Shown: piece after piece, positions 1 to 64,000 of the stretch
Layout of the letters: every line of letters begins with the position of its first letter
How positions within the stretch are numbered: position 1 is the stretch's first letter
NCBI GenBank assembly: GCA_035510465.1
Contig: DATKHC010000021.1
Location: forward strand, 130,876-194,875
DNA from: Candidatus Saccharimonadales bacterium
GTDB taxonomy: Bacteria; Patescibacteriota; Saccharimonadia; Saccharimonadales; DATKHC01
Length of the DNA: 64,000 bases
Reading direction: 5' to 3'
The notes under the pieces: generated by a model
What the model was told of the DNA's origin: nothing
The model's input: the letters and a program-made list of their open reading frames with translations, nothing else
Databases searched by the model: none
Position numbers and translations under genes: made by a program

Positions 1-2841
1 CTGACCACCAGTGCCGGCGTTAGTTGAATATTCGTAGTTGCCGCCGCCGCCGCCGGGAGCTTCAGCTAATAATATCGAACCCGTACAAGTTGAGCTCGAA
101 GAACAGATGGCAGACGACCCACCACCACCACCACCACTCTTAGCTGTAGTGTTACCATTACCGCCCGCTCCACCTTTACTGAGACCATATCCACCCGTAC
201 CTCCTGTTCCACCACCAGTAGGGTTATTTCCTTGGCCTCCAACATATATAGTAAGAGTTGACGACGGAGTAACCGAAATTGTACCTTGTACTTCTCCTCC
301 ATATGCACCAACGCTTGAACCAGTGTCAGTAGCACCACCCTGAGCTCCAATTATTTCAATTGTGACTGAGGAAACTCCACTCGGGATATTGCAAGTCTGT
401 GTTGATCCGGTATAAGAAAGATCGCAAGCGCCAGGACCCGTACCCCCCATGATATATAGATAACCATCGTAGGCGACAGAGCCAAAATACTGACGTGCGT
501 TATTAAAAGCTCCTGTGCTAAGCGAAGTTTTATCGGTCCAGGTAGCGCCGATCACCCCCGCTGAATTTACCTGATTATATTGGACATCACTTTTATTACT
601 GCCCGTATATCCTCCCAAGACATAAAAGTAACTGTTATAAGATGTCATGCTCGCTGCCATGCGAGCAGTAGTAATACTTGAGGAGGTCTGCCAGGTACCC
701 AGGGTACCGTCAGAATTGATAGGAGCATACTGAGTATCAGGCTGGTAGGTGGTACAGGTTGGCGTAGTATTACTCACCACGCTACAGCCGCCTGAAATAT
801 AAAGGTAACCATCATAGACAACGCTAGTTTGAAGCACGCGAGAAGTCGTATAGGAATTAGTAAGAGTTGTCCAAGCACCAATAGTATTGGCGTTAATCGT
901 CGCAACTTGAATAGTAGAAGAAGCTAGAGGCAGGCAACCATAACCGCCAGTATTGTAGCTCTGACAACCGCCAAGTGCGTATAAATAGCCATTATAGGCA
1001 ACAGCAGAGCCATCAGCAAAGTTGTTGGCCAGGTCATTGCTGCTGGATGTCCAACTACTCAAGCTACCGTTGGCGTTAATCTGGGTAGATTGTACAGTAT
1101 CGACTGCATCGCTGGGCCAGTCATCGGGCCCGCCCAAGCTGGCACAAAAAAGGCTGCTGTAGCTTCCGCTGTTAGCAAGGTCGCAGCCCCCAACAGCATA
1201 GATATAGCCATTGTAGGCGACAGCAGAGAGATCATCTAATCCCGTTCCGCCCGATAAACCCGATGTCGGGGTCCAACTACCAAGTGCCCCACTAGACAGA
1301 ACTGGAGCGTAAAAAACACTTGATTCCAATGTCGCCGCAGAGGTAGTTTGGCCACCAATAATATAGATATATCCATCGTAGACAACGGTGCCGAAACCAC
1401 TTATGGCAGGGCTAGGATAAGCAGTAGTTGAACACCAATCAGGGCTACCACCACAACCCGGGTTGCTAAGAGCTCCAGTACTTCCTATCTGTGTGTACTC
1501 GATAGTATCATCAGTACCTATAGCGTACATATAACCGTTATAGGCCACAGAGCCAAACGCAGAATAGGCTGTATTCATGGCCCCAGTAGAAGTAGTGGTT
1601 TTATCGGTCCAGCTGCTATTTGCAAGAGTTGCCCCGCTAAGCCCAGATTCGGTAATCTGATTATTAGTACCGTCAAAGGTTATATCTCCGTCATTATTCC
1701 CATTGGTTTGAAAATCGTTAACACTGGTTACCAATACGCTAGGGTCTATGGCAACCGGTCCATTTACGCCCCCCAAGTCACTGGCGGTAAGCGTTAGTAT
1801 ATTTCCCTTAAGCGATAGGCCGGCTTTATGCTGAACTGCGGCCGGCAAAAAACCATCATTATCACTGATAGTTGGTGAGGGAAGCACAAATACCAGATTG
1901 TCTTTGGCGGAGTTTTGTCGAGCTTTTTCTACTTTTTGCTCATCAGCCGGACTACCATAAGTAATATTGCCAAAAAGTGCCGGATCAGCCGAGTATATAC
2001 CAATCGAGCCACCGCTTATCATTCGAGCCTGAAGAGTACTAGGCAATTCAAGTTTATAGCTAAGCTTGACGTCGCCCTTAGGAGCGTGGGCAAAGACAAT
2101 GTCTTCTTGTAAACCATCTCGTTTAACGCTGTAGATGTCCTTGTTAGAGCTAAGATCCATCGGATAGACCATATGCCCATCAACCGGCTTACCTGTAAAG
2201 AGATCAAATTCGGGAACAAGAGTAAATGACAAACGACTACTATCATCATAAGTGGTAATTCCCTGATGAGCGTCGTTCGGCAATTTGACGCTGTAGCCAG
2301 CTTCGTCTGGACCTTCCCCGACCTGAACGCTGTTAGTGGTAGGCGGAGCAGCATTAGCAGATTGATTGAGAGACTGAATCGATGATTTAGCCAAGTAATA
2401 AGCATGAGCTTTAGTATCATAACTAAACTGAGGTAACAGACTTTTGTCAGGCTGGCCGATGAGGGCTTGTACGGCTACCGGTAAATTATAGCTGCGGGAT
2501 ACTAAGCTTCTATAATAACTAATTGCTCCGAATACTATGGCCACTACAGCTATAACACTAAGACTATACATGGCCCATTTGACTCGTCGTCGACCAAGCC
2601 GATCAACTATCTTATTTAGCCAAATTCCGATTTTACGAACAGGAGATCCCAACCATCTAACAAACGGACTTATAACAAACCCAGTTACCTTAAAAGGCGG
2701 TTTGAGCAGCCTTATGAGGTAACTAAGTAAGGGCCTAAAAACTAGCTTAGTCAAACGAGCTACTGGCCTCATAATTATAAGCAGACTTCTTACGACAAAG
2801 CGTTTAACTCTCCTTATTTTTATCTTAGTCACCCAAAGCAT
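1..2841 (-). CDS. Large Kelch/beta-propeller-repeat, glycine-rich cell-surface protein (3' end runs off the window start)
   Basis: Absent from the ORF track because it is open to the window edge. My translation of the minus strand (frame of codon 1..3) is stop-free from ATG 2841 (alternative ATG 2772) to base 1. It has an N-terminal TM segment (KWAMYSLSVIAVVAIVFGAI), many Y-x-G-Y-x-Y-x-x-GG type repeats and a C-terminal Gly-rich block (IEIIGAQGG..VGGQGNNPTGGGTGG..). Confidence 0.75.
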   Translation of the reverse strand, partial: MLWVTKIKIRRVKRFVVRSLLIIMRPVARLTKLVFRPLLSYLIRLLKPPFKVTGFVISPFVRWLGSPVRKIGIWLNKIVDRLGRRRVKWAMYSLSVIAVVAIVFGAISYYRSLVSRSYNLPVAVQALIGQPDKSLLPQFSYDTKAHAYYLAKSSIQSLNQSANAAPPTTNSVQVGEGPDEAGYSVKLPNDAHQGITTYDDSSRLSFTLVPEFDLFTGKPVDGHMVYPMDLSSNKDIYSVKRDGLQEDIVFAHAPKGDVKLSYKLELPSTLQARMISGGSIGIYSADPALFGNITYGSPADEQKVEKARQNSAKDNLVFVLPSPTISDNDGFLPAAVQHKAGLSLKGNILTLTASDLGGVNGPVAIDPSVLVTSVNDFQTNGNNDGDITFDGTNNQITESGLSGATLANSSWTDKTTTSTGAMNTAYSAFGSVAYNGYMYAIGTDDTIEYTQIGSTGALSNPGCGGSPDWCSTTAYPSPAISGFGTVVYDGYIYIIGGQTTSAATLESSVFYAPVLSSGALGSWTPTSGLSGGTGLDDLSAVAYNGYIYAVGGCDLANSGSYSSLFCASLGGPDDWPSDAVDTVQSTQINANGSLSSWTSSSNDLANNFADGSAVAYNGYLYALGGCQSYNTGGYGCLPLASSTIQVATINANTIGAWTTLTNSYTTSRVLQTSVVYDGYLYISGGCSVVSNTTPTCTTYQPDTQYAPINSDGTLGTWQTSSSITTARMAASMTSYNSYFYVLGGYTGSNKSDVQYNQVNSAGVIGATWTDKTSLSTGAFNNARQYFGSVAYDGYLYIMGGTGPGACDLSYTGSTQTCNIPSGVSSVTIEIIGAQGGATDTGSSVGAYGGEVQGTISVTPSSTLTIYVGGQGNNPTGGGTGGTGGYGLSKGGAGGNGNTTAKSGGGGGGSSAICSSSSTCTGSILLAEAPGGGGGNYEYSTNAGTGGQ

Positions 2842-2882
2842 TAGTTTAATTATATCTTACCGCTTTAGAATTACTATGTATC

Positions 2883-3093
2883 TTATGGTGAACACGATTT
2901 TTAGCTTTGATAAAATGTAAAATTCTTAAAAATCTCTATGATGCGCGGGGCGGGATTTACCTGGAAATCTCTATACACCAGTTTAATAGATTTAAGCGAA
3001 AAACTAGAGGAACTTGGGCTAGTGGAGGTTGGCGGGAAAACAGTATTGATTGAGGATAATATTTCATACGCAAACTTCGAGCAAGGCTAATGA
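2883..3093 (+). repeat. Relic att junction U1: remnant of an LSR 3' end, tRNA-Leu core, and an orphan recombinase tail ORF (2938..3090, 50 aa)
   Basis: 2893-2941 aligns with the last ~50 nt of LSR 15411..17138 (atttttagc..aaaaatctct). 2942-2955 is identical to tRNA-Leu 17089-17102. It continues in the recombinase frame as MMRGAG-FTWKSLYTSLIDLSEKLEELGLVEVGGKTVLIEDNISYANFEQG*. Confidence 0.6.
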
Positions 3094-3160
3094 CCCCTCT
3101 TTTGCATGGCATTCCAAAAAGGTTCTTGACTACTGCCTACATTTTATGTAAACTGTAGGC

Positions 3161-3412
3161 ATGAACAACATACAATATACTATACGTAACGTGCCTGAGG
3201 ATGTAGATAACTCTTTGCGCTTGCGTGCCAAAAAGAATAAACAAAGTTTCAATGCTACGCTTGTGCAGGCTCTTAAACAATCCACAATTAAAGGCATTAA
3301 ACAACCACCAAGTGACTTAGGCTGGTTCTATGGCAGTGGTGGGATCGGAAAAGCTGAGCTTGATACATTCGCTGAGCAGAGGGTGATTGATAAGCGGCTC
3401 TGGGGTTTATAG
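3161..3412 (+). CDS. Putative antitoxin of a type II TA pair (small DNA-binding protein)
   Basis: 83-aa ORF that abuts the PIN gene (stop 3410-3412, next ATG 3413). The N-terminus RNVPEDVDNSLRLRAKK looks like an RHH/FitA-type antitoxin. Assignment is mainly by position. Confidence 0.6.
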   Translation: MNNIQYTIRNVPEDVDNSLRLRAKKNKQSFNATLVQALKQSTIKGIKQPPSDLGWFYGSGGIGKAELDTFAEQRVIDKRLWGL

Positions 3413-3805
3413 ATGAAGATCGCCATTGATACAAATGTCTATTCAGACTTGCAGATTGGTAAAGCTACCCAACTAATGCCAGCCATTAATGGTGCAGAGT
3501 TGCTGATATTGCCGTTTGTCGTCGATGCAGAGTTACGTGCTGGCTTTAAAAAAGGCCAAAATGAAAAAAAGAATTATGAAAAATTACAAAAATTCCAATC
3601 GCTTGATCGCGTATCGGTATTATGGCCAGATGAAGAAACTGACGAGTTATACGCCAAAATTTGGGTAGAGCTGTCCACTCAAGGCAAGCCCATTCCGACT
3701 AACGACGTTTGGATTGCAGCTATATGCTTACAACATAACCTAACACTCGCAACATCTGATGCTCATTTTAATTACGTGCCGCTCCTACGCAAATTACTCC
3801 CTTAA
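3413..3805 (+). CDS. vapC: PIN-domain toxin (VapC family ribonuclease)
   Basis: 130 aa with PIN-like acidic positions (KIAIDTNV.., ..LATSDAHF). Coupled to the upstream small ORF. Confidence 0.75.
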   Translation: MKIAIDTNVYSDLQIGKATQLMPAINGAELLILPFVVDAELRAGFKKGQNEKKNYEKLQKFQSLDRVSVLWPDEETDELYAKIWVELSTQGKPIPTNDVWIAAICLQHNLTLATSDAHFNYVPLLRKLLP

Positions 3806-3854
3806 AGGTATGGCATTCAGACCTCAGCCTTTCCCCGGTAACAGTTATATAGCC

Positions 3855-4008
3855 AACTATTTTAGTCTTGGTGCGCAGCACGAGGGTTACCTGGAAAACC
3901 CTTTATCCCAGTTTAATACATTTAGATGAGAAATTAGAAGAACTTGGACTTGTAGAGGTTGATGGGAAGATCATCCTAATCGAGGATGAGGAGAAAGACT
4001 ATGCGTAG
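3855..4008 (+). repeat. Relic att junction U2: degenerate tRNA-Leu core plus a second copy of the recombinase tail
   Basis: tttagtcttggtgcgcagcacgaggg resembles the LSR end plus the tRNA-Leu 3' end. In frame it reads LVRSTRV-TWKTLYPSLIHLDEKLEELGLVEVDGKIILIEDEEKDYA*. Over 34 codons aligned to U1, I count 11 synonymous and 8 non-synonymous differences. Confidence 0.6.
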
Positions 4009-4486
4009 GTTGCTAAACTTTCGTAAAGTTAATGCTTCGGTCTTACTAAAATCCAAGCTGTACGATGAAACCCACTTCTATGACGCCTTCACCAAAGACC
4101 TTAAACACGCAAAACAAGAAGTCATCATAGAATCCCCCTATTTAACCTGCAAGCGAGCCAATGAACTAGCTCCAGTGTTCCGTAAATTAATAAGAAAAGG
4201 CGTTCGGGTACACGTTAACACCCGTAATCCAAACCATCATGATAAGTATCTGCGTATCCAAGCCTGGATAGCTCTCAAGAAGTTAAAGGACTCGGGAGTA
4301 AAAGTAAGGTTATATAACGATATGCGTCATAGAAAATTAGCCATATTAGACAATACTATTCTCTGGGAAGGCAGTCTTAATGTTCTTTCACAGAATAATA
4401 GTAGAGAGGTTATGCGGCGTACAGAGTCGAAAGAATTATGTAGACAAATGATCAGCTTTGCAAAGCTCAAAAGGTGGTATTGGTGA
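3986..4486 (+). CDS. PLD-family (Nuc-like) nuclease/phosphodiesterase
   Basis: 166 aa with a single HxKxxxxD motif (HRKLAILDNTILWEGSLN). The true start may be ATG 4001, because the 5' end overlaps relic tail U2. Confidence 0.7.
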   Translation: MRRKTMRRLLNFRKVNASVLLKSKLYDETHFYDAFTKDLKHAKQEVIIESPYLTCKRANELAPVFRKLIRKGVRVHVNTRNPNHHDKYLRIQAWIALKKLKDSGVKVRLYNDMRHRKLAILDNTILWEGSLNVLSQNNSREVMRRTESKELCRQMISFAKLKRWYW

Positions 4487-4725
4487 TATACTCGAGATTA
4501 TCTATGAACGGATATGAACTAAACGACAAAGACACCCAAGCTATGGTTCGGTGGCTAAAGATATTCCATCCAGAAAATGCTAACGAAGCTTTTGCAAAGG
4601 CCATGCTTATAAGTATGCAGCTTAACTATAGACAGATGGGCTGGGACGACCCCGACAAGTTAGAGGACCACTACCGCGAATATACTGGCAAAGAATACCA
4701 CGACGACAAAACATCTGATAAATAA
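4474..4725 (+). CDS. Hypothetical small protein
   Basis: ORF overlapping the PLD gene stop. The start is uncertain (GTG 4474/4483 or ATG 4504). No recognisable motif. Confidence 0.4.
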   Translation: MVLVIYSRLSMNGYELNDKDTQAMVRWLKIFHPENANEAFAKAMLISMQLNYRQMGWDDPDKLEDHYREYTGKEYHDDKTSDK

Positions 4726-4769
4726 GCAACCCAAAATAACTACTTCGAAAAACAATGCTGCCGTCACCG

Positions 4770-4872
4770 CTGCAGGACGGACACGCAGATTACGATTGTC
4801 ATTGTCAGGATGATTGACATTCCTGTTGACCTTGCCGTCATTGACATTGCGAATCTGAACGTTGCCGGCCGC
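4770..4872 (-). repeat. DGR template repeat (TR)
   Basis: 103-bp repeat of 5124..5226. All 17 mismatches are at plus-strand T (A in the minus sense). In minus sense it is rich in AAC/AAT codons (NVQIRNVNDGKVNRNVNHPDNDNRN). Confidence 0.9.
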
Positions 4873-5109
4873 CCTTACCTACGCGGTAATCCTGGCACAT
4901 CAACTGAACATGGTCAATCGAGCGCACTATTATTTCAGACACTAAACGTGCCTTACCTCGTAGAACTCCAGTGGTGTTGATTTATAGATCGACCGCCGGA
5001 GTTCATTGGCCTGGGTAGAATACTACCTTCCAATTACTCACTGTTGACGATACTGACCAAAACTAAAATACAAAAGAATCAAAAAAGAGTCAAAGGTTCA
5101 AAGACAAAA

Positions 5110-5943
5110 CTATTCAATTACCACTGCAGGACGGACACGCAGACCACGATAGTCATCGTCAGGAAGATCGACACTCCCGCGGACCCCGCCGCCATAGACA
5201 TAGCGAACCTGAACGTAGCCGGCCGCTGTTAGCGGTTCGCCGGTTAACATAGTCCATGTCCATAGGTCATTGTTTTCTTTTGCAGCTTCTTGACTATCAG
5301 GAAGAGTACTACCTTCCTGAGCTTTAGCATCAGCTACTAGTGCGTCGTAGGCAGCATCTGTCATGCCTTCTCGAGTGTCATAGGTAATCCCGCCAACTTG
5401 TACGTTGAACAAGTCATTGTTTTTCTTAGCCATAACGCTATTGTAGCTTCGAGCTTTATCAAAATCCTTGGTTGGGTTACCAATATCAACACCGTTACCA
5501 GTATGAACAAGTGTAAAGACTTTTTTGCCCTCTTCTGTTTCGTGCTGTACTACACGCAAACTCTCAGAAGTAACACCGTGAGCCTGAAAACGCTCAGCTA
5601 TAACCTTGCGAGCTTCACTGGCTTTGACTTTTTGTTCAAGACTCATAGCGTTCCAGACAGTTTCGCTGGCAAAGTATTCAAATTCTGTTGGAATAGAAGT
5701 TTCAAAAGCACCTCGTCCGGGCATCAGTGCTTCAGCAGCAGATTCGTACAAACGAAAGCCTTGATCCGCCTGGGCAAAGGCTGCTTTCAGCCCCTTTACT
5801 TCACTACCAATAGCAGCTTCGGCTATTTTTGTAGCTGCTTTGTGTCGTTCATTGAAAGCATCATTAGCTTGGTTAGCAAGTTGCCATGCATTGTTATAAT
5901 CGGTTTCTTGCTGAGGTGTAAGTTGTTCCATAGTTTCTCTCAT
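5110..5943 (-). CDS. DGR target (variable) protein with C-terminal VR
   Basis: 277 aa. The last ~35 codons are the VR (..AAGYVQVRYVYGGGVRGSVDLPDDDYRGLRVRPAVVIE*). The ..GLRVRP ending resembles the GFRxx end of C-type-lectin-fold DGR targets. I saw no signal peptide. Confidence 0.85.
   Translation of the reverse strand: MRETMEQLTPQQETDYNNAWQLANQANDAFNERHKAATKIAEAAIGSEVKGLKAAFAQADQGFRLYESAAEALMPGRGAFETSIPTEFEYFASETVWNAMSLEQKVKASEARKVIAERFQAHGVTSESLRVVQHETEEGKKVFTLVHTGNGVDIGNPTKDFDKARSYNSVMAKKNNDLFNVQVGGITYDTREGMTDAAYDALVADAKAQEGSTLPDSQEAAKENNDLWTWTMLTGEPLTAAGYVQVRYVYGGGVRGSVDLPDDDYRGLRVRPAVVIE
5124..5226 (-). repeat. DGR variable repeat (VR)
   Basis: Matches the TR except at 17 TR-adenine positions. 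The invariant GC-rich end (ctgcaggacggacacgcag, 5124-5142) is a candidate IMH-like segment. Confidence 0.9.
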
Positions 5944-5974
5944 CTAAACTTTTATGTATGATATTTTAACACTC

Positions 5975-7036
<1,062 letters not shown>

Positions 7037-7359
7037 TGTCGAGAAAACCTATCAAATATACAAACGTTTGGTTGTTATTGACGCTAGTCTCCCTGATAAG
7101 CATAGACCCATAGGTGAGCAAACTCAGCGCACCATGAATGACTTGCTCCAGCTTTTTTTCATAGCTCAACACGCCCCCAAGGTTCACAAAGGGGCATACC
7201 TACTAAAAGCCCAAGCTCAACTAGAAGTTTTAAATTTGCAGCTAAGGTTATACCTAGATCTTAAGCTTGCCAATGAAACCAAGCTTTTCCAATTACTGGC
7301 CGACTTACAAGAAGTCGGTAGAATGCTTGGTGGTTGGCTGAAAGCTAGTACTTAAAGCC

Positions 7360-8961
7360 TTAGATTTCTAACAGATCGGTCTTGTCCATAGTTAGACCAA
7401 TAACTGCTTGGGCTAATCTTGGATGGTCAATCTTAGGCTGTAGCTCAACGCCAAGTACCCTAACATCATGCACTTTAGTGGGGCCAAAGTTACCAATGAC
7501 CGTAACTGCGTTAGTGTCGTCTATTCGTACTTTGTTAAATAAAGCTTGATTAAGACAGCGCCTTAGCAGTGGATGGGCATTTAAATAGGCCTTTTCAAGA
7601 TTTAAGGTACTTGCTAGATTAACCGCTGCTTGGTAACTTCGTTTTGCGAAAGCACGAGCCCTAGTTGCATCACTAACTACCTCTTTGAGTAAACCTATCT
7701 CTTTATTGACACGCTTTTGCTCAATACCCAACATTTCACTGGATATTTCATCATCATAGAAGGCCTGCAAAATACGCTGGCGCTCCATGATTAGACGGCT
7801 AAGGCGCTTTTCCTGTCTAGTAAGTTCGGCTTTGCCGTTTGTGACCTCATATCGAAGCTGCGCTCGAACCTCTCGTTGCAAAGCAGCACGATCAGCTGAA
7901 GTAAGCTTTGTATTACTAAATTGTTTAGCAACTGCTTCCTCTACTAAGGCTGCCGGAATATAAAGCTGTGTACATTGCTGACCTTGCTGACGACTCAGAC
8001 AATAGAAGTAGGGATAGGCATTTTTATAGCGGTTTATAGTCAGCGTAAATGACATCCTTCGTCCACACTGGCCACAGAAAAGTGTGCCCAATAGGTAATG
8101 ATCGTGGGCTCTTTTTCTAATACCAGCTCGGCGACTATCACTCATGGCTTGAACATTGGCAAAAACAGCTGCAGAGACTAGCGGTTTATGCCTACCTCGA
8201 TACTCGATGCCACAATATTTTACATAACCGGCGTAGTAACGGTTATGGAGCATCTTGGCTATGCCAGATCGACCAATAGGCTTAGACATTGAAGTGCCTG
8301 TACGACGATTACGAAAGCCACGTTTATATAGTTCTTCAGTTATAGTTTTGACACTGTGATCGCCAGTCGCATAACGCTTGAAAGCCCAGGTAATGAGCGC
8401 AGATCGCTCAATATCTATGACAACTGTACGAGCTTCTCGTTCGTTGATTTGTCGACTTACATTAATATAACCAAGCGGTGCACGGTACGGTGTACCACCC
8501 CTTTTAGCTTTTTGAGTTGCACCTTTCAATGCTTCAGCTGCAAGATTACGGCTATAGAACTCGGCAATCGTTGCCATAATTCCATGGAGCAATTTCCCTG
8601 ACGGGGTTTCGTCAATGTTTTCAGTGACCGATACTAGCTGTGCTCCAGCTTTCTGAATAGCCAAGCCAATCATGACATCATCATGTAAGCTTCTCGCTAG
8701 ACGATCTACCTTATGGACAATGATGTAGTCAATTTCTTTCTTGCGATCACGTAGATCATTAAGTAGTCGCTGCAACTCCGGACGATCTGCTGACCTGGCT
8801 GATTCACCTCGGTCAACATACTCGTCAATTACGGTTGACTTTAAACTCTTGGCCTTGCGTTTGCAGGCCTCCCTCTGTGCAGGTATAGAAAAGCCTTCTG
8901 GCTGATCTCCCCGTATTGCTTGATCGAGTGTTGAAACTCGAATATATAATATTGCGTTCAT
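7360..8961 (-). CDS. Large serine recombinase (inverted relative to the other four)
   Basis: 533 aa. N-terminal resolvase motif ILYIRVSTLDQ, recombinase domain, Cys-rich zinc-ribbon region (CGQCGRRM..YYCLSRQQGQQC) and a coiled-coil region. Confidence 0.9.
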   Translation of the reverse strand: MNAILYIRVSTLDQAIRGDQPEGFSIPAQREACKRKAKSLKSTVIDEYVDRGESARSADRPELQRLLNDLRDRKKEIDYIIVHKVDRLARSLHDDVMIGLAIQKAGAQLVSVTENIDETPSGKLLHGIMATIAEFYSRNLAAEALKGATQKAKRGGTPYRAPLGYINVSRQINEREARTVVIDIERSALITWAFKRYATGDHSVKTITEELYKRGFRNRRTGTSMSKPIGRSGIAKMLHNRYYAGYVKYCGIEYRGRHKPLVSAAVFANVQAMSDSRRAGIRKRAHDHYLLGTLFCGQCGRRMSFTLTINRYKNAYPYFYCLSRQQGQQCTQLYIPAALVEEAVAKQFSNTKLTSADRAALQREVRAQLRYEVTNGKAELTRQEKRLSRLIMERQRILQAFYDDEISSEMLGIEQKRVNKEIGLLKEVVSDATRARAFAKRSYQAAVNLASTLNLEKAYLNAHPLLRRCLNQALFNKVRIDDTNAVTVIGNFGPTKVHDVRVLGVELQPKIDHPRLAQAVIGLTMDKTDLLEI

Positions 8962-9103
8962 ACGAACCTCCCTTATTTAATTAGTAAGGGCATGGTGAAC
9001 GCTAGGTAAGGGTTAAGTAAAGTTAATCGTAGTTTATTTCAGCCAAGCCTAAGAATTACGAAGGAGACATAGGCTCCTCCTATTGCTCTGTTACAATTTA
9101 TAC

Positions 9104-9409
9104 ATGTTACGTAAGTGGGCAAGAAGAGACATAAAAATACTTATAGCAAGTTTTTTACTCTTTTGGCTTGGTCAAGGTATTGCGCACATCCCTTTAATCA
9201 TTTCTCGAAATAGTGATAGTGGTTGCATTTCAAATTTGGCGGCATGTACGCTCAGGAGAGATATAACTCTTGTCGATATTGGAGAAGTAGTTGTATATAT
9301 AGCCCTCTTACTATTTTTCATAGGAACCCTCGTACTTCTAGTATTGGCGATAATTTGGGCATATAAAAAGTTAATACACCATAAACGTAAACACACCAAA
9401 GCTTCTTAG
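9104..9409 (+). CDS. Small membrane protein
   Basis: Two hydrophobic segments (ILIASFLLFWLGQGIA; VVYIALLLFFIGTLVLLVLAIIW). The track starts at TTG 9083; ATG 9104 is preferred. Confidence 0.45.
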   Translation: MLRKWARRDIKILIASFLLFWLGQGIAHIPLIISRNSDSGCISNLAACTLRRDITLVDIGEVVVYIALLLFFIGTLVLLVLAIIWAYKKLIHHKRKHTKAS

Positions 9410-9497
9410 GGGAAGTTTGGACAATAAGGCTCGATTATCTGTCGTTGCACATCGACTACAGTTATGTCATAGTATAGTTTAGTAACTGCGTCTTTAG

Positions 9498-10820
9498 GTG
9501 GTTATCATTGCGCTTTTATACTTAGCTATGTCAACAAATCAAACTGAAGCACTTACACCTCCCCACCTATACGATGTAATAGCAGCGGCAGGTAACCACG
9601 AAGTAAAAGCCGCGACCCTTGCTGCTATGGAACCTGACACTGCTTATACTATGACGCCAATATATAACGAAGTTATGGCGCTGCAGGGCAGAAACCCAGA
9701 ATGGAAACTTCACAAAAGAACACCTCATGATTTTTGTAGTAAGTTCGCTTCTATTGGCGGTTTTGCCGAGTTGGTGACCACGGAAAGTGGTGCTACTGCT
9801 TACAGAACTCTGGATGAGGCAGAGAGGCTCGTTCTTCCTTTAGTAGGACAGCTAGTTGGTGTATCTCTAAACGAAGATCCTTCATTGGTGGCATTTTTTG
9901 GTCCTACCCAGACAAATTCAGAGAGAGGGATAAGACCATGCGAACGACGAATCGGGTTAATGGAACTGCTACGTCAAAGTGAGGGTCATGAAGTCAGTAC
10001 GGCTGTTTTGAGCGATAGGTTAGAGTTGGCAACAGCTCATGCCGGTAACATTATTGGCGATTTAGTTGTTAATAATATAGTGAGTAGCGAGGCTAGTGGA
10101 CGAGGCAAACCAACTATTAGCTATAGCCCCGAAAAAGGATTTGAAGGTCTATCAGTCGATCCAAGTCAAGCCAGCGAACTTTTAATAGATATAGTGAATT
10201 TTTTACAAACCTATTTCCATTGTTACCCAGATAGTTCTATTTACAACGAAACAATTGCCCAAGCGCTTATTGATTCAGGACAATACGACGAGCCTTTAAC
10301 TCCTCTCATTAGAGAAGTAAGCGCTAAAACAAACTACTTGGAAAATATGAGAAAAGCCCTAAAAGCCAAGCGAGATATTGATACAGATAATGCTCGTGAA
10401 GTTATTTGGGCAACAGAAACCCAACTGGAAGTTATTAACTCTGTGCTGGATGTTGTAGAAGGGATTCAAAACCCAAGTGACGATTATTTAGACCAAGGGC
10501 TAGAAAACGTTGCCAGAATTAAAAAAGATCCTAAGCTTGTGAAGTATCTCATGCATAAAGCTAAAAGAGACTCGATAGGTCTAAAACGTTCAGGCAAAGA
10601 GCAACAAGCGATACGCACTGCTATTCAGGCAGTGATAGAAAGTTCACCTGTACCTTTATCTAAGACAGAGGTCTGGCAAGCTCTCTTGGATTCCGGCGTA
10701 ATTCTAGACGTAATTTCTGTTTACCAACACCTAAACGAAGCTTTAGACCTAGGCAATATTGCGATGAGTGAGACCAGACAGGGCTATAAATATTCGGACG
10801 TAGGTGCTGGAGACCAGTAG
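9498..10820 (+). CDS. Hypothetical protein
   Basis: 440-aa ORF with no overlapping competitor. The start may be ATG 9528. No motif recognised. Confidence 0.6.
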   Translation: MVIIALLYLAMSTNQTEALTPPHLYDVIAAAGNHEVKAATLAAMEPDTAYTMTPIYNEVMALQGRNPEWKLHKRTPHDFCSKFASIGGFAELVTTESGATAYRTLDEAERLVLPLVGQLVGVSLNEDPSLVAFFGPTQTNSERGIRPCERRIGLMELLRQSEGHEVSTAVLSDRLELATAHAGNIIGDLVVNNIVSSEASGRGKPTISYSPEKGFEGLSVDPSQASELLIDIVNFLQTYFHCYPDSSIYNETIAQALIDSGQYDEPLTPLIREVSAKTNYLENMRKALKAKRDIDTDNAREVIWATETQLEVINSVLDVVEGIQNPSDDYLDQGLENVARIKKDPKLVKYLMHKAKRDSIGLKRSGKEQQAIRTAIQAVIESSPVPLSKTEVWQALLDSGVILDVISVYQHLNEALDLGNIAMSETRQGYKYSDVGAGDQ

Positions 10821-10896
10821 TTTCGAATTAATCTCAATTCCCAGCCAAATTGGTTATGGTTTACATTTTTGGTCTATACCCCGACAATAAGCTAGC

Positions 10897-11457
10897 ATGA
10901 AAGAACCACTTATATTTGTAACGGGTCATCCAACTAAAGCAGAGCAGATTAGTTGGCATATAAATTATCCGATAAAAGCTCACAAATTAGACCTTAAAGA
11001 AATACAGTCACTAGATCCGGAAGAAGTGGTAAGGGCTAAGGCCTTAGAAGCCTATGAACATTTGCATCAAGCTTGTTTGGTTGAGGACGTTTCGTTAAGG
11101 TTTACGGCTCTTGGCAAACTACCAGGAACACTTATCAAATGGTTCTATGAAGAACTATCTACCACAGGCGTATGTAAATTACTGGATGCTTATGACAATA
11201 GAGAAGCTACCGTTAGTTCATACTTTGCGCTAACTACTAATGGTAGTAGCGTTCAAGTATTCCATGCTGACATTAATGGTCGGATTAGTGGTGCCCCGCT
11301 AGGCAATAATGGGTTCCTTAGTGACTCAATCTTTATCCCAGAAGGATTCGACATAACTTATGCTCAAATGACAGAAGAACAACAAAAAGAAAACTCCGTA
11401 CGAAGGCTAGCCCTGCAGGGATTAAGTGACTACCTTGAAAGAAACCCCATTAACTGA
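10897..11457 (+). CDS. rdgB: Non-canonical purine NTP pyrophosphatase (HAM1/RdgB/ITPase family)
   Basis: 186 aa. IFVTGHPTKAEQ.., ..LVEDVSLRFTALGKLPGTLIKW.. and ..NREATVSSYFAL.. follow the HAM1 family pattern. Confidence 0.7.
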   Translation: MKEPLIFVTGHPTKAEQISWHINYPIKAHKLDLKEIQSLDPEEVVRAKALEAYEHLHQACLVEDVSLRFTALGKLPGTLIKWFYEELSTTGVCKLLDAYDNREATVSSYFALTTNGSSVQVFHADINGRISGAPLGNNGFLSDSIFIPEGFDITYAQMTEEQQKENSVRRLALQGLSDYLERNPIN

Positions 11458-11496
11458 GACTCAGTTTTTGTAACTTACGGAACTCAACCTCTAGCC

Positions 11497-12231
11497 TCAG
11501 GACTCGCTGGCAACCTGTCCTAAGAATGACGCAAGTCTAGGGTCATAATCTCCATTGTCTATGGACTGTTGGAGTTTATCTACCGGATTTCCGTTGTGAG
11601 CTCTTTCTCTGTCGATTGCTTCCTGAACCCTCGGATCTCTATGCCCTCTGGAAATGACATATTGTGTACCACCCCTTGGGAGGTCCTTGAATGTTATCCC
11701 TGTAGGATGGCCAGAATCACCAAACTGATAGTCGCTTATTCTACTTAGGGCGAAAGACCACTTAGCAGAGGCCTCAACTACATGGTCGCCATCCGGATCG
11801 AACCATGTTCTGTCTTTTATGAAAAAAACTAAACCAGGCTCCTCTAATTCGGATCCTCGTATTGCTATTCGTTCGACTCGGAAGTCCTCAATCGTCCCAG
11901 ATTGACCTTCTCCGAGATCAGTAAAATGAATCTCGCCACCTATTATTCTTTCTCTTTCTAACTTAAGAGATGGATCCTCAAGATTGGGGTTCGCTAGAGC
12001 CAGTAACTCTTCTAACGTCCGAGGTGCTGTTGGTGCTAACATCTCCTCGTCAAATAATCGTCTTGCTTCTCGGGCAATCTCTATTTCATCTGTAGTTGGC
12101 TTGTAGTCAGGCCCCCATGATATGTCCAATGGGTCATAAGAGCGTGCCATATAACCCCACGTGCCAGGTACAATCTCGTCCCGGCTATCGTAGAGACCAA
12201 TTCCGTATACTTGTGTATCCTCTGCACTCAT
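11497..12231 (-). CDS. Hypothetical protein
   Basis: 244-aa acidic ORF with no recognised motif. Confidence 0.55.
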   Translation of the reverse strand: MSAEDTQVYGIGLYDSRDEIVPGTWGYMARSYDPLDISWGPDYKPTTDEIEIAREARRLFDEEMLAPTAPRTLEELLALANPNLEDPSLKLERERIIGGEIHFTDLGEGQSGTIEDFRVERIAIRGSELEEPGLVFFIKDRTWFDPDGDHVVEASAKWSFALSRISDYQFGDSGHPTGITFKDLPRGGTQYVISRGHRDPRVQEAIDRERAHNGNPVDKLQQSIDNGDYDPRLASFLGQVASES

Positions 12232-12414
12232 TGTTTAAATATTATACAACAAGCATATGGAGGACATTTTTCTTTACGTAGTCACACTGTGCTATCGAAG
12301 CAGTCCTCTAGAAATGACATGTTAATATCTTATTTATATTACATATAAAGAATCTAAGTTTAATTATATAAAAGTTTAATTAATTACCTAAACAGTTAAC
12401 TAAATAGTGTCAAT

Positions 12415-12936
12415 TTAGCACTTAATAAGATCACTTGCACGTATAGCTGGGAAGTCAAACCCAGGACCACCTTTACCCCCAAGAGCCCATGCTTCTTGAA
12501 AGGCTATGTAGTTTTTGTACTTTGTGCTTAAAGGCATTTTTAGTATTTGTATGTTATTCGCGTAAGTGTTCCCATAAACCGTGTTTTCAATGTTATTTAC
12601 GTTTGGTTTGCTAGCGTCAAACATATTTACATCGTAGTTGGCTGTAACATCAGGAGGAGTAGGGGTCTTTGGCAACACAGCTTTCCCTTTGACTTCCGTA
12701 GTACCAGACTCACAAGCATAAAAAGTTAAGCCAAGTTCATTCTTGTTTGGTCCTGAGCTAGGTGGAACTACTGTACCAATTAGTTGCCATCCATGAGGCA
12801 CTGTTGCAACACTTGCTGGTGTAGCGGCATGAGTTTGTGTCATTACGTATGTTCCTACTGCCGCAATAGCTAGGACAGCTACAGCTGCTACTAAATAATG
12901 AGCAACGCCTGACTGATTTAGTTTGTGTATTTTCAT
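12415..12936 (-). CDS. Secreted or membrane-anchored hypothetical protein
   Basis: N-terminal hydrophobic anchor HYLVAAVAVLAIAAVGTYV. Confidence 0.6.
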   Translation of the reverse strand: MKIHKLNQSGVAHYLVAAVAVLAIAAVGTYVMTQTHAATPASVATVPHGWQLIGTVVPPSSGPNKNELGLTFYACESGTTEVKGKAVLPKTPTPPDVTANYDVNMFDASKPNVNNIENTVYGNTYANNIQILKMPLSTKYKNYIAFQEAWALGGKGGPGFDFPAIRASDLIKC

Positions 12937-13088
12937 AATTTTACTATTCCTTTTTATTAGTAGATCTGCCTATATGCTACCCCCCCCGTTGTTAATGCAA
13001 TAGCCAGTAAGGTGGTTGTGGAAATCAAAGTTATGGGGGAGTAGACGGGCTAGCTGGTATAGTGACTACTCCTTGCTACAATAACTAG

Positions 13089-13511
13089 ATGAAAACCTAC
13101 CGATCAAAGTATGGCCAGTTACCCGGAACGTCTCACGCCAATGTCATACGAGCTGCTCGTTATGAATATCATAAGATACAAAAGCGTACCCCTAGACGTC
13201 AAGCCTATGTTCGTTCTAAGTACTTTAAGAACGATAAGATCTTTGTGAATCAGTTTTGGGAGCACCTCAAACAGAAACATGCTGGTGACCAATTACGACG
13301 TGCAAAACTATTCGTCTGTGCTATTGATCTTATTAGGCATAATACGTTAGACCCGGATACTATCTATACCTATACCAACATGAATGTAAGCCTGCACCGG
13401 TTTTATGGTCAGACAAAAGATGGCTTTATGTTTTGTGTACAAATTAGAGAAAACAAGCAATCGGGCAGAAAAGACTTTATGTCAGCTTTTCCCATGTCAA
13501 AATCTAAGTAA
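13089..13511 (+). CDS. Hypothetical basic protein (element-associated)
   Basis: 140-aa ORF, followed by a long imperfect hairpin at about 13522-13563. Confidence 0.55.
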   Translation: MKTYRSKYGQLPGTSHANVIRAARYEYHKIQKRTPRRQAYVRSKYFKNDKIFVNQFWEHLKQKHAGDQLRRAKLFVCAIDLIRHNTLDPDTIYTYTNMNVSLHRFYGQTKDGFMFCVQIRENKQSGRKDFMSAFPMSKSK

Positions 13512-13654
13512 ATGAAAAAGGCCTTCCGCACTGGGTAGCCTAGAAACTACGGGCCGAAGGTCTTCAGTGTTAAATAATACTCCTCTGTATCTGTTATGTC
13601 AAGAGAAAATAAAAAATAGGGACCGCATCCGCAGCCTCCAACCCTTAATTAAAA

Positions 13655-14548
13655 TTATACACTAAATAGCCTACGCCCCTCTTCCCATATTTCAGCTGTA
13701 ATATCTTGTTCTTGTAGTTTTTCGGTGGTGGTAAATCGTATATGGATATTCTCTGGGGTGTCATCATCATATATGTCTGCAATTAGTTTCTTTGTTCTTC
13801 GTTTAGCGTAGATTAAATCAACAAGGTTAGGGCAAACTAACAGTATAGTTGGTGGATTATCGTCAGCTGTTGCGTATTCCCACTCACCATCTTCAAGGTA
13901 AGTTAAATAGGCTTTAAGCCTAAATCTCAACCTATAACGAGGTAAGGTGCTATCAAAGACTTCTAATAGGTAATTCGTGGTTGTTCTACCTTTTTGTTTA
14001 GTAATACATAGGTTTGGACGTAGTGTTTCATGCTCAGCTAGGAAGTGATGGTCGCTATCAGGGTCAATGTAGTCAGCTTCAGTAAGGTAGGTATAGCGGG
14101 TGTTGCTTTTGGTTACTTTATCGCTAGTGTTACCGCCAACGCCACTATCAGTGGCGTTTATTGCTTTAAGTGCTAGGCAACAATCTGCTATTAGAATTGA
14201 CCTATCAATAAAGGTTTGGCTACGCTCACTATCTTTGTAGCGTTTTCTTACTTCTTCTAATGGGTAAAAAGGAGATAGTGTACCATTATCATCCCACCTA
14301 ACAGTCTTTAAGTAACATACCCCGTTAATACCAATATAGTAGATAGCTGGTTTACTCTTCTCAGTAAAATTTGTGGAGTATATCCACTGTACATAATCTT
14401 TATCTCTTAAGTCTTTTAACCAACTAATTATTCGTCTTTTATCTTTATGATTCATTAATGATTGTATCTGTATTCTATTTAAGTATCTATATCTATACAG
14501 ATGTCTTATTATTTCTTGTTGTTTAGTAGTTATCTTAGGTAGTTTCAT
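13655..14548 (-). CDS. Replication-relaxation family protein
   Basis: 297 aa. The N-terminal winged-helix-like segment ITTKQQEIIRHLYRYRYLNRIQIQSL..WLKDLRDKDYV matches the Replic_Relax pattern as I know it. Confidence 0.6.
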   Translation of the reverse strand: MKLPKITTKQQEIIRHLYRYRYLNRIQIQSLMNHKDKRRIISWLKDLRDKDYVQWIYSTNFTEKSKPAIYYIGINGVCYLKTVRWDDNGTLSPFYPLEEVRKRYKDSERSQTFIDRSILIADCCLALKAINATDSGVGGNTSDKVTKSNTRYTYLTEADYIDPDSDHHFLAEHETLRPNLCITKQKGRTTTNYLLEVFDSTLPRYRLRFRLKAYLTYLEDGEWEYATADDNPPTILLVCPNLVDLIYAKRRTKKLIADIYDDDTPENIHIRFTTTEKLQEQDITAEIWEEGRRLFSV

Positions 14549-14929
14549 ATAGTTAAGTTACTAGTAGTAGATATATAAGTTAGATAAGTAAGTATTTGTT
14601 TTAGGTATTAGTTATTAAGGTTTAATTGATTCGGTAGTTTATTCATTTTGCCAAACCCTCCTACTCCACTATTTTTAAAAGGTAGGTAACACAAATTATT
14701 CCACACTATCTTCGATAAACCATGAGTATGTTGTCACCGCCCATGGGGACAATTGATATAGCGCGTTCTTAAGACGTTTTCGGGAAACTATGGCATGCCT
14801 TTTGCTAGTTTTGTATACTAACGATCAAGAGGGTTTACGTGGCTTGCGAGCTAACGGAAGCCTTCTTCTTTAATTTATATGGATATGGCTTTAAGTATCT
14901 CTAAAAGTGCGTGATACAATACAACAATT

Positions 14930-15148
14930 ATGTCAGATGACAAAGCTTCAATAATAAGAACCGGTAAAAAGCTTAGAGCGGCTAGACGAAAGAATCATTT
15001 CACTCAAGCCGAGATAGCAAAGAAAGCCGGTATTAGCGAAAATCATTATGCTCAAATTGAGCGTGGCGAAAAAAACCCCACTATTTCCAACTTCAAGAAG
15101 ATAATCAAAGCTATTGGTGTCATGTCTACTGAAATCCTAGGTGACTAG
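14930..15148 (+). CDS. XRE-family helix-turn-helix regulator
   Basis: 72 aa. FTQAEIAKKAGISENHYAQIERGEKNPT is a classic Cro/C1 HTH. Confidence 0.8.
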   Translation: MSDDKASIIRTGKKLRAARRKNHFTQAEIAKKAGISENHYAQIERGEKNPTISNFKKIIKAIGVMSTEILGD

Positions 15149-15264
15149 AGCTAACTTTAGTTACTTCAAAAAGCTGTGCATAAGTCTGGCGTGGCTCTTG
15201 AAATTATTGCTAAAGCTATAGTAAACTATTGCTATAGGAATAGTTTACAGACAGGGTAACCATA

Positions 15265-15426
15265 ATGTCAGAAACGAGAGGGACGACAAATAAGACAAAG
15301 CAGCCACCAGAGGTTGCCTTATCTGAAGCTGAGCGCATTGAGTTAATCGCTAATTTAATAATCGACATTATTAGCGAGGAGCAAGAAAAACAAATTCCTG
15401 GGGACGAACTATGCAAAGTGAGTTAG
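15265..15426 (+). CDS. Micro-ORF upstream of the LSR (53 aa), candidate accessory/directionality factor
   Basis: Below the track cutoff. It overlaps the LSR start. It shares the helix motif ..ELIANLIIDIISEE.. with micro-ORFs upstream of other LSRs at 31529 and 55444. Confidence 0.35.
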   Translation: MSETRGTTNKTKQPPEVALSEAERIELIANLIIDIISEEQEKQIPGDELCKVS

Positions 15427-17138
15427 ACAGCAAAAACGCCGTAGCAGCTATTCGCGTTTCTACTACCAAACAAGGAACGGACGGTGATTCTCCGGAAGCT
15501 CAAAAAGAACAAATTGAGCGCTTTGCAAGCAATAAAGGTATCACAATCAAGAAGTACTTCGTGTTCATGGAATCAGCTTCCAAAGAGCAGCAACCTATGC
15601 AAGAAGCTATAGACTACTGTAAGAATCCAGAAAATAATATTGAGCTATTTATCATTAAGTCAATTGATAGATTTACAAGAGGCGGCTCACTCTCCTATGA
15701 TCTACTCAAAAACCAATTAGAAAACTGCAAAGTACGTTTAGTAGATATTTACGGCGTTATAAGCTCTGAGAAAATAAATACCCTCGAACACCTTAGAGTT
15801 TCATATAAATGGAGCGTATATTCGCCCAGCAAGAAATCAGAAATTTTAGAAGCTGAACGGTCAAAAGATGAACTACGCGACATTATGAGTCGGATGATTG
15901 GAGCTGAAATACGTTATGCACGTATGGGTTATTGGATGCACCAACCGCCTTACGGTTTTATTAGCGAAAAGCTTGATACTAGACACGGTAAACGTTGCGT
16001 ACTAAAACCTCACCCAACAGAAGCCCAGCTAATTATTAAAATGTTTGAGCTACGCGCCAAAGGCAATCTTTACGAGAAAGAGATAGTAGCCGAGATTAAC
16101 AAACTTGGCTTTAAAACTAGACTCCAGAACGTCCGTAGCAAGCTAGACCATACAAAAATAGTATCCAGGCGTGGTGGTGATCCCCTCACCGTTAAAGCTA
16201 TGCAAAAGTATATACAAAATCCTATTTACGCAGGAGTAAACGTTGAAAGATGGACCGAAGACAAACCTGTTAAGTGTGCATTTGACGGCTTAGTATCAAT
16301 TGAGCTATTTAACCGAGCTAATCAAGGCAAAAAGTTTATTGTTTTAGATGAACAAAACGTCCCAACTATACACAAAAAACTTCCGCCACCTCATCAACTC
16401 AACAAAGGTAGACGCAATCCAGACTTCCCTTATCGTAAGTTTATAGCTTGCCCACAGTGTCAGCGACCACTTCTCGGTAGTGCATCTAGGGGAAAGAACG
16501 GTAAATATTACCCAGCTTACCATTGCAGTAATTACGGCCATTACTTTCGTATTACCAAGCAGGAGCTAGACGAAACAGTTAGTGAGTTCATTGGTAGCTT
16601 ACAAGTATCTCCAAGCCGCATAAACACTGTAATAGATGCTGTCAAAGCCGAATGGCTACGAAGAAACCAGATACAAGGAAATGAGCTTCAAAGCTTAGAG
16701 GTACGCATTAAAGAGCTTCAGATGGAGGCTGAGACTACAATTAGAAAGATAAAGGTGTTAAGTAACGAAACGGTTATTAAATATATGGAGGAAGATATTA
16801 TGAAAATAGAACAGAAAATAAACACACTGACCCATCAAAAGACAGAAACAGAAGCCAAAAAGCCAGTGGATTTTCGTAGGGTCATGACTAAGGTACGTTA
16901 CCTAATCGAAAACCTCGATCAATTACTACTAAAACAGATTGACCCGATTAAAAAAGCTCAGTTTTTTGCAGCAATCTTTAACAGATTACCGTCTTACGAA
17001 GACCTAAAACCTGGAAACCCAAAAACAGCTCTTTTTACAGGGGTGAATCCAATTTTTAGCATAGCTAAAATGGAAAAATCTCTTGTGGTGCGCGGGGCGG
17101 GACTCGAACCCGCAAGCCTTTTGGGCAAGGGATTTTAA
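15411..17138 (+). CDS. Large serine recombinase; its 3' end overlaps tRNA-Leu antisense
   Basis: 575 aa. AAIRVSTTKQ catalytic motif, zinc ribbon CPQCQRPL..YHCSNYGH and a coiled coil. The last 17 codons (..VVRGAGLEPASLLGKGF*) are encoded by the antisense strand of tRNA-Leu. Confidence 0.9.
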   Translation: MQSELDSKNAVAAIRVSTTKQGTDGDSPEAQKEQIERFASNKGITIKKYFVFMESASKEQQPMQEAIDYCKNPENNIELFIIKSIDRFTRGGSLSYDLLKNQLENCKVRLVDIYGVISSEKINTLEHLRVSYKWSVYSPSKKSEILEAERSKDELRDIMSRMIGAEIRYARMGYWMHQPPYGFISEKLDTRHGKRCVLKPHPTEAQLIIKMFELRAKGNLYEKEIVAEINKLGFKTRLQNVRSKLDHTKIVSRRGGDPLTVKAMQKYIQNPIYAGVNVERWTEDKPVKCAFDGLVSIELFNRANQGKKFIVLDEQNVPTIHKKLPPPHQLNKGRRNPDFPYRKFIACPQCQRPLLGSASRGKNGKYYPAYHCSNYGHYFRITKQELDETVSEFIGSLQVSPSRINTVIDAVKAEWLRRNQIQGNELQSLEVRIKELQMEAETTIRKIKVLSNETVIKYMEEDIMKIEQKINTLTHQKTETEAKKPVDFRRVMTKVRYLIENLDQLLLKQIDPIKKAQFFAAIFNRLPSYEDLKPGNPKTALFTGVNPIFSIAKMEKSLVVRGAGLEPASLLGKGF

Positions 17139-17171
17139 GTCCCTCGTGTATACCAATTCCACCACCCGCGC
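17086..17171 (-). tRNA. tRNA-Leu (anticodon UAA), class II long variable arm, CCA encoded
   Basis: Manual cloverleaf: acceptor GCGCGGG/CCCGCGC, anticodon stem AGGGA/TCCCT with loop CTTAAAA, T arm GCGGG-TTCGAGT-CCCGC. Confidence 0.9.
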
Positions 17172-17182
17172 TTAATGTACTA

Positions 17183-17256
17183 TGGAGGCGCGTACCGGAA
17201 TCGCACCGGCGTAAAAGCTTTTGCAGAGCTTTGCCTAACTACTCGGCCAACGCGCC
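17183..17256 (-). tRNA. tRNA-Cys (anticodon GCA), CCA encoded
   Basis: Manual fold: acceptor GGCGCGT/ACGCGCC, anticodon stem AAGCT/AGCTT with loop CTGCAAA, T arm GCCGG-TGCGATT-CCGGT. Confidence 0.85.
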
Positions 17257-17315
17257 ATAATCGTTATCTTAACAGTTTTACTGTATAACAGCATAAACTG
17301 ATTGGCAAAGCTGGT

Positions 17316-19082
17316 TTAGTCATTCATAAACCCACCCGATTGATGGGCCCATAGCTTGGCGTAGCTACCATTTTTGGCAAGCAAGTCCTTGTGTGAGCCT
17401 TCTTCGACTATTTTGCCGTCATCTAAGACTATGATGCGATCCATTTTTTGAATAGTACTAAGCCTATGCGCAATCACAATAGCTGTCCGACCTTCCATCA
17501 GTTTCCAAAGAGCATCTTGAATTAAGACTTCACTTTCAGAGTCTAGTGAGCTAGTTGCTTCGTCTAGTACCAAAATGGGAGCATTCTTGAGCATGGCCCG
17601 AGCAATCGCAATGCGCTGACGCTGGCCTCCCGAGAGCTTTATGCCACGCTCTCCAACCAGAGTTTCGTAACCCTCAGGTAATGCCTCTATAAATTTGTCG
17701 GCATGAGCCATCTCCGCAGCCTGCTTGACTGCTTTTTCCGGGGCGTTAAATTCACCGTAAGAGATGTTATCGAAAAGTGATCTATGAAACATGATTGGCT
17801 CCTGGGGGACATACGCAATTTGACGACGCAAATCATTTTGCGTAAGTGAAGATATACTTTGCCCATCAATTAAAATCTGACCGCCATCAATATCACTGAA
17901 TCGCAGAAGCAGTCGCATGAATGTAGTCTTTCCCGAACCAGAGTGACCAACTAGACCAATCTTCTCGCCAGGTTTAATTTTTAAAGAAAGCTTGGAAAAT
18001 ATGGCATCGTCTTGACCTTGATGAGTAAAATCCACTTCCCGGAATTCTATCTCACCATCTTTTGTACTAGGCTTCTCTGGATTTACGGGATCTTTTATCT
18101 CAGGTTCAATGCCCAGTATTTTAATCATGTCAGTAGCGTCACCAAAAGACCGGTTATAATTTCGCAGCGAGCTTGTGCCGAATGTAAATAGCTGGGCTAC
18201 TATGGCGGAGGTATAGCTAAGGATTAGATAGACTGTAGCTATGTCAGATTTTAAAACCGTAACACCGACTACCGTCATTACGAGTGCGATTACGGAAAAT
18301 GTATTGGTAACCGCTGAGAGTGAGTTGTTTTGGCGATGTGAGGCTCTCATTAAATCTAGGGTTTGAGAGTGAGCCTGGTCAGTTATTTTCTTAAATTGTT
18401 TGGCTTCATAGTCGCTGCCTGAAAAGCTTTTTATTGCCATAACGTTAGTCATAGAGTCAGCTAAATAGCCAGTTTCCTTACTTTCAGTTTGGGCGACTTT
18501 GGCACTTAATTTGCGGACCCGTTTTGATGCAAGAATGGAAACTATAATAAATAGGATTGCTATCAAAATTAAAAAGACTGTGTAGAGGGGGGCGCGGCCC
18601 GACAAGATGATCGCTGAGAATACTAAGCTAGATATCATCGGAATTAATTGAAAGATTGTGGTATCTGCTGACCTTATATAACCACTCATAAGTTTATTGG
18701 TCTTTGAGACCAGGGAACCGCCGAAATTGTTTGCATGAAAATTGGCACTCTGGCTAATCAAATGGTTGAAAACAATTTCGGCTATGTCACGTTCAACTGA
18801 AGCTTCTAGTCGCCAGACGAGCTGGTCAACTACTCTCCACATAATGAAAGCTCCTCCGAAAATTAGGGCTGCATAAAGAGCAAAATCTCCCAAAAAGCTC
18901 TGCCAATGATGAGGATGATACTGCCCACCACTAAGACGGCCTAATACGTGAGCTAATATTAAAGGCGGTAAGTATTGTGATAACAATACTGTGACCGGCA
19001 ATACACATATAATTGCCCATGTGTATTTAGGGTATGTAAATACCCGTTTTAAATAGAATTTTAATATCTGGGGTGCTGGCAT
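17316..19082 (-). CDS. ABC exporter, fused permease and ATPase (MsbA/multidrug type)
   Basis: 588 aa. Six-TM N-terminal half, Walker A GHSGSGKTT, signature LSGGQRQR, Walker B ILVLDEATS. Confidence 0.9.
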   Translation of the reverse strand: MPAPQILKFYLKRVFTYPKYTWAIICVLPVTVLLSQYLPPLILAHVLGRLSGGQYHPHHWQSFLGDFALYAALIFGGAFIMWRVVDQLVWRLEASVERDIAEIVFNHLISQSANFHANNFGGSLVSKTNKLMSGYIRSADTTIFQLIPMISSLVFSAIILSGRAPLYTVFLILIAILFIIVSILASKRVRKLSAKVAQTESKETGYLADSMTNVMAIKSFSGSDYEAKQFKKITDQAHSQTLDLMRASHRQNNSLSAVTNTFSVIALVMTVVGVTVLKSDIATVYLILSYTSAIVAQLFTFGTSSLRNYNRSFGDATDMIKILGIEPEIKDPVNPEKPSTKDGEIEFREVDFTHQGQDDAIFSKLSLKIKPGEKIGLVGHSGSGKTTFMRLLLRFSDIDGGQILIDGQSISSLTQNDLRRQIAYVPQEPIMFHRSLFDNISYGEFNAPEKAVKQAAEMAHADKFIEALPEGYETLVGERGIKLSGGQRQRIAIARAMLKNAPILVLDEATSSLDSESEVLIQDALWKLMEGRTAIVIAHRLSTIQKMDRIIVLDDGKIVEEGSHKDLLAKNGSYAKLWAHQSGGFMND

Positions 19083-19366
19083 AGCTTATACTTCCCGAAC
19101 TGTTAAACAGACTTATTTTTTAACTCAAATCTCAACTAACTTATATATATTTACCTTTTTAGTGTTTTTAGATGTTAAGTTTTAAACCAGTTGTTTCTGA
19201 TTGATAATGCTAAATAAAAAGAGTCTCTTTTTGGCAATTCCGTCATATAATAACAGAAGTTATGGGGAAAATATATAGGGTGGAAAACATTTTAGTCCTA
19301 TCAAAACGAAACGTTTGGGATTATTTGCAAATTGATTTAGTGTTTCTAAATTCTAATTAATCACTG

Positions 19367-20134
19367 ATGAATAGACTCCCCAGACAAGCAATTCGAAAAG
19401 TTCCTGAAATTACAGCTCTGTTTTGGATTACCAAACTGCTCACTACGGCTATGGGTGAAGCTACCTCGGACTTTCTTGTATTTCGAATCAACCCATATTT
19501 TGCTGTGTCACTAGGAGGGGTTGCGCTTTTAATCGCTCTGATACTACAATTTTCCGTTCGCAAATATATACCTTGGGTTTATTGGTTAACCGTTGCTATG
19601 GTAGCCGTATTTGGAACTATGGCTGCCGATGTTCTTCATATTCAATTTGGGATTCCGTATATAGAAACTACTATTTTCTTCGCTATCATTCTTATTATAG
19701 TTTTTATAGTTTGGCACAAAAGCGAGAAAACGCTTTCCATTCACAGTATATATACTCCTCGAAGGGAGATGTTCTATTGGGCCACGGTGATGGCGACCTT
19801 CGCTCTTGGTACCGCCGCCGGCGATCTAACAGCAACCACGATAGGGCTAGGTTATTTCTCATCAGCCCTTTTATTTAGTGGCGTGATAATTGTTCCGGCA
19901 GTAGGCTACTGGCTATTTAGATTGAATCAGATTACAGCATTCTGGCTGGCCTACATTTTGACACGACCCATCGGAGCTTCTTTTGCAGATTGGACAAGCA
20001 AAGCACACACTGTTGGCGGACTCGCTTTTGGTGACGGCCATGTCAGCTTTTTTTTAACTGCAATAATTATTGTCTTTGTTGCTTACATGAGTATCTCTAA
20101 AAGAGAAGTTAAAAGAGAACGAAGTCGGATATAA
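19367..20134 (+). CDS. Polytopic membrane protein
   Basis: 255 aa with multiple hydrophobic helices. N-terminus is KVPEITALFWITKLLTTAMGEATSD. Family not assigned with certainty. Confidence 0.6.
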   Translation: MNRLPRQAIRKVPEITALFWITKLLTTAMGEATSDFLVFRINPYFAVSLGGVALLIALILQFSVRKYIPWVYWLTVAMVAVFGTMAADVLHIQFGIPYIETTIFFAIILIIVFIVWHKSEKTLSIHSIYTPRREMFYWATVMATFALGTAAGDLTATTIGLGYFSSALLFSGVIIVPAVGYWLFRLNQITAFWLAYILTRPIGASFADWTSKAHTVGGLAFGDGHVSFFLTAIIIVFVAYMSISKREVKRERSRI

Positions 20135-20156
20135 ATAGGTGGCTAAGTTATTGACA

Positions 20157-20768
20157 CTACTTGGCTGGTTCTAAAACGATTTGGATTGTATCCGCGCTAA
20201 GGCCGGTTATAGTATCGAGCCGTCTAAGTGTCCTGGGATCCTGATAGTGAGCTAAGTTATCGGTATAAAGCAGCGCCATAGAACAATGGGGCGCATATTC
20301 GCCGTCGTCGTTAGGATCTGTTCTGAGCGAAAAGCCTTTTCTTCGAAACCCATCTTCTAAGTCTTCGACTTCTTGTTCCAGCTCCTCGCTTATTAGAGCA
20401 ACCCCTAGTTTTGCTTTGGTTTCGGTGTCATAAATACTTAATTTCCCCAACCCAACTTCCAAAGCAGAACTGGTAGAAAGTACCTTTCTGACAACCTCAG
20501 AAGTTGGCGGACCTGTCCCAAGATGGCGTCTATCGAATCTAGAGAATCCGACTACAGTAACCCCAAGGGTTCTGACATCAAACAAACGGCCAGTAGAGCG
20601 TATTTCGGGCTGCAAAATATCTGAGATGACTTGCAGACTTTCTTGACTCTCGGGTGCAACCCTACGTCTGACAGCGAAGACTCCTCGCCTGTTAGCCCTT
20701 TCTAGGTTATGTGCTTTTGCTTTTTGTGGTCTGGTTCTTCGGTTTTTCACCGCTTGTCCTACCTGCAT
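20157..20768 (-). CDS. Hypothetical protein
   Basis: 203-aa ORF with no recognised motif. Confidence 0.45.
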   Translation of the reverse strand: MQVGQAVKNRRTRPQKAKAHNLERANRRGVFAVRRRVAPESQESLQVISDILQPEIRSTGRLFDVRTLGVTVVGFSRFDRRHLGTGPPTSEVVRKVLSTSSALEVGLGKLSIYDTETKAKLGVALISEELEQEVEDLEDGFRRKGFSLRTDPNDDGEYAPHCSMALLYTDNLAHYQDPRTLRRLDTITGLSADTIQIVLEPAK

Positions 20769-20829
20769 TTAATAATAGCAAGAAATAACCCCTTGCATAA
20801 AGACTTCGTCGCAAAAACTACTAGTTCAA

Positions 20830-21939
20830 TTACGGTTGTAACCAAGCTTGGCGAAAGGAATAAAACGCTGGCTTTGGACGATATCTGCTATCAAACAGAT
20901 AGGAATGAGAATCCGTGTGGCCGAGCCATTTAAGTAAGTTTTCTTTGTCGCTAATTCCAAAGTTATCGAAACTGACGCAAGCTTTCGATTCTATGCAAGC
21001 CCTAACTATATTGTAAGTAATTTGAGCTTCTAGCTGATTTTTATAAGCACTGCTGCCCTTGACAGTGTTTAGATTGACGTCAAATTCAGTGATGTACACC
21101 GGAACGCCAATTGCAGAAAAACGCTGCATGTTTGTGATTATTGCTTCCTCGGATGGAGGATCAGACGCGTTAATGTGCATCTGCATACCAACCCCGTCGA
21201 TAGGAATACCTCTAGCTTTAGCAGCTACCACATAATTATATTCTGCGTTGGATATACTATTTTCGGTCTCATTATTAAAGTCATTGAGTAGTAATTTAGC
21301 ATTCGGGTCGGCTTGGTGAGCCCAAATAAAAGAGTCGTCAATGTAGGTGGTGCCACCGCCGGTATGATCAGCCCACCAATCACTTAATCCGTAGGTATGT
21401 TGTGCTCTTGAAAATGCCTCGTTGACGACTGACCACTGTGCCACCTTTCCCTTGTAATGCCCTACCACGTTAGAGATATAATCGTGAATAATGTTTAGTA
21501 GTTGCGCTTTGTTATAGTTACCGTTTTTTAGCCAGGCAGGCAGGAATTTTTGTTCACCCCAAACCAAATGATGTATTTGTACGGGCATATTGTGAGCCTT
21601 TGCAAAAGCCATAAGCTTATCAACTTTGGTGTAGTTATACTGCGTTAAAGACGGATGAATAGTATTCCAATTTGCCTCACCATCAATCGTTAAAAATGAA
21701 AATTGGGAGGTTAGAATATTTGTATACGGTTTGTCACTCAAACGAGATAGTGAAGCATGACTCCCAAGCTGAATACCATGAGCTGCCGCTAGGTCTTTTA
21801 AAGGCGGTTCCGGCAGATTAGGGGTCTTGATCGAAAAATACCAATAAAGTAACGGGATAGACAATATCAATAACGCAACCAGAATAGTTATTGGTATACG
21901 GGTTCTCTTTCTTAAGGTGTTCTTTTTCTTTTTAGCCAC
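20830..21939 (-). CDS. Membrane-anchored glycoside hydrolase family 10 (endo-1,4-beta-xylanase-like)
   Basis: 369 aa. N-terminal TM, then GH10 catalytic motifs WSVVNEAF and YITEFDV. Confidence 0.8.
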   Translation of the reverse strand: MAKKKKNTLRKRTRIPITILVALLILSIPLLYWYFSIKTPNLPEPPLKDLAAAHGIQLGSHASLSRLSDKPYTNILTSQFSFLTIDGEANWNTIHPSLTQYNYTKVDKLMAFAKAHNMPVQIHHLVWGEQKFLPAWLKNGNYNKAQLLNIIHDYISNVVGHYKGKVAQWSVVNEAFSRAQHTYGLSDWWADHTGGGTTYIDDSFIWAHQADPNAKLLLNDFNNETENSISNAEYNYVVAAKARGIPIDGVGMQMHINASDPPSEEAIITNMQRFSAIGVPVYITEFDVNLNTVKGSSAYKNQLEAQITYNIVRACIESKACVSFDNFGISDKENLLKWLGHTDSHSYLFDSRYRPKPAFYSFRQAWLQP

Positions 21940-22035
21940 GCCACATAATTATAGTTAATCTAGGGGATATGTACATGCTTATGTCTTGTACACCAAATGA
22001 ATAATTACAGCTAACTTTTAAAAAAAGGAGCTTAT

Positions 22036-22082
22036 CAAGAGAATGTGGTGGTTATCGACGGAAGTCGATTCACATTCTCTTG
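22036..22082 (-). terminator. Long hairpin downstream of the purE-purC fusion (putative terminator)
   Basis: Perfect 12-bp arms caagagaatgtg / cacattctcttg with an inner atcgac/gtcgat stem. In minus sense a T-run follows ~10 nt later. Confidence 0.4.
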
Positions 22083-22137
22083 ACAGAGCCCCGTAAAGTT
22101 TCACCTCCTTTATTTGTCAGGGCCCGTTTGGACCGGT

Positions 22138-23439
22138 TTAGACGAAGCTGCCCGTAAGCACAGCGACTTCATCAAAGTTTTTCTTGATCTGTGGCAAGGT
22201 CTGGCTACCGTCTCGGTAAGACTCCTTGGACACGTCCCTGTCGCCGAAGCGAAGTCGCCCGGAGTCACTGTCAATGACATCTGCTACGAGCAACTCGCCG
22301 GTTTCGTGGTCGTGGCCACCTTCGACTTTGTAGTCAAAGTACGTGCCGCCGAGTGCCGCCCAGGCCTCCTCGATAATCTCAAAGGCTCGGAGTGTGATGT
22401 CACACAGTTGCTCAATGAGCTCGAGAGTGACCCCGGCATAACGGCTATCCGCAAGAGGCTCTTCGCTGATCAGGTCGCCCGCTTTGACATTGTCTCCGAT
22501 AGCTTGAGCCGCCTTCTTGTTGGGCACATATCGCCTAAGCACGCCGGCCTTGAAATCAAACTCCAACAGCGGATCATGGTTGGCATCATCTTTCTCGAAG
22601 ATCTCAAAGACAAGCTCTTCAAAGACAGTGCCATCTGCCACGTCCGGATACCGGTCAAGGTAGCTACCTGTAGCGATACGTCGAGCAATAAGCTCAAGCG
22701 GGATCATGTCCACATCGCGAGCCCGGAAGGTTACGTCGTCGACCTTTTTCACGAAGTGGGTACGAACGCCGTGCCTTTCGAGTAGCTCGAAGATATTGCA
22801 GGTGGTCCTCGTGGAGGCGGCCCCCTTGCCCTCGATCACGTCGTGTCTGGCACCGTCGCCAGCGGTTATGTCATCCATGTTGCGGACGAGCACCTCTCCA
22901 TTGCCGACGTATTCGATTCTTTTGGTCTTGCCTCTTTTGGGTTTGGGGATATTGAACCGCGGTGGTTTGATCTTCGCCAGGACTTGTCCGAGCAATTCTG
23001 GATCAGGGTTGGGATCGTAGGCCCAAAGCTGTTGCTGCAGATCGGAGATGATGGCGTTGAAGCCATCGACGCCGACACCGCCATAAGCGACATCGATACC
23101 GGATGGCAGATGCAGAATGCTGATCTCGGCATCCTTACCATCACGGTAATCATCCGACGGCAGCGCGATCCCATAGACCTTCGCTAGTGACCTGCCGAGC
23201 AGATGTGCTTTGACGACGCCAGGCAAGGCAGCAGCCCAACCAGCAGCACAAACATATGCCCCGGTAGTCCCGATGGTCTCGTTGATGCGCTTGGCCAGAG
23301 CAGCCGCGTTACGATGCGCCGACAAAGTTGCAACGGCATAGGTTATGCCGTCAGCCTCCAGCGCGTCTAGAAGCTCCGAGTCCCACAAGTAGTGGAGATC
23401 GCTTTCGCTACCAAGAATCACTTCAGCGTGAGGTATCAT
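22138..23439 (-). CDS. Bifunctional PurE-like (AIR carboxylase/mutase) and PurC (SAICAR synthetase) fusion protein
   Basis: 433 aa. The N-terminal half has GSESD..SAHRN..AAGWAAALPGVV..LPSG (PurE pattern). The C-terminal half has DDITAGDG..GKG..FELL..GVRTHF..YFDYKVEGG..LVADVIDSDSGRLR (PurC pattern). The region is visibly GC-rich. Confidence 0.8.
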   Translation of the reverse strand: MIPHAEVILGSESDLHYLWDSELLDALEADGITYAVATLSAHRNAAALAKRINETIGTTGAYVCAAGWAAALPGVVKAHLLGRSLAKVYGIALPSDDYRDGKDAEISILHLPSGIDVAYGGVGVDGFNAIISDLQQQLWAYDPNPDPELLGQVLAKIKPPRFNIPKPKRGKTKRIEYVGNGEVLVRNMDDITAGDGARHDVIEGKGAASTRTTCNIFELLERHGVRTHFVKKVDDVTFRARDVDMIPLELIARRIATGSYLDRYPDVADGTVFEELVFEIFEKDDANHDPLLEFDFKAGVLRRYVPNKKAAQAIGDNVKAGDLISEEPLADSRYAGVTLELIEQLCDITLRAFEIIEEAWAALGGTYFDYKVEGGHDHETGELLVADVIDSDSGRLRFGDRDVSKESYRDGSQTLPQIKKNFDEVAVLTGSFV

Positions 23440-23571
23440 GATCCTCTTTCTCTCGTTTCCGATTGGATAATTTGCTTCTCTTTGATTGGCCGGTAGTTTT
23501 CTTCTACCGTGGTGAAAAGGTCCAGTGACAATTTGTCACATGTGCTAAATCATGCCACGCCTACGGTACGA

Positions 23572-24342
23572 CTACAAGCATAGGCAGTTTGACTTTAAGA
23601 ACCCCAGAAGGGTTGGAGGGTTACACGAAAGCTCGATTCTCTTTTCGCTGTCTATGGAAACTCTGTGCTTAAGCGGTGAATGGAATGGCCGCAGAGTCGT
23701 AAATCCGATTCTTCGGACAACTCCCGACAACTTCTCATACTGCTTATTATATTTTTCGTTAAATACTTCAAGATTTCTGTACGCAGTTTCCTGCTCGCCG
23801 TTAACGGAGGCTGGGTATTCAGTAGACATCATCCTTGTCCAAATAAACTCTAATAATTTATCCCTAGCTAACCGTTTATCTTCGCGAAGTTTGTTTTCAT
23901 ACGATATAGCCTCTTCGCTGGTGATGATATCAACGAGTAAACCCCATAACTGCTTCAAGCTAAGCTCATCTTCTATATAGACTGATTCTACTAATCTACC
24001 TTGACGATCTGTTTTGAAACTCGCGCCCTCTATCCTATCCTTAGCAATAATTACTTGCCATATTGTTCTTTCGCCTTGGCTGCCTCTACTCAACTGCCAT
24101 AAATATTCGCCGCTTTCTGTTGAGTCAAATATCAAAGTGTCTACAAATAGCCTCTGTTGACTTCCATGTTCATGTTTTGACTGTTGTAGCACTACCCCAC
24201 GACCTTCATCCAATAATTCTTGGCGGGATTCCCGGTAGTATTCAGAAAAGTGATATAGGTTAATCGCAGTAAATTCTGAAGGTACTAAAAAAGCGGCCCG
24301 AGGCCGCTCATCTAATTCATTTATTGTTTCTAGTATATGCAC
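23572..24342 (-). CDS. Hypothetical protein
   Basis: 256-aa ORF with no motif recognised. Confidence 0.5.
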   Translation of the reverse strand: MHILETINELDERPRAAFLVPSEFTAINLYHFSEYYRESRQELLDEGRGVVLQQSKHEHGSQQRLFVDTLIFDSTESGEYLWQLSRGSQGERTIWQVIIAKDRIEGASFKTDRQGRLVESVYIEDELSLKQLWGLLVDIITSEEAISYENKLREDKRLARDKLLEFIWTRMMSTEYPASVNGEQETAYRNLEVFNEKYNKQYEKLSGVVRRIGFTTLRPFHSPLKHRVSIDSEKRIELSCNPPTLLGFLKSNCLCL

Positions 24343-24401
24343 ACTAGGACTTTATTGTATCACGTTCTTTTAAAGCCTAACAAGTTCAAGCTACTTATGT
24401 T

Positions 24402-24443
24402 TGGTGCGACACATATGACGCATTGCAAACACTTGCCCTATAA
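24402..24443 (+). repeat. Relic att junction A (tRNA-Gly-type core TGGTGCGA plus truncated tail)
   Basis: Reads tggtgcgacacatatgacgcattgcaaacacttgc. In the TGG TGC frame this gives WCDTYDALQTLAL*. The left flank (aaagcc..cttatg) resembles the 3' end of LSR 39220..40716. Confidence 0.5.
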
Positions 24444-24613
24444 CAACTTAGATAATATGAAGCTTAAATTTCCAGCACAGATTTTTAATTTATAACCAAA
24501 TTTATTAAATTAATAACTTCCATCAACAATGCCTATTATCTAAGCTAGAAACTCTTGTTAAACTATTAACATTACTCGAATAAAAAAACCTTAGGGAGTA
24601 ATGATAACGGATT

Positions 24614-25171
24614 ATGAGCAGTAAATACGGATCACAAGAGAAAAAAGCTGGGTTAACAATCATGCAGATGTCAATATTATTGTCTATATTCGTAGTTTTT
24701 GTTTTTGTTGCTTATTTACTCTTTCATAGCAGTGATCAATCTATTGTGGCTAATACGAGTGCTTCGTCTACAAACACAGCAACTACTAGCGCTTCTTCTG
24801 ACGCTACTACGACCAGCAATCCATATGCTGTCCTACCTCCAGCAACCGTTCCGTCTAAGGCTGCAGAGTGCAGCCAACAGATTACTTACTCCAGTAACGG
24901 AGTCCCAGGCCCAACAAAATGTTCTAACGGCGGTCTTAATACTCTGGTTTGGGGCTCGTTTGCAGCGCTTGAACCCGAGGTCATGTCCCTAGGCTACGAT
25001 GCTACGGCTAGCCAGGTAGAGACGGCTCTTTGCTCTGACGTTCATGCAAACATAAGCAACCCCATTGAAGAGGCTACCTATCAGATTACTTCACTGTATT
25101 ACAATTGGAGTTTCACAACGGACCCAAGCACTGTAATAAATAATGGTACGTGCGTAAATGTTGACGACTAA
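24614..25171 (+). CDS. Secreted or membrane-anchored S/T-rich protein
   Basis: 185 aa. TM SILLSIFVVFVFVAYLLF, then an S/T-rich linker and a Cys-containing domain. Confidence 0.6.
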   Translation: MSSKYGSQEKKAGLTIMQMSILLSIFVVFVFVAYLLFHSSDQSIVANTSASSTNTATTSASSDATTTSNPYAVLPPATVPSKAAECSQQITYSSNGVPGPTKCSNGGLNTLVWGSFAALEPEVMSLGYDATASQVETALCSDVHANISNPIEEATYQITSLYYNWSFTTDPSTVINNGTCVNVDD

Positions 25172-25226
25172 GACGTAGCACATAATAAATTATGCTTTTC
25201 TGGAGCTAGGTCATAGCGCTTATGCT

Positions 25227-25329
25227 TGGTGCAGCATATGTGACGCATTTCAAACATCTGCTATTGAAAAGTTTGGCGATATTAAACTTGGCTAAGCTCT
25301 TTGGATTATCGGCTAGTTTGCTTGATTAG
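25227..25329 (+). repeat. Relic att junction B (core TGGTGCAG plus frameshifted recombinase tail)
   Basis: Reads WCSICDAFQTSAIEKFGDIKLG*, then in another frame AKLFGLSASLLD*. This is homologous to the intact tail at 33341..33460. Confidence 0.55.
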
Positions 25330-25338
25330 GGTTCGACT

Positions 25339-25722
25339 TTACAGCTCTTTTACATGGCTGCCGCCATGCTTTACCAATTCTTTGTCAAATGTAACAAGTG
25401 TGTTGTTATATAGTTTTGATTCGGTTGCAGCATAGCAATCTACGATAGATAGGCTTTTCTTCGCACCGTATAAATCTATAGCTTGGTCTAAAAAGTAGTC
25501 ATTGTAAATTACATTGGGTAGGCTCAAAAAAGTTTTGACTAGCTTAACTATATCAGAGCGTTCCATGCCAATAACTTTTTCAAGCACAAATATTATTTCT
25601 ACAGCTACAACATCAGTTACATATGATGCTGAATTAGTGATGACCTCCTTGGACTTGAAGCCCTGCTCAGGAATATCGTTGAGCAAGTAACGAAGTACTA
25701 CGTTCGTATCAAGGCTATTCAC
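25339..25722 (-). CDS. vapC: PIN-domain toxin (VapC family)
   Basis: 127 aa with N-terminus MNSLDTNVVLRYL. Overlaps the upstream antitoxin gene by 8 nt. Confidence 0.8.
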   Translation of the reverse strand: MNSLDTNVVLRYLLNDIPEQGFKSKEVITNSASYVTDVVAVEIIFVLEKVIGMERSDIVKLVKTFLSLPNVIYNDYFLDQAIDLYGAKKSLSIVDCYAATESKLYNNTLVTFDKELVKHGGSHVKEL

Positions 25723-25984
25723 TATAATCAGCTACCCAGGCTTTTGCTGCCGCTTCTTTCAATGCTTGACCAGTTAAACCTTTTTTGTGACTAGGTATCT
25801 TTTTGGTAATTTCGTCTCGTAGCTTCTCAAAATCATCTACGGTAGTGCCTCCACCGATAACAACTTGTCGATTCTTGTCTAAAGTTAGGCTAACTTTTTG
25901 TCCAGATTTAAAACCAAGCGCTTTACGTAACGGTGCGGCAATCGTTATGGTACCCTTGCTTGTTATTGTTGAAGTATATTTCAT
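25715..25984 (-). CDS. AbrB/SpoVT (MazE-like) antitoxin
   Basis: 89 aa. SKGTITIAAPLRKALGFKSGQKVSL is a swapped-hairpin AbrB-type motif. Confidence 0.75.
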   Translation of the reverse strand: MKYTSTITSKGTITIAAPLRKALGFKSGQKVSLTLDKNRQVVIGGGTTVDDFEKLRDEITKKIPSHKKGLTGQALKEAAAKAWVADYSE

Positions 25985-26105
25985 ATCTTACATTATATAT
26001 AACGTATTACGACTTGTCAATTTCTTTCATAGTATAAGTAAACAAAAAGACCTTAACGGTCTCAAATGTTTGAATGCTCTCTGGACTAAAGACGTTTGGG
26101 TCTAA

Positions 26106-26210
26106 TTGGTGCAGCGTGTGGGTAAAAGTTTTCACCTTATTAGAGATGAGATAGCTCGTTGGAGAGAAATCTTGGAAGTCCCCTATCAAGAATATCTGCT
26201 TAATAACTAA
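26106..26210 (+). other. Detached C-terminal tail coding segment of LSR 31795..33357 (att junction D)
   Basis: In the recombinase frame (xTG GTG C) it is stop-free for 34 codons: LVQRVGKSFHLIRDEIARWREILEVPYQEYLLNN*. It is homologous to the ssrA-array tails (SPLIFDEIRRWRYLLWDDYIYY). Confidence 0.6.
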
Positions 26211-26236
26211 GAGCTGGGAGTTACACTCATATCATT

Positions 26237-26677
26237 ATGGAGAATAGAGACACAACAAAGCAACAGCTAATCAGCAATCAACATTCTAGTGTTATGGGTC
26301 GTCCAAGAAGAATAACTGAGGGTGACACCTATTATCTAATTGAGCTGTTCAAAAAGGGCTATACAGTGACAATAGCCTGTCGTAAAGCTGGAATACCAAG
26401 CTCTACTTACTATGATGAGTTTGCAAGCAATGAAGACTTTTCGGACAAAGTAACAGCTGCTCAAGAAATAATGACAGTCCAGGCGACACGCATTATTAAG
26501 GGAGCATTGAGTAGGGGTGACTTGAAAACAGCCATGTGGTTTCTTGATAGACAAGATAGGCGTGAGAGAAATGCTCAACGAGCAAAAGAGTATCGTTTGG
26601 TAAAAAAGCTAACTGTCACCAAGTCTTACAAAGAAACACAGTCAGTTGAGCTTGAGATAGATACTGTTACAGATTAG
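26237..26677 (+). CDS. HTH DNA-binding protein (element regulator or terminase-small-subunit-like)
   Basis: 146 aa. YYLIELFKKGYTVTIACRKAGIPSSTYYDEF is an HTH-like segment. Confidence 0.45.
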   Translation: MENRDTTKQQLISNQHSSVMGRPRRITEGDTYYLIELFKKGYTVTIACRKAGIPSSTYYDEFASNEDFSDKVTAAQEIMTVQATRIIKGALSRGDLKTAMWFLDRQDRRERNAQRAKEYRLVKKLTVTKSYKETQSVELEIDTVTD

Positions 26678-26678
26678 G

Positions 26679-27284
26679 TTATTTTCTTTTAAGTGCTATG
26701 GTAAACCAATCCGTTTTGCCAATTTTTTGGTGAGCTTCGTGAACAGTAGTAAATGAGCTACCTGCAAGCTCTCTGATTAAGTCAATGTTATAGTAGTAAA
26801 ACATTCGTTCGCCGTACTCATCTTTTTTGGCCTCTTCAGTGTAAGTCTCACGCTCTTTGAGAGAGATATAAAATACACCGCCTGAGCGTAATGACTGAGC
26901 AGCTTTTTCAAAAACCTTTGGCAGGTCAGTTTTATTGGCATGAAGTAAAGACGCAAAGGCAAAGATAACATCTACATTTTGGGGGTAGTGATAGGTTAAG
27001 GCGTCTGCAACAACAAATGATGTGCTTGGTAAGTTTTTCTCAGCAATTTCTAGCAAACCCTTTGATGGGTCAAAGCCCTCATACCAACCTACACGCTTAA
27101 CTATCTCTATTGCGTCACGACCATCACCACAACCAATCTCTACTGCTCTAGCTGTATTATCAGCACCTGCAAGTTTAAGCCCAAGTTCAATATCATCAAC
27201 CCTTGCTCCAATACCTTTGAAGTATTTAGCCAAAGCCTGTGCTGAGCTGTCATAAGTCTTTATAGTTTGAGTGTTCCAGTCCAT
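26679..27284 (-). CDS. Class I SAM-dependent methyltransferase
   Basis: 201 aa with motif I VEIGCGDGRDA. No DPPY/NPPY-type DNA methyltransferase motif seen. Confidence 0.75.
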   Translation of the reverse strand: MDWNTQTIKTYDSSAQALAKYFKGIGARVDDIELGLKLAGADNTARAVEIGCGDGRDAIEIVKRVGWYEGFDPSKGLLEIAEKNLPSTSFVVADALTYHYPQNVDVIFAFASLLHANKTDLPKVFEKAAQSLRSGGVFYISLKERETYTEEAKKDEYGERMFYYYNIDLIRELAGSSFTTVHEAHQKIGKTDWFTIALKRK

Positions 27285-27307
27285 TGATATGAGTATATAA
27301 CAGATGT

Positions 27308-29044
27308 TTAAGTTTGGTCGTGCTTAAAATACGACTTCATAAGTCTTTTGGTGTGTTTTTCAAAATCACTCATTAGTGACTTATTAAGCGGTATTTTTAT
27401 GCCCTGAGAATATAGGTGGTTTTTGAAGCTAAAATCATTGTTTATATCAGCCTTTGAAACCTTTTGAGAGTAGTCAATAAGTAACTGCTCAATGTCGTCT
27501 TTGGTCATTTCGGTTGCCATAGCTTCAAGAAACTCCACTTCCTCAATGGTTATGTAGATAAACGGCAGCAAATATGGCTCGTTGAACTTTACTCCATTAG
27601 CCCTTAACATCTTTTGATAGAACATATAGTGAAATGCCTCAGCAGGTAGGTAGTCAGACACTATTAAGATTGGTAGTATCTTACGCTTGCCAATACTTTC
27701 TTTTAGCACAAACTTGCCATCAATAATGTCCTTAGCGTGGCTGACGGCCTGAACAATGCCTTTCTTCTTGCCAAAACACTGTCCAAACGGAGTTGCTAAA
27801 TCTTGCTCGTTACCAGTAACTGTTGCCTTGTAAGATAAGTGAATAGATTTTTCTTCAAATAGTAAAATGCTTTGCTTACCCTCATAGATACCATCAGCCC
27901 TTTTGCTTTTGTCTTCAGCAACTCTACGATAGCCAGCCCCCAAGATTTTTTTAAGACTTGTGTCTGCATAATGTTCAAATGCTTCGCCCCACAAGCTCGG
28001 CAAGAGGTTGTATTGCTTGGTAAGACCCTTATCTCTCAAGTAGTCGGAGACAATCATATAAGCACCCTCAGTAGTTTTTGAGACAAGATACTCTGGTGAT
28101 GGTGCAGCAAGCAGGTGGTCAGCAACTTCAACTAGCGGAAACTTGCGAAGAAAAAGGTAGTTATAGTCGTAAATATCTTTATTGCTCAGAACGCCAAGCG
28201 ACCAAGAGTATATAGCTGCAAAGTCTTTGGGTGAAAATGTGAGCAGTTTGTATAGTTTTTCAAGATTAGCTTGAGTGACTTTGACTTCTTTGAAGTGTGT
28301 TCTTTTATCTATGTACCAGTCTTGGTCTAAGTTGAAGTCTTCTTTTTTTATTCCCCACCGCATAGACAACATTGTGCCAATGTCATAGTAGAGCTTAAGG
28401 CTCAAACCAGTTGCCTCTTTGAAATACTTACTGAAGCCAAAGTCACTATGGTGAGCTGCTAGGTAGTTGATTATTTTTAAGTGCCTATACAGGGGGTTTG
28501 GAAACTTTTCTTCTACTGTAAAGACCAACCGCCTGAACATAAACTCTCTTATCTTGATACGACTGTAATCAGCAGGTACTACTAAGGTTGATGGCGTAAA
28601 GTAATTTGCGTCAATATAGTCTGTCAGGCTCAGTAAGATTTTTGCAATCTCTGGTGTTAGTTCAGGACTAATCAGCTTGCCACCTTTTGTCGGACAGCTC
28701 TCAAGTGCAAGTTTCAAGAAAAGCAGAGCCGAGTGTTTTGAAAATAAGCCCCAACTGTCTGTGGCTTCATTGCGAACTACCGCTTTACTGAGAAGCTTAA
28801 CAAAGGCGTCTCTTTCTTCTTTGTTATCGTACAACGACCTGATGATGTTTCGCTGACCTAAGTTAAGATTTTTTGGGCCACCTGAAGTATGAAATAAGAT
28901 AATTCCGAGTTTTGTAGAAAACTCTAGTAGTCCGTTCAGGTCATAATCTTTGAGTGCCTTTCGGATTTCATCAAGCGACATACCCTGAGAGCCATATATC
29001 TCACGATAGCCTATTGAAGTAATGCGGTATTCGTTTGTACTCAT
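27308..29044 (-). CDS. Hypothetical 578-aa protein with a possible PD-(D/E)xK nuclease core
   Basis: Clean long ORF. The segment RADGIYEGKQSILLFEEKSIH fits D..(E)xK spacing. Function is speculative. Confidence 0.55.
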   Translation of the reverse strand: MSTNEYRITSIGYREIYGSQGMSLDEIRKALKDYDLNGLLEFSTKLGIILFHTSGGPKNLNLGQRNIIRSLYDNKEERDAFVKLLSKAVVRNEATDSWGLFSKHSALLFLKLALESCPTKGGKLISPELTPEIAKILLSLTDYIDANYFTPSTLVVPADYSRIKIREFMFRRLVFTVEEKFPNPLYRHLKIINYLAAHHSDFGFSKYFKEATGLSLKLYYDIGTMLSMRWGIKKEDFNLDQDWYIDKRTHFKEVKVTQANLEKLYKLLTFSPKDFAAIYSWSLGVLSNKDIYDYNYLFLRKFPLVEVADHLLAAPSPEYLVSKTTEGAYMIVSDYLRDKGLTKQYNLLPSLWGEAFEHYADTSLKKILGAGYRRVAEDKSKRADGIYEGKQSILLFEEKSIHLSYKATVTGNEQDLATPFGQCFGKKKGIVQAVSHAKDIIDGKFVLKESIGKRKILPILIVSDYLPAEAFHYMFYQKMLRANGVKFNEPYLLPFIYITIEEVEFLEAMATEMTKDDIEQLLIDYSQKVSKADINNDFSFKNHLYSQGIKIPLNKSLMSDFEKHTKRLMKSYFKHDQT

Positions 29045-29307
29045 ACTACCTACATTATATCTCTGCTACACCTTACAAGTGCTATAATTTCAGCAACGCC
29101 CAAAGCGTTGTAACAATTTGGTATGACCTAACCCCAAGCATTTGTTTGGGTATGGTCGTAAATCCTAATCAGAGCCTTGAGCTAGTTGTTCAGGTATCTG
29201 ATTAGGTCATAGTCCGAAAGGTCTATGGGTGGCCGCAAGGTCGCCGCCTGGCAGCTAGCTCTGTTGTTTTCTGTCAGGCTAACTAACAAAGTCTGAAAGG
29301 AGACAAT

Positions 29308-29982
29308 GTGTCATTATTCAAAAAAGCACTCAATGTTACACCAGCCTATCAAGCTGCAAAGTTAGGCTCTAAGCTAAGTCAGCAACATAAACAGCAAAAC
29401 CAAGAAAAGGCAGTGGCAGCACAATCGGCTCAACCAGTTGAAGCTGCTCAACCTAAGCCAAAAATCAAAAAACTAAGTTTTACTTACTCAAAATACTTAG
29501 GCGGTCACTCTAAGCTTGGCAAAGCTCGTCAGGGCAATCTTTATCTGACAGATGAGAAAATTGGTGTTGGCACATTCGGCCCAAGCCATTCTGCTTTACT
29601 TTGGACAGATGTTGCCAGCGTAGATGTAAGTGGTGAACAAGTAAGTAAGTCAAAGATTGGAGCAACTCTAGTATTCGGTGTGTTCGGTGGTTTGGCAGCA
29701 AAGGGTACAAAAAACCAAGCAGCAATAATTATTCACACCAAAGACAACGAAGTTGCATATTACCAGATAGATAAAGTAAGCCAATTAGAGGCTAAGGCTA
29801 AAATTACGCCCTTACTTCACGCTGTTGGTGTACCACTGAGTGATGAAACAGCACAGCAGCCTCAAGCACCTCAAGTCAATGATGTTACAGAGCAACTAAC
29901 ACAGCTCTCTAAGCTCAAGGAGCAAGGCATATTGACTGAGGCAGAGTTTACTGCCAAGAAGAAGCAGTTACTCGGCTTGTAG
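29308..29982 (+). CDS. SHOCT-domain protein
   Basis: GTG start with SD aaggag upstream. C-terminal LSKLKEQGILTEAEFTAKKKQLLGL is the SHOCT motif. Confidence 0.7.
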   Translation: MSLFKKALNVTPAYQAAKLGSKLSQQHKQQNQEKAVAAQSAQPVEAAQPKPKIKKLSFTYSKYLGGHSKLGKARQGNLYLTDEKIGVGTFGPSHSALLWTDVASVDVSGEQVSKSKIGATLVFGVFGGLAAKGTKNQAAIIIHTKDNEVAYYQIDKVSQLEAKAKITPLLHAVGVPLSDETAQQPQAPQVNDVTEQLTQLSKLKEQGILTEAEFTAKKKQLLGL

Positions 29983-29991
29983 GGGTTGAAT

Positions 29992-30765
29992 ATGAAAATA
30001 TATGATAATTTCAAGAACAAAATCAAAGGCGTTGTTAGGTTATTAGATAAAAGGTACAGAGGCTTCCCAGTAGGCGTATTGGTTGGTATAGCCATAGTTG
30101 CAGGTACTTCGGCTTATGCAGCACCAATGCTTCTTAGTAGTAAGCCTGTAAGCAAGACCACAGACAGTAGCTCATCAGCCCAGCACCTGACACAAAGCAA
30201 TAACCCTAAGCAGCCTAACAATACTTCAAACAGCACCAACACAGGCACGACTACGCCCACTAACCAGTCAGGCAGCACCACCTCATCAAACTCAAAGTCC
30301 AGTAGTTCGCCAACAAGTAGCAGCTCGTCTTCAAGCTCAACAAATACGCCAGCGTCAAACACACCTACAAAGCCAACCCCTACGATTACAGGCATTTCTG
30401 TCGTCACATCATCAGGCGGTCAAACAGTGACAGTAAACTACCCTGTCTGTGATTTTCAGTCTATCAACAGTGGCACACCAGAGACTTGCTATCACTATGT
30501 ACCTCTGCCGTTCAGCCTAGTAGCAAAATACTCAGACGGCTCTACTGCACCTCTATCATGGTCAGACGCTACTGAGACATCACTTAGTTACGATATACCG
30601 AGACTGTTCAGTGTAGACGCTTCAAACAACACATTGCTAGAGGGCAACGGACTTCAATACTACAACTACCCTATGAACAGCACCGTTCCAATGAACATTA
30701 CATATCAGAGTTGGACTTACACCGAATACATCAATGTCATAATAAACAGTCTTTGGGGTAGTTGA
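29992..30765 (+). CDS. Membrane-anchored S/T-rich surface protein
   Basis: TM VGVLVGIAIVAGTSAYAAP followed by a long S/T/N-rich linker. The track begins at TTG 29986. Confidence 0.65.
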   Translation: MKIYDNFKNKIKGVVRLLDKRYRGFPVGVLVGIAIVAGTSAYAAPMLLSSKPVSKTTDSSSSAQHLTQSNNPKQPNNTSNSTNTGTTTPTNQSGSTTSSNSKSSSSPTSSSSSSSSTNTPASNTPTKPTPTITGISVVTSSGGQTVTVNYPVCDFQSINSGTPETCYHYVPLPFSLVAKYSDGSTAPLSWSDATETSLSYDIPRLFSVDASNNTLLEGNGLQYYNYPMNSTVPMNITYQSWTYTEYINVIINSLWGS

Positions 30766-30810
30766 TAAAGAAAGCTCAGTTGTTCAGCTAAAAAATTGTA
30801 TAGTTTTACT

Positions 30811-31476
30811 ATGACAAAGCGAAAAGCTAGTGTCTGGCAACGAGCCATGTACCTAACAAGTAAGCCAGACTTCATAGATGATATTTTAGCCATTAGAGAA
30901 AAGTTTAGTCTCCCCACTGACGGTTTTATCTCTGACGAGGCTGTTGAAGCATGGAGAGAAAAGTATATCTATTACAAACCAGTTAGCCCTGAAGATGATA
31001 TTGAAGACGGTATTGACCTAGCTGTTGCTCGGATTATTACAAAACCAGGGTATGAGCTATCGCCTGGCTGGCATAACTCTGTCAAACGCTTTTTGCTACT
31101 AAACAATGTTGAAGATATGCAACTACCAGTGAGTATTGGCAATCAGTTGGTTGAAGATAAAGTGACCAAACAGCTCACAATCCATATTGTCGTCTCCGAA
31201 GATACCAGCAAGCAAGATTACATTGATGAGTGGGAGAACATTGAGCGAATAAGAAGTATGCGACAACTAAAAACTCCTAAACAAAGGCGACTTGCACACC
31301 CTCATATACTTAGGCGTAAAAAATTGGCTTATGAGACTTGGGTGATAACTGGCTCTTATGAAGAGGCTGCAAAAGCAGTTATAGCAAAGTACCCAAAAGA
31401 GGTTGAAGTAAAAGGCTACAATTCAGATAGTGCAAAAACTGATATATCTAACTTCATAAAGCAAGCAGGTATTTAG
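30811..31476 (+). CDS. Hypothetical protein
   Basis: ORF with ATG at 30811 (the track starts at TTG 30796). No motif recognised. Confidence 0.55.
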   Translation: MTKRKASVWQRAMYLTSKPDFIDDILAIREKFSLPTDGFISDEAVEAWREKYIYYKPVSPEDDIEDGIDLAVARIITKPGYELSPGWHNSVKRFLLLNNVEDMQLPVSIGNQLVEDKVTKQLTIHIVVSEDTSKQDYIDEWENIERIRSMRQLKTPKQRRLAHPHILRRKKLAYETWVITGSYEEAAKAVIAKYPKEVEVKGYNSDSAKTDISNFIKQAGI

Positions 31477-31528
31477 TGCTGGCTTAAATAAACTTACCTA
31501 GCAACTGTATGAGCGTAAGTTGTAGGGT

Positions 31529-31711
31529 ATGTCACTTGTTAGGTCTAAGCCATCAAGAAGCGTTGAGGTTGATGAGAAATCATTCAAGACTAAACGCAAA
31601 GAAGACGCTCTTGAGCTTGCTCAAATCTTATATGACATCTTCAAAGAAAAGCAGGCTAATGATAAACTTAAAAATGGACAAAACAATGCACAACAAATCA
31701 CAAACAGTTAG
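31529..31711 (+). CDS. Micro-ORF upstream of the LSR (60 aa), candidate accessory factor
   Basis: ..ALELAQILYDIFKE.. shares the helix motif seen at 15265 and 55444. Confidence 0.4.
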   Translation: MSLVRSKPSRSVEVDEKSFKTKRKEDALELAQILYDIFKEKQANDKLKNGQNNAQQITNS

Positions 31712-31794
31712 TTTATTAGTATCAGTGGGAGCTTTCGTAGGCCTTGCATTGGCCTTGTCCAGGAAGCTCCCTCTTATATTAGTAAGGAGCTGTT

Positions 31795-33357
31795 ATGCCT
31801 AAACAAATACTAGCCATAGCATTGTGCAGAGTATCTTCTCTTGAGCAGTTACAAAGTCACAGTCTTGATAATCAAAAAGACAAAGTATTAAGAGCTGCTG
31901 AGGTACTTGGAGCAACCATACCTGCTGATGGTATATGGTCAGGTCATGTATCAAGTAAAAAGGGCGTGAACTATGACCGCAAAGACCTCAAGGAAATGCT
32001 TGAATACTGTAAGAAAACTCCAAATGTTAAGTACCTTATAGTTCAAGAGGTAGATAGGTTTATGAGAAGCCCTGATGAGCAGGTGTATTTCCAGGTCAAG
32101 TTTAGTGAAGAGGTGGGAGTTAAGATATGGTATGCCGATAAGCCTGAGCTTAATGAAGATAATATATATGCTGGCCTGATGAGGTACATGGAGGGGTTTC
32201 GTGCTGCTGGCAGCAATGATGAACGCCAAAGAAAATCAATCACAGGACAAACAAACGCCCTTAACGCTGGAAGATACCCATTTGCTCCAAAGCCAGGCTA
32301 TATTAGGGGGCATATTCCTGGCATACAAGAGCTTCACCCTGTTAGAGGCAAAATACTACAAGATACTTTGATTAGCATTGTTACTAAACGATTATCACCC
32401 ACTCAAGCTCTCATTAAGCTAAATGATAGCGAGTATATGCAGGGTCATTCTCCATACAAAATGGACAAGTTCAGGACTATCGTCACAGACCCTTTTTATG
32501 CTGGAATTGTTGAAATTGATAAACAAGTACAAGTCCGAAACGAAAACGGCTTGCATGAGCCACTGATAACCAAAGAGCAACACAACAAGCTACTTGAGAT
32601 TATGAACGCTAAGAAAAAGGTGCAAGCTGGCCCAAGAAAAGGCGGTAACCCTGAATACCCATTATCAAACCAAGTAAATTGTATTGAGTGCAGAGAGGCA
32701 AGGAATGGCCGACTTGTGGGCTACAAACATGGTAACGGCAAACCTAACTCAACGCTCGTGTATCACAAGTATCGCTGTCGGTCTTGTGCTAGATACCAGT
32801 CCAGAGAGGAACTTCACCCAAAAATTGCTCAAAAGTTCAATGAGAGGCCAGTCACTGATGGCGGTAAGCAAGACCTGTTAGAGGCGTTGAAGATAGTTTG
32901 GGAGCAAAATGAAAGCCAAGTAGAACAAGACATAAACCGCTTGCAACATAGCATTGACCAGCTTGATAGCTTTATTGAAGAGCGAGTAAATGCTGCAACT
33001 GACCCAAAGTACAGTGCGATTGCAACAGACATCATGAAGTTGGTAGAGAAAAAGAAGACCGAACGCTCAAAGTTACAAGAGCAGCTTTCAAACCTTACTA
33101 CAACGGCTGATGAAGATAATGAACGGTTTCTTGATTTTGCCTTTGATTATCTTAACGACATAGGTAAAAACTTCTTCAGCCCTGATGTGTCACTTGAAAA
33201 CAGATTGAGGTGTAAACAAGCTATATTTCCAGCAGGATTTTGGGTTGATAAAAATAGAAAAGTTTACACCCCTGAAATAAGCTATCTTTACAGATTGGCG
33301 GAAAAGAAAAAGGACGCCAGAGCGTCCAATAATTCCCTAATGGTGCGGCATAGCTGA
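31795..33357 (+). CDS. Large serine recombinase (integrated, C-terminally truncated form)
   Basis: 520 aa. AIALCRVSSLEQ motif, zinc ribbon CIECREA..YRCRSC and a coiled coil. It ends SLMVRHS*, 3 codons after the TGGTGC core. Confidence 0.9.
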   Translation: MPKQILAIALCRVSSLEQLQSHSLDNQKDKVLRAAEVLGATIPADGIWSGHVSSKKGVNYDRKDLKEMLEYCKKTPNVKYLIVQEVDRFMRSPDEQVYFQVKFSEEVGVKIWYADKPELNEDNIYAGLMRYMEGFRAAGSNDERQRKSITGQTNALNAGRYPFAPKPGYIRGHIPGIQELHPVRGKILQDTLISIVTKRLSPTQALIKLNDSEYMQGHSPYKMDKFRTIVTDPFYAGIVEIDKQVQVRNENGLHEPLITKEQHNKLLEIMNAKKKVQAGPRKGGNPEYPLSNQVNCIECREARNGRLVGYKHGNGKPNSTLVYHKYRCRSCARYQSREELHPKIAQKFNERPVTDGGKQDLLEALKIVWEQNESQVEQDINRLQHSIDQLDSFIEERVNAATDPKYSAIATDIMKLVEKKKTERSKLQEQLSNLTTTADEDNERFLDFAFDYLNDIGKNFFSPDVSLENRLRCKQAIFPAGFWVDKNRKVYTPEISYLYRLAEKKKDARASNNSLMVRHS

Positions 33358-33460
33358 CACATTGCAAACATCTGCAATAGAGGCTATTAACGATTATAAA
33401 CTAAAGCATCTAGCTGAACTTTTTGGCTTATCAGGCGAACTATTATCAATTAAAAAGTAA
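33341..33460 (+). other. Detached C-terminal tail coding segment of LSR 39220..40716 (att junction C)
   Basis: In the TGG TGC frame used by LSR 39220..40716 (..NLWCE*) it reads 39 codons: WCGIADTLQTSAIEAINDYKLKHLAELFGLSGELLSIKK*. Confidence 0.55.
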
Positions 33461-33464
33461 GTAA

Positions 33465-34250
33465 TTAGTTTACTCCACAGTTAATTTTATCAGCATAAAA
33501 ATCCTCAATTAGCCTCACGTCTTCATCTATATATTCAAGCATCATATGCAAGTCAACATCTAGCTCTCCATCAAATACGTTTTCCATTGCTCTAGGTGCA
33601 ATAACAGAGGCAGAGTTTGGATTATTATGCAGCGTCGTTGCATGGGCTGCCGCACATCTATATTTTTCATAGTACCGCTCTGCTGTAACCTGAACGACAT
33701 GATGATGATTGACTAAGTGGAGTATTAAGTTTCTATCACGACAGCCATGAAATGCTTCTAAAAAACGCCATGCGTTTAATAAACGCCATTCAGTTGTTAA
33801 TGTTGCATCTTTAGCCGCTCTGTATAGATGAAGTATTCTGGGCGGATTTTTTGGTTCATTAAGATAGTCTAGGTTAACTACAAATGCCTTACCCCCATTC
33901 ATAACATGCGAATCGGCGTCGTGAAACCATGCACCATCAAGCACATAGACCTTGTCTTTATACTTGCAAGTTATAGGTTTACTAAGATAGGCATCCGTCT
34001 GCGATGAGGCACATAGTACCGTTAATATCTCCTCAGTAAATATCAATGCCTGCCTCAATATAGTATTCTCTATAGCATTACTTCTTACGTTTATAGTTAC
34101 TTGTATGCCTTTTACCCCAGGGTATCTCTGCCCAGCCTCATCAACATTAAAATAGGTTGTATCACGAATAAATTTACCGCTGTCAAAGGTTGCGTTGCCA
34201 TCAATAGAAGCACTAATGTTTAATCCATAAAACTCTACCTCAGCAATCAT
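33465..34250 (-). CDS. Hypothetical protein with a possible HEPN-like Rx4H motif
   Basis: 261 aa containing ..EKYRCAAAHATT.. (R-x4-H). Otherwise unrecognised. Confidence 0.5.
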   Translation of the reverse strand: MIAEVEFYGLNISASIDGNATFDSGKFIRDTTYFNVDEAGQRYPGVKGIQVTINVRSNAIENTILRQALIFTEEILTVLCASSQTDAYLSKPITCKYKDKVYVLDGAWFHDADSHVMNGGKAFVVNLDYLNEPKNPPRILHLYRAAKDATLTTEWRLLNAWRFLEAFHGCRDRNLILHLVNHHHVVQVTAERYYEKYRCAAAHATTLHNNPNSASVIAPRAMENVFDGELDVDLHMMLEYIDEDVRLIEDFYADKINCGVN

Positions 34251-34391
34251 ATATTTACGTTACGCCTAAAAATATTTACTATCAATGTATCTAAGTTGTT
34301 TAGAGGATACTTATGCAAATAACAGAAAAAGAATATCAAGGCGAGCTATTAAGTAGCATGGATTAGCCTCGGATAATTCAAGCTCTTTTTA

Positions 34392-35723
34392 TCAATGTTT
34401 GTATAGTACCATTTGCCAGTGAACACCTCCTGGATTGATTGGTATTTCGCATAAATGGCCTGGTTTTTGTTGGTTGCACTGGCTAACATAATATTGATAG
34501 TTTAGATTTGGCAATGGTGCAATCTTCCACGAACTAGGTATTCCCATAGCCACAAACAAGACAATGAGACAGATGCAGACAATACGCATGATTATACTTT
34601 TAGCCGCCAACGCTACCCAGAGCAAGGTTACCAGCCAAACAAAAATAGGTATAAACCAATATCTCTGGCCTGCACCTGGGTCAATAAGAACTCCCCACAC
34701 ATCGACACCAGCTAAGGGGTGCAGTGAGAAAAGCACGGACACAAAAAGCAGTAATGAGTATAGATTTGCATACCTGAGCCAGCTCGGCCCTTTCCTGATG
34801 GCATAGGCAATGATAGCCAGAGCCACACCTAAGGCAATCCATAAATGAAGGCTGTTGTAGAAGTAAAAGACGTGTTTTACTCCAAAGATACTACCAGCGA
34901 ACACTTGCCCAACCATCATTTTTATCACATCAATCCATACTAGATGGTGGTAGTAACCTCGTTGGCCAGGCTCAATTATAAATAAGCTAATTAACTGAAG
35001 TAATGACGTGACGATAAGTACACCAAGATTTAACAGTGAATGACGTAGCCTGGTGTTAAACCATACAAGAAAAGCGATGATTACTAACGGAAAGGTAATT
35101 GGCCCTGTTAAGCCTGCAATCATAAGTACTACAACATCAAAAGCAACCCATAGTCGGCTTGTTGGTTTACTGGCAATCAGTAGTAAAAATGCGGCTATGG
35201 CAAAATGCCATTGTACGTTCGCTAGATTTACGAACACCTCCTGAGAGTTAATAGCTACATACAGTAGGCTAACCACTATAGCAATTAGCTGATACCTGAC
35301 AATTGGCTGCAAGCGTTTACTATTAAGTATAAATATAGGCAGCAATTGGCACGCTAGTGCTGATAAATTAAAAAAGAGAGGTGCATAGTTAAGCGGCAAG
35401 AATGTCGCTATATATGCTATTATCCGTTGAAATATAGAGAATGTTCCCGAATATGGTAAAAATAAGGTTGTACGAAGTCCATGATTGTAAGCACTCTGAA
35501 ACCAAGTAACACCATCTTCGGCCCAAAACTGTGCATGCGTAAAGGCTTCTGGTTTTCTCAAAATAATTACCAGAGTGCAAAGTGCCAGTACGCCGACTGT
35601 CAAAAGCAGCGGCCGTGAGGACAATTTTTTATCAAATTTGTCAATTTTTCTCTGTAGTTTAGTCAACCAATAGCCTGACCGTCCCCCTATGGTCTTACGA
35701 CTGGTTATTGCAGAACGCCTCAC
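34392..35723 (-). CDS. Large polytopic membrane protein (possible GT-C-type glycosyltransferase or polymerase)
   Basis: 443 aa with at least 10 hydrophobic helices. GTG start. Function inferred only from topology. Confidence 0.6.
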   Translation of the reverse strand: MRRSAITSRKTIGGRSGYWLTKLQRKIDKFDKKLSSRPLLLTVGVLALCTLVIILRKPEAFTHAQFWAEDGVTWFQSAYNHGLRTTLFLPYSGTFSIFQRIIAYIATFLPLNYAPLFFNLSALACQLLPIFILNSKRLQPIVRYQLIAIVVSLLYVAINSQEVFVNLANVQWHFAIAAFLLLIASKPTSRLWVAFDVVVLMIAGLTGPITFPLVIIAFLVWFNTRLRHSLLNLGVLIVTSLLQLISLFIIEPGQRGYYHHLVWIDVIKMMVGQVFAGSIFGVKHVFYFYNSLHLWIALGVALAIIAYAIRKGPSWLRYANLYSLLLFVSVLFSLHPLAGVDVWGVLIDPGAGQRYWFIPIFVWLVTLLWVALAAKSIIMRIVCICLIVLFVAMGIPSSWKIAPLPNLNYQYYVSQCNQQKPGHLCEIPINPGGVHWQMVLYKH

Positions 35724-35894
35724 AGTTCATCTCTGGTGTAATCTTTTAGTCTTTGAGCCATCACATCTTTCTGCACTTATCAGCCAGCTTTATATAAGCA
35801 AGCGTTATGTTATCAAATCTAGCACACCGCCTCTGCTATTGCTAACAGAATGTTAGTGGTTTGCCTGTTGCTATAAGGATAACGTTGAATTAGC

Positions 35895-36128
35895 ATGAAG
35901 CGAAATTCAACAGAGTTCAAAAACATGCGGATAAGACTTGGTAAACGTATTCAAGAGATACGCATTGAAAAAGGCATGACCCAAGAAAGTCTATCCGCTA
36001 TTTCGGGATTAGACAGAGTTTCAATTGGTTACATTGAACAGGGCAAACGTGCTGCAAGATTAAGCACTTTGCTGATACTCGCTAAAAGTCTCAAGGTAAA
36101 AATGGCTGACTTTTTTGACGGTTTCTAA
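35895..36128 (+). CDS. XRE-family HTH regulator
   Basis: 77 aa. MTQESLSAISGLDRVSIGYIEQGKRAARLSTL. Confidence 0.8.
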   Translation: MKRNSTEFKNMRIRLGKRIQEIRIEKGMTQESLSAISGLDRVSIGYIEQGKRAARLSTLLILAKSLKVKMADFFDGF

Positions 36129-36334
36129 TTCTGACTTTTCTTTAGCAACGTAGCAATATCTTCACGACGGTAACGTCTATCTCGGCGTGTGCCAAATCGC
36201 ACCGCCGTGAGGTAGCCTTTTTTGTCCCACGCTCTTAATGTATTTGGATGACAATTCAAAATCTCACTCGCTTGTTTGAGAGTTAGCAACTTAGGTTCTT
36301 TTTTCCCAGATTGTGGCATACTATAACTATACAC
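36125..36334 (-). CDS. Excisionase/MerR-type HTH protein
   Basis: 69 aa. LLTLKQASEILNCHPNTLRAWDKKGYLTAVRFGTRRDRRY. Confidence 0.7.
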   Translation of the reverse strand: MYSYSMPQSGKKEPKLLTLKQASEILNCHPNTLRAWDKKGYLTAVRFGTRRDRRYRREDIATLLKKSQN

Positions 36335-36359
36335 TACTTAACGGTGTGAGAGCGATGTG

Positions 36360-37415
36360 ATGACAAGGCCAATTGATAAGTTGCTGGAATTATATGAAAT
36401 GCTATCTGACCTACGGCTGGTTACGCCAGGTGCTAAGTTAATTCAGCTCAACCCGATTAAAGATATTGATGCTAAGAAGTTTGACCGTCAGACGCTTGAA
36501 TATCTGTTTGAGCTATTAGAAAGTGACTACAAGGTTATCACTGTACATACACGACCTGATTATAAGAATGAGTTTCATTACCGTTTTGAAATAAATGACA
36601 ACTTTGACGAAGTGTACAATCGTATTTACGTATCAGCAAAATTCGGTGTCGGTAACCTGGACTGGACATCACTTCTCAGAGTTTACGAAGTAGCACTAGA
36701 TATTAGCAGCCAGTTGAAATTCACGACATCGGACACTGTAACGCTTATAATCCCGCCTGTATCAAGTCGTTTTTTAGCATCTCTCGCTTTTGATACAATT
36801 CCAGCGTTTCAGGCTGGTTACGAAAACGGCATCAAGTTTCTGCAAGAACAAGGTGTACTCGCCTCATATAAAACTTATTATGACCTGGATAGAAGCTATC
36901 GTGTCACAGTTAATCACATCCATCGTCCTAAGTTTGATAGGCTGATACGATTGCTGGCAATCAAGCATAAAGAGTTAGCGGGTGTTTACAAGCAAAGTCA
37001 ACCCCCACCTACAGAGGGACAGCCAGACAAAAAAAGAAACGAACAGCTCAAGAAACTTGAAACTATTTATAATGACGCTAAAGACGGAAACAAAATATCG
37101 GGGCAAGAAACAAATGATGTGCACCCTCTAGTAAGGTTTGACACTAAGACAAGTGTGCTCGTATTCGGCGATAAAACGTGTGATATACCAGACGAAACGC
37201 TAGAGCATTATATCTGTAAGTTCGCATTTAAGAACCGCCGTGTTGCTGCAAAAGAGGATGACATATTAGAGAAGACCGTAAAAAGCCAAGACAGCCAACG
37301 TGCTGTTTATGATGCGATGCTTAGGGTAAATAAAAAGGCTCGTGAGCAACTTGGTATTGAAAAACTACTAAAATATAAAGCCGCAAAAATACGAATTGAT
37401 AAAAAGTATCAGTAG
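36360..37415 (+). CDS. Hypothetical protein
   Basis: About 351 aa with no motif recognised. Confidence 0.6.
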   Translation: MTRPIDKLLELYEMLSDLRLVTPGAKLIQLNPIKDIDAKKFDRQTLEYLFELLESDYKVITVHTRPDYKNEFHYRFEINDNFDEVYNRIYVSAKFGVGNLDWTSLLRVYEVALDISSQLKFTTSDTVTLIIPPVSSRFLASLAFDTIPAFQAGYENGIKFLQEQGVLASYKTYYDLDRSYRVTVNHIHRPKFDRLIRLLAIKHKELAGVYKQSQPPPTEGQPDKKRNEQLKKLETIYNDAKDGNKISGQETNDVHPLVRFDTKTSVLVFGDKTCDIPDETLEHYICKFAFKNRRVAAKEDDILEKTVKSQDSQRAVYDAMLRVNKKAREQLGIEKLLKYKAAKIRIDKKYQ

Positions 37416-37500
37416 TAAACTGTGAGTGAAGTGTGAGCCAGTTAGCGTCTAAGTTGGGTCATTAGCCCTAAAAGTAGTCTTACGTTGTAAGGCTATTTTT

Positions 37501-37725
37501 ATGTCTACAAATAACCAACCACAACCAACAGAGCCACAAGAACAAGCCGCAAATAAAGGCGTGGCTGTTAAGTTGAGTGCGGAAGCACTACATAACTTGG
37601 CTGGCTGGTTTGATGTGCTCATTCAAATGGACTTAGCGCAAAAAGTACGTAATGAAATAAGGAGTAAAAACGATGAAAAGGCTGATATTCAAGATGCTTC
37701 AAGTAAGTCTAAGGAAGTGCATTGA
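37501..37725 (+). CDS. Small hypothetical protein
   Basis: 74 aa. Contains ..LHNLAGWFDVLIQMD.., loosely like the LSR-associated micro-ORFs. Confidence 0.45.
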   Translation: MSTNNQPQPTEPQEQAANKGVAVKLSAEALHNLAGWFDVLIQMDLAQKVRNEIRSKNDEKADIQDASSKSKEVH

Positions 37726-37788
37726 CTGGCTAATGACCTGTTGGCTATGGGTTAATAAGCACGAAAAATCCTTAGAGGAATGTAAAAG

Positions 37789-38100
37789 ATGAAAGTAAGC
37801 GAAGTAAACATTGTGCCGATAAAGGCGGTTGATGGCTTAGTTGCCTTTGCCAGTTGTGTAGTAAATAACGAGCTGTATCTTGGCTCTCTAGGCGTGCATC
37901 GCCGCTTAGACGGTTCTGGTTATCGTATAATCTACCCGACTAAACATATCGGGAAACGTGAGCTGAACTACTACAATCCAATAACTAAGGAAGCAGGTAG
38001 CGTAATTGAGCAAGCAATCGTTGCTAAGTGCCGTGAACTTTTTGAAAGAAGTGATGAAAATTATGGTAGACACAGTAAAACTACTACTGCCAATCAATGA
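37789..38100 (+). CDS. spoVG: SpoVG-family protein
   Basis: 103 aa. MKVSEVNIVPIKAVDGLVAFASCVVNNELYLGSLGVHRRLDGSGYRIIYPTK follows the SpoVG pattern. Confidence 0.65.
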   Translation: MKVSEVNIVPIKAVDGLVAFASCVVNNELYLGSLGVHRRLDGSGYRIIYPTKHIGKRELNYYNPITKEAGSVIEQAIVAKCRELFERSDENYGRHSKTTTANQ

Positions 38101-39181
38101 GCCGATGATACTGAGCAAAGGGGCGTTTGAGCCGCTAACAGTCGGGCAACTGGTAGGCACTTGGGGTACAAGTAGAACATACCTGAACCCCTCGCCTACC
38201 TACGCCAAAATAGGTAAATATATGCCAAGATTGACACTTTACAGACGACCAACCAAGACAATGGGTATTGTTTATCAGTTATCGGTTGAGTTTTCAGCTC
38301 CAAAGATGCTATTCATGCAGAACTTTGATGAGCTGACGGAAGCAGACTTTGAGCCATTACTGAAAGCATTGCGGGAAGCACTGCATGAACTGACAGGTCA
38401 TCAGTTTTTCCCTCATCAGTTGGCTAACGCCGTTGTAGCCTCATGGCATCCGTCTAAGAACATAGTGTTTTTAGACTACACTTCATGCCAGACGATACTA
38501 AACACTATCGCCAAATTAGATATAAGCCGTATCTACGACTTACAGCGTACCAACTTCCGTGACGGGCATGTTGTACATATACACTGCAACTCACTAGATA
38601 TTGCCTTTTACGATAAGATGGCTGATTTACGCCGAGGCAAAGTAAGTGAAAAACGGGCATTTGAAAATGATAATGCCATTCAACTGAACTTACTTGAGCC
38701 GTTGCAGCACATTAGCCCGATTGAGGTACTTCGCTATGAGGTACGTTTTGTTGGCAGAAAAGCTATCAAGCGAGCTTACCCCGATATTGAAAATCAAACA
38801 TTTAAGGCATTGTTCAAGAAGCAACTAAGCCAAGATATATTGCTTAAGCATTGGAATAAAATAACTAGCTCCATAGATATGTTGTCTCTGGATGAACGCC
38901 GTCCTTACGAGCTGTTCCAAAACTACCTGATTGACAACCCAGACGCTACACCACAGGCATCTTTAGCAGCAACAGCGGCATTGCTCATAAACGGGCAAGA
39001 GGGCATAAGGAACTTCCGTAACCTGCTTGAGGCTCGCTATAACCCAGATGCTTGGTATCGCATCAAAAAAACGCTCAAGACACCGCAGCAGCACCGCTAT
39101 ACACACTTCCAGCATGTAGATGAAGCACTAAAACAATTCACGCCCACTCGCATGAGTGATTATCTAAAATATATTGAATAA
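38054..39181 (+). CDS. Hypothetical protein, possible replication initiator (weak)
   Basis: About 375 aa. The start is uncertain (ATG 38054 or 38063; the track uses 38006). The N-terminus VDTVKLLLP is reminiscent of phage/plasmid Rep proteins. Functional confidence is low. Confidence 0.55.
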   Translation: MKIMVDTVKLLLPINEPMILSKGAFEPLTVGQLVGTWGTSRTYLNPSPTYAKIGKYMPRLTLYRRPTKTMGIVYQLSVEFSAPKMLFMQNFDELTEADFEPLLKALREALHELTGHQFFPHQLANAVVASWHPSKNIVFLDYTSCQTILNTIAKLDISRIYDLQRTNFRDGHVVHIHCNSLDIAFYDKMADLRRGKVSEKRAFENDNAIQLNLLEPLQHISPIEVLRYEVRFVGRKAIKRAYPDIENQTFKALFKKQLSQDILLKHWNKITSSIDMLSLDERRPYELFQNYLIDNPDATPQASLAATAALLINGQEGIRNFRNLLEARYNPDAWYRIKKTLKTPQQHRYTHFQHVDEALKQFTPTRMSDYLKYIE

Positions 39182-39219
39182 ACTAGTAACTTATGTTAAG
39201 TTAATAAGGAGTAACCATT

Positions 39220-40716
39220 ATGGAAACTAAAGTAATCTTAATCGCCAGAGTTTCAGACAAAGAGCAACGTAAAGCGTTGCCCGCTCAAAAACAAAGACTT
39301 GAAAACTATGCCAATGATGTACTAAATAAGCCTTTCAAGTATTACCAGTTTGACGAAAGTGCCTATAAAGACGACAGACAAAAGTTCGCCTCGCTGATTG
39401 AGGATAAAATCCAATCACTAAAACACCCTGCCATTATCGTATTTGATAAGATTGACCGCTTTACCCGTGACGCATCCCAACGTGAGGTACGGATAATAAG
39501 TACTTTAGTAGAAAAAGGTAGTATTGAAATACACTTCCCGTCTGACAACCTATTCATTACCAAAAACTCACCTGCAACTGATTTGTTCAGGCTCGGTATC
39601 GGTATGCTACTGGCAAAATACTACTCAGATGCCAGTCGGGATAATGTCAAACGCCGATTTGAACAGATGCTAACCGATGGTATTTGGGTACACCGTGCCC
39701 CTATTGGCTACAAGAACATCATTGTAGGCGGCACACCACAAAGACCAATTAAAGGCATTGAGGTTGATGACGAAAAATCCCCTCACATCTTGAAAGCCTT
39801 TGAGATGAGAGCACTTGGCACACCCTACGAGATAATCGCTAGGCAGCTCAATGAGGACGGTTTCCGAACCAATGCGGGTAATAGAGCAACCAGAGGCTAT
39901 ATTGAACGAACACTAAACAACAAGTTTTATTATGGCAAGATGGTACATGGCGACAGAGAATACGACCATCATTACCCGCCAATCGTTAGCCAAGCACTGT
40001 TCAGAGAGAGCCAACGGATTAGAGAGCACCGCAAGCATGAAAAGACCAAGTACGACAGTAAAGACTACGCTTTCAAGAAAATCGTAAAGTGCGGCAAGTG
40101 TGGACGCTCAGTATCGCCGTTTAAGGCTCGTAACACAGTTTACTTGAGATGTGCCAACAACCATTGCGTTAATCCAAATACAGCCGTATCGCTTATAATA
40201 GACGGCGTGACTGATGACGTTTGTAATGTAGATGTACCTGAAAACTGGATTGACCAAGTTATTGCCGAGTTACGCAAACGCCACGATAACCAGCAGCTAT
40301 ACTTCACACAGAACATTGAAACTGCCCGTGCTGAGTACGACAAAATCAAAGAAAAGATGCGTAAGTTGTACTACGACCTACTTGAGGGACGTATTACTCA
40401 GCCTTTCCATGACGAAATTGCAAATGAACTTGAAGCAAGACAGCAGGAACTTAACGATAGGCTCAAGATGCTAACAAGTGATAATAAGTCATTCCAAGTG
40501 ACTGCTTCTTATCTGTTGGACTTGGCTCAGCGAGCCGAAAAGCTGTTCAAAGAGAGCGATGAGGGTTTGCAGCAAAAACTTTTAGACTACGTACTTTCAA
40601 ACATTGAACTTAACGACAAAAAGTTGTCATATATACTAAACGAACCCTTTAGAACGATAGTTGAGGCAAAGAAAAAAGCCCTTTCAGGCTCAAATCCAAA
40701 CTTATGGTGCGAGTGA
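39220..40716 (+). CDS. Large serine recombinase; stop codon lies inside the tRNA-Gly 3' end
   Basis: 498 aa. LIARVSDKEQ motif, zinc ribbon CGKCGRSV..LRCANNHC and a coiled coil. It ends ..NPNLWCE*, with TGG TGC GAG TGA being the antisense of the tRNA CCA end and acceptor stem. Confidence 0.9.
   Translation: METKVILIARVSDKEQRKALPAQKQRLENYANDVLNKPFKYYQFDESAYKDDRQKFASLIEDKIQSLKHPAIIVFDKIDRFTRDASQREVRIISTLVEKGSIEIHFPSDNLFITKNSPATDLFRLGIGMLLAKYYSDASRDNVKRRFEQMLTDGIWVHRAPIGYKNIIVGGTPQRPIKGIEVDDEKSPHILKAFEMRALGTPYEIIARQLNEDGFRTNAGNRATRGYIERTLNNKFYYGKMVHGDREYDHHYPPIVSQALFRESQRIREHRKHEKTKYDSKDYAFKKIVKCGKCGRSVSPFKARNTVYLRCANNHCVNPNTAVSLIIDGVTDDVCNVDVPENWIDQVIAELRKRHDNQQLYFTQNIETARAEYDKIKEKMRKLYYDLLEGRITQPFHDEIANELEARQQELNDRLKMLTSDNKSFQVTASYLLDLAQRAEKLFKESDEGLQQKLLDYVLSNIELNDKKLSYILNEPFRTIVEAKKKALSGSNPNLWCE
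40668..40690 (-). terminator. Putative terminator of tRNA-Gly, embedded antisense in the LSR coding sequence
   Basis: Minus sense: AGCC-tgaaag-GGCT followed by TTTTTCTTTG, 14 nt after the tRNA 3' end. The T-run is the antisense of Lys codons (..AKKKAL..). The stem is weak. Confidence 0.4.
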
Positions 40717-40780
40717 CGGGATTCAAACCCGTGGCCTCTTCCTTGGCAAGGAAGCGCTCTATCAGCTGAGCTACACTCGC
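40705..40780 (-). tRNA. tRNA-Gly (anticodon GCC), CCA encoded
   Basis: Manual fold: acceptor GCGAGTG/CACTCGC, anticodon stem CTTCC/GGAAG with loop TTGCCAA, T arm with GGTTTGAATCC. Confidence 0.9.
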
Positions 40781-40880
40781 ATAATTAAACCTATCTGAAA
40801 AATTATAGTGGTCAAAACCCCTAGCGGCAAGCCTACCTTATTGAGAAAGTTATGTTTTTCTTTTAAAATAACCATAAGTT

Positions 40881-40956
40881 GGCGCTTTAGCTCAGTTGGT
40901 AGAGCAGAGGCTTGAAGAGCCTTGTGTCCCCAGTTCGAGTCTGGGAGGCGCCACCA
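40881..40956 (+). tRNA. tRNA-Phe (anticodon GAA), CCA encoded
   Basis: Manual fold: acceptor GGCGCTT/AGGCGCC, anticodon stem GAGGC/GCCTT with loop TTGAAGA, T arm CCCAG-TTCGAGT-CTGGG. Confidence 0.9.
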
Positions 40957-41136
40957 AATCAGATAAACGATCGTAGATTATATTACAAGTCAAATATATT
41001 GACATTATAAATAGGCAGGTAGTACACTAATAAATACCATCGAGAGGTGGTAGATAATACTAGAAATAGTATTATCTGAAAAGAAGCTCTTTACGGGGCT
41101 TCTTTTCTTTTATATTAATTTTTTGCGAGCGAAAAT

Positions 41137-41213
41137 TGGTGGGGCTGGAGGGGCTCGAACCCCCGACCTCATGAATGTGAATCATGCGCTCTGGCCAACT
41201 GAGCTACAACCCC
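41137..41213 (-). tRNA. tRNA-Val (anticodon CAC), CCA encoded
   Basis: Manual fold: acceptor GGGGTTG/CAGCCCC, anticodon stem CATGA/TCATG with loop TTCACAT, T loop TTCGAGC. Confidence 0.9.
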
Positions 41214-41248
41214 AATTTTGATACAAGCTAAATATTATCAGATATAAA

Positions 41249-42511
41249 TTATTTAGGATCTATAAATTCTTTACACAATCTTTCAAATATAGAATTAGTC
41301 CAACCAAAGCCCGTTTGTGAAGGATAGACTCCTTTTAGGGGTGGCTTTGACGGGGAAACTACGTTATATTTTTCCAAAAATTCACCGTGTTCGTTGAACC
41401 AGGCTAGGTTGGTTCTAATCCACTTTTGAGCAATGTCTTTAGCTATTTTATCGTAACCATATCGTTTAAGACCCTCTATCACAATAAAGTGCAGTGGCGC
41501 CCAACCATTAGGATAGGCCCACTGAGTTGGAATGGCGCCCGGTACCAATTGATTAAACTGTTGGGCATCGGTTGTTGACAAGCCACCTCTTTGTTCAAAA
41601 CGTTTGATGGAGTGGACTAATTGATCAGCTTGAACCTGGTCAATCATACCCGCCCACATGGGGTAGAAAGTGGCAAGCGAGTTCACTACACCCCGCTTTT
41701 CTTTTACGAAGTTGTAATCATAATACATTCCTCGAAGATCGCTCCACATTAGCTCGTCGATTATATTTTTTCTATGATCCGCGGCTTTTGCCCATTGTGA
41801 TGCAGTTTCTTTTTCACCAGTTAATTCGTAAAAACGGACAAAATCCATTTCATAGCGAAATAGCAAACTATTAAGGTCAATCGGGAGATAATTAAGACAT
41901 TTTCTGTTGAATCTTGGCGTTAGATCCCAGCCACTTTCGGCCTCAGCCAAATCATGTAGATAATTTATATCGTAATACCGTGACAAGCCCTGGTAAATAA
42001 GTCGGGCGTTGGGTTTTACGGTACCCGTCCATACCGTGTGATACTCTTCTTCAGCAACTGCTATACGAGGCTTTAGCCATTCCAATCCTAAGTCGTATCT
42101 ATCATATAAGTTGAAGATAAAGGTCGTCAGGAAAGGCGGCTGTGACCGTCCTGTTAAGTATGTCCTGGATGCATTCGGGATAATTTTAAAGTGTTTAAAT
42201 AGACTTATTAAGTTATCGAGTATCCCTATTACTAGCTCTTTATGCTCATTGTCGAGAAGTCCCTGAACTACAAAGTAACTGTCCCAGTAATACATCTCAT
42301 TATAGTCAAACTCATGACTGGGTGAGTAGGCTGGCACGATGTATGGGTATGGTAAGCCAAATAAACTTTCGTCATCTTTAGGGTGATAGCGAATAAGCTT
42401 TGGCCAATAATCAGCAATATATTTTCTGGCAGCAGCCACATCGATCGAAGTGAGATCCTGTGTATCGCTGAAGAGGCTTTTTGCTATTTCTTTTGGTTTA
42501 GAGAACATCAT
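41249..42511 (-). CDS. Alpha,alpha-trehalase (GH37)
   Basis: Trehalase signatures YYWDSYF and WAYPNGWAPL. The track starts at TTG 42532; ATG 42511 is preferred. Confidence 0.8.
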   Translation of the reverse strand: MMFSKPKEIAKSLFSDTQDLTSIDVAAARKYIADYWPKLIRYHPKDDESLFGLPYPYIVPAYSPSHEFDYNEMYYWDSYFVVQGLLDNEHKELVIGILDNLISLFKHFKIIPNASRTYLTGRSQPPFLTTFIFNLYDRYDLGLEWLKPRIAVAEEEYHTVWTGTVKPNARLIYQGLSRYYDINYLHDLAEAESGWDLTPRFNRKCLNYLPIDLNSLLFRYEMDFVRFYELTGEKETASQWAKAADHRKNIIDELMWSDLRGMYYDYNFVKEKRGVVNSLATFYPMWAGMIDQVQADQLVHSIKRFEQRGGLSTTDAQQFNQLVPGAIPTQWAYPNGWAPLHFIVIEGLKRYGYDKIAKDIAQKWIRTNLAWFNEHGEFLEKYNVVSPSKPPLKGVYPSQTGFGWTNSIFERLCKEFIDPK

Positions 42512-42580
42512 TTTCAGACTAATCCTTTGCAACCGATATCGTCAAGTGTAATAAACTAAGCGGAATTAAAGAAAATCTAC

Positions 42581-43294
42581 TTAGCAGGCATAGTCGGTAT
42601 CAAGTTGGCCGATATATTGGGTTAGTAAAACCGCTCCGCCGTTGAAGCTATTTTCACGGCAATAACTCTGAGCAACTGATCTAAAATTACTATTTGAAGC
42701 TACCCAAGCTGGCCATTTATTCTGCCAATTTCCCGTAAGTGTCTGCCAGCCGCCTGGATATGCGTAAACTCCGAGCACCGTTGGTTGGGCGTAAAAACTA
42801 AGAGCATTTGCCTCTCCGCCAATACTTGCTTGGTTAGTACTTGGTTCGTTGGCCCAAGAATTGATTGTTTCAACATCCAACCACCAGTCTCTCGAAACCA
42901 CGCCGTGGCTCAGTGCATAGTTAAAACTGTATTTAGCGGCGTTAAAACCGTAGTTATAGGCTAAACACGCGTCATTCGAGAAGGAACAAGACTTGGGCCA
43001 CTGGCTATATTTATCAGCATATGGGCGTCCAGGATAGCCAGTATTTGTATAAAGAGAAAGGTCACTCTTAAACAAACTCGCCTCCTGACCTACGCACAGA
43101 TTTGGATGAAAGCTTAAACCACCACTAACTCCAACAACGCCAAACGGTGTCAGGGGAGAAATCTTTGCCTCACAGTTAGGCCAAGAAACGTCATAGCCAG
43201 TTTTACCTGAACTAAAATCTGTATATGCAAAAGCCTGCGAGGGCGCGCATAGCAAACAAGCGAAAACAAACAGACCAGTTATTGTTCGCCTCAT
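42581..43294 (-). CDS. Secreted glycoside-hydrolase-like protein (GH25/DUF1906-like)
   Basis: Signal-like N-terminus LFVFACLLCAPSQAFA, plus GYDVSWPNC and WWLDVE motifs. Confidence 0.5.
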   Translation of the reverse strand: MRRTITGLFVFACLLCAPSQAFAYTDFSSGKTGYDVSWPNCEAKISPLTPFGVVGVSGGLSFHPNLCVGQEASLFKSDLSLYTNTGYPGRPYADKYSQWPKSCSFSNDACLAYNYGFNAAKYSFNYALSHGVVSRDWWLDVETINSWANEPSTNQASIGGEANALSFYAQPTVLGVYAYPGGWQTLTGNWQNKWPAWVASNSNFRSVAQSYCRENSFNGGAVLLTQYIGQLDTDYAC

Positions 43295-43319
43295 ACCGTA
43301 TATATTATGATCCTTGTGT

Positions 43320-44102
43320 CTAGGTTTTGATATCTCTTCTCACAAAAAAGATAAAAGACAGGACTATCAAAACTAGTCCAAAGATTGCCAGAACTTCGGT
43401 GTTGTGTTTGTTAAACACCTCTAGGTTTTGATAGTAATGAAAAGGTGACAGCTTATCTATCCCCTGTAGAGACTTGACCGTCGGAGCCATGCTACTGATC
43501 AGATAACTACCAAATGCGAAAGTAGTAGATAGCCCAGTTACAATCCCTTTAGTCCCAAAAATTGAACTAAGTAGCAGCGCAACAAGACCAAAATCAAGAC
43601 TTATGAGTAAACATTCAAGACTTTCTTGAATGATCTTTAATAAACTGTAGTGGGTGTGAATTGAAATTAGACCCAGTTTTACTCCAACAACTATTCCAAC
43701 TGAAGCAACCACCACCACCAAGATGGCGCAAACTAATTTCGTCAAGAATATTTTCTTTCGAGTAAGTGGCAAGCTTATTTGAGCTTCAAGCAAGCCTTTG
43801 CGTTCCTCGGATACATATAAATTGTTAAACAATAGGATGCTTAATATGATCAGTAGTAAGGGTTCTCGCAAAGCAAAAATTTCCTGAGCTATATAGCCAC
43901 CAATTGAACTGAAGGTATTAGCACCCCCAGTGACCTGTTGTAGGCCTTTGGGCAAAGTGTTAAAAACCTGTCCCAGGTTGCTATTTTTGAGCGCTGGAAA
44001 AAAAATAATTGTAAAGAAAGTCACTCCCACAAGCCCCGCAAACCACCAAATCATTGTCTTTCGTTTTTGATAGAGTATTTTTTTTAAATAACCGCCGGTC
44101 AT
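43320..44102 (-). CDS. ABC-2 type transporter permease
   Basis: 260 aa with six hydrophobic helices. Abuts the upstream ABC ATPase gene. Confidence 0.75.
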   Translation of the reverse strand: MTGGYLKKILYQKRKTMIWWFAGLVGVTFFTIIFFPALKNSNLGQVFNTLPKGLQQVTGGANTFSSIGGYIAQEIFALREPLLLIILSILLFNNLYVSEERKGLLEAQISLPLTRKKIFLTKLVCAILVVVVASVGIVVGVKLGLISIHTHYSLLKIIQESLECLLISLDFGLVALLLSSIFGTKGIVTGLSTTFAFGSYLISSMAPTVKSLQGIDKLSPFHYYQNLEVFNKHNTEVLAIFGLVLIVLSFIFFVRRDIKT

Positions 44103-45029
44103 CTACTTTTCCACGTCTTCATTCTTATTTTTATAGAAACCAATAAATACATCTTCAAGATCAGGTTCCTCGATAACAACATCACTCAAATCCTGAACAG
44201 ATAGGAATTTAAGCAATTTTTTTATGTCTCCGTTATATGTAAATCCTAGCGAACGACCACTTGAACGGAAAAGATTAAGACCACTTATGCTCTTAAAAGT
44301 TTCTTTTAATTTTTTAACTCCGCCTTTTGCGACAATAATTTCAACCCGCTTAGTCGTCTGATCTCTCAAACCAGCCAATGTTTTGATGGCAATAATTTCA
44401 CCGTCTTTAATAAAAGCGACTCTGTCACAAACTTTTTCAACCTCTCCCAGGTCATGAGATGACATAAACACAGTTCCGCCTCGATCTTTAAAACCTCCTA
44501 ATAAATTCAGGAACTTCTCCTGCATAATTGGGTCAAAGCCTGAGGTAGGCTCATCTAATATCAAGAGTTCAGGACGATGCATAATTGCTGCTATCAATCC
44601 TATTTTTTGTTTATTACCTCTCGAGTATTTTCCTATCTTTACTTTTAAATCGACTTCAAAAATTTTAGCTAAGCTCAGTATACGGTTACGGTTGCGACCT
44701 CCGAATAGCCCGTCGATAAAGTTTAGGTATTGCATCCCACTTAGGTCTTCGTCCATTTTCATATCGTCAGATAAATAACCAATTCGCGAGTGTATCTGTT
44801 TAACTTTTTTATTACTGAGATCGAAAAGTTGGACTTGTCCCTTAGAGGCTTTTAAGACATTTAAAATCACCCTTATAGTGGTGGTTTTACCTGCACCATT
44901 TGGTCCTAAGAAACCAAAAATTTCACCTTTTTCAACCGTTAGGCTTACATCCTTAAGAATTTTTTTTGAGCCCAACGATTTGTAAATATTAGTGAGCTCA
45001 ATTATTGAGTTCTTGGTCGTTCTTGGCAT
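44103..45029 (-). CDS. ABC transporter ATP-binding protein
   Basis: Walker A GPNGAGKTT, Walker B LLILDEPTSGFD. Likely start is M30 of the track ORF (45029). Confidence 0.85.
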   Translation of the reverse strand: MPRTTKNSIIELTNIYKSLGSKKILKDVSLTVEKGEIFGFLGPNGAGKTTTIRVILNVLKASKGQVQLFDLSNKKVKQIHSRIGYLSDDMKMDEDLSGMQYLNFIDGLFGGRNRNRILSLAKIFEVDLKVKIGKYSRGNKQKIGLIAAIMHRPELLILDEPTSGFDPIMQEKFLNLLGGFKDRGGTVFMSSHDLGEVEKVCDRVAFIKDGEIIAIKTLAGLRDQTTKRVEIIVAKGGVKKLKETFKSISGLNLFRSSGRSLGFTYNGDIKKLLKFLSVQDLSDVVIEEPDLEDVFIGFYKNKNEDVEK

Positions 45030-45410
45030 TTTCCCAGCTTCCGCATTTAGTATTAGGCACCTTTTAGTCTCATCATACGCTAATGGTTTTTCCCCAGCAA
45101 GCAAGGTGATTACCAAAGAAAAGTTACTTTTTTCTGCATAGTGTAATTAAACATACATCGCTAAAAGTCCTCTGGCTGTACTATTACACCAATTAGGTTT
45201 TTATTGATCGTGTTTAGAGATGAGTTGTTATCGGGAGCCATTATATTATTCGATTCTCCTGGCCTTCAGTTTACCGGGGGTTATCATGTCTTTACTATTA
45301 TTAAACAACCCCATCGTAGTTATTTTCTGTAATTTTCCGATTCTTTTTGCCTATAACTCAGTTTTGACTTCGTCTAAGAAAACAGAAAAATTCAAAGAGG
45401 TTTATCCATT

Positions 45411-45659
45411 ATGGCTAGCGTAAATCTTCTTTACAATCGTTTGGTCTGGATTACTTCCGACTACCTTGGGCCAACCGCTGATAGTTTTATTTCGCATCAG
45501 ATAAAAAATCACTTAAACAAGTCTCCTCAAAACTTAGTCCCTGGGGACATTACCGAACTAGCGGAATGGCTTAAAGTTTCAATGGCTTTTTTGACCAAAG
45601 ACACCTCGACTATCAATAACTATTTTGAAGCCCTTAAGAAATTAGCTAGGGAAACGTGA
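45411..45659 (+). CDS. Hypothetical small protein, overlapping the start of the kinase gene
   Basis: 82 aa. Its stop overlaps the start of the histidine kinase gene. Confidence 0.5.
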   Translation: MASVNLLYNRLVWITSDYLGPTADSFISHQIKNHLNKSPQNLVPGDITELAEWLKVSMAFLTKDTSTINNYFEALKKLARET

Positions 45660-46834
45660 TGACCGGAAAACTTGATCAAACTAAGGAAAGCCTGCTAAAA
45701 CGGGTTCGAACTCTTTTAATTTTTAACCACGCTGAAAAAGCTAAATCTAACGCACTGTTTGAAAGCATGGGAGAAGGAGTAATTGCGACAGATAATATGG
45801 GCCGTGTCGTTAGGACTAACCAAGCGGCTACCGACATTTTAGGATACCCTAAAAAAGAGCTGATCGGTCAGTGGTTTCAAGATGTTATACTTTTCTGCCT
45901 AGAAGACGGTAGCGTCGTAGATCCATCAAACAGCCCGATTTATAAAACTTTGTTGAGCGGGAAAACTCATAAGGCCAATGGCTTCTTTAAAACAAATGAA
46001 GGGATTCTCGTACCAGTCTCCGTTACTTCATCGCCAATTATTTTGAGCGGTAGACCAATTGGAGCTTTGGAAATATTCAGAGATGTTACGAAAGAACTAG
46101 AGTCAGATCGAATGAAAACTGAGTTTATGTCACTTGCTTCTCACCAACTCAGAACACCGTTATCAGCTATCAACACTTATGCATTTTTGTTGAAGGAAGA
46201 CTACGCTGGCAAACTAAACGCTAATCAAAGTTCTTTCGTCGAAGTCATTTTAGCTGCTTCGAAAAGAATGAATCAACTGATCAGTTCACTACTTAATTTA
46301 ACGAGACTTGAGGGTGGTAAGTTGACAATTGCCTCTCAGCCAACAGACGTTGCTAAACAACTCAAAAAATCAATCCGCGAATTTGAGCCACAACTCAAGA
46401 AAAAGAAAATAACACTAGGGAGTGATATTTCATCGAAATTAGGGTCAATAAGAACTGACCGTATGATTGTTGGAGAGATTATCAATAACCTACTCTCTAA
46501 CGCCTATAAATATTCACCGCAGGGCGGGAAAATTTCAGTGTCTCTGGGGCGAGAAGGAAATAACATCGTCATGTCAGTCAAAGACAGTGGTTATGGCATA
46601 CCTTCTGAGTTACAAGAGTTGGTTTTTACTAAATTCTTTAGAGCCAGCAATGTAGTTGACAGGGAGGAGACTGGTACCGGGTTGGGTCTTTACCTTACAA
46701 AAATACTAGCCGAACACATCGACGGTGAAATATGGTTTACTAGCAAGGAAAATAGAGGATCTACTTTCTATTTTTCCCTACCCAAGACTGGAACGTTAGC
46801 CAAACAAGGCCGATTTAAATTAGAGATAACGTAA
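45656..46834 (+). CDS. PAS-domain sensor histidine kinase
   Basis: H-box SHQLRTPL, N-box NLLSNAYKYS, G-boxes DSGYGI and GTGLGL, with an N-terminal PAS-like region. Confidence 0.9.
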   Translation: MMTGKLDQTKESLLKRVRTLLIFNHAEKAKSNALFESMGEGVIATDNMGRVVRTNQAATDILGYPKKELIGQWFQDVILFCLEDGSVVDPSNSPIYKTLLSGKTHKANGFFKTNEGILVPVSVTSSPIILSGRPIGALEIFRDVTKELESDRMKTEFMSLASHQLRTPLSAINTYAFLLKEDYAGKLNANQSSFVEVILAASKRMNQLISSLLNLTRLEGGKLTIASQPTDVAKQLKKSIREFEPQLKKKKITLGSDISSKLGSIRTDRMIVGEIINNLLSNAYKYSPQGGKISVSLGREGNNIVMSVKDSGYGIPSELQELVFTKFFRASNVVDREETGTGLGLYLTKILAEHIDGEIWFTSKENRGSTFYFSLPKTGTLAKQGRFKLEIT

Positions 46835-46913
46835 TTAGTTAGAATTTATACTGTTAGATAATTTAGATCGGTTACTATTAGCACGAAACAAACTTAATGG
46901 GGAATTTTAAAGA

Positions 46914-47282
46914 GTGGCTAAAATATTAATTGTCGAGGATGACGAAGACTTAAACAAGGCGTATAGCCTAATATTAAAAAGGGAGAAACATTCTGTTAAT
47001 TCAGTTTTTGATGGACAGCAAGCCCTAGATAAACTAAAGCGATTTCAACCAGATTTAATACTTCTTGATCTGCTGATGCCTATAAAATCCGGTTTAGACT
47101 TTCTGAGAGAATATACGAAACGTAGAAAAGAAGAGAACGCTAAGGTCGTTATCTTTACTAATTTGGAGAATTCGCCTGAAATCATTGAGGCATTCGATCT
47201 TGGAGCCTACAAATGTATAGTAAAATCTTGGACCGCTCCTCAGGGACTAGCCAAGGTGGTCAACGACGTTCTACGGGCTTGA
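46914..47282 (+). CDS. Single-domain response regulator (CheY-like receiver)
   Basis: 122 aa. ILIVEDDEDL.. and ..DLILLDLLMP.. give the receiver acidic pocket. Confidence 0.85.
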   Translation: MAKILIVEDDEDLNKAYSLILKREKHSVNSVFDGQQALDKLKRFQPDLILLDLLMPIKSGLDFLREYTKRRKEENAKVVIFTNLENSPEIIEAFDLGAYKCIVKSWTAPQGLAKVVNDVLRA

Positions 47283-47949
47283 GCGAGCTTGTGCTGGCAT
47301 TTATTAATCTATTGAGCTGACTCAGATCAACTTCGTAAAATTCCCTGTCGCGACCGTAGTGAATCACTCCCTTTCTTTTGAGTTTATTAAGACCAACCGC
47401 AACTGTTTCACGTCTAAGCCCAGTTAGATTCGCAATTTCTTGATGCGTGAGACTAATACCTATCTGGACAATGTTATGCCCAATCACAGTTCCGTAATTA
47501 ATCGCCAGGTAGGAAATAACGTTGATCAACTTATCTACTGCTTTGGAATTAAGTAATGAAGTTAAACGCTTAGCCTGCTTAACTTCTGAGCGAGCATACT
47601 TTTCTAGCTCAAAAATAATCATTCCTTCTGTTTTTCTTAGGAAAAATTGATAGGCTTGTTTATTTAAAACACGAAGTTCAGTATCAGTTAAAGATTCATA
47701 ATAAAAGTGTGATGTTGGAGTTTGATTGAGTAACCATGGGTACGGAAAGACATCTGCGGATGTTAGTAAATATGCTAACTGTTCGTCACCCTGCGCGTTA
47801 ATGTCATAAGATTTAACGATGCCTTTTTTGATTACATAACCGGACTGCGGTGACTCCCCTTGAAATAACAGCATTTGTCCGGATTTGAATGACCTAATAG
47901 GTTGCTGATCAATAAAGCGCCCCCAAAGCAACCGAGTGTCAGTATCCAT
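47260..47949 (-). CDS. Crp/Fnr-family transcriptional regulator
   Basis: cNMP-binding-like N-terminal region and a C-terminal HTH (HQEIANLTGLRRETVAVGLNKLKRKGVI). Confidence 0.8.
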   Translation of the reverse strand: MDTDTRLLWGRFIDQQPIRSFKSGQMLLFQGESPQSGYVIKKGIVKSYDINAQGDEQLAYLLTSADVFPYPWLLNQTPTSHFYYESLTDTELRVLNKQAYQFFLRKTEGMIIFELEKYARSEVKQAKRLTSLLNSKAVDKLINVISYLAINYGTVIGHNIVQIGISLTHQEIANLTGLRRETVAVGLNKLKRKGVIHYGRDREFYEVDLSQLNRLINASTSSLKPVERR

Positions 47950-48032
47950 GTATTTCTATTTTATTAGAAATCTTCATCAATTACGACTGATATGTAATAA
48001 TTCTCACTCAGCTATCACGGTCCAAGCCTGAA

Positions 48033-48095
48033 TTATAATTTCGGTTTAGGCTGTTTCGGTTTCTTAACTTCTTTTCTACCTTTATCTTTAGACAT
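48033..48095 (-). CDS. Possible 20-aa basic micro-protein
   Basis: MSKDKGRKEVKKPKQPKPKL*, preceded by the SD-like gagaggtg 5 nt upstream. Too short for confidence. Confidence 0.25.
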   Translation of the reverse strand: MSKDKGRKEVKKPKQPKPKL

Positions 48096-48188
48096 AAGCA
48101 CCTCTCTAATTACTAAAGTATATCACTGGACTCTATTAGATAAACACGGGGAAGGTATCGTCCCTGTGGCAAAAACCTTCCAGTGGCG

Positions 48189-48668
48189 CTAAACGGGTTC
48201 GGTTTCGTATTCAGAGTAAATGACACCACTCAATACATCTTCAATTACTAACCTAACTAGGGGAAGCATATTATCAGGAAGCTTATCTAAAGGAAACCAC
48301 GACAAATCGTCGCACTTTCCCGGTTCTTTGTTTGTTACCTCACCGTCCCACCGCCAAGCCTCGAAAAATAAATCAATTCTTTCCTGGTCTTTTTGATTTC
48401 TCGTAAGCCGATGTGCTATATGCACAAATTTTAAATCGGTTTGACTCAATTCTATCCCAGCCTCTTCTTCAGCTTCTCTTATTATGGCATCTGTACTAAG
48501 CTCGTCACCGTCTTGGTGTCCAGCGATTACGCTATACTTGCCATCTTGATACCCCGTATTTGCTCGTCTTAACAGCAATATTTCATTATCTCGCCTTAAT
48601 AGCAGGTATACAGCTGGAATTAATTTAAACCTCTCTTTCGGATGACTGTCTGTTCCCGTTTTATTCAT
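48189..48668 (-). CDS. Nudix hydrolase
   Basis: Nudix box GHQDGDELSTDAIIREAEEEAGI. The track ORF extends to 48767, but that extension is read-through of repeat unit 1. Start set at MNKTG (48668). Confidence 0.85.
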   Translation of the reverse strand: MNKTGTDSHPKERFKLIPAVYLLLRRDNEILLLRRANTGYQDGKYSVIAGHQDGDELSTDAIIREAEEEAGIELSQTDLKFVHIAHRLTRNQKDQERIDLFFEAWRWDGEVTNKEPGKCDDLSWFPLDKLPDNMLPLVRLVIEDVLSGVIYSEYETEPV

Positions 48669-48697
48669 ACATTGATAATTACTATAGCAAAACACAA

Positions 48698-48870
48698 CAA
48701 AAACCCCTGAATTAACAAGGGTCATAATGCTTATGGTGGAGCACCTCCAAAATAATTCACCCCTCATATTTGATGAAATAAGGAGATAGAGGTATTTACT
48801 CTGGGATGAGTACCTATATTTCCAACAGAGTAAAACTAGCTTTAAGAAGGTAGGTATCCCCTGATGGTAT
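48698..48870 (+). repeat. ssrA-array junction unit 1 (hairpin, LSR-end remnant, core 48734-48742, tail arm with nonsense codon)
   Basis: Tail frame reads MVEHLQNNSPLIFDEIRR*, with TGG changed to TAG at 48787-48789. Hairpin cccctg..caaggg lies at 48704-48721. Confidence 0.65.
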
Positions 48871-49452
48871 TCACTTCTGGCTTAAGCTTAATTGCCTAGT
48901 TCTAATTACGAGTAGGCTAAAGATAGCTGTAGAGACAATTACACTATAGACAGGAACTACAAGCAACTTTGCGTCCAATTTTCCAACAGATATCGAACCG
49001 AATATACCAGCTACACTTGTAGTAAACCAGCTTAAATGCGTCTCTGTATTAGGTTTAAAATAACCTTTTTTAACTGTAGGAATATAGCTTAAGGTTGATA
49101 CTAATAGGTTACAATACAACGACACCAGAGGTGTTTTAAGTATCCACCATAGGAGAAGACCTATTATTGCACCACTTAAGCATAGGATGTCCAGTTTAGC
49201 GAAGCCACCAACTCCTTTTTTAATTGATAGAAGAAATACTACCAACGTTATTAGTATCCACGATACAACTAAATATAGAGAACTTCGTGCTCCCAAAGAC
49301 CACTGATTTGCTAAATAGATGAGATTAAGCGTAAGAAATAATAACCATGATATTCTATGTGGTTTAGTCTTACCTTTTACGGTGTCTAATATATACGGAA
49401 TGTCACCAAGTATATAAATAATGCCACCTATAATTCCTATGATTGCAAACAT
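48871..49452 (-). CDS. Polytopic membrane protein (cassette gene)
   Basis: 193 aa with about 6 TM helices. No family assigned. Confidence 0.65.
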   Translation of the reverse strand: MFAIIGIIGGIIYILGDIPYILDTVKGKTKPHRISWLLFLTLNLIYLANQWSLGARSSLYLVVSWILITLVVFLLSIKKGVGGFAKLDILCLSGAIIGLLLWWILKTPLVSLYCNLLVSTLSYIPTVKKGYFKPNTETHLSWFTTSVAGIFGSISVGKLDAKLLVVPVYSVIVSTAIFSLLVIRTRQLSLSQK

Positions 49453-49477
49453 GCATAAATAGTATCAGAAACAATAA

Positions 49478-49656
49478 AAGTGGCCTCCAAAAACAGGGGT
49501 CATAATGCTTATGGTGGAGCACCTCCAAAATAATTCACCCCTCATATTTGATGAAATAAGGAGATAGAGGTATTTACTCTGGGACGACTATATTTACTAT
49601 AAACAGGAGAAAGAAGGGTCTAAGGAGATAGCGGTCCGCTGAGGTTATTCGCACAC
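49478..49656 (+). repeat. ssrA-array junction unit 2 (core 49512-49520, tail arm with nonsense codon)
   Basis: Nearly identical to unit 1 across the core and first ~95 nt of the arm. Same TAG at 49565-49567. The hairpin is degenerate. Confidence 0.65.
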
Positions 49657-49941
49657 TTAGAAAGGGCTGATGGATACATGGCTAAGCATCACTACGGCCC
49701 CAACAAAAGAGAAAACGCATAGTAACGTGCTGATAACAGCGGCTTTATTTTTTGCTTTAATTAGCCATATTAAATTCAGAATTAATAATATGGGTAGTAA
49801 AAAATCAAAATAGGCGTTGGTAGATGGAGGATTAAGACTATTTCTATAAAGTACGACTATCCCGATTTCATATAAGTTGTACAGAGCATATAGGATCGTT
49901 ACACATATAAGTACTTTTTCAATTTTATTTATTTTAACCAT
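49657..49941 (-). CDS. Small membrane protein (cassette gene)
   Basis: About 94 aa with 3 hydrophobic helices. ATG 49941 is preferred over the track's GTG 49965. Confidence 0.55.
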   Translation of the reverse strand: MVKINKIEKVLICVTILYALYNLYEIGIVVLYRNSLNPPSTNAYFDFLLPILLILNLIWLIKAKNKAAVISTLLCVFSFVGAVVMLSHVSISPF

Positions 49942-49965
49942 ATGGATAATAATACCAAAAGTCAC

Positions 49966-50150
49966 AAAAATGACCTCACTTTAGAGAGGTCATAATGATA
50001 TTGGTGGAGCACCTCCAGAATAATTCACCCCTCATCTTTGATGAAATACGGAGATGGAGGTATTTACTCTGGGATGATTATATTTACTTTAAACGAGACG
50101 AAAGGCTTAAAGAGCTGTCCATCCCCTAGGGGTTATCACACTTTTTTATA
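49966..50150 (+). repeat. ssrA-array junction unit 3 (core 50002-50010, intact 42-codon tail)
   Basis: Tail frame 50001..50129 reads LVEHLQNNSPLIFDEIRRWRYLLWDDYIYFKRDERLKELSIP*. The hairpin atgacctc..gaggtcat at 49970-49993 has a different sequence from units 1 and 4 but the same position. Confidence 0.65.
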
Positions 50151-50221
50151 TACTCAGCCTTACTTGGTTTTACGTCTAGAAATGTGCCCTGGAATAAAGA
50201 ATACAGAAGCAATTACTGCTA

Positions 50222-50443
50222 TTACCAACCCGTAGAACACGTAAAATAAAATCCTATCCCACTAAGACCAGCAGTGGTATCCTCGGCGGCGTTAGGATGC
50301 TTGATGCCTATAATAAGAAAATAAACTGCATATCCAAAGAATAAGGCCGCAATGACGTATCCTAAAATTCCAACATAAAACAATATCGAGCCGAACATTT
50401 TCTTCGTGGAAATCGATTGTTTAGTAAAGTTACTAGTCGGCAT
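50222..50443 (-). CDS. Small membrane protein (cassette gene)
   Basis: 73 aa with two hydrophobic helices. Confidence 0.5.
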   Translation of the reverse strand: MPTSNFTKQSISTKKMFGSILFYVGILGYVIAALFFGYAVYFLIIGIKHPNAAEDTTAGLSGIGFYFTCSTGW

Positions 50444-50482
50444 TCTCTCGAAATCATATACTTTTAGGTCATTTCGTGCAAC

Positions 50483-50667
50483 AAAAAACCCCTGAATTCA
50501 CAGGGGTCATAATGCTTATGGTGGAGCACCTCCAAAATAATTCACCCCTCATCTTTGATGAAATAAGAAGATGGAGGTATTTACTCTGGGATGATTATAT
50601 TTACTATAAACGGAGGCGAGAACAGCCTAAGGAGATAATAGTCCGCTAGGGGTATACGCCCACCTAT
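50483..50667 (+). repeat. ssrA-array junction unit 4 (core 50519-50527, intact 43-codon tail)
   Basis: Tail frame 50518..50649 reads MVEHLQNNSPLIFDEIRRWRYLLWDDYIYYKRRREQPKEIIVR*. Hairpin cccctg..cagggg lies at 50489-50506. Differences from unit 3 include synonymous CAA/CAG and AGA/CGG. Confidence 0.65.
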
Positions 50668-51369
50668 TTATAATAAAACTAGCGTTGCTATTCTTAAACA
50701 GTACCCGAACAATATGTCGTCAAAAACCTCTTGACCCAATTTCTCTTTGTTCTTGCGTATCTGGTCTTCACTACTACCCTTAATCTGATAAACCTCATTC
50801 ATAATTCTCGTAAACACTTCAGTCGTAACGTTTAATGCTAGGTTATAAATGCTGTTAAGGTATCGCTCAAACTCATTTGGTGCAATTAATGTATACTTCT
50901 TATAGCTTGATTTCCACAGCAACGAATATGCTCCATATTCTAAACCTCTACTTATTGGGTCATCTGAAAAAATCTCATACTTATCCTTGTCTTCTTCCTT
51001 CATAAACTCTCGAATATGTGTAGCCAAATCTTTTCTGTTTATAGCGGTCTTCTTGCCTTTGATTTCTTCGGTAACCCTTAATGAATATCCAGCCAACATA
51101 TTAGCCCCGTACTGCCCGAAGAGTGGGTTAAGGTCAAACCCTGATTGAACGCCAACCGAAGGCAGTCCCTGACTTAGTTGTGCTTGCATTTGGTAGTATT
51201 GTTTCTCTTGTTTTGACTGTATGGTAGCTTCGGCTTTACTAGGCAGTAACTTACTCCTATTTAGCTCGTCATTTGAGTGGAGTAAGCTATCTACTGAATT
51301 AAATATGTCATTAAACTTATTGTCTTTTACGTTTGGGTCATTGGGTGTAACAAAAATCGGAGTGTCCAT
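50668..51369 (-). CDS. Hypothetical protein
   Basis: 233-aa ORF with no motif recognised. Confidence 0.55.
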   Translation of the reverse strand: MDTPIFVTPNDPNVKDNKFNDIFNSVDSLLHSNDELNRSKLLPSKAEATIQSKQEKQYYQMQAQLSQGLPSVGVQSGFDLNPLFGQYGANMLAGYSLRVTEEIKGKKTAINRKDLATHIREFMKEEDKDKYEIFSDDPISRGLEYGAYSLLWKSSYKKYTLIAPNEFERYLNSIYNLALNVTTEVFTRIMNEVYQIKGSSEDQIRKNKEKLGQEVFDDILFGYCLRIATLVLL

Positions 51370-51440
51370 TATTACTTATCTTAACAGACAAGTTTTAGGA
51401 GATACTTGATTGTGTTATAACATCACTTCACAATAGACAC

Positions 51441-52109
51441 ATGATGCAAAATCGTAAAGAGTTAAGACCAATAGGTAGCAAGCTTAAACCCACTAAAGCT
51501 GGTAAGCCAATTTCATATTCTGACCATATAACCTTCGAAGAGCTTGTATCCGAAATTCAGATGCTCGTAAGTAGCAAGAGCAATACTGTGGTTGTCGCTA
51601 TATCAGGCTTTGGAGGTGCTGGGAAAACGACTTTAGCCGAAAAACTTAAAAATCGCTTTCACGGCTCAACATGGATTCAGCTCGATAACTTTATTGTAAA
51701 CAGAACTAAGGGTGATGATTGGGATTCAGGCTACGACTGGAGTCGGCTCGAGAGAGTCCTAAGGGACGTTCGAGCTGATAAGGAGCTACACTACCAATTC
51801 TATGACTGGCATAAAGACGCTCTTACGGGCTGGATAGATGTAAGCCCGCTACCAAAACTAATTATTGTCGAGGGCATTCGTCTGTTACAGCCAAAGTTCA
51901 TGACCTACTTTGACCTAAGCGTGTGGATTGACTGCCCTATTGAAGTAGCTGCAAAGCGTGGCATAGAGCGGGACAGAAAAAACGGAGTAGATAACCAGCA
52001 CATACTTGAGTGGGAGAAAAACTGGATACCAAAAGACAAAACATTCTACGAAATGTACAGACCTGACGAAAGTGCCAGTTTCTTAGTCGAGTCTCATATC
52101 ACTGACTGA
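51441..52109 (+). CDS. P-loop kinase, uridine kinase/PRK-like
   Basis: Walker A ISGFGGAGKTTLAEKL and the later IIVEGI segment, typical of the Udk/PRK family. Confidence 0.6.
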   Translation: MMQNRKELRPIGSKLKPTKAGKPISYSDHITFEELVSEIQMLVSSKSNTVVVAISGFGGAGKTTLAEKLKNRFHGSTWIQLDNFIVNRTKGDDWDSGYDWSRLERVLRDVRADKELHYQFYDWHKDALTGWIDVSPLPKLIIVEGIRLLQPKFMTYFDLSVWIDCPIEVAAKRGIERDRKNGVDNQHILEWEKNWIPKDKTFYEMYRPDESASFLVESHITD

Positions 52110-52164
52110 TCATACCAAAAGCACGAATATTATAGATCTCTACGTTCGTGTCGTGCATTCTATC

Positions 52165-52203
52165 CTGGTGGAGAATATTCAAAATAATTCAACCCTCATC
52201 TAG
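52165..52203 (+). repeat. ssrA-array junction unit 5 (truncated)
   Basis: ctggtggagaatattcaaaataattcaaccctcatctag reads LVENIQNNSTLI* in the recombinase frame. This is a protein-level variant of LVEHLQNNSPLIF, cut off where gene 52200..52844 ends. Confidence 0.5.
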
Positions 52204-52844
52204 ATACAGACGTCTTTTCCCAAATGAGTGAGATATTGCCTGTCCCACCATAAAAAACGTAAGTAGGCTCCGTATCCAAGTTGTGCTTCGCTACTGGATG
52301 CTTTTAGAATGTTTCTTGTAAATTCTTGTTTACCCTTTTTTACAGATTCAGAAGCTGATTTACCTTTTAGAAGGCTAACCACAACTTGATTAGATGGGTC
52401 TAGAAATAACGCAGCTGTTTTATCTGTCCTTGGTTTGGACGTTGTTCCACCCTCACTAAAAAAGATAAAATCCTGAGTATAGCCAATAAAGCTTTTAGCA
52501 CCTTTTTTAATTGTTTCGGGGCCAAGTTGTGCTGCTGACTTGCAAGAAACAGCATATGCAATCGTACCTTTAAGTATTTTGGAGTTATCCATATCCAAAA
52601 GCACTTCTTCGTCTTGGCCAGTAACACAATGTTCGGCACCATGACCGTTCATAAATATCAAATCTGGAGACATTTTGGTGACGATACTCTCAAACTCTTT
52701 TCTATTAGCACGCTTTTTATCTAACTTTAAGACGTTAACGCTTCTTCTTTCAGCATATTGAATTAACGACTTTGCCCAAGCTGCTAAATATCTAGTTGTC
52801 GGTTCATAGTCTGGCATTGTCACCAAGACTGTCTTGTTGCTCAT
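52200..52844 (-). CDS. Hypothetical protein with a caspase-like His/Cys dyad pattern
   Basis: Start at ATG 52844, with SD gagggtga upstream. The segments IFMNGHGAEH and AYAVSCKSAA resemble the H-G ... C arrangement of C14/CHAT-type peptidases. The assignment is weak. Confidence 0.5.
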   Translation of the reverse strand: MSNKTVLVTMPDYEPTTRYLAAWAKSLIQYAERRSVNVLKLDKKRANRKEFESIVTKMSPDLIFMNGHGAEHCVTGQDEEVLLDMDNSKILKGTIAYAVSCKSAAQLGPETIKKGAKSFIGYTQDFIFFSEGGTTSKPRTDKTAALFLDPSNQVVVSLLKGKSASESVKKGKQEFTRNILKASSSEAQLGYGAYLRFLWWDRQYLTHLGKDVCI

Positions 52845-53058
52845 GGTCGTAAATATCACCCTCTTTTAATGCCCGTAAAAATTCAATATCTACTTCTATA
52901 ATCTTCTTACCTATTTCATCCCCGTCTTCGACATGTTTTAGTAGCTGGATTTTATCGATTGTGCCTACATCTCCAATCGAGATACTTGCATCAGCCGGTA
53001 AAGCCTGTAGCCTTGCTAGAACAAGCTTCTGGAATTCCTTATCCAATTCGGTCTGCAT
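52804..53058 (-). CDS. Hypothetical small acidic protein
   Basis: 84 aa, in an operon-like arrangement with its neighbours. Confidence 0.45.
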   Translation of the reverse strand: MQTELDKEFQKLVLARLQALPADASISIGDVGTIDKIQLLKHVEDGDEIGKKIIEVDIEFLRALKEGDIYDHEQQDSLGDNARL

Positions 53059-53241
53059 CTAAATTAACCCCATTTCAATCAACTTCTTCATTATAGTCTT
53101 ACCTAGTGCCGTCTCATTTATAATTTCTACGTATGCTGCGTTCCACGTTAGTGGACCAACCTCATCAAGTACTACGACAATTTCATTACGAGCTGCGATA
53201 GGCAGATTCGCATAGACTTTTTGAAACCGTGATATATCCAT
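53059..53241 (-). CDS. Hypothetical small protein
   Basis: 60 aa. It abuts the next ORF, with the stop directly followed by the next ATG. Confidence 0.4.
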   Translation of the reverse strand: MDISRFQKVYANLPIAARNEIVVVLDEVGPLTWNAAYVEIINETALGKTIMKKLIEMGLI

Positions 53242-53540
53242 GATAATTTTACTTATTTTATGTATCCTACTTCAAAATATACCATATATTGCTTATGTTT
53301 AACTGAAGTAACAGATGTAAACTATGTTTACCGTAACCTATACATTTGACTTTGTCAAATATACTCAACCAATTAATCTAGTGATTTAAACAGAGTGTCG
53401 CACAATGTGCATTTTCGGACTCGCACTAACAGAGGTTGGTGGCGTTTTTTATCATATAAGAGCCTTGTCAAGGGCGACACTTATTTAACTCCGCCTCTGT
53501 TAAAAGACATATCATAACACATTCGCTTTTTGGCTATATA

Positions 53541-54449
53541 TTAGCAATTAATTGCGGCCAGTTGCGATTGATAACTTTGCTGAAGCTCTTGGCTTTGTTG
53601 TGTGTAGCTCTGTTCTAGCTCGGAGATTTGCTGCTGGCCAACTCCAGAACTTTCAATTCCTTCCTGCCCCAACTTAGTCTCTAGAGCCGACAGGGCTGCA
53701 CTTTCTTGGTCGCCAAGGTTAGTCTGGTTCGCTTGGTATTCCGAGGAATCCTCAGCTTTTAGTTGTTCGTTACAAGTTGGAGGCGCTGGTGTAGTGGTTG
53801 TGTTTGTTGGCGCAGGCTGAGTCGTAGTGCCAGTACTAGCAATAGGTGTATTTGACATAGGACTTGAAGCGTAATCAGTCGGGGTTGTTTGCAACGTATA
53901 AGGTGTATATGAATAGGTTGGCAATGTAACCCCAGCGACAGTATTACTTTGGGTAGAGGCTACAGGTATATTTGAAGTAATATTGTTGATATCACTAATC
54001 TCAGCTTGGGTGAAGTTCTGTTCATTTTTAACATTGTCTAGGCATCCTTGGAGGATTTGTTCACCAGTAGATGCAACGTCTAGAACTTTTTGGTTGGTCG
54101 TTAAAATGCCTTGTGCTGCAATGAGGTTTGCCGTGTTACTAGACCAAGCAGGTTCTTTGATTAATTGTCCTATCTGATTAGTTTCAGAGTTAACTTGCCC
54201 AATTACGGAGTTATATTTGCTCATGTCATCGTTACATATTTTTTGTAAGTAAGCATATTGATAACCTGACTGTGTGCCTAATGATGCTAAGCTTACGACT
54301 TGCTTAGGAGATGTCTTTGGGTGAAATACAACTAGACCAATACTGGCTGCGGATATGATAAGAACGCTTAAACCAACCAGGAATTTACGCCTAGTCTTTC
54401 TTTTCTTTCGTTCTCTGTTAATTGAGTCTAAAAAACTTGTATCAGCCAT
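53541..54449 (-). CDS. Membrane-anchored Q/S/T-rich protein
   Basis: 302 aa. TM FLVGLSVLIISAASIGLVVF, then low-complexity T/Q-rich and coiled-coil-like regions. Confidence 0.6.
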   Translation of the reverse strand: MADTSFLDSINRERKKRKTRRKFLVGLSVLIISAASIGLVVFHPKTSPKQVVSLASLGTQSGYQYAYLQKICNDDMSKYNSVIGQVNSETNQIGQLIKEPAWSSNTANLIAAQGILTTNQKVLDVASTGEQILQGCLDNVKNEQNFTQAEISDINNITSNIPVASTQSNTVAGVTLPTYSYTPYTLQTTPTDYASSPMSNTPIASTGTTTQPAPTNTTTTPAPPTCNEQLKAEDSSEYQANQTNLGDQESAALSALETKLGQEGIESSGVGQQQISELEQSYTQQSQELQQSYQSQLAAINC

Positions 54450-54878
54450 ATAACTACTTACTATCCTTGCTATTTGTTGACTCCGAGACTTAAAAGCTCG
54501 CCACTAAGCGAAACCGAAGTCTCTGTAACCGTTTCCAGCTACAACTACAACGAAGAGTACTCAATGACGAGCTGTCTTTCGTTGTAGATTTATTGACCAT
54601 GCCATTAAAGAATGGTTTAGGTTGAAGTGGTAAAACCACTTAATTGAAATTATACATCTAGTTGCTTAGTTGCGCCGATAGACCATGTTGAACCTAGTTA
54701 AGTACCTATAAACATATTGATTAGCAATGTTTCGTGTAGCGCCCAAAAAAATAACAAATAGTACCCATAAAACAAATATGGGGAACACCCCTGTCAGATA
54801 TATATCTAATCCATCTCTTACGCCGTTCTGGTACGGTACCAAACGTATCCCTATTTAATAGGGGTCGATAAACAAAGC

Positions 54879-55337
54879 TTAGTTATTCTCTGGCCAGACT
54901 GCTTTAAGTAGAGCTACTTCATCATTTCTGTCTGAGGCTAGTTTTATAGCTTTCTGTTGGTCGGGTGTGTATATATCGTTATTATAAGGATTCAGTGCAT
55001 TTTGCTTGCTAATTAACTCTTTTTGGCTTTGCATTTCTTTGACTATACGAACTAGACTGTTTGTCTCTATTAAATAGGGGTCGTCTAGCCTCTTTTCGAG
55101 CTCTCTAAGGGCTTTTAAGTGAACTCTCGTAACAATGTCTGTATCTGACTTACTAATAGCCTTTTTCATCTGTAGTAGTACGGGGTTATTCCGCTTTTTT
55201 ATCTTCTTAATAGTTGACATCGGAACGCTTGTCTTAACACTCACGTCCGCGTACCTATAACCCAAGGCAATTAGCTTGACTACATTGCGTTCTACGTCAG
55301 GCTTTGTTCGTAGGTGATGTATTTGAAGATTACTCAT
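54879..55337 (-). CDS. HTH DNA-binding protein (element regulator)
   Basis: 152 aa. KLIALGYRYADVSVKTSVPMSTIKKIKKR is an HTH-like segment. Confidence 0.5.
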   Translation of the reverse strand: MSNLQIHHLRTKPDVERNVVKLIALGYRYADVSVKTSVPMSTIKKIKKRNNPVLLQMKKAISKSDTDIVTRVHLKALRELEKRLDDPYLIETNSLVRIVKEMQSQKELISKQNALNPYNNDIYTPDQQKAIKLASDRNDEVALLKAVWPENN

Positions 55338-55443
55338 ACTTTAAAGTGTTATACACTTCGCGAGACTTGACAATTATCAGGTCTGATGAAAAATCGTGGA
55401 GCTGATGGTTATATTGGATTAATCATTGTGCGAGAGTAGCCAC

Positions 55444-55572
55444 ATGAGCACTAGCGCAAAGGCTGTGGCTAACGTGCCAGAAGACCCACTTATACCCGAG
55501 AACTATGAAAAAACTGATTTAGATGAACTGTGTTTATGGCTTTATGATATATACGAGGAATCAATAACTTAA
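55444..55572 (+). CDS. Micro-ORF upstream of the LSR (42 aa), candidate accessory factor
   Basis: ..LDELCLWLYDIYEE.. shares the helix motif with 15265 and 31529. Below the track cutoff. Confidence 0.35.
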   Translation: MSTSAKAVANVPEDPLIPENYEKTDLDELCLWLYDIYEESIT

Positions 55573-55704
55573 CTATTTGAATATATTAGGGGAAGAGCTC
55601 GGCATGAAGATTACCACTGTTACTCAAAAATATAAATGGCAGCCCAAAAATGTCTTTGCTGAGTCATTCCCTTGGACTGCTATTCATCTGTTTGAGGTCA
55701 CAAT

Positions 55705-57321
55705 ATGAAGGAACAAGGTATAGCACTATGTCGTATTTCCTCCGATGACCAAATTAAGGGTCATAGCCTTGAGGCTCAAGACACTAGCACCAGGAAAGCA
55801 GCCAATAGTATCGACGTTGAGTTAATTAAGACTTGGACGGAAGTTAAGTCAAGCAAAAAAGGTAAAAACTTTGGAAGAAAAGATTTGGAAGAAATGCTAC
55901 GTTTTTGTAAACAAAACAAACGCGTTAAATACCTTTTTATAGATTTCATGAGCCGCTTAATGCGAGAGGTTGAAGTAATGATTTACTATAAGGTACTGTT
56001 CAACCAAATGGGTGTGAAATTACATTTTTGTGACCCTTCACAACAGCACCTTAACGGAGAAGACCAAATCGCTCAACTTATGCGATTAATAGAGGGTTAC
56101 AAATCGGAAACAGAAAATACAGCCAGACAAGAAACAACTATTGCTCGAATGAAAGCTCGGTATGAGGCTGGTTACTATATTTCACACCCACATCAGGGTT
56201 ATATAAAATCAGATGTGGCTGGTGTGCACATCCCTGACCCAAAGAGATTCGATTTATTACAAAAAGGTGGTCGTTTGATGATTTACGAGCAGCATAGCGT
56301 TCAGCAAGCAATCAAATGGATGAATGAAAACGGATATTTAACATTAGGCGGTAGACCACTCGACTTAAATCACTATATAGAATTTATTGTAGATAGATAT
56401 TACTGTGGCATTATTGATATACAGTCAGAGGGTTGGCCTAAAGATATACTCGGATTACATCAACCCATGTTTACGCAACGCGAACATAAAATACTTTCCG
56501 CTTTAATAACGAAGCGGAATCCACGCGTTAGACAAGCACACAATCCCGACTTCCCAATGTCTAATATTATTAGGCATAAGGAGTGCGAGGGTATTGGACG
56601 TTACGAAAAGTTTACTGGTCATATTTACAATCGAGGGAAAAGGCCTAGTGGTAGTCAAAGACCATTAAAGCCGGTTTATGATTGCCGAGATTGCAGACAA
56701 CGGATACAGAGGGATAAGGCGCACTCCTCTCTCACACACTACTTAAGCAAATTAAACCTACTGCCTGACGAAAAGCACTTTAAAGAGGCTTTGATTCGTG
56801 TCTGGAGAAGTCAAAGAGGTTCTCAATCCCAGAGACTTAACAGTCTACAGGGCAATAAGGTTAGGATTGAGCAGAAAATAAGAGAAACTGCTGCTATTTA
56901 CGCTTCTGAACAAGATGAATCCATTAAACAATCACTTGGCTTACTGTTAAAAGACTACGATGCTCAATTGAAGCAAATTGATACAGACGTTACCAGCAAT
57001 AAAAACTTAGAAATAGAGTCAGAAGATTTCGTCCGTTTCGCTATGGACTTCGTGGCTAACCTCAAGAATAAATGGTGGAAATTAAGCTGGGATAACATTG
57101 CGAGGGGTGAACAAGTTTTATTTAACGGCAAAATTTACATTGATAATTCTGCAAAAGTTCACACCCCCAATTTAAGCTCAATTTACAGATTAGGGACAAA
57201 CAAAAAAGCACTAGAAAATGCTTCTAATGCTCATTTGGTGGAGCTGCCGGAGTACTGCCCTCCGGGTCCGCTAGCTTACTGTAGCCAATCTTCTACGAGT
57301 GTAGGTCATTTAGATAAGTAA
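55705..57321 (+). CDS. Large serine recombinase; its 3' end overlaps the tmRNA antisense
   Basis: 538 aa. IALCRISSDDQ motif, Cys pairs (..YDCRDCRQ..) and a coiled coil. The last ~28 codons (..HLVELPEYCPPGPLAYCSQSSTSVGHLDK*) are the antisense of the tmRNA 3' domain. Confidence 0.9.
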   Translation: MKEQGIALCRISSDDQIKGHSLEAQDTSTRKAANSIDVELIKTWTEVKSSKKGKNFGRKDLEEMLRFCKQNKRVKYLFIDFMSRLMREVEVMIYYKVLFNQMGVKLHFCDPSQQHLNGEDQIAQLMRLIEGYKSETENTARQETTIARMKARYEAGYYISHPHQGYIKSDVAGVHIPDPKRFDLLQKGGRLMIYEQHSVQQAIKWMNENGYLTLGGRPLDLNHYIEFIVDRYYCGIIDIQSEGWPKDILGLHQPMFTQREHKILSALITKRNPRVRQAHNPDFPMSNIIRHKECEGIGRYEKFTGHIYNRGKRPSGSQRPLKPVYDCRDCRQRIQRDKAHSSLTHYLSKLNLLPDEKHFKEALIRVWRSQRGSQSQRLNSLQGNKVRIEQKIRETAAIYASEQDESIKQSLGLLLKDYDAQLKQIDTDVTSNKNLEIESEDFVRFAMDFVANLKNKWWKLSWDNIARGEQVLFNGKIYIDNSAKVHTPNLSSIYRLGTNKKALENASNAHLVELPEYCPPGPLAYCSQSSTSVGHLDK

Positions 57322-57632
57322 TTAGAGAGCAAACGACCAAAAACTAACTACTTGTGTCCTAAATCTTTACAATACTTACGGACAGTAAGCACTGTGCATC
57401 CAGATAAATTGACACGAATATACATTATCTGACGTCATGCAAATCCGTGGCTCCAGAAATTAAACTGAAGCTAGTGCGTATTGACGAGGAACAAGGTTCT
57501 TTACAGAATCCTTGACCCAAGCTACTGCGCTAGATACTTTTGTTGCATCTACATTGGTTTGCCGTATAACGCTCAGCCAGCGACTCGCTGATATAGCTTG
57601 TAAGGTCCAACGTCGAGCTTAAAATCAGCCCC
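57236..57632 (-). ncRNA. ssrA: tmRNA (SsrA)
   Basis: The 5' end GGGGCTGATTTTAAGCTCGACG and 3' end ..CGGAC-CCGGAG-GGCAGTA-CTCCGG-CAGCTCC-ACCA match canonical tmRNA ends (E. coli ends ..GGAC..CAGCTCCACCA). The acceptor stem has a G3:U pair. The internal tag ORF ends ..PRQYALASV-TAA. Confidence 0.85.
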
Positions 57633-57689
57633 GTAACAGGTAATTATATCAAAAATATTAATTATTTGCAACTTGAGTATAAATGTGTT

Positions 57690-58157
57690 CTAGTTAGCTG
57701 TTATGTAGTTAATGTAGCTGGTGTTGTGGTCAAACTTGCATATATTTTTATCGATTATCTTAAGGAGTTCTAGAAGTTGATCCTGTTTTTTTGAATGAAG
57801 TGATTTAAGAAAAGGGGAGTAGTACTTTTCGATAATGTCTGACGCCGCTTCAGTCATGCGATGTCCTTTTTGAGTCAAGATTGCCATATGAACCCTTCTG
57901 TTCCTTGAATCAATAACCATTCTAATAACTCCCATTTTCACCAAAACCCTTATTTGTCGGCTAATTGCTGCTTCAGTCTGACCCAGAGCAAAAGCGATAA
58001 ACTTTTGTTTAGGTTTAGGATTTGAATAAATAACTTCCATGATTTTAAACTGAGTGTTACCAATCCCCAATTGCTCAAGGAGAATTTGATCTATATCTCT
58101 TGCTAGGAGGGTACTTATATGTTGTAGTATATATAGAGGTGTTTCTGATTTTTGCAT
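57690..58157 (-). CDS. MarR-family transcriptional regulator
   Basis: Winged-helix region ..FIAFALGQTEAAISRQIRVLVKMGVIRMVIDSRNRRV... Start at ATG 58157 (the track gives 58181). Confidence 0.75.
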   Translation of the reverse strand: MQKSETPLYILQHISTLLARDIDQILLEQLGIGNTQFKIMEVIYSNPKPKQKFIAFALGQTEAAISRQIRVLVKMGVIRMVIDSRNRRVHMAILTQKGHRMTEAASDIIEKYYSPFLKSLHSKKQDQLLELLKIIDKNICKFDHNTSYINYITAN

Positions 58158-58238
58158 GAATACTACCGTCAACGTTACCAACCAATACTTAACATGTCAA
58201 GCTTCTAGAAATAACAGGGTAGGGGATTATCGGAGGAT

Positions 58239-59021
58239 TTACTTATGGATAACTTTATAGAGTTTGTGCCAGTCGTCTAGCGATAATTTTTGGGGTCGTA
58301 GGTTCGGGTCCAGACCAACACCAATGATAATTTGCTCTGTCTCCTGCCTGTTTAATCTAAGGCCTGCGGATAAAGAATTTAAAACTGTCTTCCTTCTTGA
58401 AGAGAAACCTGCTCTAACGATACGGAAATATTCGTCTTCTTTTACGCTTTCGTACAATGGTTTTTTTCTCCTGATCAGGATTACAACTTGTGAGTCAACT
58501 TTGGAATTTGGAGTAAACTTGTCAGCGGTAATAATTTGTCCCAGATTGCAGTTAAAGTAAAACTGAGTTGCTACCGATAACAAGGACATCTTCCCTGGCT
58601 TAGCGCAGACCCTTTGAGCGACTTCTTTCTGAACGAGAAGTATAGCCAAGCTCGGGGGGTTTGTAGATTCTGAAATTAAACGTAATAGTTTACTAGTTAA
58701 GTAATATGGGATGTTTGCTACCACCTTGTAATCTTTTGTTAAGACAGATAGGTCAAAACTCAAAATATCACTATTAATAATTTCCAGGTTATTCGCTTTT
58801 ATCTTGTCCTCAAGCTTAGGGATTAAGCTTTTATCGAACTCAACTGCTATGACTTTTCCAGCAAATTTGACTAATTGATTGGTTAAATCGCCTTGCCCTG
58901 GTCCAATTTCGAGTACAGTATCTGATTTGGTCAAACCAGCTTCACCAACTACAGCGTCTAAGCTGGCCTTATCTCTTAGCCAATACTGGCCAAGTGGCTG
59001 AGGAAGATTACTGCTTGCCAT
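58239..59021 (-). CDS. rsmA: 16S rRNA (adenine1518/1519-N6)-dimethyltransferase RsmA/KsgA
   Basis: GQYWLRD, the SAM motif LEIGPGQGDLT, and NIPYYLTS. Confidence 0.9.
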   Translation of the reverse strand: MASSNLPQPLGQYWLRDKASLDAVVGEAGLTKSDTVLEIGPGQGDLTNQLVKFAGKVIAVEFDKSLIPKLEDKIKANNLEIINSDILSFDLSVLTKDYKVVANIPYYLTSKLLRLISESTNPPSLAILLVQKEVAQRVCAKPGKMSLLSVATQFYFNCNLGQIITADKFTPNSKVDSQVVILIRRKKPLYESVKEDEYFRIVRAGFSSRRKTVLNSLSAGLRLNRQETEQIIIGVGLDPNLRPQKLSLDDWHKLYKVIHK

Positions 59022-59035
59022 AGATTTTAGTTAGG

Positions 59036-60265
59036 CTACCACCAACCATTATCTGACCAGTGAATTTGCGCCCCCGCCCAGCCGCCGTATCTACTTAGGG
59101 CATAGTTGTTAAAGAAGTTAAGTTGACAGACTGCGTCGACCTGCCAATCAGGACAAACAACTGATAATCCAGAAGGATAACCACAAGACTGCCCCAGTCC
59201 TACACAGCCTGAATGGCTAACATCATCGGGGTTCCAGTTTGATTCATGCGTAATAATATAATCCGCATCAGCATAGCTACCGGGATCTATGTTAGAGTCT
59301 TTCAGCCAAGTGATATTATCTCCTCCATCTACGGCTTGGATGCCAATCCCTTTGGAGATAATCTCAGGGGTTGGAGGAGTTATAGTAACTTGTTGAATCA
59401 AACTTCTGGTGGCAGCAGCCCCAGTTCCGCTAACTGAATAAACCGCAAGAGCCAACCCATTTACACCCGCTTGAGTAACTACAGAGGTGCCAAAAGGAGC
59501 CGATGGATCGTAAACGGTTTGACTGGTAAACGGCACTGGTTCTTGGGTTGATATCAGCTGTTGGCCAACCGGTACAACAATGACTTGCATATTGGCTGTT
59601 ACTGGAGTCGAAGTAGCTGGTAATACGTTGTTGCCGGTGGAAGTTTTAATTTTTTCATCCGATAATAGTTCAGCCACCGTTGTGGCATGTGTCCTTACGG
59701 TCACTTGGCTGCCGTAAAGGTTTAGGCTAACAGGGGTAGCTGGATCAACAGTAATCTCCTCTCCCAGTACATTTTCATCAATACTTGTTGCGTCCGTAGT
59801 TGGCGTTACATAATCCTCAGGATATATGGTGAAACCAGCCTGTTGGGCAATTACTCTGGGATCATTGCTAGCTGTCAGAATCACTTGTTTTTGGTTATTT
59901 TCAACTACCGTAACTGAATGTTCTCTATATACGTTAATTTGAAAGTTATTTTGCAGAATGGCTGTGTTTTGATCTGGCTCAACTATATCTCCGGGATTGA
60001 GTGTAATATTAAGGCGTTTTAGTAAATCCCCTACCGTTTGGGCGGTTGTTGGGATAATTTGCTGTTGACCACCGTCAATAGATAGCTCTACGACTCTGGA
60101 ATCGCCTGCTCCGATCGTTGTACCACTCTTAGCAATAAACACGATCATAGTGGCAAAAAAAAGCACTAAAAAAGTTATTACTGGCACCATATATGGGTGC
60201 CGCAAGCGATGAAAACGATCAAGCCGTACTTCTTTTTTTACCTGAGTTGGTTTAGTTGGATTCAT
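59036..60265 (-). CDS. Cell-wall protein with DUF348-like repeats, a G5-like region and a C-terminal transglycosylase-like domain
   Basis: N-terminal TM, repeated ..TVGDLL..L.. modules, and a C-terminal ITHESNWNP..GLGQ..HWSDNGWW. Confidence 0.65.
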   Translation of the reverse strand: MNPTKPTQVKKEVRLDRFHRLRHPYMVPVITFLVLFFATMIVFIAKSGTTIGAGDSRVVELSIDGGQQQIIPTTAQTVGDLLKRLNITLNPGDIVEPDQNTAILQNNFQINVYREHSVTVVENNQKQVILTASNDPRVIAQQAGFTIYPEDYVTPTTDATSIDENVLGEEITVDPATPVSLNLYGSQVTVRTHATTVAELLSDEKIKTSTGNNVLPATSTPVTANMQVIVVPVGQQLISTQEPVPFTSQTVYDPSAPFGTSVVTQAGVNGLALAVYSVSGTGAAATRSLIQQVTITPPTPEIISKGIGIQAVDGGDNITWLKDSNIDPGSYADADYIITHESNWNPDDVSHSGCVGLGQSCGYPSGLSVVCPDWQVDAVCQLNFFNNYALSRYGGWAGAQIHWSDNGWW

Positions 60266-60370
60266 AGTTGTGTGAACTAAAGCTGGTCTCCGTTGGCCTC
60301 AAACTTACTCAGTCAGTTCCAGATTTCAGTCTAGCAAATGCCACCTGTAAAGGCCAAGTAATCTTAACCC

Positions 60371-63300
60371 TTATATCAACTTATTAAATGGAGCAAACGC
60401 CAAAGATAAATTCTTTAAGCCACCCTTCTTAAAATGAACTACTACCCTATCGCCGGCTACTTCAATCACCTCCCCGGGCCCAAAAATCTTATGATTAACC
60501 AAATCACCCTCAGATACTTCAATTTCATAACGAACTTCATCCTCATAGGCATGGCTAGTAAGCTTTTCTGAGTTTTGGTCTAGGTCGTACTGATTAGGCG
60601 AGGTTTCAAACTCTGCCTCCATATCGCTCAAAAACCTTGACGGGGGGTTATGTTGAACGCTGCCATAAAGTAGACGACTGGTTGCATAGCTTAGGTAAAG
60701 CTCTTTTTTTGCCCTGGTCATGCCAACATAACAGAGCCGTCTCTCTTCCTCTAAATTTTCTTGGTCGTATAGTGAGCGGCTACTTGGGAATATTGTTTCT
60801 TCCATCCCAACCATAAATACAGTCGGAAATTCCAAACCTTTAGCTGCATGCATCGTCATAAGCGTTACGCTATCTTCTTGGGTCTGTGCCATTTCAAGCT
60901 TAGATATTAACGACACTCCCTCTAAGAACTCTCCGAGATCAGAGCTTAAATACTCTTTCGTAACGCTAAGCAGTTCCTGGACGTTTTGTGTCCGGCTCTC
61001 CCCCTGAATAGTACCGTCACTTAAGAAAGCATAATAATCTACTCGTCTGACTAGACTATCAATCAAACTATTTAGGGGTGCTTCCTCGCTGTATTGTTTA
61101 AGCGAACTTAGGATGTCAGCCAGCTCACCAAGCCCAGTCTTAGCTTTAGTAGTTAGACTTGGATGCTTGTCCGCTCGGTTTAGGGCTTCCGATAGAGAAA
61201 GTTTATTCTGGTGCTGCCATATGAAAAAGTCACTTAGTGATTTGGCGCCTATGCCTCTGGTGGGCACGTTAACAATTCGCTCAAAACTAATCCGATCTTC
61301 GGGCTGGTAGATTAATCTAAGGTAAGCAATTATATCCTTAATTTCTTTTCTATCGTAAAAACGTAGTCCGCCGACAATCCTGTAAGGAACTGCATAGCGA
61401 ATAAAAGCCTCTTCCAAAGCACGGCTCTGGGCATTGATACGGTACAAAATCGCAAAATCTGCATAATTATTTAGCTTTGCATCGGCCAGTGCCCGGATTC
61501 GGGTTACAATTGCCTCCGCTTCCTCAGACTCCGAAGAGTATTGAACTATATGAACGGGTTTACCGCTGCCCTCAGACGTCCAAAGTTTTTTTTCCGATCT
61601 CTTCTGATTTTTGCTTATAACGGAGTGGGCGGCATCTAGGATTGACTTTGTGCTGCGATAATTTTGCTCAAGTTTTATTATTTGGGCTCCAGGAAAATCT
61701 TGCTCAAACTTCAAAATATTACGAAAATCTGCTCCCCTCCACGAATAAATTGAATTGTGCACAGCGATGCCTGACACAAGGTAGGTATGCACTTTTTCTA
61801 TATCTAGGTCGTAAACAAAACCAGAATATGTTTGTTTAGTAACCTCTACGACCTTATCTGTGACGATCTTGTCCCCCTCAAGCACAGGAATATCCATTTC
61901 TTGGTGAATTTGGCCAGCTGGCATAAAATAAAACTTCTTATTAGTTAAGAAACTATACTTAATAAGTATAGTTTCCTCAGTCTTACCTTGTTTGATCTTT
62001 TCAACTATTTGTTCGATTTTTCCGTAATCAAGATTTGAGATCTCTGTTCTGAATGTTCCTGCCCGGCCGGCCCTTATGGTGTAGCCCAAGTCCTCAAACA
62101 GTTTTAAGTCTTTTTTTGAAGTTGTATTTACGGAAATTCTACTCGCTGACCAGCCGCCTTGCCCCGCAAGCCTCTTGTCCCCAAAAAGGACAACGTTTAT
62201 TACGACCCTTTTGCGGTTTTTTCTACTCGTTGCTTGAGGCAAAAAGTGCGGATACTCAAAAGCTAAGCCTAATTCAGTCATTAGTTTTTTTGCTCTTTCC
62301 TCGGTATCAATTTCGGAATAAATTGCGTCAATGTGTTTCTGGCTAATGTACATAGATCGGTTGGCGAATGCATGAAATACAAGCATTGGTATACCGTACT
62401 TATATGCATAGAGCGATTCAGTGTATATCGCTTCGTCTTTATCCTTGCAGACCTTAATAATCCACATTCGGTCTGCTCTTTCCTGATTTGCCCTCACACG
62501 CAGCCCAATATCGTCCTTTTTACCATCAAATCTGGTACCTTTGGCTAGTCCTATCCGATACCCTTTCTCGGATGAGTACATTAAATATACGAAATAGGAA
62601 TCGGTTTTTTCCCATCGAGCAAAGAGAAGATGGTTTGGTGTACAAACTAGTTCCTTGCCGGAAGCTGTCTTAATACGTATGACATCCCCTTTGTAGGCAA
62701 ATTTCTTTTGACTCTCTACTTTAAAATAACCCGTATTTCCATAACCGCTGGCGGATTTAACTAAATATCCTTTTTTTATGGCTTCTATTTTTCTGCTACC
62801 CTCTTTGGTTTCGATGAGGCTCCCTGGCATTAAACATTGCCAGTCATCACCCACAACTGCGATATTTTTTTGCTTTCCCAGGAGAAGCTTGATCAATTCA
62901 TATTGAGCCTGGTTAGTGTCCTGATACTCATCAACCATGATGTATTTGAACTGTTTTTGCCATTTTAATTTAACCTCGTTGTCGGACCTTAGAAGTTGTA
63001 CGGTCTTTAGGAGTAGGTCATCAAAATCAAGACCATGGGCCTGTTTTAAGATTGATTCATACTCCGGAAAGACACTAGCTGCCACCCGCTGCAGCTGACC
63101 ACTAGCTAGAGTTGCGTAAGTTTCCGGGTCAATCATTTCATTTTTACTAGAACTGATTATTGAGCTGATTGAACGAGCAGGATAACTTTTCTCTTCAATT
63201 TTGAGGTTTTTCATGGCCTGTTTGATCGCATTTAGATGGTCAGCCTCATCAAAAATAACGAAGTTTGACGGGATACCAATGTTTGCGCCATCAACTCTTA

Positions 63301-63601
63301 AGAGCTTGACGCAGACTCCATGAAATGTGCCAAGAAAAGGCATGAACATGCGATGAGCTGAGTTTTGACCAAGTAATTTCGCAACTCGTTCGCGCATTTC
63401 GTTGGCTGCTTTGTTTGTGAAAGTAACTGCTAATATTTCCTGAGGTTTTGTGTCGGTCGTAGCTAACAAATACGCCATTCTATGCGTTAAGGTTTTAGTT
63501 TTGCCAGAACCCGCCCCCGCCAATATAAGCAAAGGGCCGTTAACTTGCTTAACTGCCCTTACCTGTTCGCTATTTAATCCAACTGTAAGTTCATCTGACA
63601 C
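60371..63601 (-). CDS. pcrA: PcrA/UvrD-family DNA helicase interrupted by an intein
   Basis: Walker A AGAGSGKTKTL, DEYQD, then ..VVGDDWQ | intein | SIYSWRGAD (motif III), plus later helicase motifs. The extein is about 715 aa. Confidence 0.9.
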   Translation of the reverse strand: MSDELTVGLNSEQVRAVKQVNGPLLILAGAGSGKTKTLTHRMAYLLATTDTKPQEILAVTFTNKAANEMRERVAKLLGQNSAHRMFMPFLGTFHGVCVKLLRVDGANIGIPSNFVIFDEADHLNAIKQAMKNLKIEEKSYPARSISSIISSSKNEMIDPETYATLASGQLQRVAASVFPEYESILKQAHGLDFDDLLLKTVQLLRSDNEVKLKWQKQFKYIMVDEYQDTNQAQYELIKLLLGKQKNIAVVGDDWQCLMPGSLIETKEGSRKIEAIKKGYLVKSASGYGNTGYFKVESQKKFAYKGDVIRIKTASGKELVCTPNHLLFARWEKTDSYFVYLMYSSEKGYRIGLAKGTRFDGKKDDIGLRVRANQERADRMWIIKVCKDKDEAIYTESLYAYKYGIPMLVFHAFANRSMYISQKHIDAIYSEIDTEERAKKLMTELGLAFEYPHFLPQATSRKNRKRVVINVVLFGDKRLAGQGGWSASRISVNTTSKKDLKLFEDLGYTIRAGRAGTFRTEISNLDYGKIEQIVEKIKQGKTEETILIKYSFLTNKKFYFMPAGQIHQEMDIPVLEGDKIVTDKVVEVTKQTYSGFVYDLDIEKVHTYLVSGIAVHNSIYSWRGADFRNILKFEQDFPGAQIIKLEQNYRSTKSILDAAHSVISKNQKRSEKKLWTSEGSGKPVHIVQYSSESEEAEAIVTRIRALADAKLNNYADFAILYRINAQSRALEEAFIRYAVPYRIVGGLRFYDRKEIKDIIAYLRLIYQPEDRISFERIVNVPTRGIGAKSLSDFFIWQHQNKLSLSEALNRADKHPSLTTKAKTGLGELADILSSLKQYSEEAPLNSLIDSLVRRVDYYAFLSDGTIQGESRTQNVQELLSVTKEYLSSDLGEFLEGVSLISKLEMAQTQEDSVTLMTMHAAKGLEFPTVFMVGMEETIFPSSRSLYDQENLEEERRLCYVGMTRAKKELYLSYATSRLLYGSVQHNPPSRFLSDMEAEFETSPNQYDLDQNSEKLTSHAYEDEVRYEIEVSEGDLVNHKIFGPGEVIEVAGDRVVVHFKKGGLKNLSLAFAPFNKLI
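61754..62836 (-). mobile_element. Intein (361 aa) within helicase motif III
   Basis: Begins with Cys (CLMPGSLIET..), ends ..SGIAVHN, and is followed by Ser. Boundaries verified at the nucleotide level (TGT at 62834-62836, AAT at 61754-61756). Confidence 0.85.
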
Positions 63602-63687
63602 TTTATACCTATTCTAACAAGCCAAGGAAGAATCCTCCTAAGAGCTTGTCTATTTTCAGCCGAGATAATAACTAATAAACTAGTAGT

Positions 63688-64000
63688 CTATTTTTTAATC
63701 ATTAGTACGACAAAACCTGCGACAGCGATCACCAATACAACTACTAAGATAACGATCAGCTTTTTCGAAGACTTACCACCGTGGTGCGACACCACAGGTG
63801 CTTGAACGGGAGGACCTTGGCTATCGACTGGAGCTGAACCAGGTAGGGTTGGCGGGGTTGTTGGGTCCTCGGCGCTAGTTGAAGGTTCAGGGCTAGCTGG
63901 AGGTGCGGCTACGCTTATTTGCTCAGGTGGAACTGAAGCAACTGGATCTGGCGACGAAAGTGGGGTTGATGTTTCAGGGCTAGCAGACGCGTCTTGACTT
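63688..64000 (-). CDS. Proline/serine-rich protein with a C-terminal TM anchor (5' end outside the window)
   Basis: Edge-truncated ORF not in the track. It reads ..PPVQAPVVSHHGGKSSKKLIVILVVVLVIAVAGFVVLMIKK*, with stop TAG at 63688-63690. Confidence 0.6.
   Translation of the reverse strand, partial: SQDASASPETSTPLSSPDPVASVPPEQISVAAPPASPEPSTSAEDPTTPPTLPGSAPVDSQGPPVQAPVVSHHGGKSSKKLIVILVVVLVIAVAGFVVLMIKK

Follow-up and report, generated by a model that had tools for sequence, protein, structure and literature searches.

The window is a stretch of 64,000 nucleotides of DNA from a Candidatus Saccharimonadales bacterium. The part considered here, positions 2883 to 17171, holds a tRNA-Leu gene at its right end, the gene for a large serine recombinase (LSR) that runs into the 3' end of that tRNA gene, and, at its left end, two junctions where a copy of the tRNA end is followed by a short reading frame, here called a tail. 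The region is most likely the portion nearest the tRNA gene in an array of integrative elements of Saccharibacteria. From left to right, its features are these:

2887..2941, + strand: relic of an LSR gene, its final ~55 nt, aligning to the LSR 3' end at 17042-17088
2939..2955, + strand: junction 1 core, TGATGCGCGGGGCGGGA, copied from the 3' end of tRNA-Leu (16/17), with an exact 14-mer at 2942-2955
2956..3090, + strand: tail 1, 44 codons and a stop in the LSR frame (FTWKSLYTSLIDLSEKLEELGLVEVGGKTVLIEDNISYANFEQG), within ORF 2938-3090; tail HMM score 38.3
3161..3805, + strand: VapBC-type toxin-antitoxin pair (RHH antitoxin 3161-3412, PIN toxin 3413-3805)
3869..3876, + strand: junction 2 core, TGGTGCGC, the same sequence as the tRNA-Leu 3' terminus at 17086-17093
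3877..4008, + strand: tail 2, four linker codons (SerThrArgVal), then VTWKTLYPSLIHLDEKLEELGLVEVDGKIILIEDEEKDYA and a stop, in the LSR frame, ORF 3868-4008; tail HMM score 42.7
3986..4486, + strand: PLD-like nuclease gene (PLDc_2 2.7e-13), its start overlapping the end of tail 2
4474..4725, + strand: conserved 83-aa ORF, left-end module, with homologues at the same position in 6 loci
13655..14548, - strand: 297-aa ORF, distant Replic_Relax relative, right-end module, at the same position in 45 loci
14930..15148, + strand: HTH_3 regulator (Pfam 2.7e-15), right-end module, 29 loci
15265..15426, + strand: 53-aa ORF, conserved (29 loci) and overlapping the start of the LSR gene, aligned with its counterparts in loci L001, L002, and L003
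15411..17138, + strand: LSR, integrated form, 575 aa, with Pfam Resolvase, Recombinase, and Zn-ribbon matches
17086-17171, - strand: tRNA-Leu(taa), with the crossover region (attR) at its 3' terminus, CACCA, or TGGTG as read on the + strand

The protein has the domains, the coiled-coil motif, the fold, and the short att identity by which a large serine recombinase is recognised. Its N-terminal catalytic domain is of the resolvase type (PF00239, E=9.9e-9, 35.9 bits against a cut-off of 23.3), with R15 and S17 of ..AIRVSTTKQ.. invariant across 32 relatives. A Recombinase domain follows (PF07508, 23.7 bits, cut-off 21.1). The zinc ribbon (PF13408) scores 21.1 bits, under its cut-off of 25.3; its residues C347, C350, H371, and C372 are nonetheless invariant. 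An AF2 model places the coiled-coil motif of the C-terminal region in helices 401-449 and 453-482, and Foldseek aligns this model over ~560 columns with 9y66, 9dxf, 9dxd, 9dxh, and Bxb1 9iu2 (E 1.8e-17 to 6.8e-12), all of them cryo-EM structures of full-length serine integrases.

The element encodes codons 1-558 of this gene; the antisense strand of tRNA-Leu supplies codons 559-575 and the stop. The ORF 15411-17138 thus has the C-terminus ..VVRGAGLEPASLLGKGF, with ..RGAGLEPASLLGKGF as the last residues of the 575. The earlier note on this sequence was right that the LSR ends in tRNA antisense, but its figure of 11 residues is too low. The overlap covers 17 codons (17085-17135) and the stop (17136-17138), because V-V-R-G-A-G is also encoded by the tRNA gene.

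The note's observation that a 14-nt segment of the tRNA recurs at the left holds exactly. The repeat TGCGCGGGGCGGGA is found at 2942-2955 and 17089-17102 and nowhere else, and 100 shuffles yield no match to it, not even when 1 mismatch is permitted. The homology to the LSR 3' end that was seen before the left copy, then put at some 50 nt, measures about 55 nt (2887-2941), and its alignment score is unmatched in 2000 shuffles. Its frame is broken by 8 nt of insertions and a stop, and it is most likely the P arm of an older element, the rest of which has been deleted. Junction 1 (2887-3090), with its LSR 3' relic, core, and tail 1, is most likely an older junction of the attP type. The VapBC pair (Pfam FitA-like_RHH 2e-7, PIN 2e-15), for which a counterpart was sought in related loci and none found, is most likely the sole remnant of the element that owned tail 1.

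Both junctions had been taken for relics. This stands for junction 1; junction 2 (3869) is, judging from its sequence context, most likely the live attL of a resident element. It shares nothing beyond TGGTGCGC with the tRNA. It is a probable functional attL because its left flank is not LSR-like and because tail 2 precedes the conserved PLDc_2 gene and 83-aa ORF. A PLD gene lies 3' of the tail also in loci L025, L078, L033, L002 (twice), L015, and L001. The element ends read tail, PLDc_2, and 83-aa ORF on the left, and Replic_Relax-like ORF, HTH, 53-aa ORF, and LSR on the right. The 297-aa ORF matches the Replic_Relax genes of L001 and L002 in BLASTP (1e-13 and 3e-12). The 53-aa ORF is without a match in a Pfam search, and is a candidate accessory or directionality factor.

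The resident element is most likely the ~13.2 kb between junction 2 (3869) and the tRNA (17093). Its excision would yield a 604-aa LSR with the PLD gene 3' of it, together with an intact tRNA-Leu gene; neither a circular form nor an empty site of the window's element was observed. The resident LSR could pair with either junction, because the longer exact repeat (14 nt) is at junction 1, not junction 2. Between 3877 and 17093, Pfam finds no T4SS gene, and only the distant Replic_Relax-like ORF is present. The combination of T4SS and relaxase that marks an integrative and conjugative element (ICE) is not found there. The T4SS genes that adjoin relatives may be the chromosomal T4SS of Patescibacteria (PMC12102498).

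Both tails stand in the LSR frame and read as the earlier note had quoted them. They form a 119-nt repeat with 73% identity, and a recount over 34 codons returns the note's figures: 19 codons differ, 11 by synonymous and 8 by non-synonymous changes. The nucleotide differences are distributed 8/3/16 over the three codon positions, and each of the other five frames contains stops. In Nei-Gojobori terms, sd=17 for S=22 stands against nd=10 for N=80 (pS 0.76, pN 0.11; Fisher p=1.3e-8). The selection on the peptide that the note had proposed is borne out by formal dN/dS tests on four related tails from three genomes, where all 6 pairs are significant (p from 7e-5 to 1e-9). Here, pN/pS ranges from 0.15 to 0.41 across codons 1-34 and from 0.12 to 0.28 across codons 11-34, and synonymous sites are saturated in 5 of the 6 pairs.

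Two tails only 930 nt apart and in the same orientation might, of course, have arisen by a recent local duplication, with the substitution pattern a matter of chance. This has almost no probability, however. The copies are old, because their synonymous sites are saturated (pS 0.76-0.88), and a Fisher p of about 1e-8 leaves little to chance. Further, the PLD module known from the tails of other genomes follows tail 2 only, and related tails lie at tRNA-Glu in other genomes. The codon tests on the window tails and their relatives refute a recent duplication.

It might also be thought that the conserved object is DNA and no peptide, the P' arm of attP serving as the binding site of the recombinase. 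The P' half-site must fall within the first ~25 nt after the core, and TGGAA is fixed at 23 nt from TGGTG in all junctions; these nucleotides, which supply the Trp-Asn/Lys codons, may be under constraint for DNA binding as well as for coding. The conservation extends, however, over 120 nt, which is much longer than an LSR half-site, and codons 11-34, which lie 50-120 nt from the core, show a pS of 0.88 and a pN of 0.11. The preference for third codon positions speaks the same way. Between the window tails and those of L066 and L015 (codons 1-34), nucleotides are 44-55% identical, which is near random, while amino acids are 47-59% identical. A binding site is thus a very improbable account of the whole. 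The divergence most likely records long purifying selection on the C-terminus of a full-length enzyme in two element lineages. This selection acted while each tail belonged to a full-length LSR, and says nothing of the positions the tails now occupy.

Homologues show such full-length enzymes. Among the 120 closest (59-72% identity), about 95 terminate in tRNA antisense; a contiguous tail is present in about 15, with endings such as ..MVTSKGFTWKQLQPAIKQLDQLLEEAGLGDE and ..LVTSPGMERNTLSLQELDEKLEELGLVEVNGKIILL.. Regex classification of 109 full-length 50%-cluster representatives, in which some tail calls are doubtful, assigns the W-N tail motif to about 27 and a tRNA-antisense end to about 60. 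More directly, LSR bodies that are 100% identical as proteins occur with both endings (P0053/P0073, P0050/P0112, and P0038/P0079/P0083). At the level of DNA, the LSR genes of L003, L087, and L088 are 99.3-99.4% identical; the identity is perfect to ..CTTATGGTGA, after which come either the tail or two different tRNA-Glu genes, with the breakpoint exactly after TGGTGA. Public assemblies thus bear out two further claims of the note, that the tails are recombinase C-termini and that integration separates them from their gene.

In the attP form, the ORF reads ..KSL(M/V)V, four linker codons, xTW(N/K)xL.., and 25-45 more codons. It ends at or overlaps the start of the PLD-nuclease gene, with endings such as ..NFEQG, ..KDYA, ..ADNA, ..SEDE, and ..DEEQ. 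The AF2 model gives the tail, with moderate confidence (block-mean pLDDT about 59-76), a disordered linker (559-566), a helix (567-583), and then a hairpin. No recognised domain is lost from the integrated ORFs, which are intact in most GTDB loci examined. Every contiguous form seen in a long contig may be a tandem junction, not a free circle; tandem arrays are found elsewhere in L002, and in L078 and L026 on one contig.

The earlier note had itself named a scenario that would undo its reading, in which the tails are pieces of a conserved chromosomal gene with no link to recombinases. Its probability is now close to nil. Every tail found was either fused to an LSR or placed immediately behind a copied tRNA 3' end, upstream of an integrated LSR, and lay on the LSR strand in all cases. 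The tails match no Pfam family. A protein search with tail 2 returns a single match, at 98% identity, to a 45-aa hypothetical protein (VMR34_05220) of a public Saccharimonadales MAG, presumably from the same or a very close genome. The tail-bearing homologues and the identical bodies with both endings refute a chromosomal origin.

In GTDB genomes, 60 of 79 LSR 3' ends fall within a called tRNA, most often that for Glu (46) and otherwise Phe (6), Gln (5), Arg (2), or Leu (1). More distant LSRs of the window target a tmRNA gene. Detached in-frame tails stand upstream of the integrated LSRs of L015, L079, L025, L053, L033, and L056, each directly 3' of a 6-16-nt copy of the tRNA end. The blocks of identity between attL and attR are 6-16 nt long and all start with TGGTG; on these alignments, the recombination site is the 5-6 nt TGGTG(A/C), antisense of the tRNA 3' CACCA. 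A DNA motif scan blind to ORFs returns 13 sites on the LSR strand, each with an open frame of 28-45 codons, and 1 on the other strand. A scan of 6 attP sequences for a dyad gives, for any choice of centre, at most 8.3/24 complementary positions, where 6 are expected.

That detached tails remain intact in every copy could be read differently. Each might be an independent small gene of 45-50 aa expressed from attL, for example an accessory or directionality factor, its agreement with the LSR frame being incidental. The core supplies a possible start codon (ATG ATG at 2938, TTG GTG at 3868, and likewise in relatives), and the annotation of the public genome lists the tail 2 ORF as a hypothetical protein. 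Such a gene is nonetheless unlikely. The tail is fused to the LSR without a stop in the close homologues and distant representatives counted above. To the left of the attL core lies unrelated host sequence, with terminator hairpins in L079 and L015, and therefore no conserved ribosome-binding site or promoter can accompany the tail. A promoter scan around 2600-4600 is at background, with 7 sites against 4.7 expected.

With a probability of roughly 0.85, then, the window tails are the native C-terminus of a Saccharibacteria LSR family that has its attP within the 3' end of the LSR gene. This split design is common in Saccharibacteria; we found no earlier description in the literature of an LSR gene split by its own integration. 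Integration leaves a ~560-codon body at attR, ending a few codons into tRNA antisense, and a 25-45-codon tail at attL, at the head of the PLD-nuclease gene. The tail-bearing LSR would be made only from an intact attP, in a circle or a tandem junction, and the tail-less form only from an integrated copy. An operon of LSR, tail, and PLD gene would exist only while attP is intact. Because the isoform would be tied to the state of attP, the topology of the element would feed back on the recombinase, and also on PLD gene expression.

We infer a difference between the two isoforms, be it in activity, direction, or stability. More tentatively, the tail may be a switch gated by topology, in which the full-length enzyme is competent for integration and the integrated isoform is altered in direction (competent for excision), activity, or stability. 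Integration would then swap the tail for tRNA-antisense residues and disconnect the PLD-nuclease gene from the LSR operon. Were this so, the position of attP inside the gene would encode control of direction, instead of or besides a separate RDF.

One of the two nearest analogues is archaeal. In the "suicidal" integrases of the SSV1, pTN3, and pT26-2 type, attP lies in the integrase ORF, integration at a tRNA partitions the gene, and only the free element yields the complete enzyme; a review calls this design exclusive to archaea (PMC8371274). The window LSR likewise has attP within a recombinase ORF that is partitioned on integration. [quoted passage not shown]

The other is integration-dependent immunity in cluster G, N, and P mycobacteriophages. 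As summarised from Broussard et al. 2013 (PMC9262239), attP is placed within a gene, at its 3' end, and attB coincides in part with the 3' end of a tRNA. Integration replaces the C-terminus, giving two isoforms that differ in their properties and report whether the phage is integrated; no RDF is evident in that summary. The position of attP, the tRNA 3' target, and the swapped C-terminus are all shared with the window. By the same account, the phages split a repressor, use a tyrosine integrase, and lose a short ssrA-like -LAA degradation tag at a 35 bp core, whereas here the recombinase itself is split, and a helix of 25-45 aa (plus hairpin) is lost at a core of 6-16 bp. Acidic endings such as ..EDEEKDYA and ..ESEDE occur in the lost tails, and no ssrA-like -LAA ending occurs among the LSR tails.

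Canonical serine integrases (Bxb1, phiC31, TP901-1, A118) resemble the window LSR in their resolvase and recombinase domains, their zinc ribbon with a long coiled coil, their fold over its full length, and the very short identity of attP and attB. To our knowledge, their attP lies outside the int ORF. The family described here has attP inside the ORF, an extra helical region of ~80 residues plus the tail beyond the coiled coil, and the CCA end of a tRNA as target; serine integrases have been described as not targeting tRNA genes (PMC7192596; PMC9262239).

Expression that depends on topology is familiar from ICEs, where the circle brings together sequences that lie at a distance in the integrated form, and expression differs with the state. 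In ICEclc, an outward-facing promoter reportedly drives the integrase in the circular form only. There, a promoter is placed before a gene that stays as it was; here, the recombinase's own coding sequence is altered.

The large serine recombinase (LSR) of the window and the sequences that belong with it are these:

15411-17138, plus strand: LSR, 575 aa, so identified because it matches the Pfam Resolvase, Recombinase and recombinase zinc-ribbon families
17086-17171, minus strand: tRNA-Leu(taa), called by ARAGORN
2956-3090, plus strand: tail 1, 44 open codons in the LSR frame, right of the core of junction 1 (2887-3090)
Through 4008, plus strand: tail 2, 40 open codons after four linker codons, right of the core of junction 2 (3869-3876)

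Here, the final 17 codons of the LSR, together with its stop, are tRNA-Leu antisense (..V V R G A G L E P A S L L G K G F *). The earlier note had reported that a 14-nt segment of this tRNA, TGCGCGGGGCGGGA, recurs at 2942-2955 with LSR 3'-end homology to its left. The repeat is exact, and the 14-mer has two sites only in the window, this one and 17089-17102; a shuffled window holds no match, even at one mismatch. The homology stands as well. The stretch 2887-2941 aligns to 17042-17088 as a relic of the LSR 3' end, with its frame broken by 8 inserted bases and a score reached by none of 2000 shuffles. Left of 2887, tblastn found no LSR remnants. The second tail copy (3869-3987, 119 nt) is 73% identical to the first. 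A gapped alignment that puts an LSR 3' relic left of junction 2 is plausible to the eye, but 707 of 2000 shuffles equalled its score. With no shuffle-significant relic there, junction 2 was treated as a plain attL, that is, the left end of an integrated element.

In relatives, a PLDc_2 nuclease gene (PLD) and a small conserved ORF come after the tail, at about -30 to +20 nt from the tail stop. Before the LSR stand an opposite-strand gene of Replic_Relax type, in many cases an HTH gene, and an ORF of 46-53 aa that overlaps the LSR start. The window matches this order as follows:

3986-4486: PLDc_2 nuclease gene, left end, after tail 2, matched to the relatives' order
4474-4725: ORF of 83 aa, left end, after PLDc_2, likewise matched to the relatives' order
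13655-14548, minus strand: counterpart of the Replic_Relax-type gene, right end
14930-15148: HTH gene, right end
15265-15426: ORF of 53 aa, right end, followed by the LSR

Because the PLDc_2 module follows tail 2 and the left flank is not LSR-like, junction 2 (core TGGTGCGC, 3869-3876) is probably the attL of a resident element of ~13.2 kb. All that follows tail 1 is a VapBC pair without counterpart in the relatives, which argues against reading junction 1 as the resident attL; it would be an older attP-type junction (P-arm relic, core, P' arm) of neighbouring elements since deleted. The resident LSR may be able to use junction 1 too, since the repeat there is longer. Both junctions had been described as relics; this suits the older junction 1, but junction 2 is probably live. 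The free-element site (attP) predicted from junction 2 would read ..GAAAAATCTCTTGTGGTGCGCAGCACGAGGGTTACCTGGAAA.., a variant predicted from junction 1 would read ..GTGGTGCGCGGGGCGGGATTTACCTGG.., and excision would leave the empty site ..TAGTCTTGGTGCGCGGGGCGGGACTCGAACC...

This pattern is general to a large LSR family, where tails are found fused or detached. Both the observation and the interpretation of the earlier note are upheld. A scan of GTDB, one genome per species, gave 340 relatives, and the best 80 of these loci are almost all from Saccharimonadales or Patescibacteria MAGs. For these best 80, a called tRNA on the opposite strand contains 60 of the 79 LSR 3' ends (Glu 46, Phe 6, Gln 5, Arg 2, Leu 1); another 5 show the tRNA-antisense peptide where the contig ends, and 3 have a contiguous tail. 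Ahead of integrated LSRs, in the same orientation, lie detached tails (loci L015, L079, L025, L053, L033 and L056), with a further one at the left edge of L002. Every one of them is in the LSR frame, immediately after a copy of the tRNA 3' end. Locus L002 also holds an intact tandem array, tail-PLD-..-LSR+tail-PLD-.., and on the one contig that carries L078 and L026, an LSR with its tail is followed 15.6 kb later by a second LSR that ends in tRNA-Glu.

The blocks of identity between attL and attR, the right end of the integrated element, measure 6-16 nt and all start at TGGTG, the antisense of the tRNA CACCA terminus. A frame-blind scan of 1.36 Mb for TGGTG-N18-TGGAA found 13 sites on the LSR strand versus 1 on the other, and all 13 are open for 28-45 codons. 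A search of 59 integrated loci for exact repeats recovered 3 true attL, those of the window, L015 and L079; the yield was this low because many cores measure just 6 nt and a good number of elements reach past the 10-kb flank. HMM and motif scans outperformed it. In 6 attP sequences no dyad symmetry was detectable, the best centre giving 8.3 complementary positions of 24 where 6 are expected.

Proteins were searched with the LSR body (15411-17102) joined to tail 1, which yielded 1709 homologues, the best 120 at 59-72% identity (one labelled Candidatus Saccharibacteria). Within these 120, ~95 end a few residues past a conserved ..KSLMV in tRNA T-arm antisense (for example TPRGIEPLLPG, TSRRIELRLPG or PAGFEPAIF). 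The earlier note had asked whether any homologue ends in a contiguous tail; ~15 of the 120 do, running on into a window-like tail such as ..HMVTSKGFTWKQLQPAIKQLDQLLEEAGLGDE or ..HLVSSASRTWNTLYPDLISLSDKLGELGIEEYFDV. A profile search of 1.8 billion cluster representatives returned 327 proteins at E<=1e-30. Among the 109 full-length proteins in the best 150, ~60 end in tRNA antisense and ~27 in a tail with a conserved W-N-x-(L/F/W) start, both counts being regex-based and a few of the tail calls doubtful. Because contiguous tails recur across homologues and cluster representatives, the tail represents the ancestral C-terminus of this LSR family. Tail 2 alone, as a protein query, found only one near-identical hypothetical protein of 45 aa, the word index being too coarse for 46 aa; no Pfam family matches the tails.

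The same enzyme is found with both endings. LSR bodies that are 100% identical as protein carry either one (homologues P0053/P0073, P0050/P0112 and P0038/P0079/P0083), and P0004, P0018 and P0028, with bodies 97-99% identical, display two different tails and one tRNA end. In the genomes, the LSR gene of locus L003, in tail form, is 99.3-99.4% identical in DNA to those of L087 and L088, which sit in two different tRNA-Glu genes. An upstream module, DUF3768 - 76 aa - 239 aa - 51 aa, is common to all three. The identity runs through ..CTTATGGTGA and the sequences are unrelated from the following base, which confines the crossover to the common TGGTG(A). These loci provide the junction evidence that the earlier note had hoped to find in excision reads. 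The samples that hold this LSR have sibling names, all DTU_2022_.._NL_RO_..: ERZ22666180 and ERZ22666189 for the tail form (L003/L005), ERZ22666178 and ERZ22666135 for the tRNA-integrated form (L088). Such names suggest that both forms coexist in a single sampled community.

All this places attP inside the LSR ORF. Integration at the tRNA CCA end swaps the last 25-45 codons of the LSR for a short tRNA-antisense peptide, and also parts the tail and the PLD gene from the LSR. The architecture as a whole is secure, at a probability of about 0.85. No recognised domain is lost from the integrated LSR ORFs, which are uninterrupted in almost all of the genomes examined.

The tails evolved under purifying selection. 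For the two in the window, a recount gave the same 11 synonymous and 8 non-synonymous differences over 34 codons that had been claimed. By codon position the differences are 8/3/16, and the Nei-Gojobori method gives pS 0.77 (saturated) and pN 0.125 over these 34 codons (Fisher p 1.3e-8); all five other frames have stops. Both tails belong to a subgroup, ..L(D/S)EKLEELGLVE(V/I)xG(K/Q)xxL.., together with the fused tail of L066 and the detached tail of L015, both at tRNA-Glu. Across all six pairs of these tails, pN/pS is 0.15-0.41 for codons 1-34 and 0.12-0.28 for codons 11-34 (p between 7e-5 and 1e-9). In the longer range, codons 1-34, the window tails are 44-55% identical to those of L066 and L015 in nucleotides and 47-59% in amino acids.

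Tails might, of course, resemble one another because the recombinase needs a DNA site there. Codons 11-34, however, lie 50-120 nt from the core, well past any LSR half-site, and the selection signal in them is equally strong. DNA-site conservation therefore cannot account for the signal. The invariant TGGAA, 23 nt from the core and part of Trp-Asn/Lys codons, could be doubly constrained, as DNA site and as codons. The codon test and the fused homologues agree with the proposal that the tails are recombinase C-termini under peptide-level selection. This describes their history as C-termini, but does not necessarily imply present-day selection at the window positions.

An AlphaFold model of the LSR with its tail (mean pLDDT 76.9) shows a disordered linker (559-566) where the codons overlap the core, and a tail made up of a helix (567-583) and a hairpin at block-mean pLDDT ~59-76. 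By fold search the whole model matches cryo-EM structures of full-length serine integrases; a PDB sequence search with the LSR gave a weak match to the TP901-1 catalytic domain only. Changes in the C-terminal domain, in the work of Rowley et al. 2008, reportedly relax direction control in phiC31 integrase, which makes a role for the tail in direction control plausible but unproven. A switch function is a hypothesis, less likely than not: the isoform that keeps the tail would differ from the one without it in direction, activity or stability. Were it to exist, the topology of the element would regulate its own recombinase and PLD gene.

Related designs are known. A 2021 review on tyrosine recombinases of archaea (PMC8371274) describes "suicidal" integrases, with attP inside the int gene, as exclusive to archaea. 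Those are tyrosine enzymes cut into inactive halves, whereas the window family is a bacterial serine integrase. In mycobacteriophages of clusters G, N and P, attP lies inside the repressor gene, which loses an ssrA-like tag when the phage integrates at a tRNA (PMC9262239); the principle is the same, with another split gene and another recombinase family. According to two sources, no serine integrase is known to target tRNA genes (PMC7192596, PMC9262239). Nothing was found on tRNA-targeting LSRs of Saccharibacteria, or on an LSR ORF spanning attP, in a literature search that mostly did not cover subscription journals, where absence is no proof.

With the present family, the design of a recombinase gene that its own attP splits reaches beyond archaeal tyrosine integrases to bacterial serine integrases, and serine integrases are shown to be able to target the tRNA CCA end with a core of ~6 nt. 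More distant LSRs of the window point to the tmRNA gene as a target too. Direction control is, of course, a central question for serine integrases, both for mechanism and for genome writing, and a C-terminus rewritten by integration offers two natural isoforms to compare. The element family is recently mobile in Saccharibacteria, which have tiny genomes and few genetic tools: recombinases identical to one another sit in different tRNA genes and are also found in attP form. For Patescibacteria, the LSRs with their short att sites are candidate tools for integration. The cargo is of the defence type and the variability type (toxin-antitoxin pair, diversity-generating retroelement, PLD nuclease). 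For annotation, an LSR of ~570 aa ending ..GIEPxLPG and the orphan "hypothetical proteins" of 30-50 aa beside PLD are halves of one gene.

A scan of 2.9 M viral contigs for a phage origin produced a single partial match, at 33% identity, so the elements are no recognised phages. Nor were the elements taken for ICEs, as that of the window holds no T4SS genes and those adjoining in relatives may be chromosomal. In the literature, the T4SS of Patescibacteria is regarded as an essential chromosomal system. T4SS genes (TrbC, TrbL, PrgI, TraC, VirB4, CHAP, TraG) follow the tail, PLD and HTH in L002 (11881-16978) and L003 (12302-20175), and as they adjoin an attP-type junction there, some copies might be carried by an element.

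The diversity-generating retroelement (DGR) spans 4766-7355:

4766-4877, minus strand: template repeat, inside the island
5120-5231, minus strand: variable repeat, 3' end of a 277-aa ORF
5110-5943, minus strand: the 277-aa ORF, without Pfam match
5975-7036, minus strand: reverse transcriptase
6999-7355, plus strand: bAvd-like ORF

Template adenines account for 17 of the 20 mismatches between the two repeats. Inside the reverse transcriptase ORF, (CTGT)24 at 6403-6498 reads in frame as (TDRQ)8, and slippage could switch the gene on and off. Also within the resident element is an LSR of 533 aa (7360-8961, minus strand, strong Pfam matches), ~24% identical to the tRNA-Leu LSR, which may be cargo or a nested element.

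Outside it, the region 39220-40780 holds a second, unrelated LSR ORF (498 aa, ..NPNLWCE* at its end), whose final 12 nt fall within the 3' end of tRNA-Gly(gcc) (40705-40780, minus strand), the same design in a different frame. In the region 55705-57632, a third (538 aa, ..ASNAHLV|ELPEYCPPG..) extends by 86 nt into the 3' end of a tmRNA gene (57236-57632, minus strand; Rfam match of 71 bits, missed by ARAGORN), as if a serine recombinase element had integrated into tmRNA. A fourth (31795-33357, 520 aa) ends ..SLMVRHS* at TGGTGCGG (33341), where the breakpoint motif of the family is present and no RNA gene is called; this may be a decayed junction. At 1-1600, a 37-nt repeat occurs six times, spaced by 162-345 nt and resembling Kelch-type repeats in translation of the minus strand; since the ORFs there are short and broken, the region may be a pseudogene. 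Two matches to the LOOT RNA (RF03000; 29125-29245, 84.6 bits, and 54510-54623, 63.9 bits) may belong to these mobile elements, as each lies 1-2.5 kb from an LSR gene.

What the first reader, a model, noticed from the sequence alone, without database searches (positions are those of the whole stretch)
22036..23540. GC-rich island encoding a PurE-PurC fusion in an otherwise AT-rich, biosynthetically poor context
The 433-aa ORF joins a PurE-like domain (GSESD, SAHRN, AAGWAAALPG) to a SAICAR synthetase domain. Those two activities are fused, in the opposite order, in animal PAICS. The segment is visibly GC-richer than its flanks. The six-frame track shows several long overlapping shadow ORFs only here, which is typical of high-GC DNA. 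No other purine-biosynthesis genes lie nearby. This suggests horizontal acquisition of a two-step salvage or bypass module.
Basis: partly seen in the sequence, partly recalled or inferred. Interest (0 to 1): 0.6.

Follow-up and report, generated by a model that had tools for sequence, protein, structure and literature searches.

The report
Mobile GC-rich PurE–PurC purine gene cassette
A tiny host-dependent bacterium (Saccharimonadales) carries a foreign-looking, self-contained gene that fuses two consecutive purine-synthesis enzymes. The same gene appears as a GC-rich island at different places in related genomes, so it looks like a horizontally spread metabolic patch.

Summary
ORF 22138-23439 (minus strand, 433 aa) is a PurE-like domain followed by a SAICAR-synthetase domain. 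Its GC is 0.555 and GC3 0.63, against 0.41 and 0.37 for 45 other ORFs in the window (z 5.4 and 6.2). No other purine gene lies in the 64 kb.

The fusion is rare: about 12 fused and 9 unfused protein clusters, and 1 of 185,579 species genomes. Relatives sit in nine different neighbourhoods, and the gene is GC-richer than its host in eight of them. In four it lies beside purH or purB.

A conserved promoter-like box, 5' leader and covarying 3' hairpins travel with the gene, although synonymous sites are saturated.

Catalytic motifs of both halves are kept. The PurC half resembles animal PAICS most closely. It is also 72-75% identical to a large, uncharacterised actinobacterial family fused to MerR, ECF-sigma or HTH domains.

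Best reading: a horizontally acquired, self-contained bifunctional AIR/N5-CAIR→CAIR→SAICAR enzyme. It would form part of a patchy late purine route (with PurB and PurH) in bacteria that lack de novo synthesis.

The donor, the substrate source and the presence of purB/purH in this genome are unresolved. This is a new variant of a known kind, of moderate interest.

The parts
22138..23439 (-). purE-purC fusion gene, 433 aa, stop codon at 22138-22140
   Evidence: ORF list. Pfam AIRC + SAICAR_synt. 100% identical to a protein named from a Candidatus Saccharimonadales MAG, and 62-70% identical to 11 other full-length fusions. dN/dS is about 0.1-0.2 against relatives.
22945..23439 (-). PurE-like half (aa 1-165)
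   Evidence: Pfam AIRC 52 bits. NCBIfam purE 41 bits against a cutoff of 149.6. Best solved relatives are class I-type PurEs (2ywx, E 5e-10); no animal PAICS hit. GSxSD, SAHR (His42) and AGxAAALPG are invariant in the family. The predicted structure has a PurE fold.
22141..22944 (-). SAICAR-synthetase (PurC) half (aa 166-433), PAICS-like subtype with an insertion of about 50 aa
   Evidence: Pfam SAICAR_synt 134 bits. Best solved match is human PAICS 2h31 (E 9e-40). Foldseek TM-score 0.85 relative to PurC targets. The GKTK, RRxAxGS, KDDxxHDP, DxKxE, DSDSGRLR and SKxxYR motifs are invariant across 43 homologues.
23549..23583 (-). Conserved promoter-like block CTATGCTTGTAG-N17-CATGAT. Its -35 box overlaps the stop codon of the upstream ORF.
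   Evidence: Aligned in the window, L001, L002 and L012. Also seen by eye in L136 and L137. Coordinates. The simple sigma-70 scan did not pick it up.
23492..23539 (-). 5' leader: hairpin 23525-23539, invariant CTGGACCTTTTCACC at 23511-23525, second hairpin 23492-23508. The Shine-Dalgarno sequence AAGAGGA is further downstream at 23442-23448.
   Evidence: The 13-mer is identical in the window/L013, L002 and L012, and diverged in L001, L136 and L137. The hairpin covaries. The motif occurs once in the window.
22088..22134 (-). 3' element part 1: a small hairpin right after the stop codon (22121-22134), then a hairpin presenting an SD-like loop GAGGTGAA (22088-22123)
   Evidence: RNAalifold on 4 and on 6 loci shows covarying stems. 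Coordinates. Complementarity to the 5' leader, with double changes in L001 and L137, is suggestive only.
22020..22086 (-). 3' element part 2: a long hairpin with conserved apex GAATGTGNNTCGAC...GTCGRTA, followed by a U-run (intrinsic-terminator-like)
   Evidence: Folding z-score is -5.7 in the window and -3.6 to -6.2 in three other loci. Over the whole 3' element, RNAalifold predicts 32 pairs, 17 with compensatory changes across 6 loci; most of them lie in this hairpin. The apex motif is unique in the window and found only next to cassettes in the loci.

Best explanation
The segment at about 22020-23583 is a horizontally acquired, self-contained expression cassette. It carries its own promoter-like box, a conserved 5' leader, one ORF and a structured 3' end that looks like a terminator. 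The ORF encodes a bifunctional late-purine enzyme.

Inferred mechanism:
- The N-terminal PurE-like domain makes CAIR from AIR plus CO2, or from N5-CAIR formed spontaneously. No PurK partner is seen anywhere near this gene or its relatives.
- The C-terminal PAICS-like PurC domain uses ATP and aspartate to turn CAIR into SAICAR.
- Fusion keeps the labile intermediate on one protein, as in animal PAICS, but with the domain order reversed and arrived at independently.
- With PurB and PurH, which flank the cassette in some relatives, the route would be AIR→CAIR→SAICAR→AICAR→IMP. This would let a Saccharimonadales cell that cannot make purines de novo upgrade a scavenged imidazole intermediate.

Shown: the gene, its domains, motif conservation, purifying selection, the compositional anomaly, the variable neighbourhoods, the conserved flanks, and the purH/purB linkage in relatives.

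Inferred: both catalytic activities, independence from PurK, presence of purB/purH elsewhere in this genome, and the source of AIR.
For: Domains and fold:
- Pfam finds both domains.
- The AlphaFold model has mean pLDDT 88.6 and matches PAICS/PurC and PurE structures.

Active-site motifs:
- PurE half: GSxSD, SAHR and AGxAAALPG are invariant.
- PurC half: all nucleotide- and CAIR-binding motifs align with PAICS and are invariant in 43 homologues.

Purifying selection:
- dN is 0.12-0.37 against dS 1.2-2.8.
- The window copy is not an outlier at near-invariant columns.

Link to the purine pathway:
- purH is adjacent in L001 and L014, and purB in L002 and L015.
- DHFR, FolD or SHMT lie nearby in L136 and L014.
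- A related fusion, P0229, has a PurE half above the NCBIfam equivalog cutoff (185 against 149.6). Its PurC half scores about 100 bits, as ours does. The sub-threshold PurC score is therefore a trait of this subfamily, not a sign of decay.

Horizontal origin:
- GC3 z-score is 6.2.
- Eight of nine contexts show a GC-rich island in different neighbourhoods.
- The flanks are conserved despite saturated synonymous sites.
- An independent assembly shows the same context.

Background from the literature:
- Saccharimonadia lack de novo nucleotide synthesis and co-occur with Actinobacteriota (PMC12592800).
- Class I-like PurEs without PurK are known. E. coli PurE converts AIR to CAIR at high bicarbonate (PMC3261824).
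Against: - No purB, purH, purK or any other pur gene lies within the 64 kb. The rest of the genome could not be examined.
- The PurE half is divergent. It scores 41 bits against the equivalog cutoff of 149.6, and the class I His of AGGAAHLPG is Ala.
- No source of AIR or CAIR is known for such organisms.
- Five of nine contexts have no pur neighbour.
- The PurC module's closest relatives are fused to DNA-binding domains in Actinobacteria and sit outside purine operons. This leaves room for a non-canonical role.
- No integrase, phage or plasmid vector was found.
Confidence: 0.6

Rival explanations
1. The pair has taken on a new function. The PurE-like carboxylase and the PurC-like ATP-dependent amide ligase would act on a non-canonical heterocyclic nucleotide, or produce or sense a signalling metabolite, rather than feed IMP synthesis.
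For: - The PurC module is 72-75% identical to more than a thousand actinobacterial proteins in which it follows MerR, ECF-sigma or HTH domains, in non-purine contexts.
- The PurE half is far below the equivalog cutoff and has the His→Ala change.
- There are no pathway partners in the window.
- From my own knowledge, not tested here: PurC homologues have been recruited for nucleoside-antibiotic pathways in Streptomyces (ForC, CofB/PenC).
Against: - All canonical ATP-, CAIR- and Asp-site motifs are invariant.
- purH or purB is adjacent in four relatives.
- A related fusion has a fully canonical PurE half.
- There is no defence-system or other family signal.
Confidence: 0.15
2. The gene is an orphan passenger. 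It was recently acquired and is intact, but it is not connected to any working pathway in this genome and is on its way to being lost.
For: - There are no pur partners in 64 kb.
- The surrounding region is highly plastic: five serine recombinases, a reverse transcriptase and toxin-antitoxin genes.
- The distribution is patchy: 1 of 185,579 species genomes.
Against: - The ORF is intact and is no more deviant than its relatives at near-invariant positions.
- GC3 is 0.63 here against 0.69-0.85 in the other copies. This suggests partial amelioration, meaning long residence under selection.
- The regulatory flanks are intact.
Confidence: 0.12
3. The cassette came directly from the epibiont's high-GC actinobacterial host.
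For: - The PurC half is 72-75% identical at protein level and 72-74% at DNA level to genes from Acidimicrobiales, Frankiales and Trebonia-type genomes.
- Saccharimonadales associate with Actinobacteriota.
- In actinobacterial loci the gene's composition is nearly native.
Against: - The search found no PurE-like half of this type fused to, or named from, an actinobacterial protein. Of these, the one whose contig was read (L137), and the unfused pair in L012, lie in cassette contexts with about 50% GC.
- The conserved flanks are absent from actinobacterial loci. They are present in L136, whose PurC (P0125) branches outside the tight clade. Bootstrap support for the tight clade plus P0125 is 97%.
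- DNA homology to actinobacterial genes stops at the PurC domain boundary and at the stop codon.
- NJ bootstrap does not resolve the direction of transfer (internal nodes 4-49%).
Confidence: 0.2
4. The GC-rich island is an artefact (a chimeric assembly or binning error), or a native gene whose composition reflects selection rather than transfer.
For: The copies are mutually old (dS saturated) yet all GC-rich. This is odd for simple recent transfer.
Against: - An independent Logan assembly gives the identical context.
- The sharp composition boundaries coincide with the boundaries of homology.
- Relatives sit in nine different neighbourhoods.
Confidence: 0.03

Closest known systems
Animal PAICS (bifunctional SAICAR synthetase / AIR carboxylase; PDB 2H31, 6YB8, 4JA0)
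   Same: It joins the same two consecutive purine steps on one polypeptide. The PurC half is the best solved-structure match by sequence (E 9e-40) and by fold.
   Different: - The domain order is reversed (PurE then PurC).
- The PurE half resembles class I-type PurEs and does not hit the PAICS AIRc domain at E<=1.
- The PurC half has an insertion of about 50 aa at residues 292-341.
- It is bacterial, and the fusion is evidently independent.
Monofunctional bacterial/archaeal PurE (class I-type N5-CAIR mutase; e.g. 2YWX, 3OPQ, 1QCZ) and PurC (e.g. 2YZL, 1KUT, 2GQR)
   Same: The folds and catalytic motifs match: GSxSD, SAHR and the AGxAAxLPG loop in PurE, and the GKxK, RxxAxGS and DxKxE motifs in PurC.
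   Different: - The two enzymes are fused.
- The class I His of the 70s loop is Ala.
- Both halves fall below the NCBIfam equivalog cutoffs.
- There is no purK and no purine operon in the window.
Other PurE→PurC fusions in metagenomic, CPR-like contigs (P0128, P0131, P0138, P0141, P0143, P0162, P0229)
   Same: They share the same architecture, at 43-50% identity in the PurC half. Some sit next to purH (L014) or purB (L015).
   Different: - Their PurE halves are more canonical, up to 190 bits in Pfam.
- They lack the conserved flanks of the window's clade.
- They are scattered in the NJ tree among stand-alone PurCs.
Actinobacterial MerR-, ECF-sigma- and HTH-PurC-like fusion proteins (uncharacterised; e.g. 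P0016, P0098, P0030)
   Same: The PurC module is 72-75% identical, includes the insertion and keeps every catalytic motif.
   Different: - The N-terminus is a DNA-binding domain instead of PurE.
- The genes stand alone in non-purine contexts in high-GC genomes.
- They lack the cassette flanks.
Other purine-enzyme fusions: fungal/plant Ade2 (PurK-PurE) and methanobacterial PurE-PurE'
   Same: They are precedents for PurE fusions and for CAIR formation without PurK (PMC3261824).
   Different: The fusion partners are different, and no PurC is involved.

Membership tests
PurE / AIR carboxylase superfamily (Pfam PF00731) | Profile match above the Pfam gathering score | tested here: met
   52 bits against a cutoff of 30, residues 7-129.
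PurE equivalog (NCBIfam TIGR01162, N5-CAIR mutase) | Score above the equivalog cutoff | tested here: not met
   41.2 bits against 149.6.
PurE (either class) | Catalytic His in the SAH(R/K) loop and the GSxSD ribose-phosphate motif | tested here: met
   GSESD and SAHRN are present. S11, D14, S40-A41-H42-R43 are invariant in 12 fusions.
Class I PurE | 70s-loop signature AGGAAHLPG with conserved His, and a PurK partner (signature recalled from knowledge; PurK requirement per PMC3261824) | tested here: not met
   The loop is AGWAAALPG, with His→Ala invariant in the family. No PurK or ATP-grasp gene is present in the window or in any of the nine contexts. Class I-type PurEs are nevertheless the best sequence matches.
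Class II PurE (AIR carboxylase of animals) | SAHK and AGRSNGLGP-type signatures (recalled from knowledge) and similarity to the PAICS AIRc domain | tested here: not met
   The motifs are SAHR and AGWAAALPG. There is no PAICS hit at E<=1. T. denticola 3rg8 scores lower (27 bits) than the best class I-type PurE match (42.7 bits).
SAICAR synthetase (Pfam PF01259) | Profile match, PurC fold and conserved ATP/CAIR/Asp-site motifs | tested here: met
   134 bits against a cutoff of 20. Foldseek TM-score 0.85 relative to PurC targets. The motifs align with PAICS and are invariant in 43 sequences.
PurC equivalog (NCBIfam TIGR00081) | Score above the equivalog cutoff | tested here: not met
   104.9 bits against 189.9. 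The same roughly 100-111 bits is seen in every member of this PAICS-like subfamily that was tested, including one fused to a canonical PurE.
PAICS | SAICAR synthetase at the N-terminus, class II AIR carboxylase at the C-terminus, octamer | tested here: not met
   The order is reversed and the PurE half is not class II. Oligomeric state was not tested.
Both enzyme families | Catalytic activity (AIR/N5-CAIR→CAIR; CAIR+Asp+ATP→SAICAR) | not testable with these tools
   This needs complementation or enzyme assays.
Horizontally acquired genomic islet | Atypical composition with sharp boundaries | tested here: met
   z = 5.4 for GC and 6.2 for GC3. Boundaries lie at about 22100 and about 23450.
Horizontally acquired genomic islet | Different genomic neighbourhoods in relatives | tested here: met
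   Nine distinct contexts.
Horizontally acquired genomic islet | Associated mobility gene, direct repeats or known vector | tested here: not met
   No integrase is adjacent. The nearest serine recombinase (15411-17138) lies on the far side of tRNA-Leu and tRNA-Cys. No flanking direct repeats were found. There are no close phage, plasmid or viral-contig relatives.
Purine operon member | Neighbouring pur genes | tested here: not met
   None in the window. purH or purB is adjacent in 4 of 9 related contexts.
Known RNA family (Rfam 15) for the conserved 5'/3' elements | Covariance-model match | tested here: not met
   There is nothing at gathering score. The best sub-threshold hit is rli56, E 0.95.

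The most novel reading that the evidence does not exclude
The cassette would be one member of a mobile 'purine patch'. This patch consists of a promoter, a leader and a 3' structure that pair with each other across the mRNA, and a PurE-PurC enzyme. It would circulate among ultra-small epibiotic bacteria from an unsampled GC-rich reservoir. Its PurC module would also have been captured by Actinobacteria as the effector domain of a large family of MerR, ECF-sigma and HTH transcription factors. That would point to CAIR/SAICAR-level purine intermediates as currency or signal between epibiont and host, and to a new cis-regulatory RNA class on purine genes.
Probability: 0.15. Interest if true: 0.75.

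Novelty: new variant of a known kind. Interest (0 to 1): 0.55.

Why it matters
Saccharibacteria are thought to depend entirely on their hosts for nucleotides. A selected, repeatedly transferred PurE-PurC enzyme, often sitting next to PurH or PurB, suggests that some of them salvage purine-pathway intermediates rather than finished bases. That makes the question of what they take from hosts testable.

It is also a second, independent fusion of the two PAICS activities, in the opposite order.

Two further leads come from it. One is an uncharacterised set of conserved, covarying untranslated elements attached to a purine gene. The other is a very large actinobacterial family of transcription factors that carry a catalytically intact PurC module.

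Tried and rejected
- Metagenome scan with the 15-mer CTGGACCTTTTCACC: 120 loci were returned. None carried a cassette or the promoter-plus-motif arrangement, so they are chance matches.
- Genome-collection scan with the PurE-half alignment: only the Saccharibacteria contig already known was found. The window's own genome is not among the species representatives, so purB, purH and purK could not be checked genome-wide.
- Viral contigs, GenBank phages and plasmids: only ordinary purC genes at 32% identity or less. No vector was found.
- PADLOC defence models: no hit for the fusion. The MerR-type hits on the actinobacterial proteins are just the HTH domain.
- Rfam at gathering and at permissive thresholds: no family matches the flanks.
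- Homologue search with the neighbouring GC-rich PurH of L001, to identify a donor: few hits carry organism names, and the closest are unnamed. Uninformative.
- Cluster look-ups to get taxonomy for the related loci: no organism names were returned. Only the window and L001/L008 are labelled Saccharimonadales/Saccharibacteria. The CPR nature of the other loci is inferred from gene content.
- NJ trees with bootstrap: the tight clade plus P0125 has 97% support. The order of the Saccharibacteria and actinobacterial groups within it is unresolved (4-49%).
- 5'-3' UTR duplex energies: no better than shuffled controls except in L001. The long-range pairing therefore rests only on a few double substitutions. 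Part of that covariation is equally explained by a local 3' hairpin.
- Direct or inverted repeats marking insertion ends around the gene: none convincing.
- Literature searches for PurE-PurC fusions, SAICAR-synthetase/MerR/sigma fusions, or partial purine pathways in Patescibacteria: nothing relevant was found.
Full report
**1. What is in the sequence**

ORF 22138..23439 on the minus strand encodes 433 aa and contains the quoted motifs. Pfam finds an AIRC (PurE) domain at residues 7-129 (52 bits) and a SAICAR_synt (PurC) domain at residues 168-410 (134 bits). Both halves fall below the NCBIfam equivalog cutoffs: purE 41 against 149.6, purC 105 against 190.

The gene is the most GC-rich stretch of the window. 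In 200-nt windows GC is 0.51-0.60 inside the gene and about 0.37-0.45 beside it. Its GC is 0.555 and GC3 0.631, against 0.413±0.026 and 0.368±0.043 for 45 other ORFs (z = 5.4 and 6.2). Several shadow ORFs overlap it.

An identical protein is named from a Candidatus Saccharimonadales MAG. An independent assembly shows the same gene order. The window carries two LOOT RNAs, a tmRNA and five tRNAs.

Pfam scans of 50 ORFs, and tblastn with PurH and PurB from related loci, find no other purine-biosynthesis gene in the 64 kb.

**2. The protein**

*PurE half.* Its best solved relatives are class I-type PurEs (M. jannaschii 2ywx, E 5e-10). There is no hit to the PAICS AIRc domain. GSxSD and SAHR, which holds the catalytic His42, are invariant in the family. 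The 70s loop is AGWAAALPG, so the class I His is replaced by Ala in all members.

*PurC half.* Its best solved relatives are human and insect PAICS (E 9e-40 and 5e-36). Every nucleotide- and CAIR-site motif aligns, and there is an extra segment of about 50 aa. These motifs are invariant across 43 homologues.

*Model.* The AlphaFold model (mean pLDDT 88.6) has both folds. Foldseek returns PAICS and PurC first, then PurE.

*Selection.* Against relatives, dN is 0.12-0.37 while dS is saturated at 1.2-2.8. The window copy is not unusually deviant at near-invariant columns. It therefore looks like a selected, catalytically competent bifunctional enzyme.

*Sub-threshold PurC score.* This is a property of the whole PAICS-like subfamily. 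A related fusion whose PurE half scores 185 bits, above the cutoff, has a PurC half of only 100 bits.

**3. Distribution and neighbourhoods**

Full-length fusions of this clade form only about 12 clusters at 90% identity. The PurE half alone finds nine more clusters, all stand-alone PurE-like proteins. A scan of one genome per species found the fusion in 1 of 185,579 species, a Candidatus Saccharibacteria MAG.

More distant PurE→PurC fusions (43-50% identity in the PurC half) exist on other CPR-like contigs.

Nine distinct contexts were read:

| Context | Form | Neighbours |
|---|---|---|
| Window / L013 | fused | GH10 xylanase and an unknown ORF |
| L001 | fused | purH |
| L002 | fused | purB |
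| L009 | fused | a hydrolase and tilS-ftsH |
| L012 | unfused pair, 4-nt gap | no pur genes |
| L137 | unfused pair, 1-nt gap | no pur genes |
| L136 | purC only | DHFR adjacent; FolD 8 kb away |
| L014 | fused, distant clade | purH, one ORF away; SHMT nearby |
| L015 | fused, distant clade | purB |

So four of nine contexts link the gene to the last purine steps. None has purK, and none is a full purine operon.

**4. Evidence for horizontal movement**

In eight of nine contexts the gene is GC-richer than its surroundings:

| Locus | Gene GC3 | Flank GC3 |
|---|---|---|
| L001 | 0.78 | about 0.44 |
| L002 | 0.76 | about 0.55 |
| L009 | 0.69 | 0.38 |
| L012 | 0.75 / 0.85 | 0.46 |
| L137 | 0.75 / 0.78 | 0.40-0.56 |
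| L136 | 0.73 | 0.43-0.61 |
| L015 | 0.82 | 0.46 |

Only L014, a contig of 55% GC, is compositionally native. DNA homology between loci begins and ends just outside the ORF, at window positions of about 22038 to 23560.

No integrase, flanking repeat, phage or plasmid relative was found. The nearest serine recombinase belongs to an element on the other side of tRNA-Leu and tRNA-Cys.

One puzzle remains. The copies are mutually old (dS saturated) yet all GC-rich. This implies repeated uptake from an unsampled GC-rich reservoir, or some force that keeps the gene GC-rich.

**5. Conserved non-coding flanks**

Upstream, a promoter-like block, a small covarying hairpin and the invariant CTGGACCTTTTCACC are shared by the window, L002 and L012. 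Diverged versions occur in L001, L136 and L137.

Downstream there are three elements: a hairpin immediately after the stop codon, a hairpin displaying the SD-like loop GAGGUGAA, and a long hairpin with a conserved apex. In the window a U-run follows the long hairpin. The region folds with z-scores of -3.6 to -6.2. Over six loci it shows 32 predicted pairs, 17 with compensatory changes.

These motifs occur nowhere else in the window and next to no other gene in any locus. They match no Rfam family. Because synonymous sites are saturated, this conservation implies function.

The leader is complementary to two 3' segments (GGACC:GGUCC and UUUCACC:GGUGAAA), with double substitutions in L001 and L137. 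On six sequences, 80% of cells are paired, against 23-46% in slid controls. However, duplex energies are not better than shuffled controls, and a local 3' hairpin explains part of the covariation. I regard long-range pairing as only suggestive.

**6. The actinobacterial connection**

The PurC module is 72-75% identical in protein, and 72-74% in DNA, to a very large set of proteins in high-GC Actinobacteria (named examples: Acidimicrobiales, Frankiales, Trebonia). In these proteins the module follows a MerR domain, an ECF sigma factor or another HTH region. The genes stand alone in non-purine contexts. Their GC3 is only slightly below that of their neighbours.

They lack the PurE half and the cassette flanks.

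In bootstrapped NJ trees the tight clade plus P0125 (the L136 PurC) is supported at 97%, but the internal order is unresolved. L136 shares the flanks, so the flank-bearing cassette is probably ancestral to the clade. This leans towards transfer from CPR to Actinobacteria for the module. The high GC of the cassettes leans the other way. The donor therefore remains open.

**7. Most likely mechanism**

Inferred: PurE-like carboxylation or mutase chemistry makes CAIR. The PurC half then ligates aspartate to give SAICAR. PurB and PurH complete the route to IMP.

Independence from PurK has precedent. Class I-like PurEs without PurK exist, and E. coli PurE works on AIR at high bicarbonate (PMC3261824). 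Saccharimonadia are reported to lack de novo nucleotide synthesis and to co-occur with Actinobacteriota (PMC12592800).

What is missing: purB and purH in this genome, and a source of AIR.

**8. Rivals and verdict**

The rivals considered are a non-canonical substrate or a signalling role, an orphan passenger gene, direct donation by an actinobacterial host, and an artefact. They are weighed in the rival-explanations section.

Verdict:
- The finding is real.
- Its horizontal-transfer reading is supported.
- The 'module' reading is plausible but incomplete.
- The thing itself is a new variant of known enzymes, with two unexpected attachments: conserved structured flanks, and a shared module with actinobacterial regulators.

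Noticed in passing
Loci L003 8001-9167, L004 8001-9443, L006 1730-2872; proteins P0016, P0098, P0030, P0112: A very large actinobacterial family fuses a catalytically intact, PAICS-like PurC module (72-75% identical to the window's) to MerR, ECF-sigma or other HTH domains. These genes stand alone outside purine operons. I found no literature on them.
   Followed up: partly
window 22020-22134 and 23492-23583 (minus strand); also L002, L012, L136, L137, L001: Conserved non-coding elements flank the gene, and their stems covary. They consist of a promoter-like box, a leader with an invariant 15-mer, a hairpin with an SD-like loop, and a long hairpin. They have no Rfam match. The leader may pair with the 3' end of the mRNA.
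   Followed up: partly
window 7360-8961, 15411-17138, 31795-33357, 39220-40716, 55705-57321: There are five large serine recombinase genes in 64 kb. Three end on or inside an RNA gene on the opposite strand: tRNA-Leu at 17086-17171, tRNA-Gly at 40705-40780, and tmRNA at 57236-57632. This suggests several integrated elements.
   Followed up: no
window 5975-7036: A reverse-transcriptase (RVT_1) gene lies next to a serine recombinase and near a PIN toxin gene and a PLD-like gene. It could belong to a retron, a group II intron or a defence-type reverse transcriptase.
   Followed up: no
window 60371-63601: A UvrD/PcrA-type helicase of 1076 aa is interrupted by an intein splicing domain at residues 285-616.
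   Followed up: no
window 29125-29245 (+) and 54510-54623 (-): Two LOOT RNA genes score above the Rfam gathering threshold (84.6 and 63.9 bits).
   Followed up: no
L012 2001-3339; L137 7094-8471: The same PurE-like and PurC-like pair occurs unfused, separated by only 4 nt and 1 nt. In the tree these copies nest among fused copies, so fusion or fission has happened more than once.
   Followed up: partly
L001 5941-7545; L015 11415-12800: In L001 the neighbouring purH is as GC-rich as the cassette (GC3 0.71 against about 0.44 in the flanks), so it may have been co-acquired. In L015 the adjacent purB is GC-poorer than the host DNA (GC3 0.33).
   Followed up: partly
All cassette loci (window, L001, L002, L009, L012, L015, L136, L137): The copies have diverged to synonymous saturation (dS 1.2-2.8), yet each is still GC-richer than its host genome. 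This is unexpected if they had resided there for a long time.
   Followed up: partly
window 23572-24342 (minus strand): The 256-aa ORF just upstream of the cassette has only a weak match to the HamA/DUF1837 defence-protein model (E 5.5e-4). Its stop codon overlaps the cassette's -35-like box.
   Followed up: no
window 20830-21939 and 41249-42532: A GH10 xylanase sits directly downstream of the cassette, and a trehalase lies elsewhere in the window. Both have host-like composition and fit a carbohydrate-scavenging lifestyle.
   Followed up: no

What the first reader, a model, noticed from the sequence alone, without database searches (positions are those of the whole stretch)
26106..33357. Serine recombinase gene split by its own attachment site: its 32-codon C-terminal tail lies 7.2 kb away at the other end of the element
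LSR 31795..33357 ends CTA ATG GTG CGG CAT AGC TGA (SLMVRHS*). At 26106 the TGGTGC core recurs. Read in exactly the recombinase frame (xTG GTG C), it opens a stop-free 34-codon frame: LVQRVGKSFHLIRDEIARWREILEVPYQEYLLNN*. That peptide is homologous to the tails following the TGGTGGAGC cores of the ssrA array (SPLIFDEIRRWRYLLWDDYIYY), although the DNA sequences differ. Joining 33348 to 26115, as in a circular excised form, would create a longer LSR ending in a conserved DEIxRWR tail. The integrated copy stops 3 codons past the core. So attP appears to sit inside the recombinase ORF, and integration swaps the C-terminus. This would be a built-in switch that reports the integration state. It resembles integration-dependent immunity of some mycobacteriophages, where attP lies inside the repressor gene, but here the recombinase itself is split. 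I am not aware of this being described for large serine recombinases.
Basis: partly seen in the sequence, partly recalled or inferred. Interest (0 to 1): 0.85.

Follow-up and report, generated by a model that had tools for sequence, protein, structure and literature searches.

The report
Recombinase gene split by its own attachment site
A small mobile element in a Saccharibacteria genome carries a serine integrase gene that contains its own recombination site, so insertion next to a tRNA gene cuts off a conserved 32-residue tail; circular copies of related elements carry the gene whole, which gives a natural case for studying how such enzymes are switched.

Summary
LSR1 (31795..33357) ends 3 codons after a TGGTGC core. 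The same core at 26107 opens, in the LSR frame, a 34-codon tail.

- **Contiguous tails:** 12 of 120 homologues carry this tail joined to the gene.
- **Where the long forms sit:** of six long-form elements looked up, four are on contigs with end overlaps (two are 30-bp circles, and two show only 14-21 bp overlaps). The other two lie in tandem arrays. A seventh circle's LSR was not inspected.
- **Short forms:** 95 of 120 homologues run antisense into the 3' end of tRNA-Gly(GCC).
- **Tail at the far end:** 26 integrated elements (3.6-10.5 kb) keep an intact, in-frame tail there.
- **Constraint:** the tail is about as constrained as the enzyme body (pN/pS 0.32 versus 0.29).

The core is the tRNA CCA end. 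The element is the outer member of a tandem array at tRNA-Gly 40705..40780, and its right flank is the displaced tail of the neighbouring LSR (39220..40716), read in another frame. At least two LSR lineages (three searched groups) in this window are built this way.

The arrangement is not unprecedented. It was remarked on for Dehalococcoides DsiB in 2011 and shown experimentally for the tyrosine integrase of Mx8. Whether the swap acts as a switch is untested.

The parts
26106..26210 (+). Displaced C-terminal tail of LSR1 (34 codons plus stop), starting at the attL core. It also forms the P' arm of attP.
   Evidence: Translation. Natural contiguous tails of homologues match at E 1e-11 to 2e-14. 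The tail HMM scores 83 bits, though this window tail was one of the 13 sequences used to build that HMM.
26107..26112 (.). attL crossover core TGGTGC, the complement of a tRNA 3' end GCACCA.
   Evidence: The core is invariant in 28 reconstructed attP and 25 attB sites.
26237..26677 (+). First cargo gene, similar to a terminase small subunit.
   Evidence: phrog_4102 E 7e-13. Pfam Sf6_terminase is weak.
26679..29044 (-). Cargo: a SAM methyltransferase (26679..27284) and a 578-aa protein with no family match (27308..29044).
   Evidence: Pfam Methyltransf_25 E 7e-15. The padloc model mad2 matches the methyltransferase only.
29125..29245 (+). LOOT RNA (RF03000) carried by the element.
   Evidence: 84.6 bits against a gathering score of 46.4. 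It is also present on the circular relative L001, on L003 (21-bp end overlap only) and in the integrated element of L011.
29308..31476 (+). Three cargo ORFs: a SHOCT-domain protein (29308..29982) and two proteins of unknown function.
   Evidence: Pfam SHOCT E 1e-7. PHROGs families of unknown function.
31529..31711 (+). Conserved 60-aa ORF upstream of the LSR (..KEDALELAQILYDIFKEKQ..NGQNNAQ..). It is a candidate directionality factor or regulator.
   Evidence: The motif occurs upstream of 62 of 88 related LSR genes. No Pfam or PHROGs match.
31795..33357 (+). LSR1, a large serine recombinase in its truncated integrated form (520 aa, ending ..SLMVRHS*).
   Evidence: Pfam Resolvase and Recombinase domains. 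An AlphaFold model of a 53%-identical long-form homologue matches the SPbeta, Bxb1, phiC31 and LI integrase structures.
33302..33327 (-). Hairpin plus T-run on the tRNA strand, with the features of an intrinsic terminator, embedded in the last 20 LSR codons (GGACGC-TCTG-GCGTCC then TTTTTCTTTT on the - strand).
   Evidence: 53 of 64 related LSR 3' ends have it, against 3.8 in shuffles. All 6 stem pairs covary. Low pS and high pN/pS in these codons.
33341..33346 (.). attR crossover core TGGTGC. It is also the attL core of the next element in the array.
33341..33460 (+). Displaced tail of the neighbouring recombinase LSR4, read in the frame TGG TGC (WCGIADTLQTSAIEAINDYKLKHLAELFGLSGELLSIKK*).
   Evidence: LSR4 homologues P0207, P0217, P0222, P0246 and P0279 carry this tail contiguously. 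tblastn E 1e-9 to 7e-15.
39220..40716 (+). LSR4, a second-family large serine recombinase at the tRNA-proximal end of the array. It ends ..NLWCE* inside the tRNA.
   Evidence: Pfam Resolvase, Recombinase and Zn_ribbon_recom. Sequence.
40705..40780 (-). tRNA-Gly(GCC), the integration target of the array.
   Evidence: ARAGORN and Rfam. 95 of 120 LSR1 homologues end in the antisense of this tRNA.
25227..25289 (+). Decayed copy of an LSR4-type tail behind a TGGTGC core, an older remnant of the array.
   Evidence: E 1e-5 against natural LSR4 tails.
55705..57321 (+). LSR2, a 28%-identical relative of LSR1 that runs antisense into the tmRNA 3' end (tmRNA 57236..57632, - strand).
48733..50592 (+). Four LSR2-type tails, each behind a TGGTGGAGC core (48733, 49511, 50001, 50518). 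The copy at 50518 is the cognate attL of the LSR2 element. Two of the older copies carry a TAG stop.
   Evidence: Contiguous in P0143 and P0156. E 1e-9 to 6e-19.

Best explanation
**What it is.** Window 26107..33346 is a 7.24-kb integrative element of a Candidatus Saccharimonadales genome. Its large serine recombinase gene contains the element's own attP.

**Circular form.**
- The gene is inferred to be 549 codons long in the circular form.
- Its last roughly 50 codons are laid out in three parts.
  1. A disordered linker, whose DNA also encodes a terminator-like hairpin on the opposite strand and the P arm of attP.
  2. The crossover core TGGTGC.
  3. A conserved two-helix tail, whose first ~25 bp are the P' arm.

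**Integration.**
- The enzyme recombines this site with the 3' CCA end of a tRNA gene, normally tRNA-Gly(GCC).
- The tRNA gene stays intact, and the recombinase DNA now follows it with a hairpin and T-run.
- The recombinase ORF runs antisense into the tRNA and stops after a few arbitrary codons.
- The real tail is left at the far end of the element with no identified start of its own.

**Reversal.** Excision restores the full gene. So does arrival of a same-family element between the gene and the tRNA.

**This window.** A second-family element (33347..40710) lies between LSR1 and the tRNA. LSR1 therefore reads that element's tail out of frame and ends RHS*.

**Shown.**
- The geometry.
- Contiguous long forms on circles and in arrays.
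- Protein-level constraint on the separated tail.

**Inferred.**
- The tail is needed for full or integrative activity.
- Its loss therefore damps or redirects the enzyme while the element is integrated, by analogy with Mx8 IntP/IntX. I put this at about 0.4.
For: **Contiguous tails.**
- 12 of the 120 best homologues are 541-549 aa and carry the tail contiguously.
- 95 of 120 end in antisense tRNA-Gly (..LVRVxxL*).

**Circles.**
- L001 and L002 are one identical 8,059-bp circle, assembled from two runs with different breakpoints.
- L084 (5,893 bp) and L088 (6,284 bp) also have 30-bp k-1 end overlaps.
- L003 and L085 have 21- and 14-bp end overlaps.
- The reported LSR product is a long form in every case (P0085, P0055, P0035, P0089, P0054). 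I inspected the C-terminal tail for all of these except P0054 on L088.

**Arrays.**
- Long forms on chromosomal contigs sit in tandem arrays.
- In L004, six tail copies surround the long LSR.
- In L086 and L087, a long LSR is followed 6.4 kb later by a short LSR at tRNA-Gly.

**Integrated loci (MAG contigs, most labelled Saccharibacteria).**
- 38 distinct tails were found, all on the LSR strand.
- All are in frame with xTG GTG, and most have a stop at codon 35.
- 26 single elements measure 3.6-10.5 kb from core to core.

**Coding signature of the tail.**
- Diversity at codon positions 1/2/3 is 0.35/0.29/0.55, and dN/dS is about 0.19 over 19 independent pairs.
- For cognate pairs, tail pN is 0.221 and pN/pS 0.32, against 0.227 and 0.29 for the enzyme body.

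**Frame concordance across families.** The LSR4 family uses the frame TGG TGC, and its own tail lies in that frame.

**Structure.** In the AlphaFold model of long form P0074, residues 504-521 have pLDDT below 50. The tail forms helices 523-536 and 538-547 at pLDDT 66-82.
Against: - No circular junction or empty site was seen for this particular element. The only other assemblies holding it (L095, L096) show the same integrated tandem form.
- No activity data exist for either form, so the tail could be dispensable.
- A conserved small ORF upstream of the LSR could be an ordinary directionality factor. That would make the tail swap incidental to direction control.
- Synonymous sites are near saturation (pS 0.6-0.8), so the dN/dS values are rough.
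- Circularity rests on k-1 end overlaps of short-read contigs.
- I could not inspect where the tail docks in the model.
Confidence: 0.85

Rival explanations
1. The architecture is real, but the swap has no regulatory meaning. attP overlaps the gene only because the element is compact and must supply a terminator and a binding arm next to the tRNA. The short form works well enough, and direction is set by a conventional directionality factor such as the conserved small upstream ORF.
For: - A conserved 45-70-aa ORF precedes 62 of 88 related LSR genes.
- The short endings vary in length and sequence (RVRGL*, RHS*, 18-aa read-throughs), so nothing selects for a particular short tail.
- Excision must be carried out by an enzyme expressed from the integrated, truncated gene.
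Against: - The tail is as constrained as the catalytic body. It stays intact in 37 of 38 distinct tail copies found in related loci. A dispensable appendage would not be expected to behave this way.
- In the one tested precedent, Mx8, the altered form does differ in activity (PMC6070905).
Confidence: 0.35
2. The elements are essentially small plasmids. Integrated copies are evolutionary dead ends with a crippled recombinase. The tails at attL look conserved only because the integrations are recent.
For: - Several circular contigs exist.
- Remnant arrays with decayed tails occur at 25227 and in two of the four ssrA copies.
Against: - Integrated copies come from dozens of distinct MAGs, with LSRs only 33-67% identical to LSR1. 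Nearly all have intact full-length ORFs and intact cognate tails.
- No replication gene was recognised on the elements examined.
Confidence: 0.1
3. The 34-codon frame is a separate small gene or peptide, perhaps acting on the recombinase in trans, rather than the recombinase's own C-terminus.
For: The first two codons (TTG/ATG/GTG, then GTG) could serve as start codons.
Against: - The frame is always fused in frame to the LSR in circles and arrays.
- The upstream flank at attL is unconserved host DNA with no shared ribosome-binding site.
- In the LSR4 family the tail lies in the other frame, exactly matching that enzyme's frame.
Confidence: 0.04
4. The conservation is at the DNA level only, as the recombinase-binding arm of attP, and the open frame is incidental.
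For: The first ~25 bp after the core (..AAAAGTTTaCAC..) are conserved even at synonymous sites.
Against: - From codon 11 onward, third positions vary freely (0.5-0.76) while residues such as E15, W19 and Y27 stay fixed or nearly fixed.
- Conservation extends about 100 bp, well beyond a serine-integrase half-site.
- pN/pS is 0.32.
Confidence: 0.02

Closest known systems
Dehalococcoides ssrA genomic islands and their serine recombinase DsiB (McMurdie et al. 2011, PMC3146451)
   Same: - A ~540-aa large serine recombinase at the island edge.
- Its 3' end always overlaps the att site at the 3' end of ssrA, so the ORF reads into ssrA or into a neighbouring island.
- Tandem island arrays occur.
- The authors suggested the gene may be complete only on the circle or next to another island.
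   Different: - That paper found the overlapping portion divergent and gave no evidence for a conserved tail, for circular forms or for selection.
- The DsiB module has a second small serine recombinase (DsiA) and RecF-, ParB- and Mom-like genes. None of these was found here.
- The main target here is tRNA-Gly, and the host phylum differs.
- Sequence relatedness to DsiB could not be tested.
Myxococcus phage Mx8 integrase IntP/IntX
   Same: - attP lies inside the integrase coding sequence.
- Integration gives the gene a new 3' end, and the prophage form has altered recombination properties (PMC6070905, citing Tojo 1996 and Magrini 1999).
- From my own knowledge of Magrini et al. 1999: Mx8 integrates at the 3' end of a tRNA gene, tandem prophages restore the full form, and the gene upstream of int is the excisionase.
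   Different: - Mx8 Int is a tyrosine recombinase with arm-type sites, so the enzyme family and chemistry are unrelated.
- It belongs to a ~50-kb phage rather than a 4-10-kb element.
SSV1-type integrases of Sulfolobus viruses (own knowledge)
   Same: attP lies inside the int gene, so integration partitions the gene.
   Different: - A tyrosine recombinase in archaea.
- The gene is split into two large parts and inactivated, rather than losing a short tail.
Integration-dependent immunity of mycobacteriophages (own knowledge; Broussard et al. 2013)
   Same: attP lies inside a coding sequence, so integration changes a protein's C-terminus and with it the element's state.
   Different: - The split gene is the repressor, not the recombinase.
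- The integrases are tyrosine family.
Canonical large serine integrases (phiC31, Bxb1, SPbeta, A118/LI)
   Same: The same fold and domain order: catalytic domain, recombinase domain, zinc ribbon with an inserted coiled coil.
   Different: - In those systems attP lies outside the gene, and direction is set by a separate directionality factor.
- They are not known for tRNA targets. Mageeney et al. 2020 state that use of a t(m)RNA gene by a serine integrase had not been reported.

Membership tests
Large serine recombinase (serine integrase) | N-terminal resolvase-type catalytic domain with the nucleophilic serine | tested here: met
   PF00239 E 4e-14. R12-V13-S14 are invariant in 108 homologues.
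Large serine recombinase (serine integrase) | Recombinase domain followed by a zinc ribbon with an inserted coiled coil | tested here: met
   - PF07508 scores 23 bits against a cut-off of 21.1.
- Cysteines are conserved.
- The model has beta strands at 293-334 and long helices at 373-456.
- Foldseek matches SPbeta, Bxb1, phiC31 and LI integrase at E 5e-13 to 1e-8.
Large serine recombinase (serine integrase) | Recombination of short attP and attB sites at a central dinucleotide | not testable with these tools
   Only the shared 6-bp core TGGTGC and the site anatomy were inferred.
Large serine recombinase (serine integrase) | Separate recombination directionality factor | tested here: inconclusive
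   A conserved small ORF lies upstream of 62 of 88 LSR genes, but it has no family match.
Integrase genes that contain their own attP (Mx8 IntP/IntX type) | attP inside the integrase ORF, so integration replaces the C-terminus | tested here: met
   Contiguous long forms occur on circles and in arrays, and truncated forms at tRNA genes.
Integrase genes that contain their own attP (Mx8 IntP/IntX type) | The integrated form has altered activity | not testable with these tools
   Needs a recombination assay. The only indirect evidence is that the tail is as constrained as the body.
Integrase genes that contain their own attP (Mx8 IntP/IntX type) | Tyrosine recombinase | tested here: not met
   The enzyme is a serine recombinase. 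The resemblance is in logic, not ancestry.
Dehalococcoides ssrA-island integration module (DsiB) | Serine recombinase gene whose 3' end overlaps the att site at the 3' end of the target RNA gene | tested here: met
   compared with the description.
Dehalococcoides ssrA-island integration module (DsiB) | Syntenic partners DsiA (small serine recombinase), RecF-, ParB- and Mom-like genes | tested here: not met
   No such domains appear in the genes of the 26107..33346 element or of the tmRNA-linked element.
Dehalococcoides ssrA-island integration module (DsiB) | Sequence homology to DsiB | not testable with these tools
   No DsiB sequence could be fetched. None of the source names shown for hits mentions Dehalococcoides, and most hits carry no source name.
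Integration-dependent immunity (mycobacteriophage type) | attP inside the repressor gene | tested here: not met
   The split gene is the recombinase.

The most novel reading that the evidence does not exclude
The 32-residue tail is itself the directionality determinant. The full-length enzyme, which can only be made from the circular element or a same-family tandem array, integrates. The truncated enzyme made from a single integrated copy is the form able to excise, or is held inactive until a partner acts. Direction would then be written into the topology of the DNA rather than supplied by a separate factor. This would apply across a large, previously unrecognised radiation of tRNA-targeting serine integrases in Saccharibacteria and related candidate phyla. 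The same stretch of gene would serve as coding sequence, attP arm and tRNA terminator.
Probability: 0.25. Interest if true: 0.85.

Novelty: new variant of a known kind. Interest (0 to 1): 0.62.

Why it matters
- **Directionality.** Serine integrases are prized genome-engineering tools because they are strictly one-way until a separate factor reverses them. A natural family in which the enzyme's own reaction removes or restores a conserved C-terminal module gives a simple test of whether direction or activity can be encoded in the recombination product itself. The test needs only two protein forms and four sites.
- **Targets.** tRNA and tmRNA genes turn out to be the routine targets of whole clades of serine integrases. 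A 2020 survey considered this unreported.
- **Host biology.** These small, cargo-carrying elements are common in Saccharibacteria, whose mobile elements are poorly known.
- **Annotation.** Most database entries for this family are truncated forms ending in translated antisense tRNA. Anyone cloning them from integrated copies would test the wrong protein.

Tried and rejected
- **Circular junction or empty site for this element.** The only other assemblies holding LSR1 (L095, L096, from SRR8676596 and SRR8676597) are 100% identical to the integrated tandem form.
- **Related genome lacking the outer element.** The genome with the 91%-identical LSR4 (L091-L094) has a different, larger element and no tail within 10 kb.
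- **Link to DsiB.** None of the source names shown for hits mentions Dehalococcoides, and most hits carry no source name. No tool fetches a protein by accession. The Mx8 primary paper (PMC93897) is not held.
- **Where the tail docks.** Only pLDDT and secondary structure are returned, and the phiC31 structure preprint does not discuss a C-terminal tail.
- **Sequence search of solved structures.** Only catalytic-domain matches came back, at E about 0.003.
- **Defence, Pfam and PHROGs scans of cargo.** Most genes remain unassigned.
- **Viral contig scan.** Only 2 relatives were found, so these are not typical phage integrases.
- **Rejected readings.** Four were considered and rejected: a chance ORF, DNA-only conservation, a separate micro-gene, and an assembly artefact. 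See the rival explanations.

Full report
**1. The observation**

The sequence is as described. ORF 31795..33357 (520 aa) has a resolvase catalytic domain and a recombinase domain. It ends CTA ATG GVG-frame as CTA ATG GTG CGG CAT AGC TGA. At 26106 the frame TTG GTG CAG... runs for 34 codons, LVQRVGKSFHLIRDEIARWREILEVPYQEYLLNN*, with a stop directly upstream. The two sites share TGGTGC.

**2.

The best database match to the enzyme is named Candidatus Saccharimonadales. The window holds five large serine recombinase genes. Three of them run antisense straight into the 3' end of an RNA gene:
- 15411..17138 into tRNA-Leu
- 39220..40716 (LSR4) into tRNA-Gly(GCC) at 40705..40780
- 55705..57321 (LSR2) into the tmRNA

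TGGTGC is the complement of GCACCA, a tRNA 3' end.

The flank to the right of the LSR1 core is not host DNA. Read as TGG TGC GGC..., it gives WCGIADTLQTSAIEAINDYKLKHLAELFGLSGELLSIKK*. LSR4 ends in exactly that frame (..NLWCE*). Five LSR4 homologues carry this tail contiguously (P0207, P0217, P0222, P0246, P0279).

The locus is therefore a tandem array:
- attL with tail A at 26107
- element A, ending in LSR1
- a hybrid site at 33341 carrying tail B
- element B, ending in LSR4
- tRNA-Gly

LSR1 stops after RHS because it reads tail B out of frame. Four of the 120 homologues end the same way (RHSQHISNS, QHR*, QHC*, HHS*). P0284 shows the reverse order, an LSR4-type enzyme reading tail A out of frame. 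A decayed tail B at 25227 marks an older remnant.

**3. Do homologues carry the tail contiguously?**

Yes. Of the 120 best hits to the reconstructed long form, 12 are 541-549 aa and end ..LVQQVGKSLHLIRDEIxRWRxILxVPYQEYLL... Another 95 end ..LVRVxxL*, or a read-through of it. That ending is the antisense of tRNA-Gly(GCC), with the stop codon supplied by the T-loop.

**4. Where the long forms live**

I looked up seven long-form proteins.
- **Circles.**
  - P0085 lies on two 8,089-bp contigs from different runs. After the 30-bp k-1 end overlap is trimmed, they are the same 8,059-bp circle cut at different points.
  - P0035 and P0054 lie on contigs with the same 30-bp overlap (5,893 and 6,284 bp).
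  - P0055 and P0089 lie on contigs with 21- and 14-bp end overlaps. Those two are less certain.
  - I inspected the C-terminal tail for all of these except P0054.
- **Arrays.**
  - P0070 sits in a chromosomal array with six tail copies.
  - P0061 is followed 6.4 kb later by a short LSR abutting tRNA-Gly.

No long form was found at a single integrated element.

**5. The other end of integrated elements**

A genome scan gave 79 loci on MAG contigs, most labelled Saccharibacteria. A profile of the tails found 38 distinct copies. All lie on the recombinase strand and in frame with xTG GTG, and most are closed by a stop at codon 35. Twenty-six single elements measure 3.6-10.5 kb from core to core.

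The tail shows a coding signature:

| Region | pS | pN | pN/pS |
|---|---|---|---|
| Tail, codons 4-34 (cognate pairs) | 0.694 | 0.221 | 0.32 |
| Enzyme body | 0.791 | 0.227 | 0.29 |
| Last 20 codons before the core | 0.335 | 0.263 | 0.78 |

- Diversity at codon positions 1/2/3 is 0.35/0.29/0.55, and dN/dS is about 0.19 over 19 independent pairs.
- The last 20 codons behave differently from the tail. That pattern is what DNA-level constraint on a protein-level-free linker would give.

Synonymous sites are near saturation, so the ratios are rough. Their direction is not in doubt.

**6. Structure**

An AlphaFold model of long form P0074 (108-sequence alignment, mean pLDDT 81) has the serine-integrase domain order. 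It matches the SPbeta, Bxb1, phiC31 and LI integrase structures at E 5e-13 to 1e-8. Residues 504-521, which span the linker and the core, are below pLDDT 50. The tail forms two helices (523-536 and 538-547) at pLDDT 66-82.

The conserved hydrophobic residues L9, I12, I16, W19 and L23 are spaced 3-4 apart. This fits a helix that packs on another helix. It is an inference, because I could not inspect contacts in the model.

**7. Generality**

- **LSR2 (tmRNA) family.** Most members read antisense into the tmRNA. Two carry the array tail contiguously (P0143, P0156).
- **LSR4 family.** See section 2.
- **LSR3 (tRNA-Leu) family.** Representatives divide into tRNA-antisense endings and longer forms with a ..WNT[LF]..E[IV]..W.. 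tail. A candidate displaced tail lies at 3868..4008 behind a TTGGTGCGC core. This case is only suggestive.

At least two LSR lineages (LSR1/LSR2 and LSR4), and probably a third (LSR3), are therefore built the same way.

**8. Site anatomy**

Reconstructed sites show the following.
- TGGTGC is invariant.
- The P' arm (AAAAGTTTaCAC) is conserved even at synonymous positions.
- The tRNA half of attB is conserved.
- The other half of attB, the native flank downstream of the tRNA, carries essentially no information across 25 genomes.

This suggests that recognition relies mainly on the tRNA half. If so, a newcomer can insert between a resident recombinase gene and the tRNA, which would produce arrays with the newest element nearest the tRNA. 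That step is inferred.

**9. A second code in the same DNA**

On the tRNA strand, 7-19 nt past the CCA end, 53 of 64 distinct LSR 3' ends have a hairpin of at least 5 bp followed by a T-run. The comparison values are 1 of 64 on the sense strand, 3.8 in shuffles and 3 in an internal control.

There are 33 different stems, and all six pairs of the common 6-bp stem covary. The sequences in that alignment were pre-selected for pairing, so the percentage paired is inflated. The compensatory changes are not. The conserved 'KK' of the protein is the T-run.

The structure has the features of an intrinsic terminator. The element therefore appears to replace the tRNA terminator that it displaces.

**10. 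How it most likely works**

Shown:
- attP lies in the ORF.
- The integrated gene is truncated.
- The circle and same-family arrays carry the full gene.
- The separated tail is kept under protein-level selection.

Inferred:
- The tail contributes to activity or to the choice of substrates.
- Integration therefore changes the enzyme that caused it.

The only tested precedent, Mx8, behaves this way. A conserved small ORF upstream of 62 of 88 LSR genes (window 31529..31711) may be a directionality factor. It has to be included in any test.

**11. Comparison with what is known**

- **DsiB.** McMurdie et al. 2011 recorded that the Dehalococcoides serine recombinase gene dsiB always overlaps attL at ssrA. 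They raised the same idea, but found the overlapping part divergent and went no further. No later paper in the held library mentions dsiB.
- **Surveys.** Mageeney et al. 2020 considered t(m)RNA targeting by serine integrases unreported. The large LSR survey of Durrant et al. does not mention gene/att overlap in its text.
- **Tyrosine-family analogues.** Mx8 and SSV1 are the analogues in that family. Integration-dependent immunity splits a repressor instead of the recombinase.

I therefore class this as a new variant of a known kind. What is added here:
- the conserved tail
- the circles
- the selection test
- the frame concordance in a second family
- the embedded terminator-like hairpin

**12. 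Limits**

- There is no functional evidence.
- No excised form of this particular copy was seen.
- Circularity rests on short-read contig overlaps.
- The relationship to DsiB is untested.

Noticed in passing
window 33302..33327 (- strand); related loci L003-L079: A hairpin plus T-run with the features of an intrinsic terminator lies on the tRNA strand inside the last 20 codons of the recombinase gene, 13 nt from the core. It is present in 53 of 64 related genes, with 33 different covarying stems. The conserved Lys-Lys of the protein is the T-run.
   Followed up: yes
window 33341..40780: A second element (about 7.4 kb) with a different-family serine recombinase (39220..40716) sits between LSR1 and tRNA-Gly. 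Its displaced tail, in the TGG TGC frame, forms the right flank of LSR1.
   Followed up: yes
window 31529..31711; upstream of 62 of 88 related LSR genes: A conserved 45-70-aa ORF with the motif ..DALxLAxLIYDxYKE..NGQNNAQ.. usually ends about 85 nt before the recombinase start. It has no family match and is a candidate directionality factor or regulator.
   Followed up: partly
window 29125..29245 (+) and 54510..54623 (-); L001 3046..3164, L003 444..564, L011 9165..9285: LOOT RNA (RF03000, function unknown) is carried on these recombinase elements. L001 is a circle, L003 has only a 21-bp end overlap, and L011 is integrated. Five other related loci scanned had none.
   Followed up: partly
window 26237..26677: The first gene after the tail resembles a phage terminase small subunit (phrog_4102, E 7e-13). 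This hints that the element may be packaged by a helper phage, as a satellite would be. The ~15 nt after the tail stop (GAGCTGGGAGTTACAC) also recur in many elements.
   Followed up: partly
window 48734..50518: Three short units (778, 490 and 517 bp) lie upstream of the tmRNA-linked element. Each consists of a tail, a small - strand ORF or none, a terminator-like hairpin, GGTCATAATGCTTA and a TGGTGGAGC core. Two tails carry a TAG stop. They could be remnants or miniature elements mobilised in trans.
   Followed up: partly
window 3868..4008 and 15411..17171: The recombinase that ends in tRNA-Leu shares a TGGTGCGC core with a site at 3869. That site opens a stop-free 46-codon frame (LVRSTRVTWKTLYPSLIHLDEKL..). 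Distant family members have ..WNTL..E[IV]..W.. tails. If real, the element is about 13 kb and contains another recombinase gene (7360..8961, - strand).
   Followed up: partly
window 25339..25984; L004 12877..13522: A PIN toxin and MazE antitoxin pair of identical gene lengths sits between att-type cores, both in this window and in the array of an unrelated contig. It looks like a small cargo unit that travels within these arrays.
   Followed up: no
25 reconstructed attB sites (loci L005-L069): The half of attB downstream of the tRNA shows no sequence conservation between genomes, while the tRNA half is conserved. This is unusual for serine integrases and would explain why tandem insertion is easy.
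   Followed up: partly
database entries P0001-P0324: Most public protein records of these families are the integrated, truncated forms. Their last 3-30 residues are translated antisense tRNA or tmRNA, for example ..RVRGL or ..ELAGTAPASxxL.
   Followed up: yes
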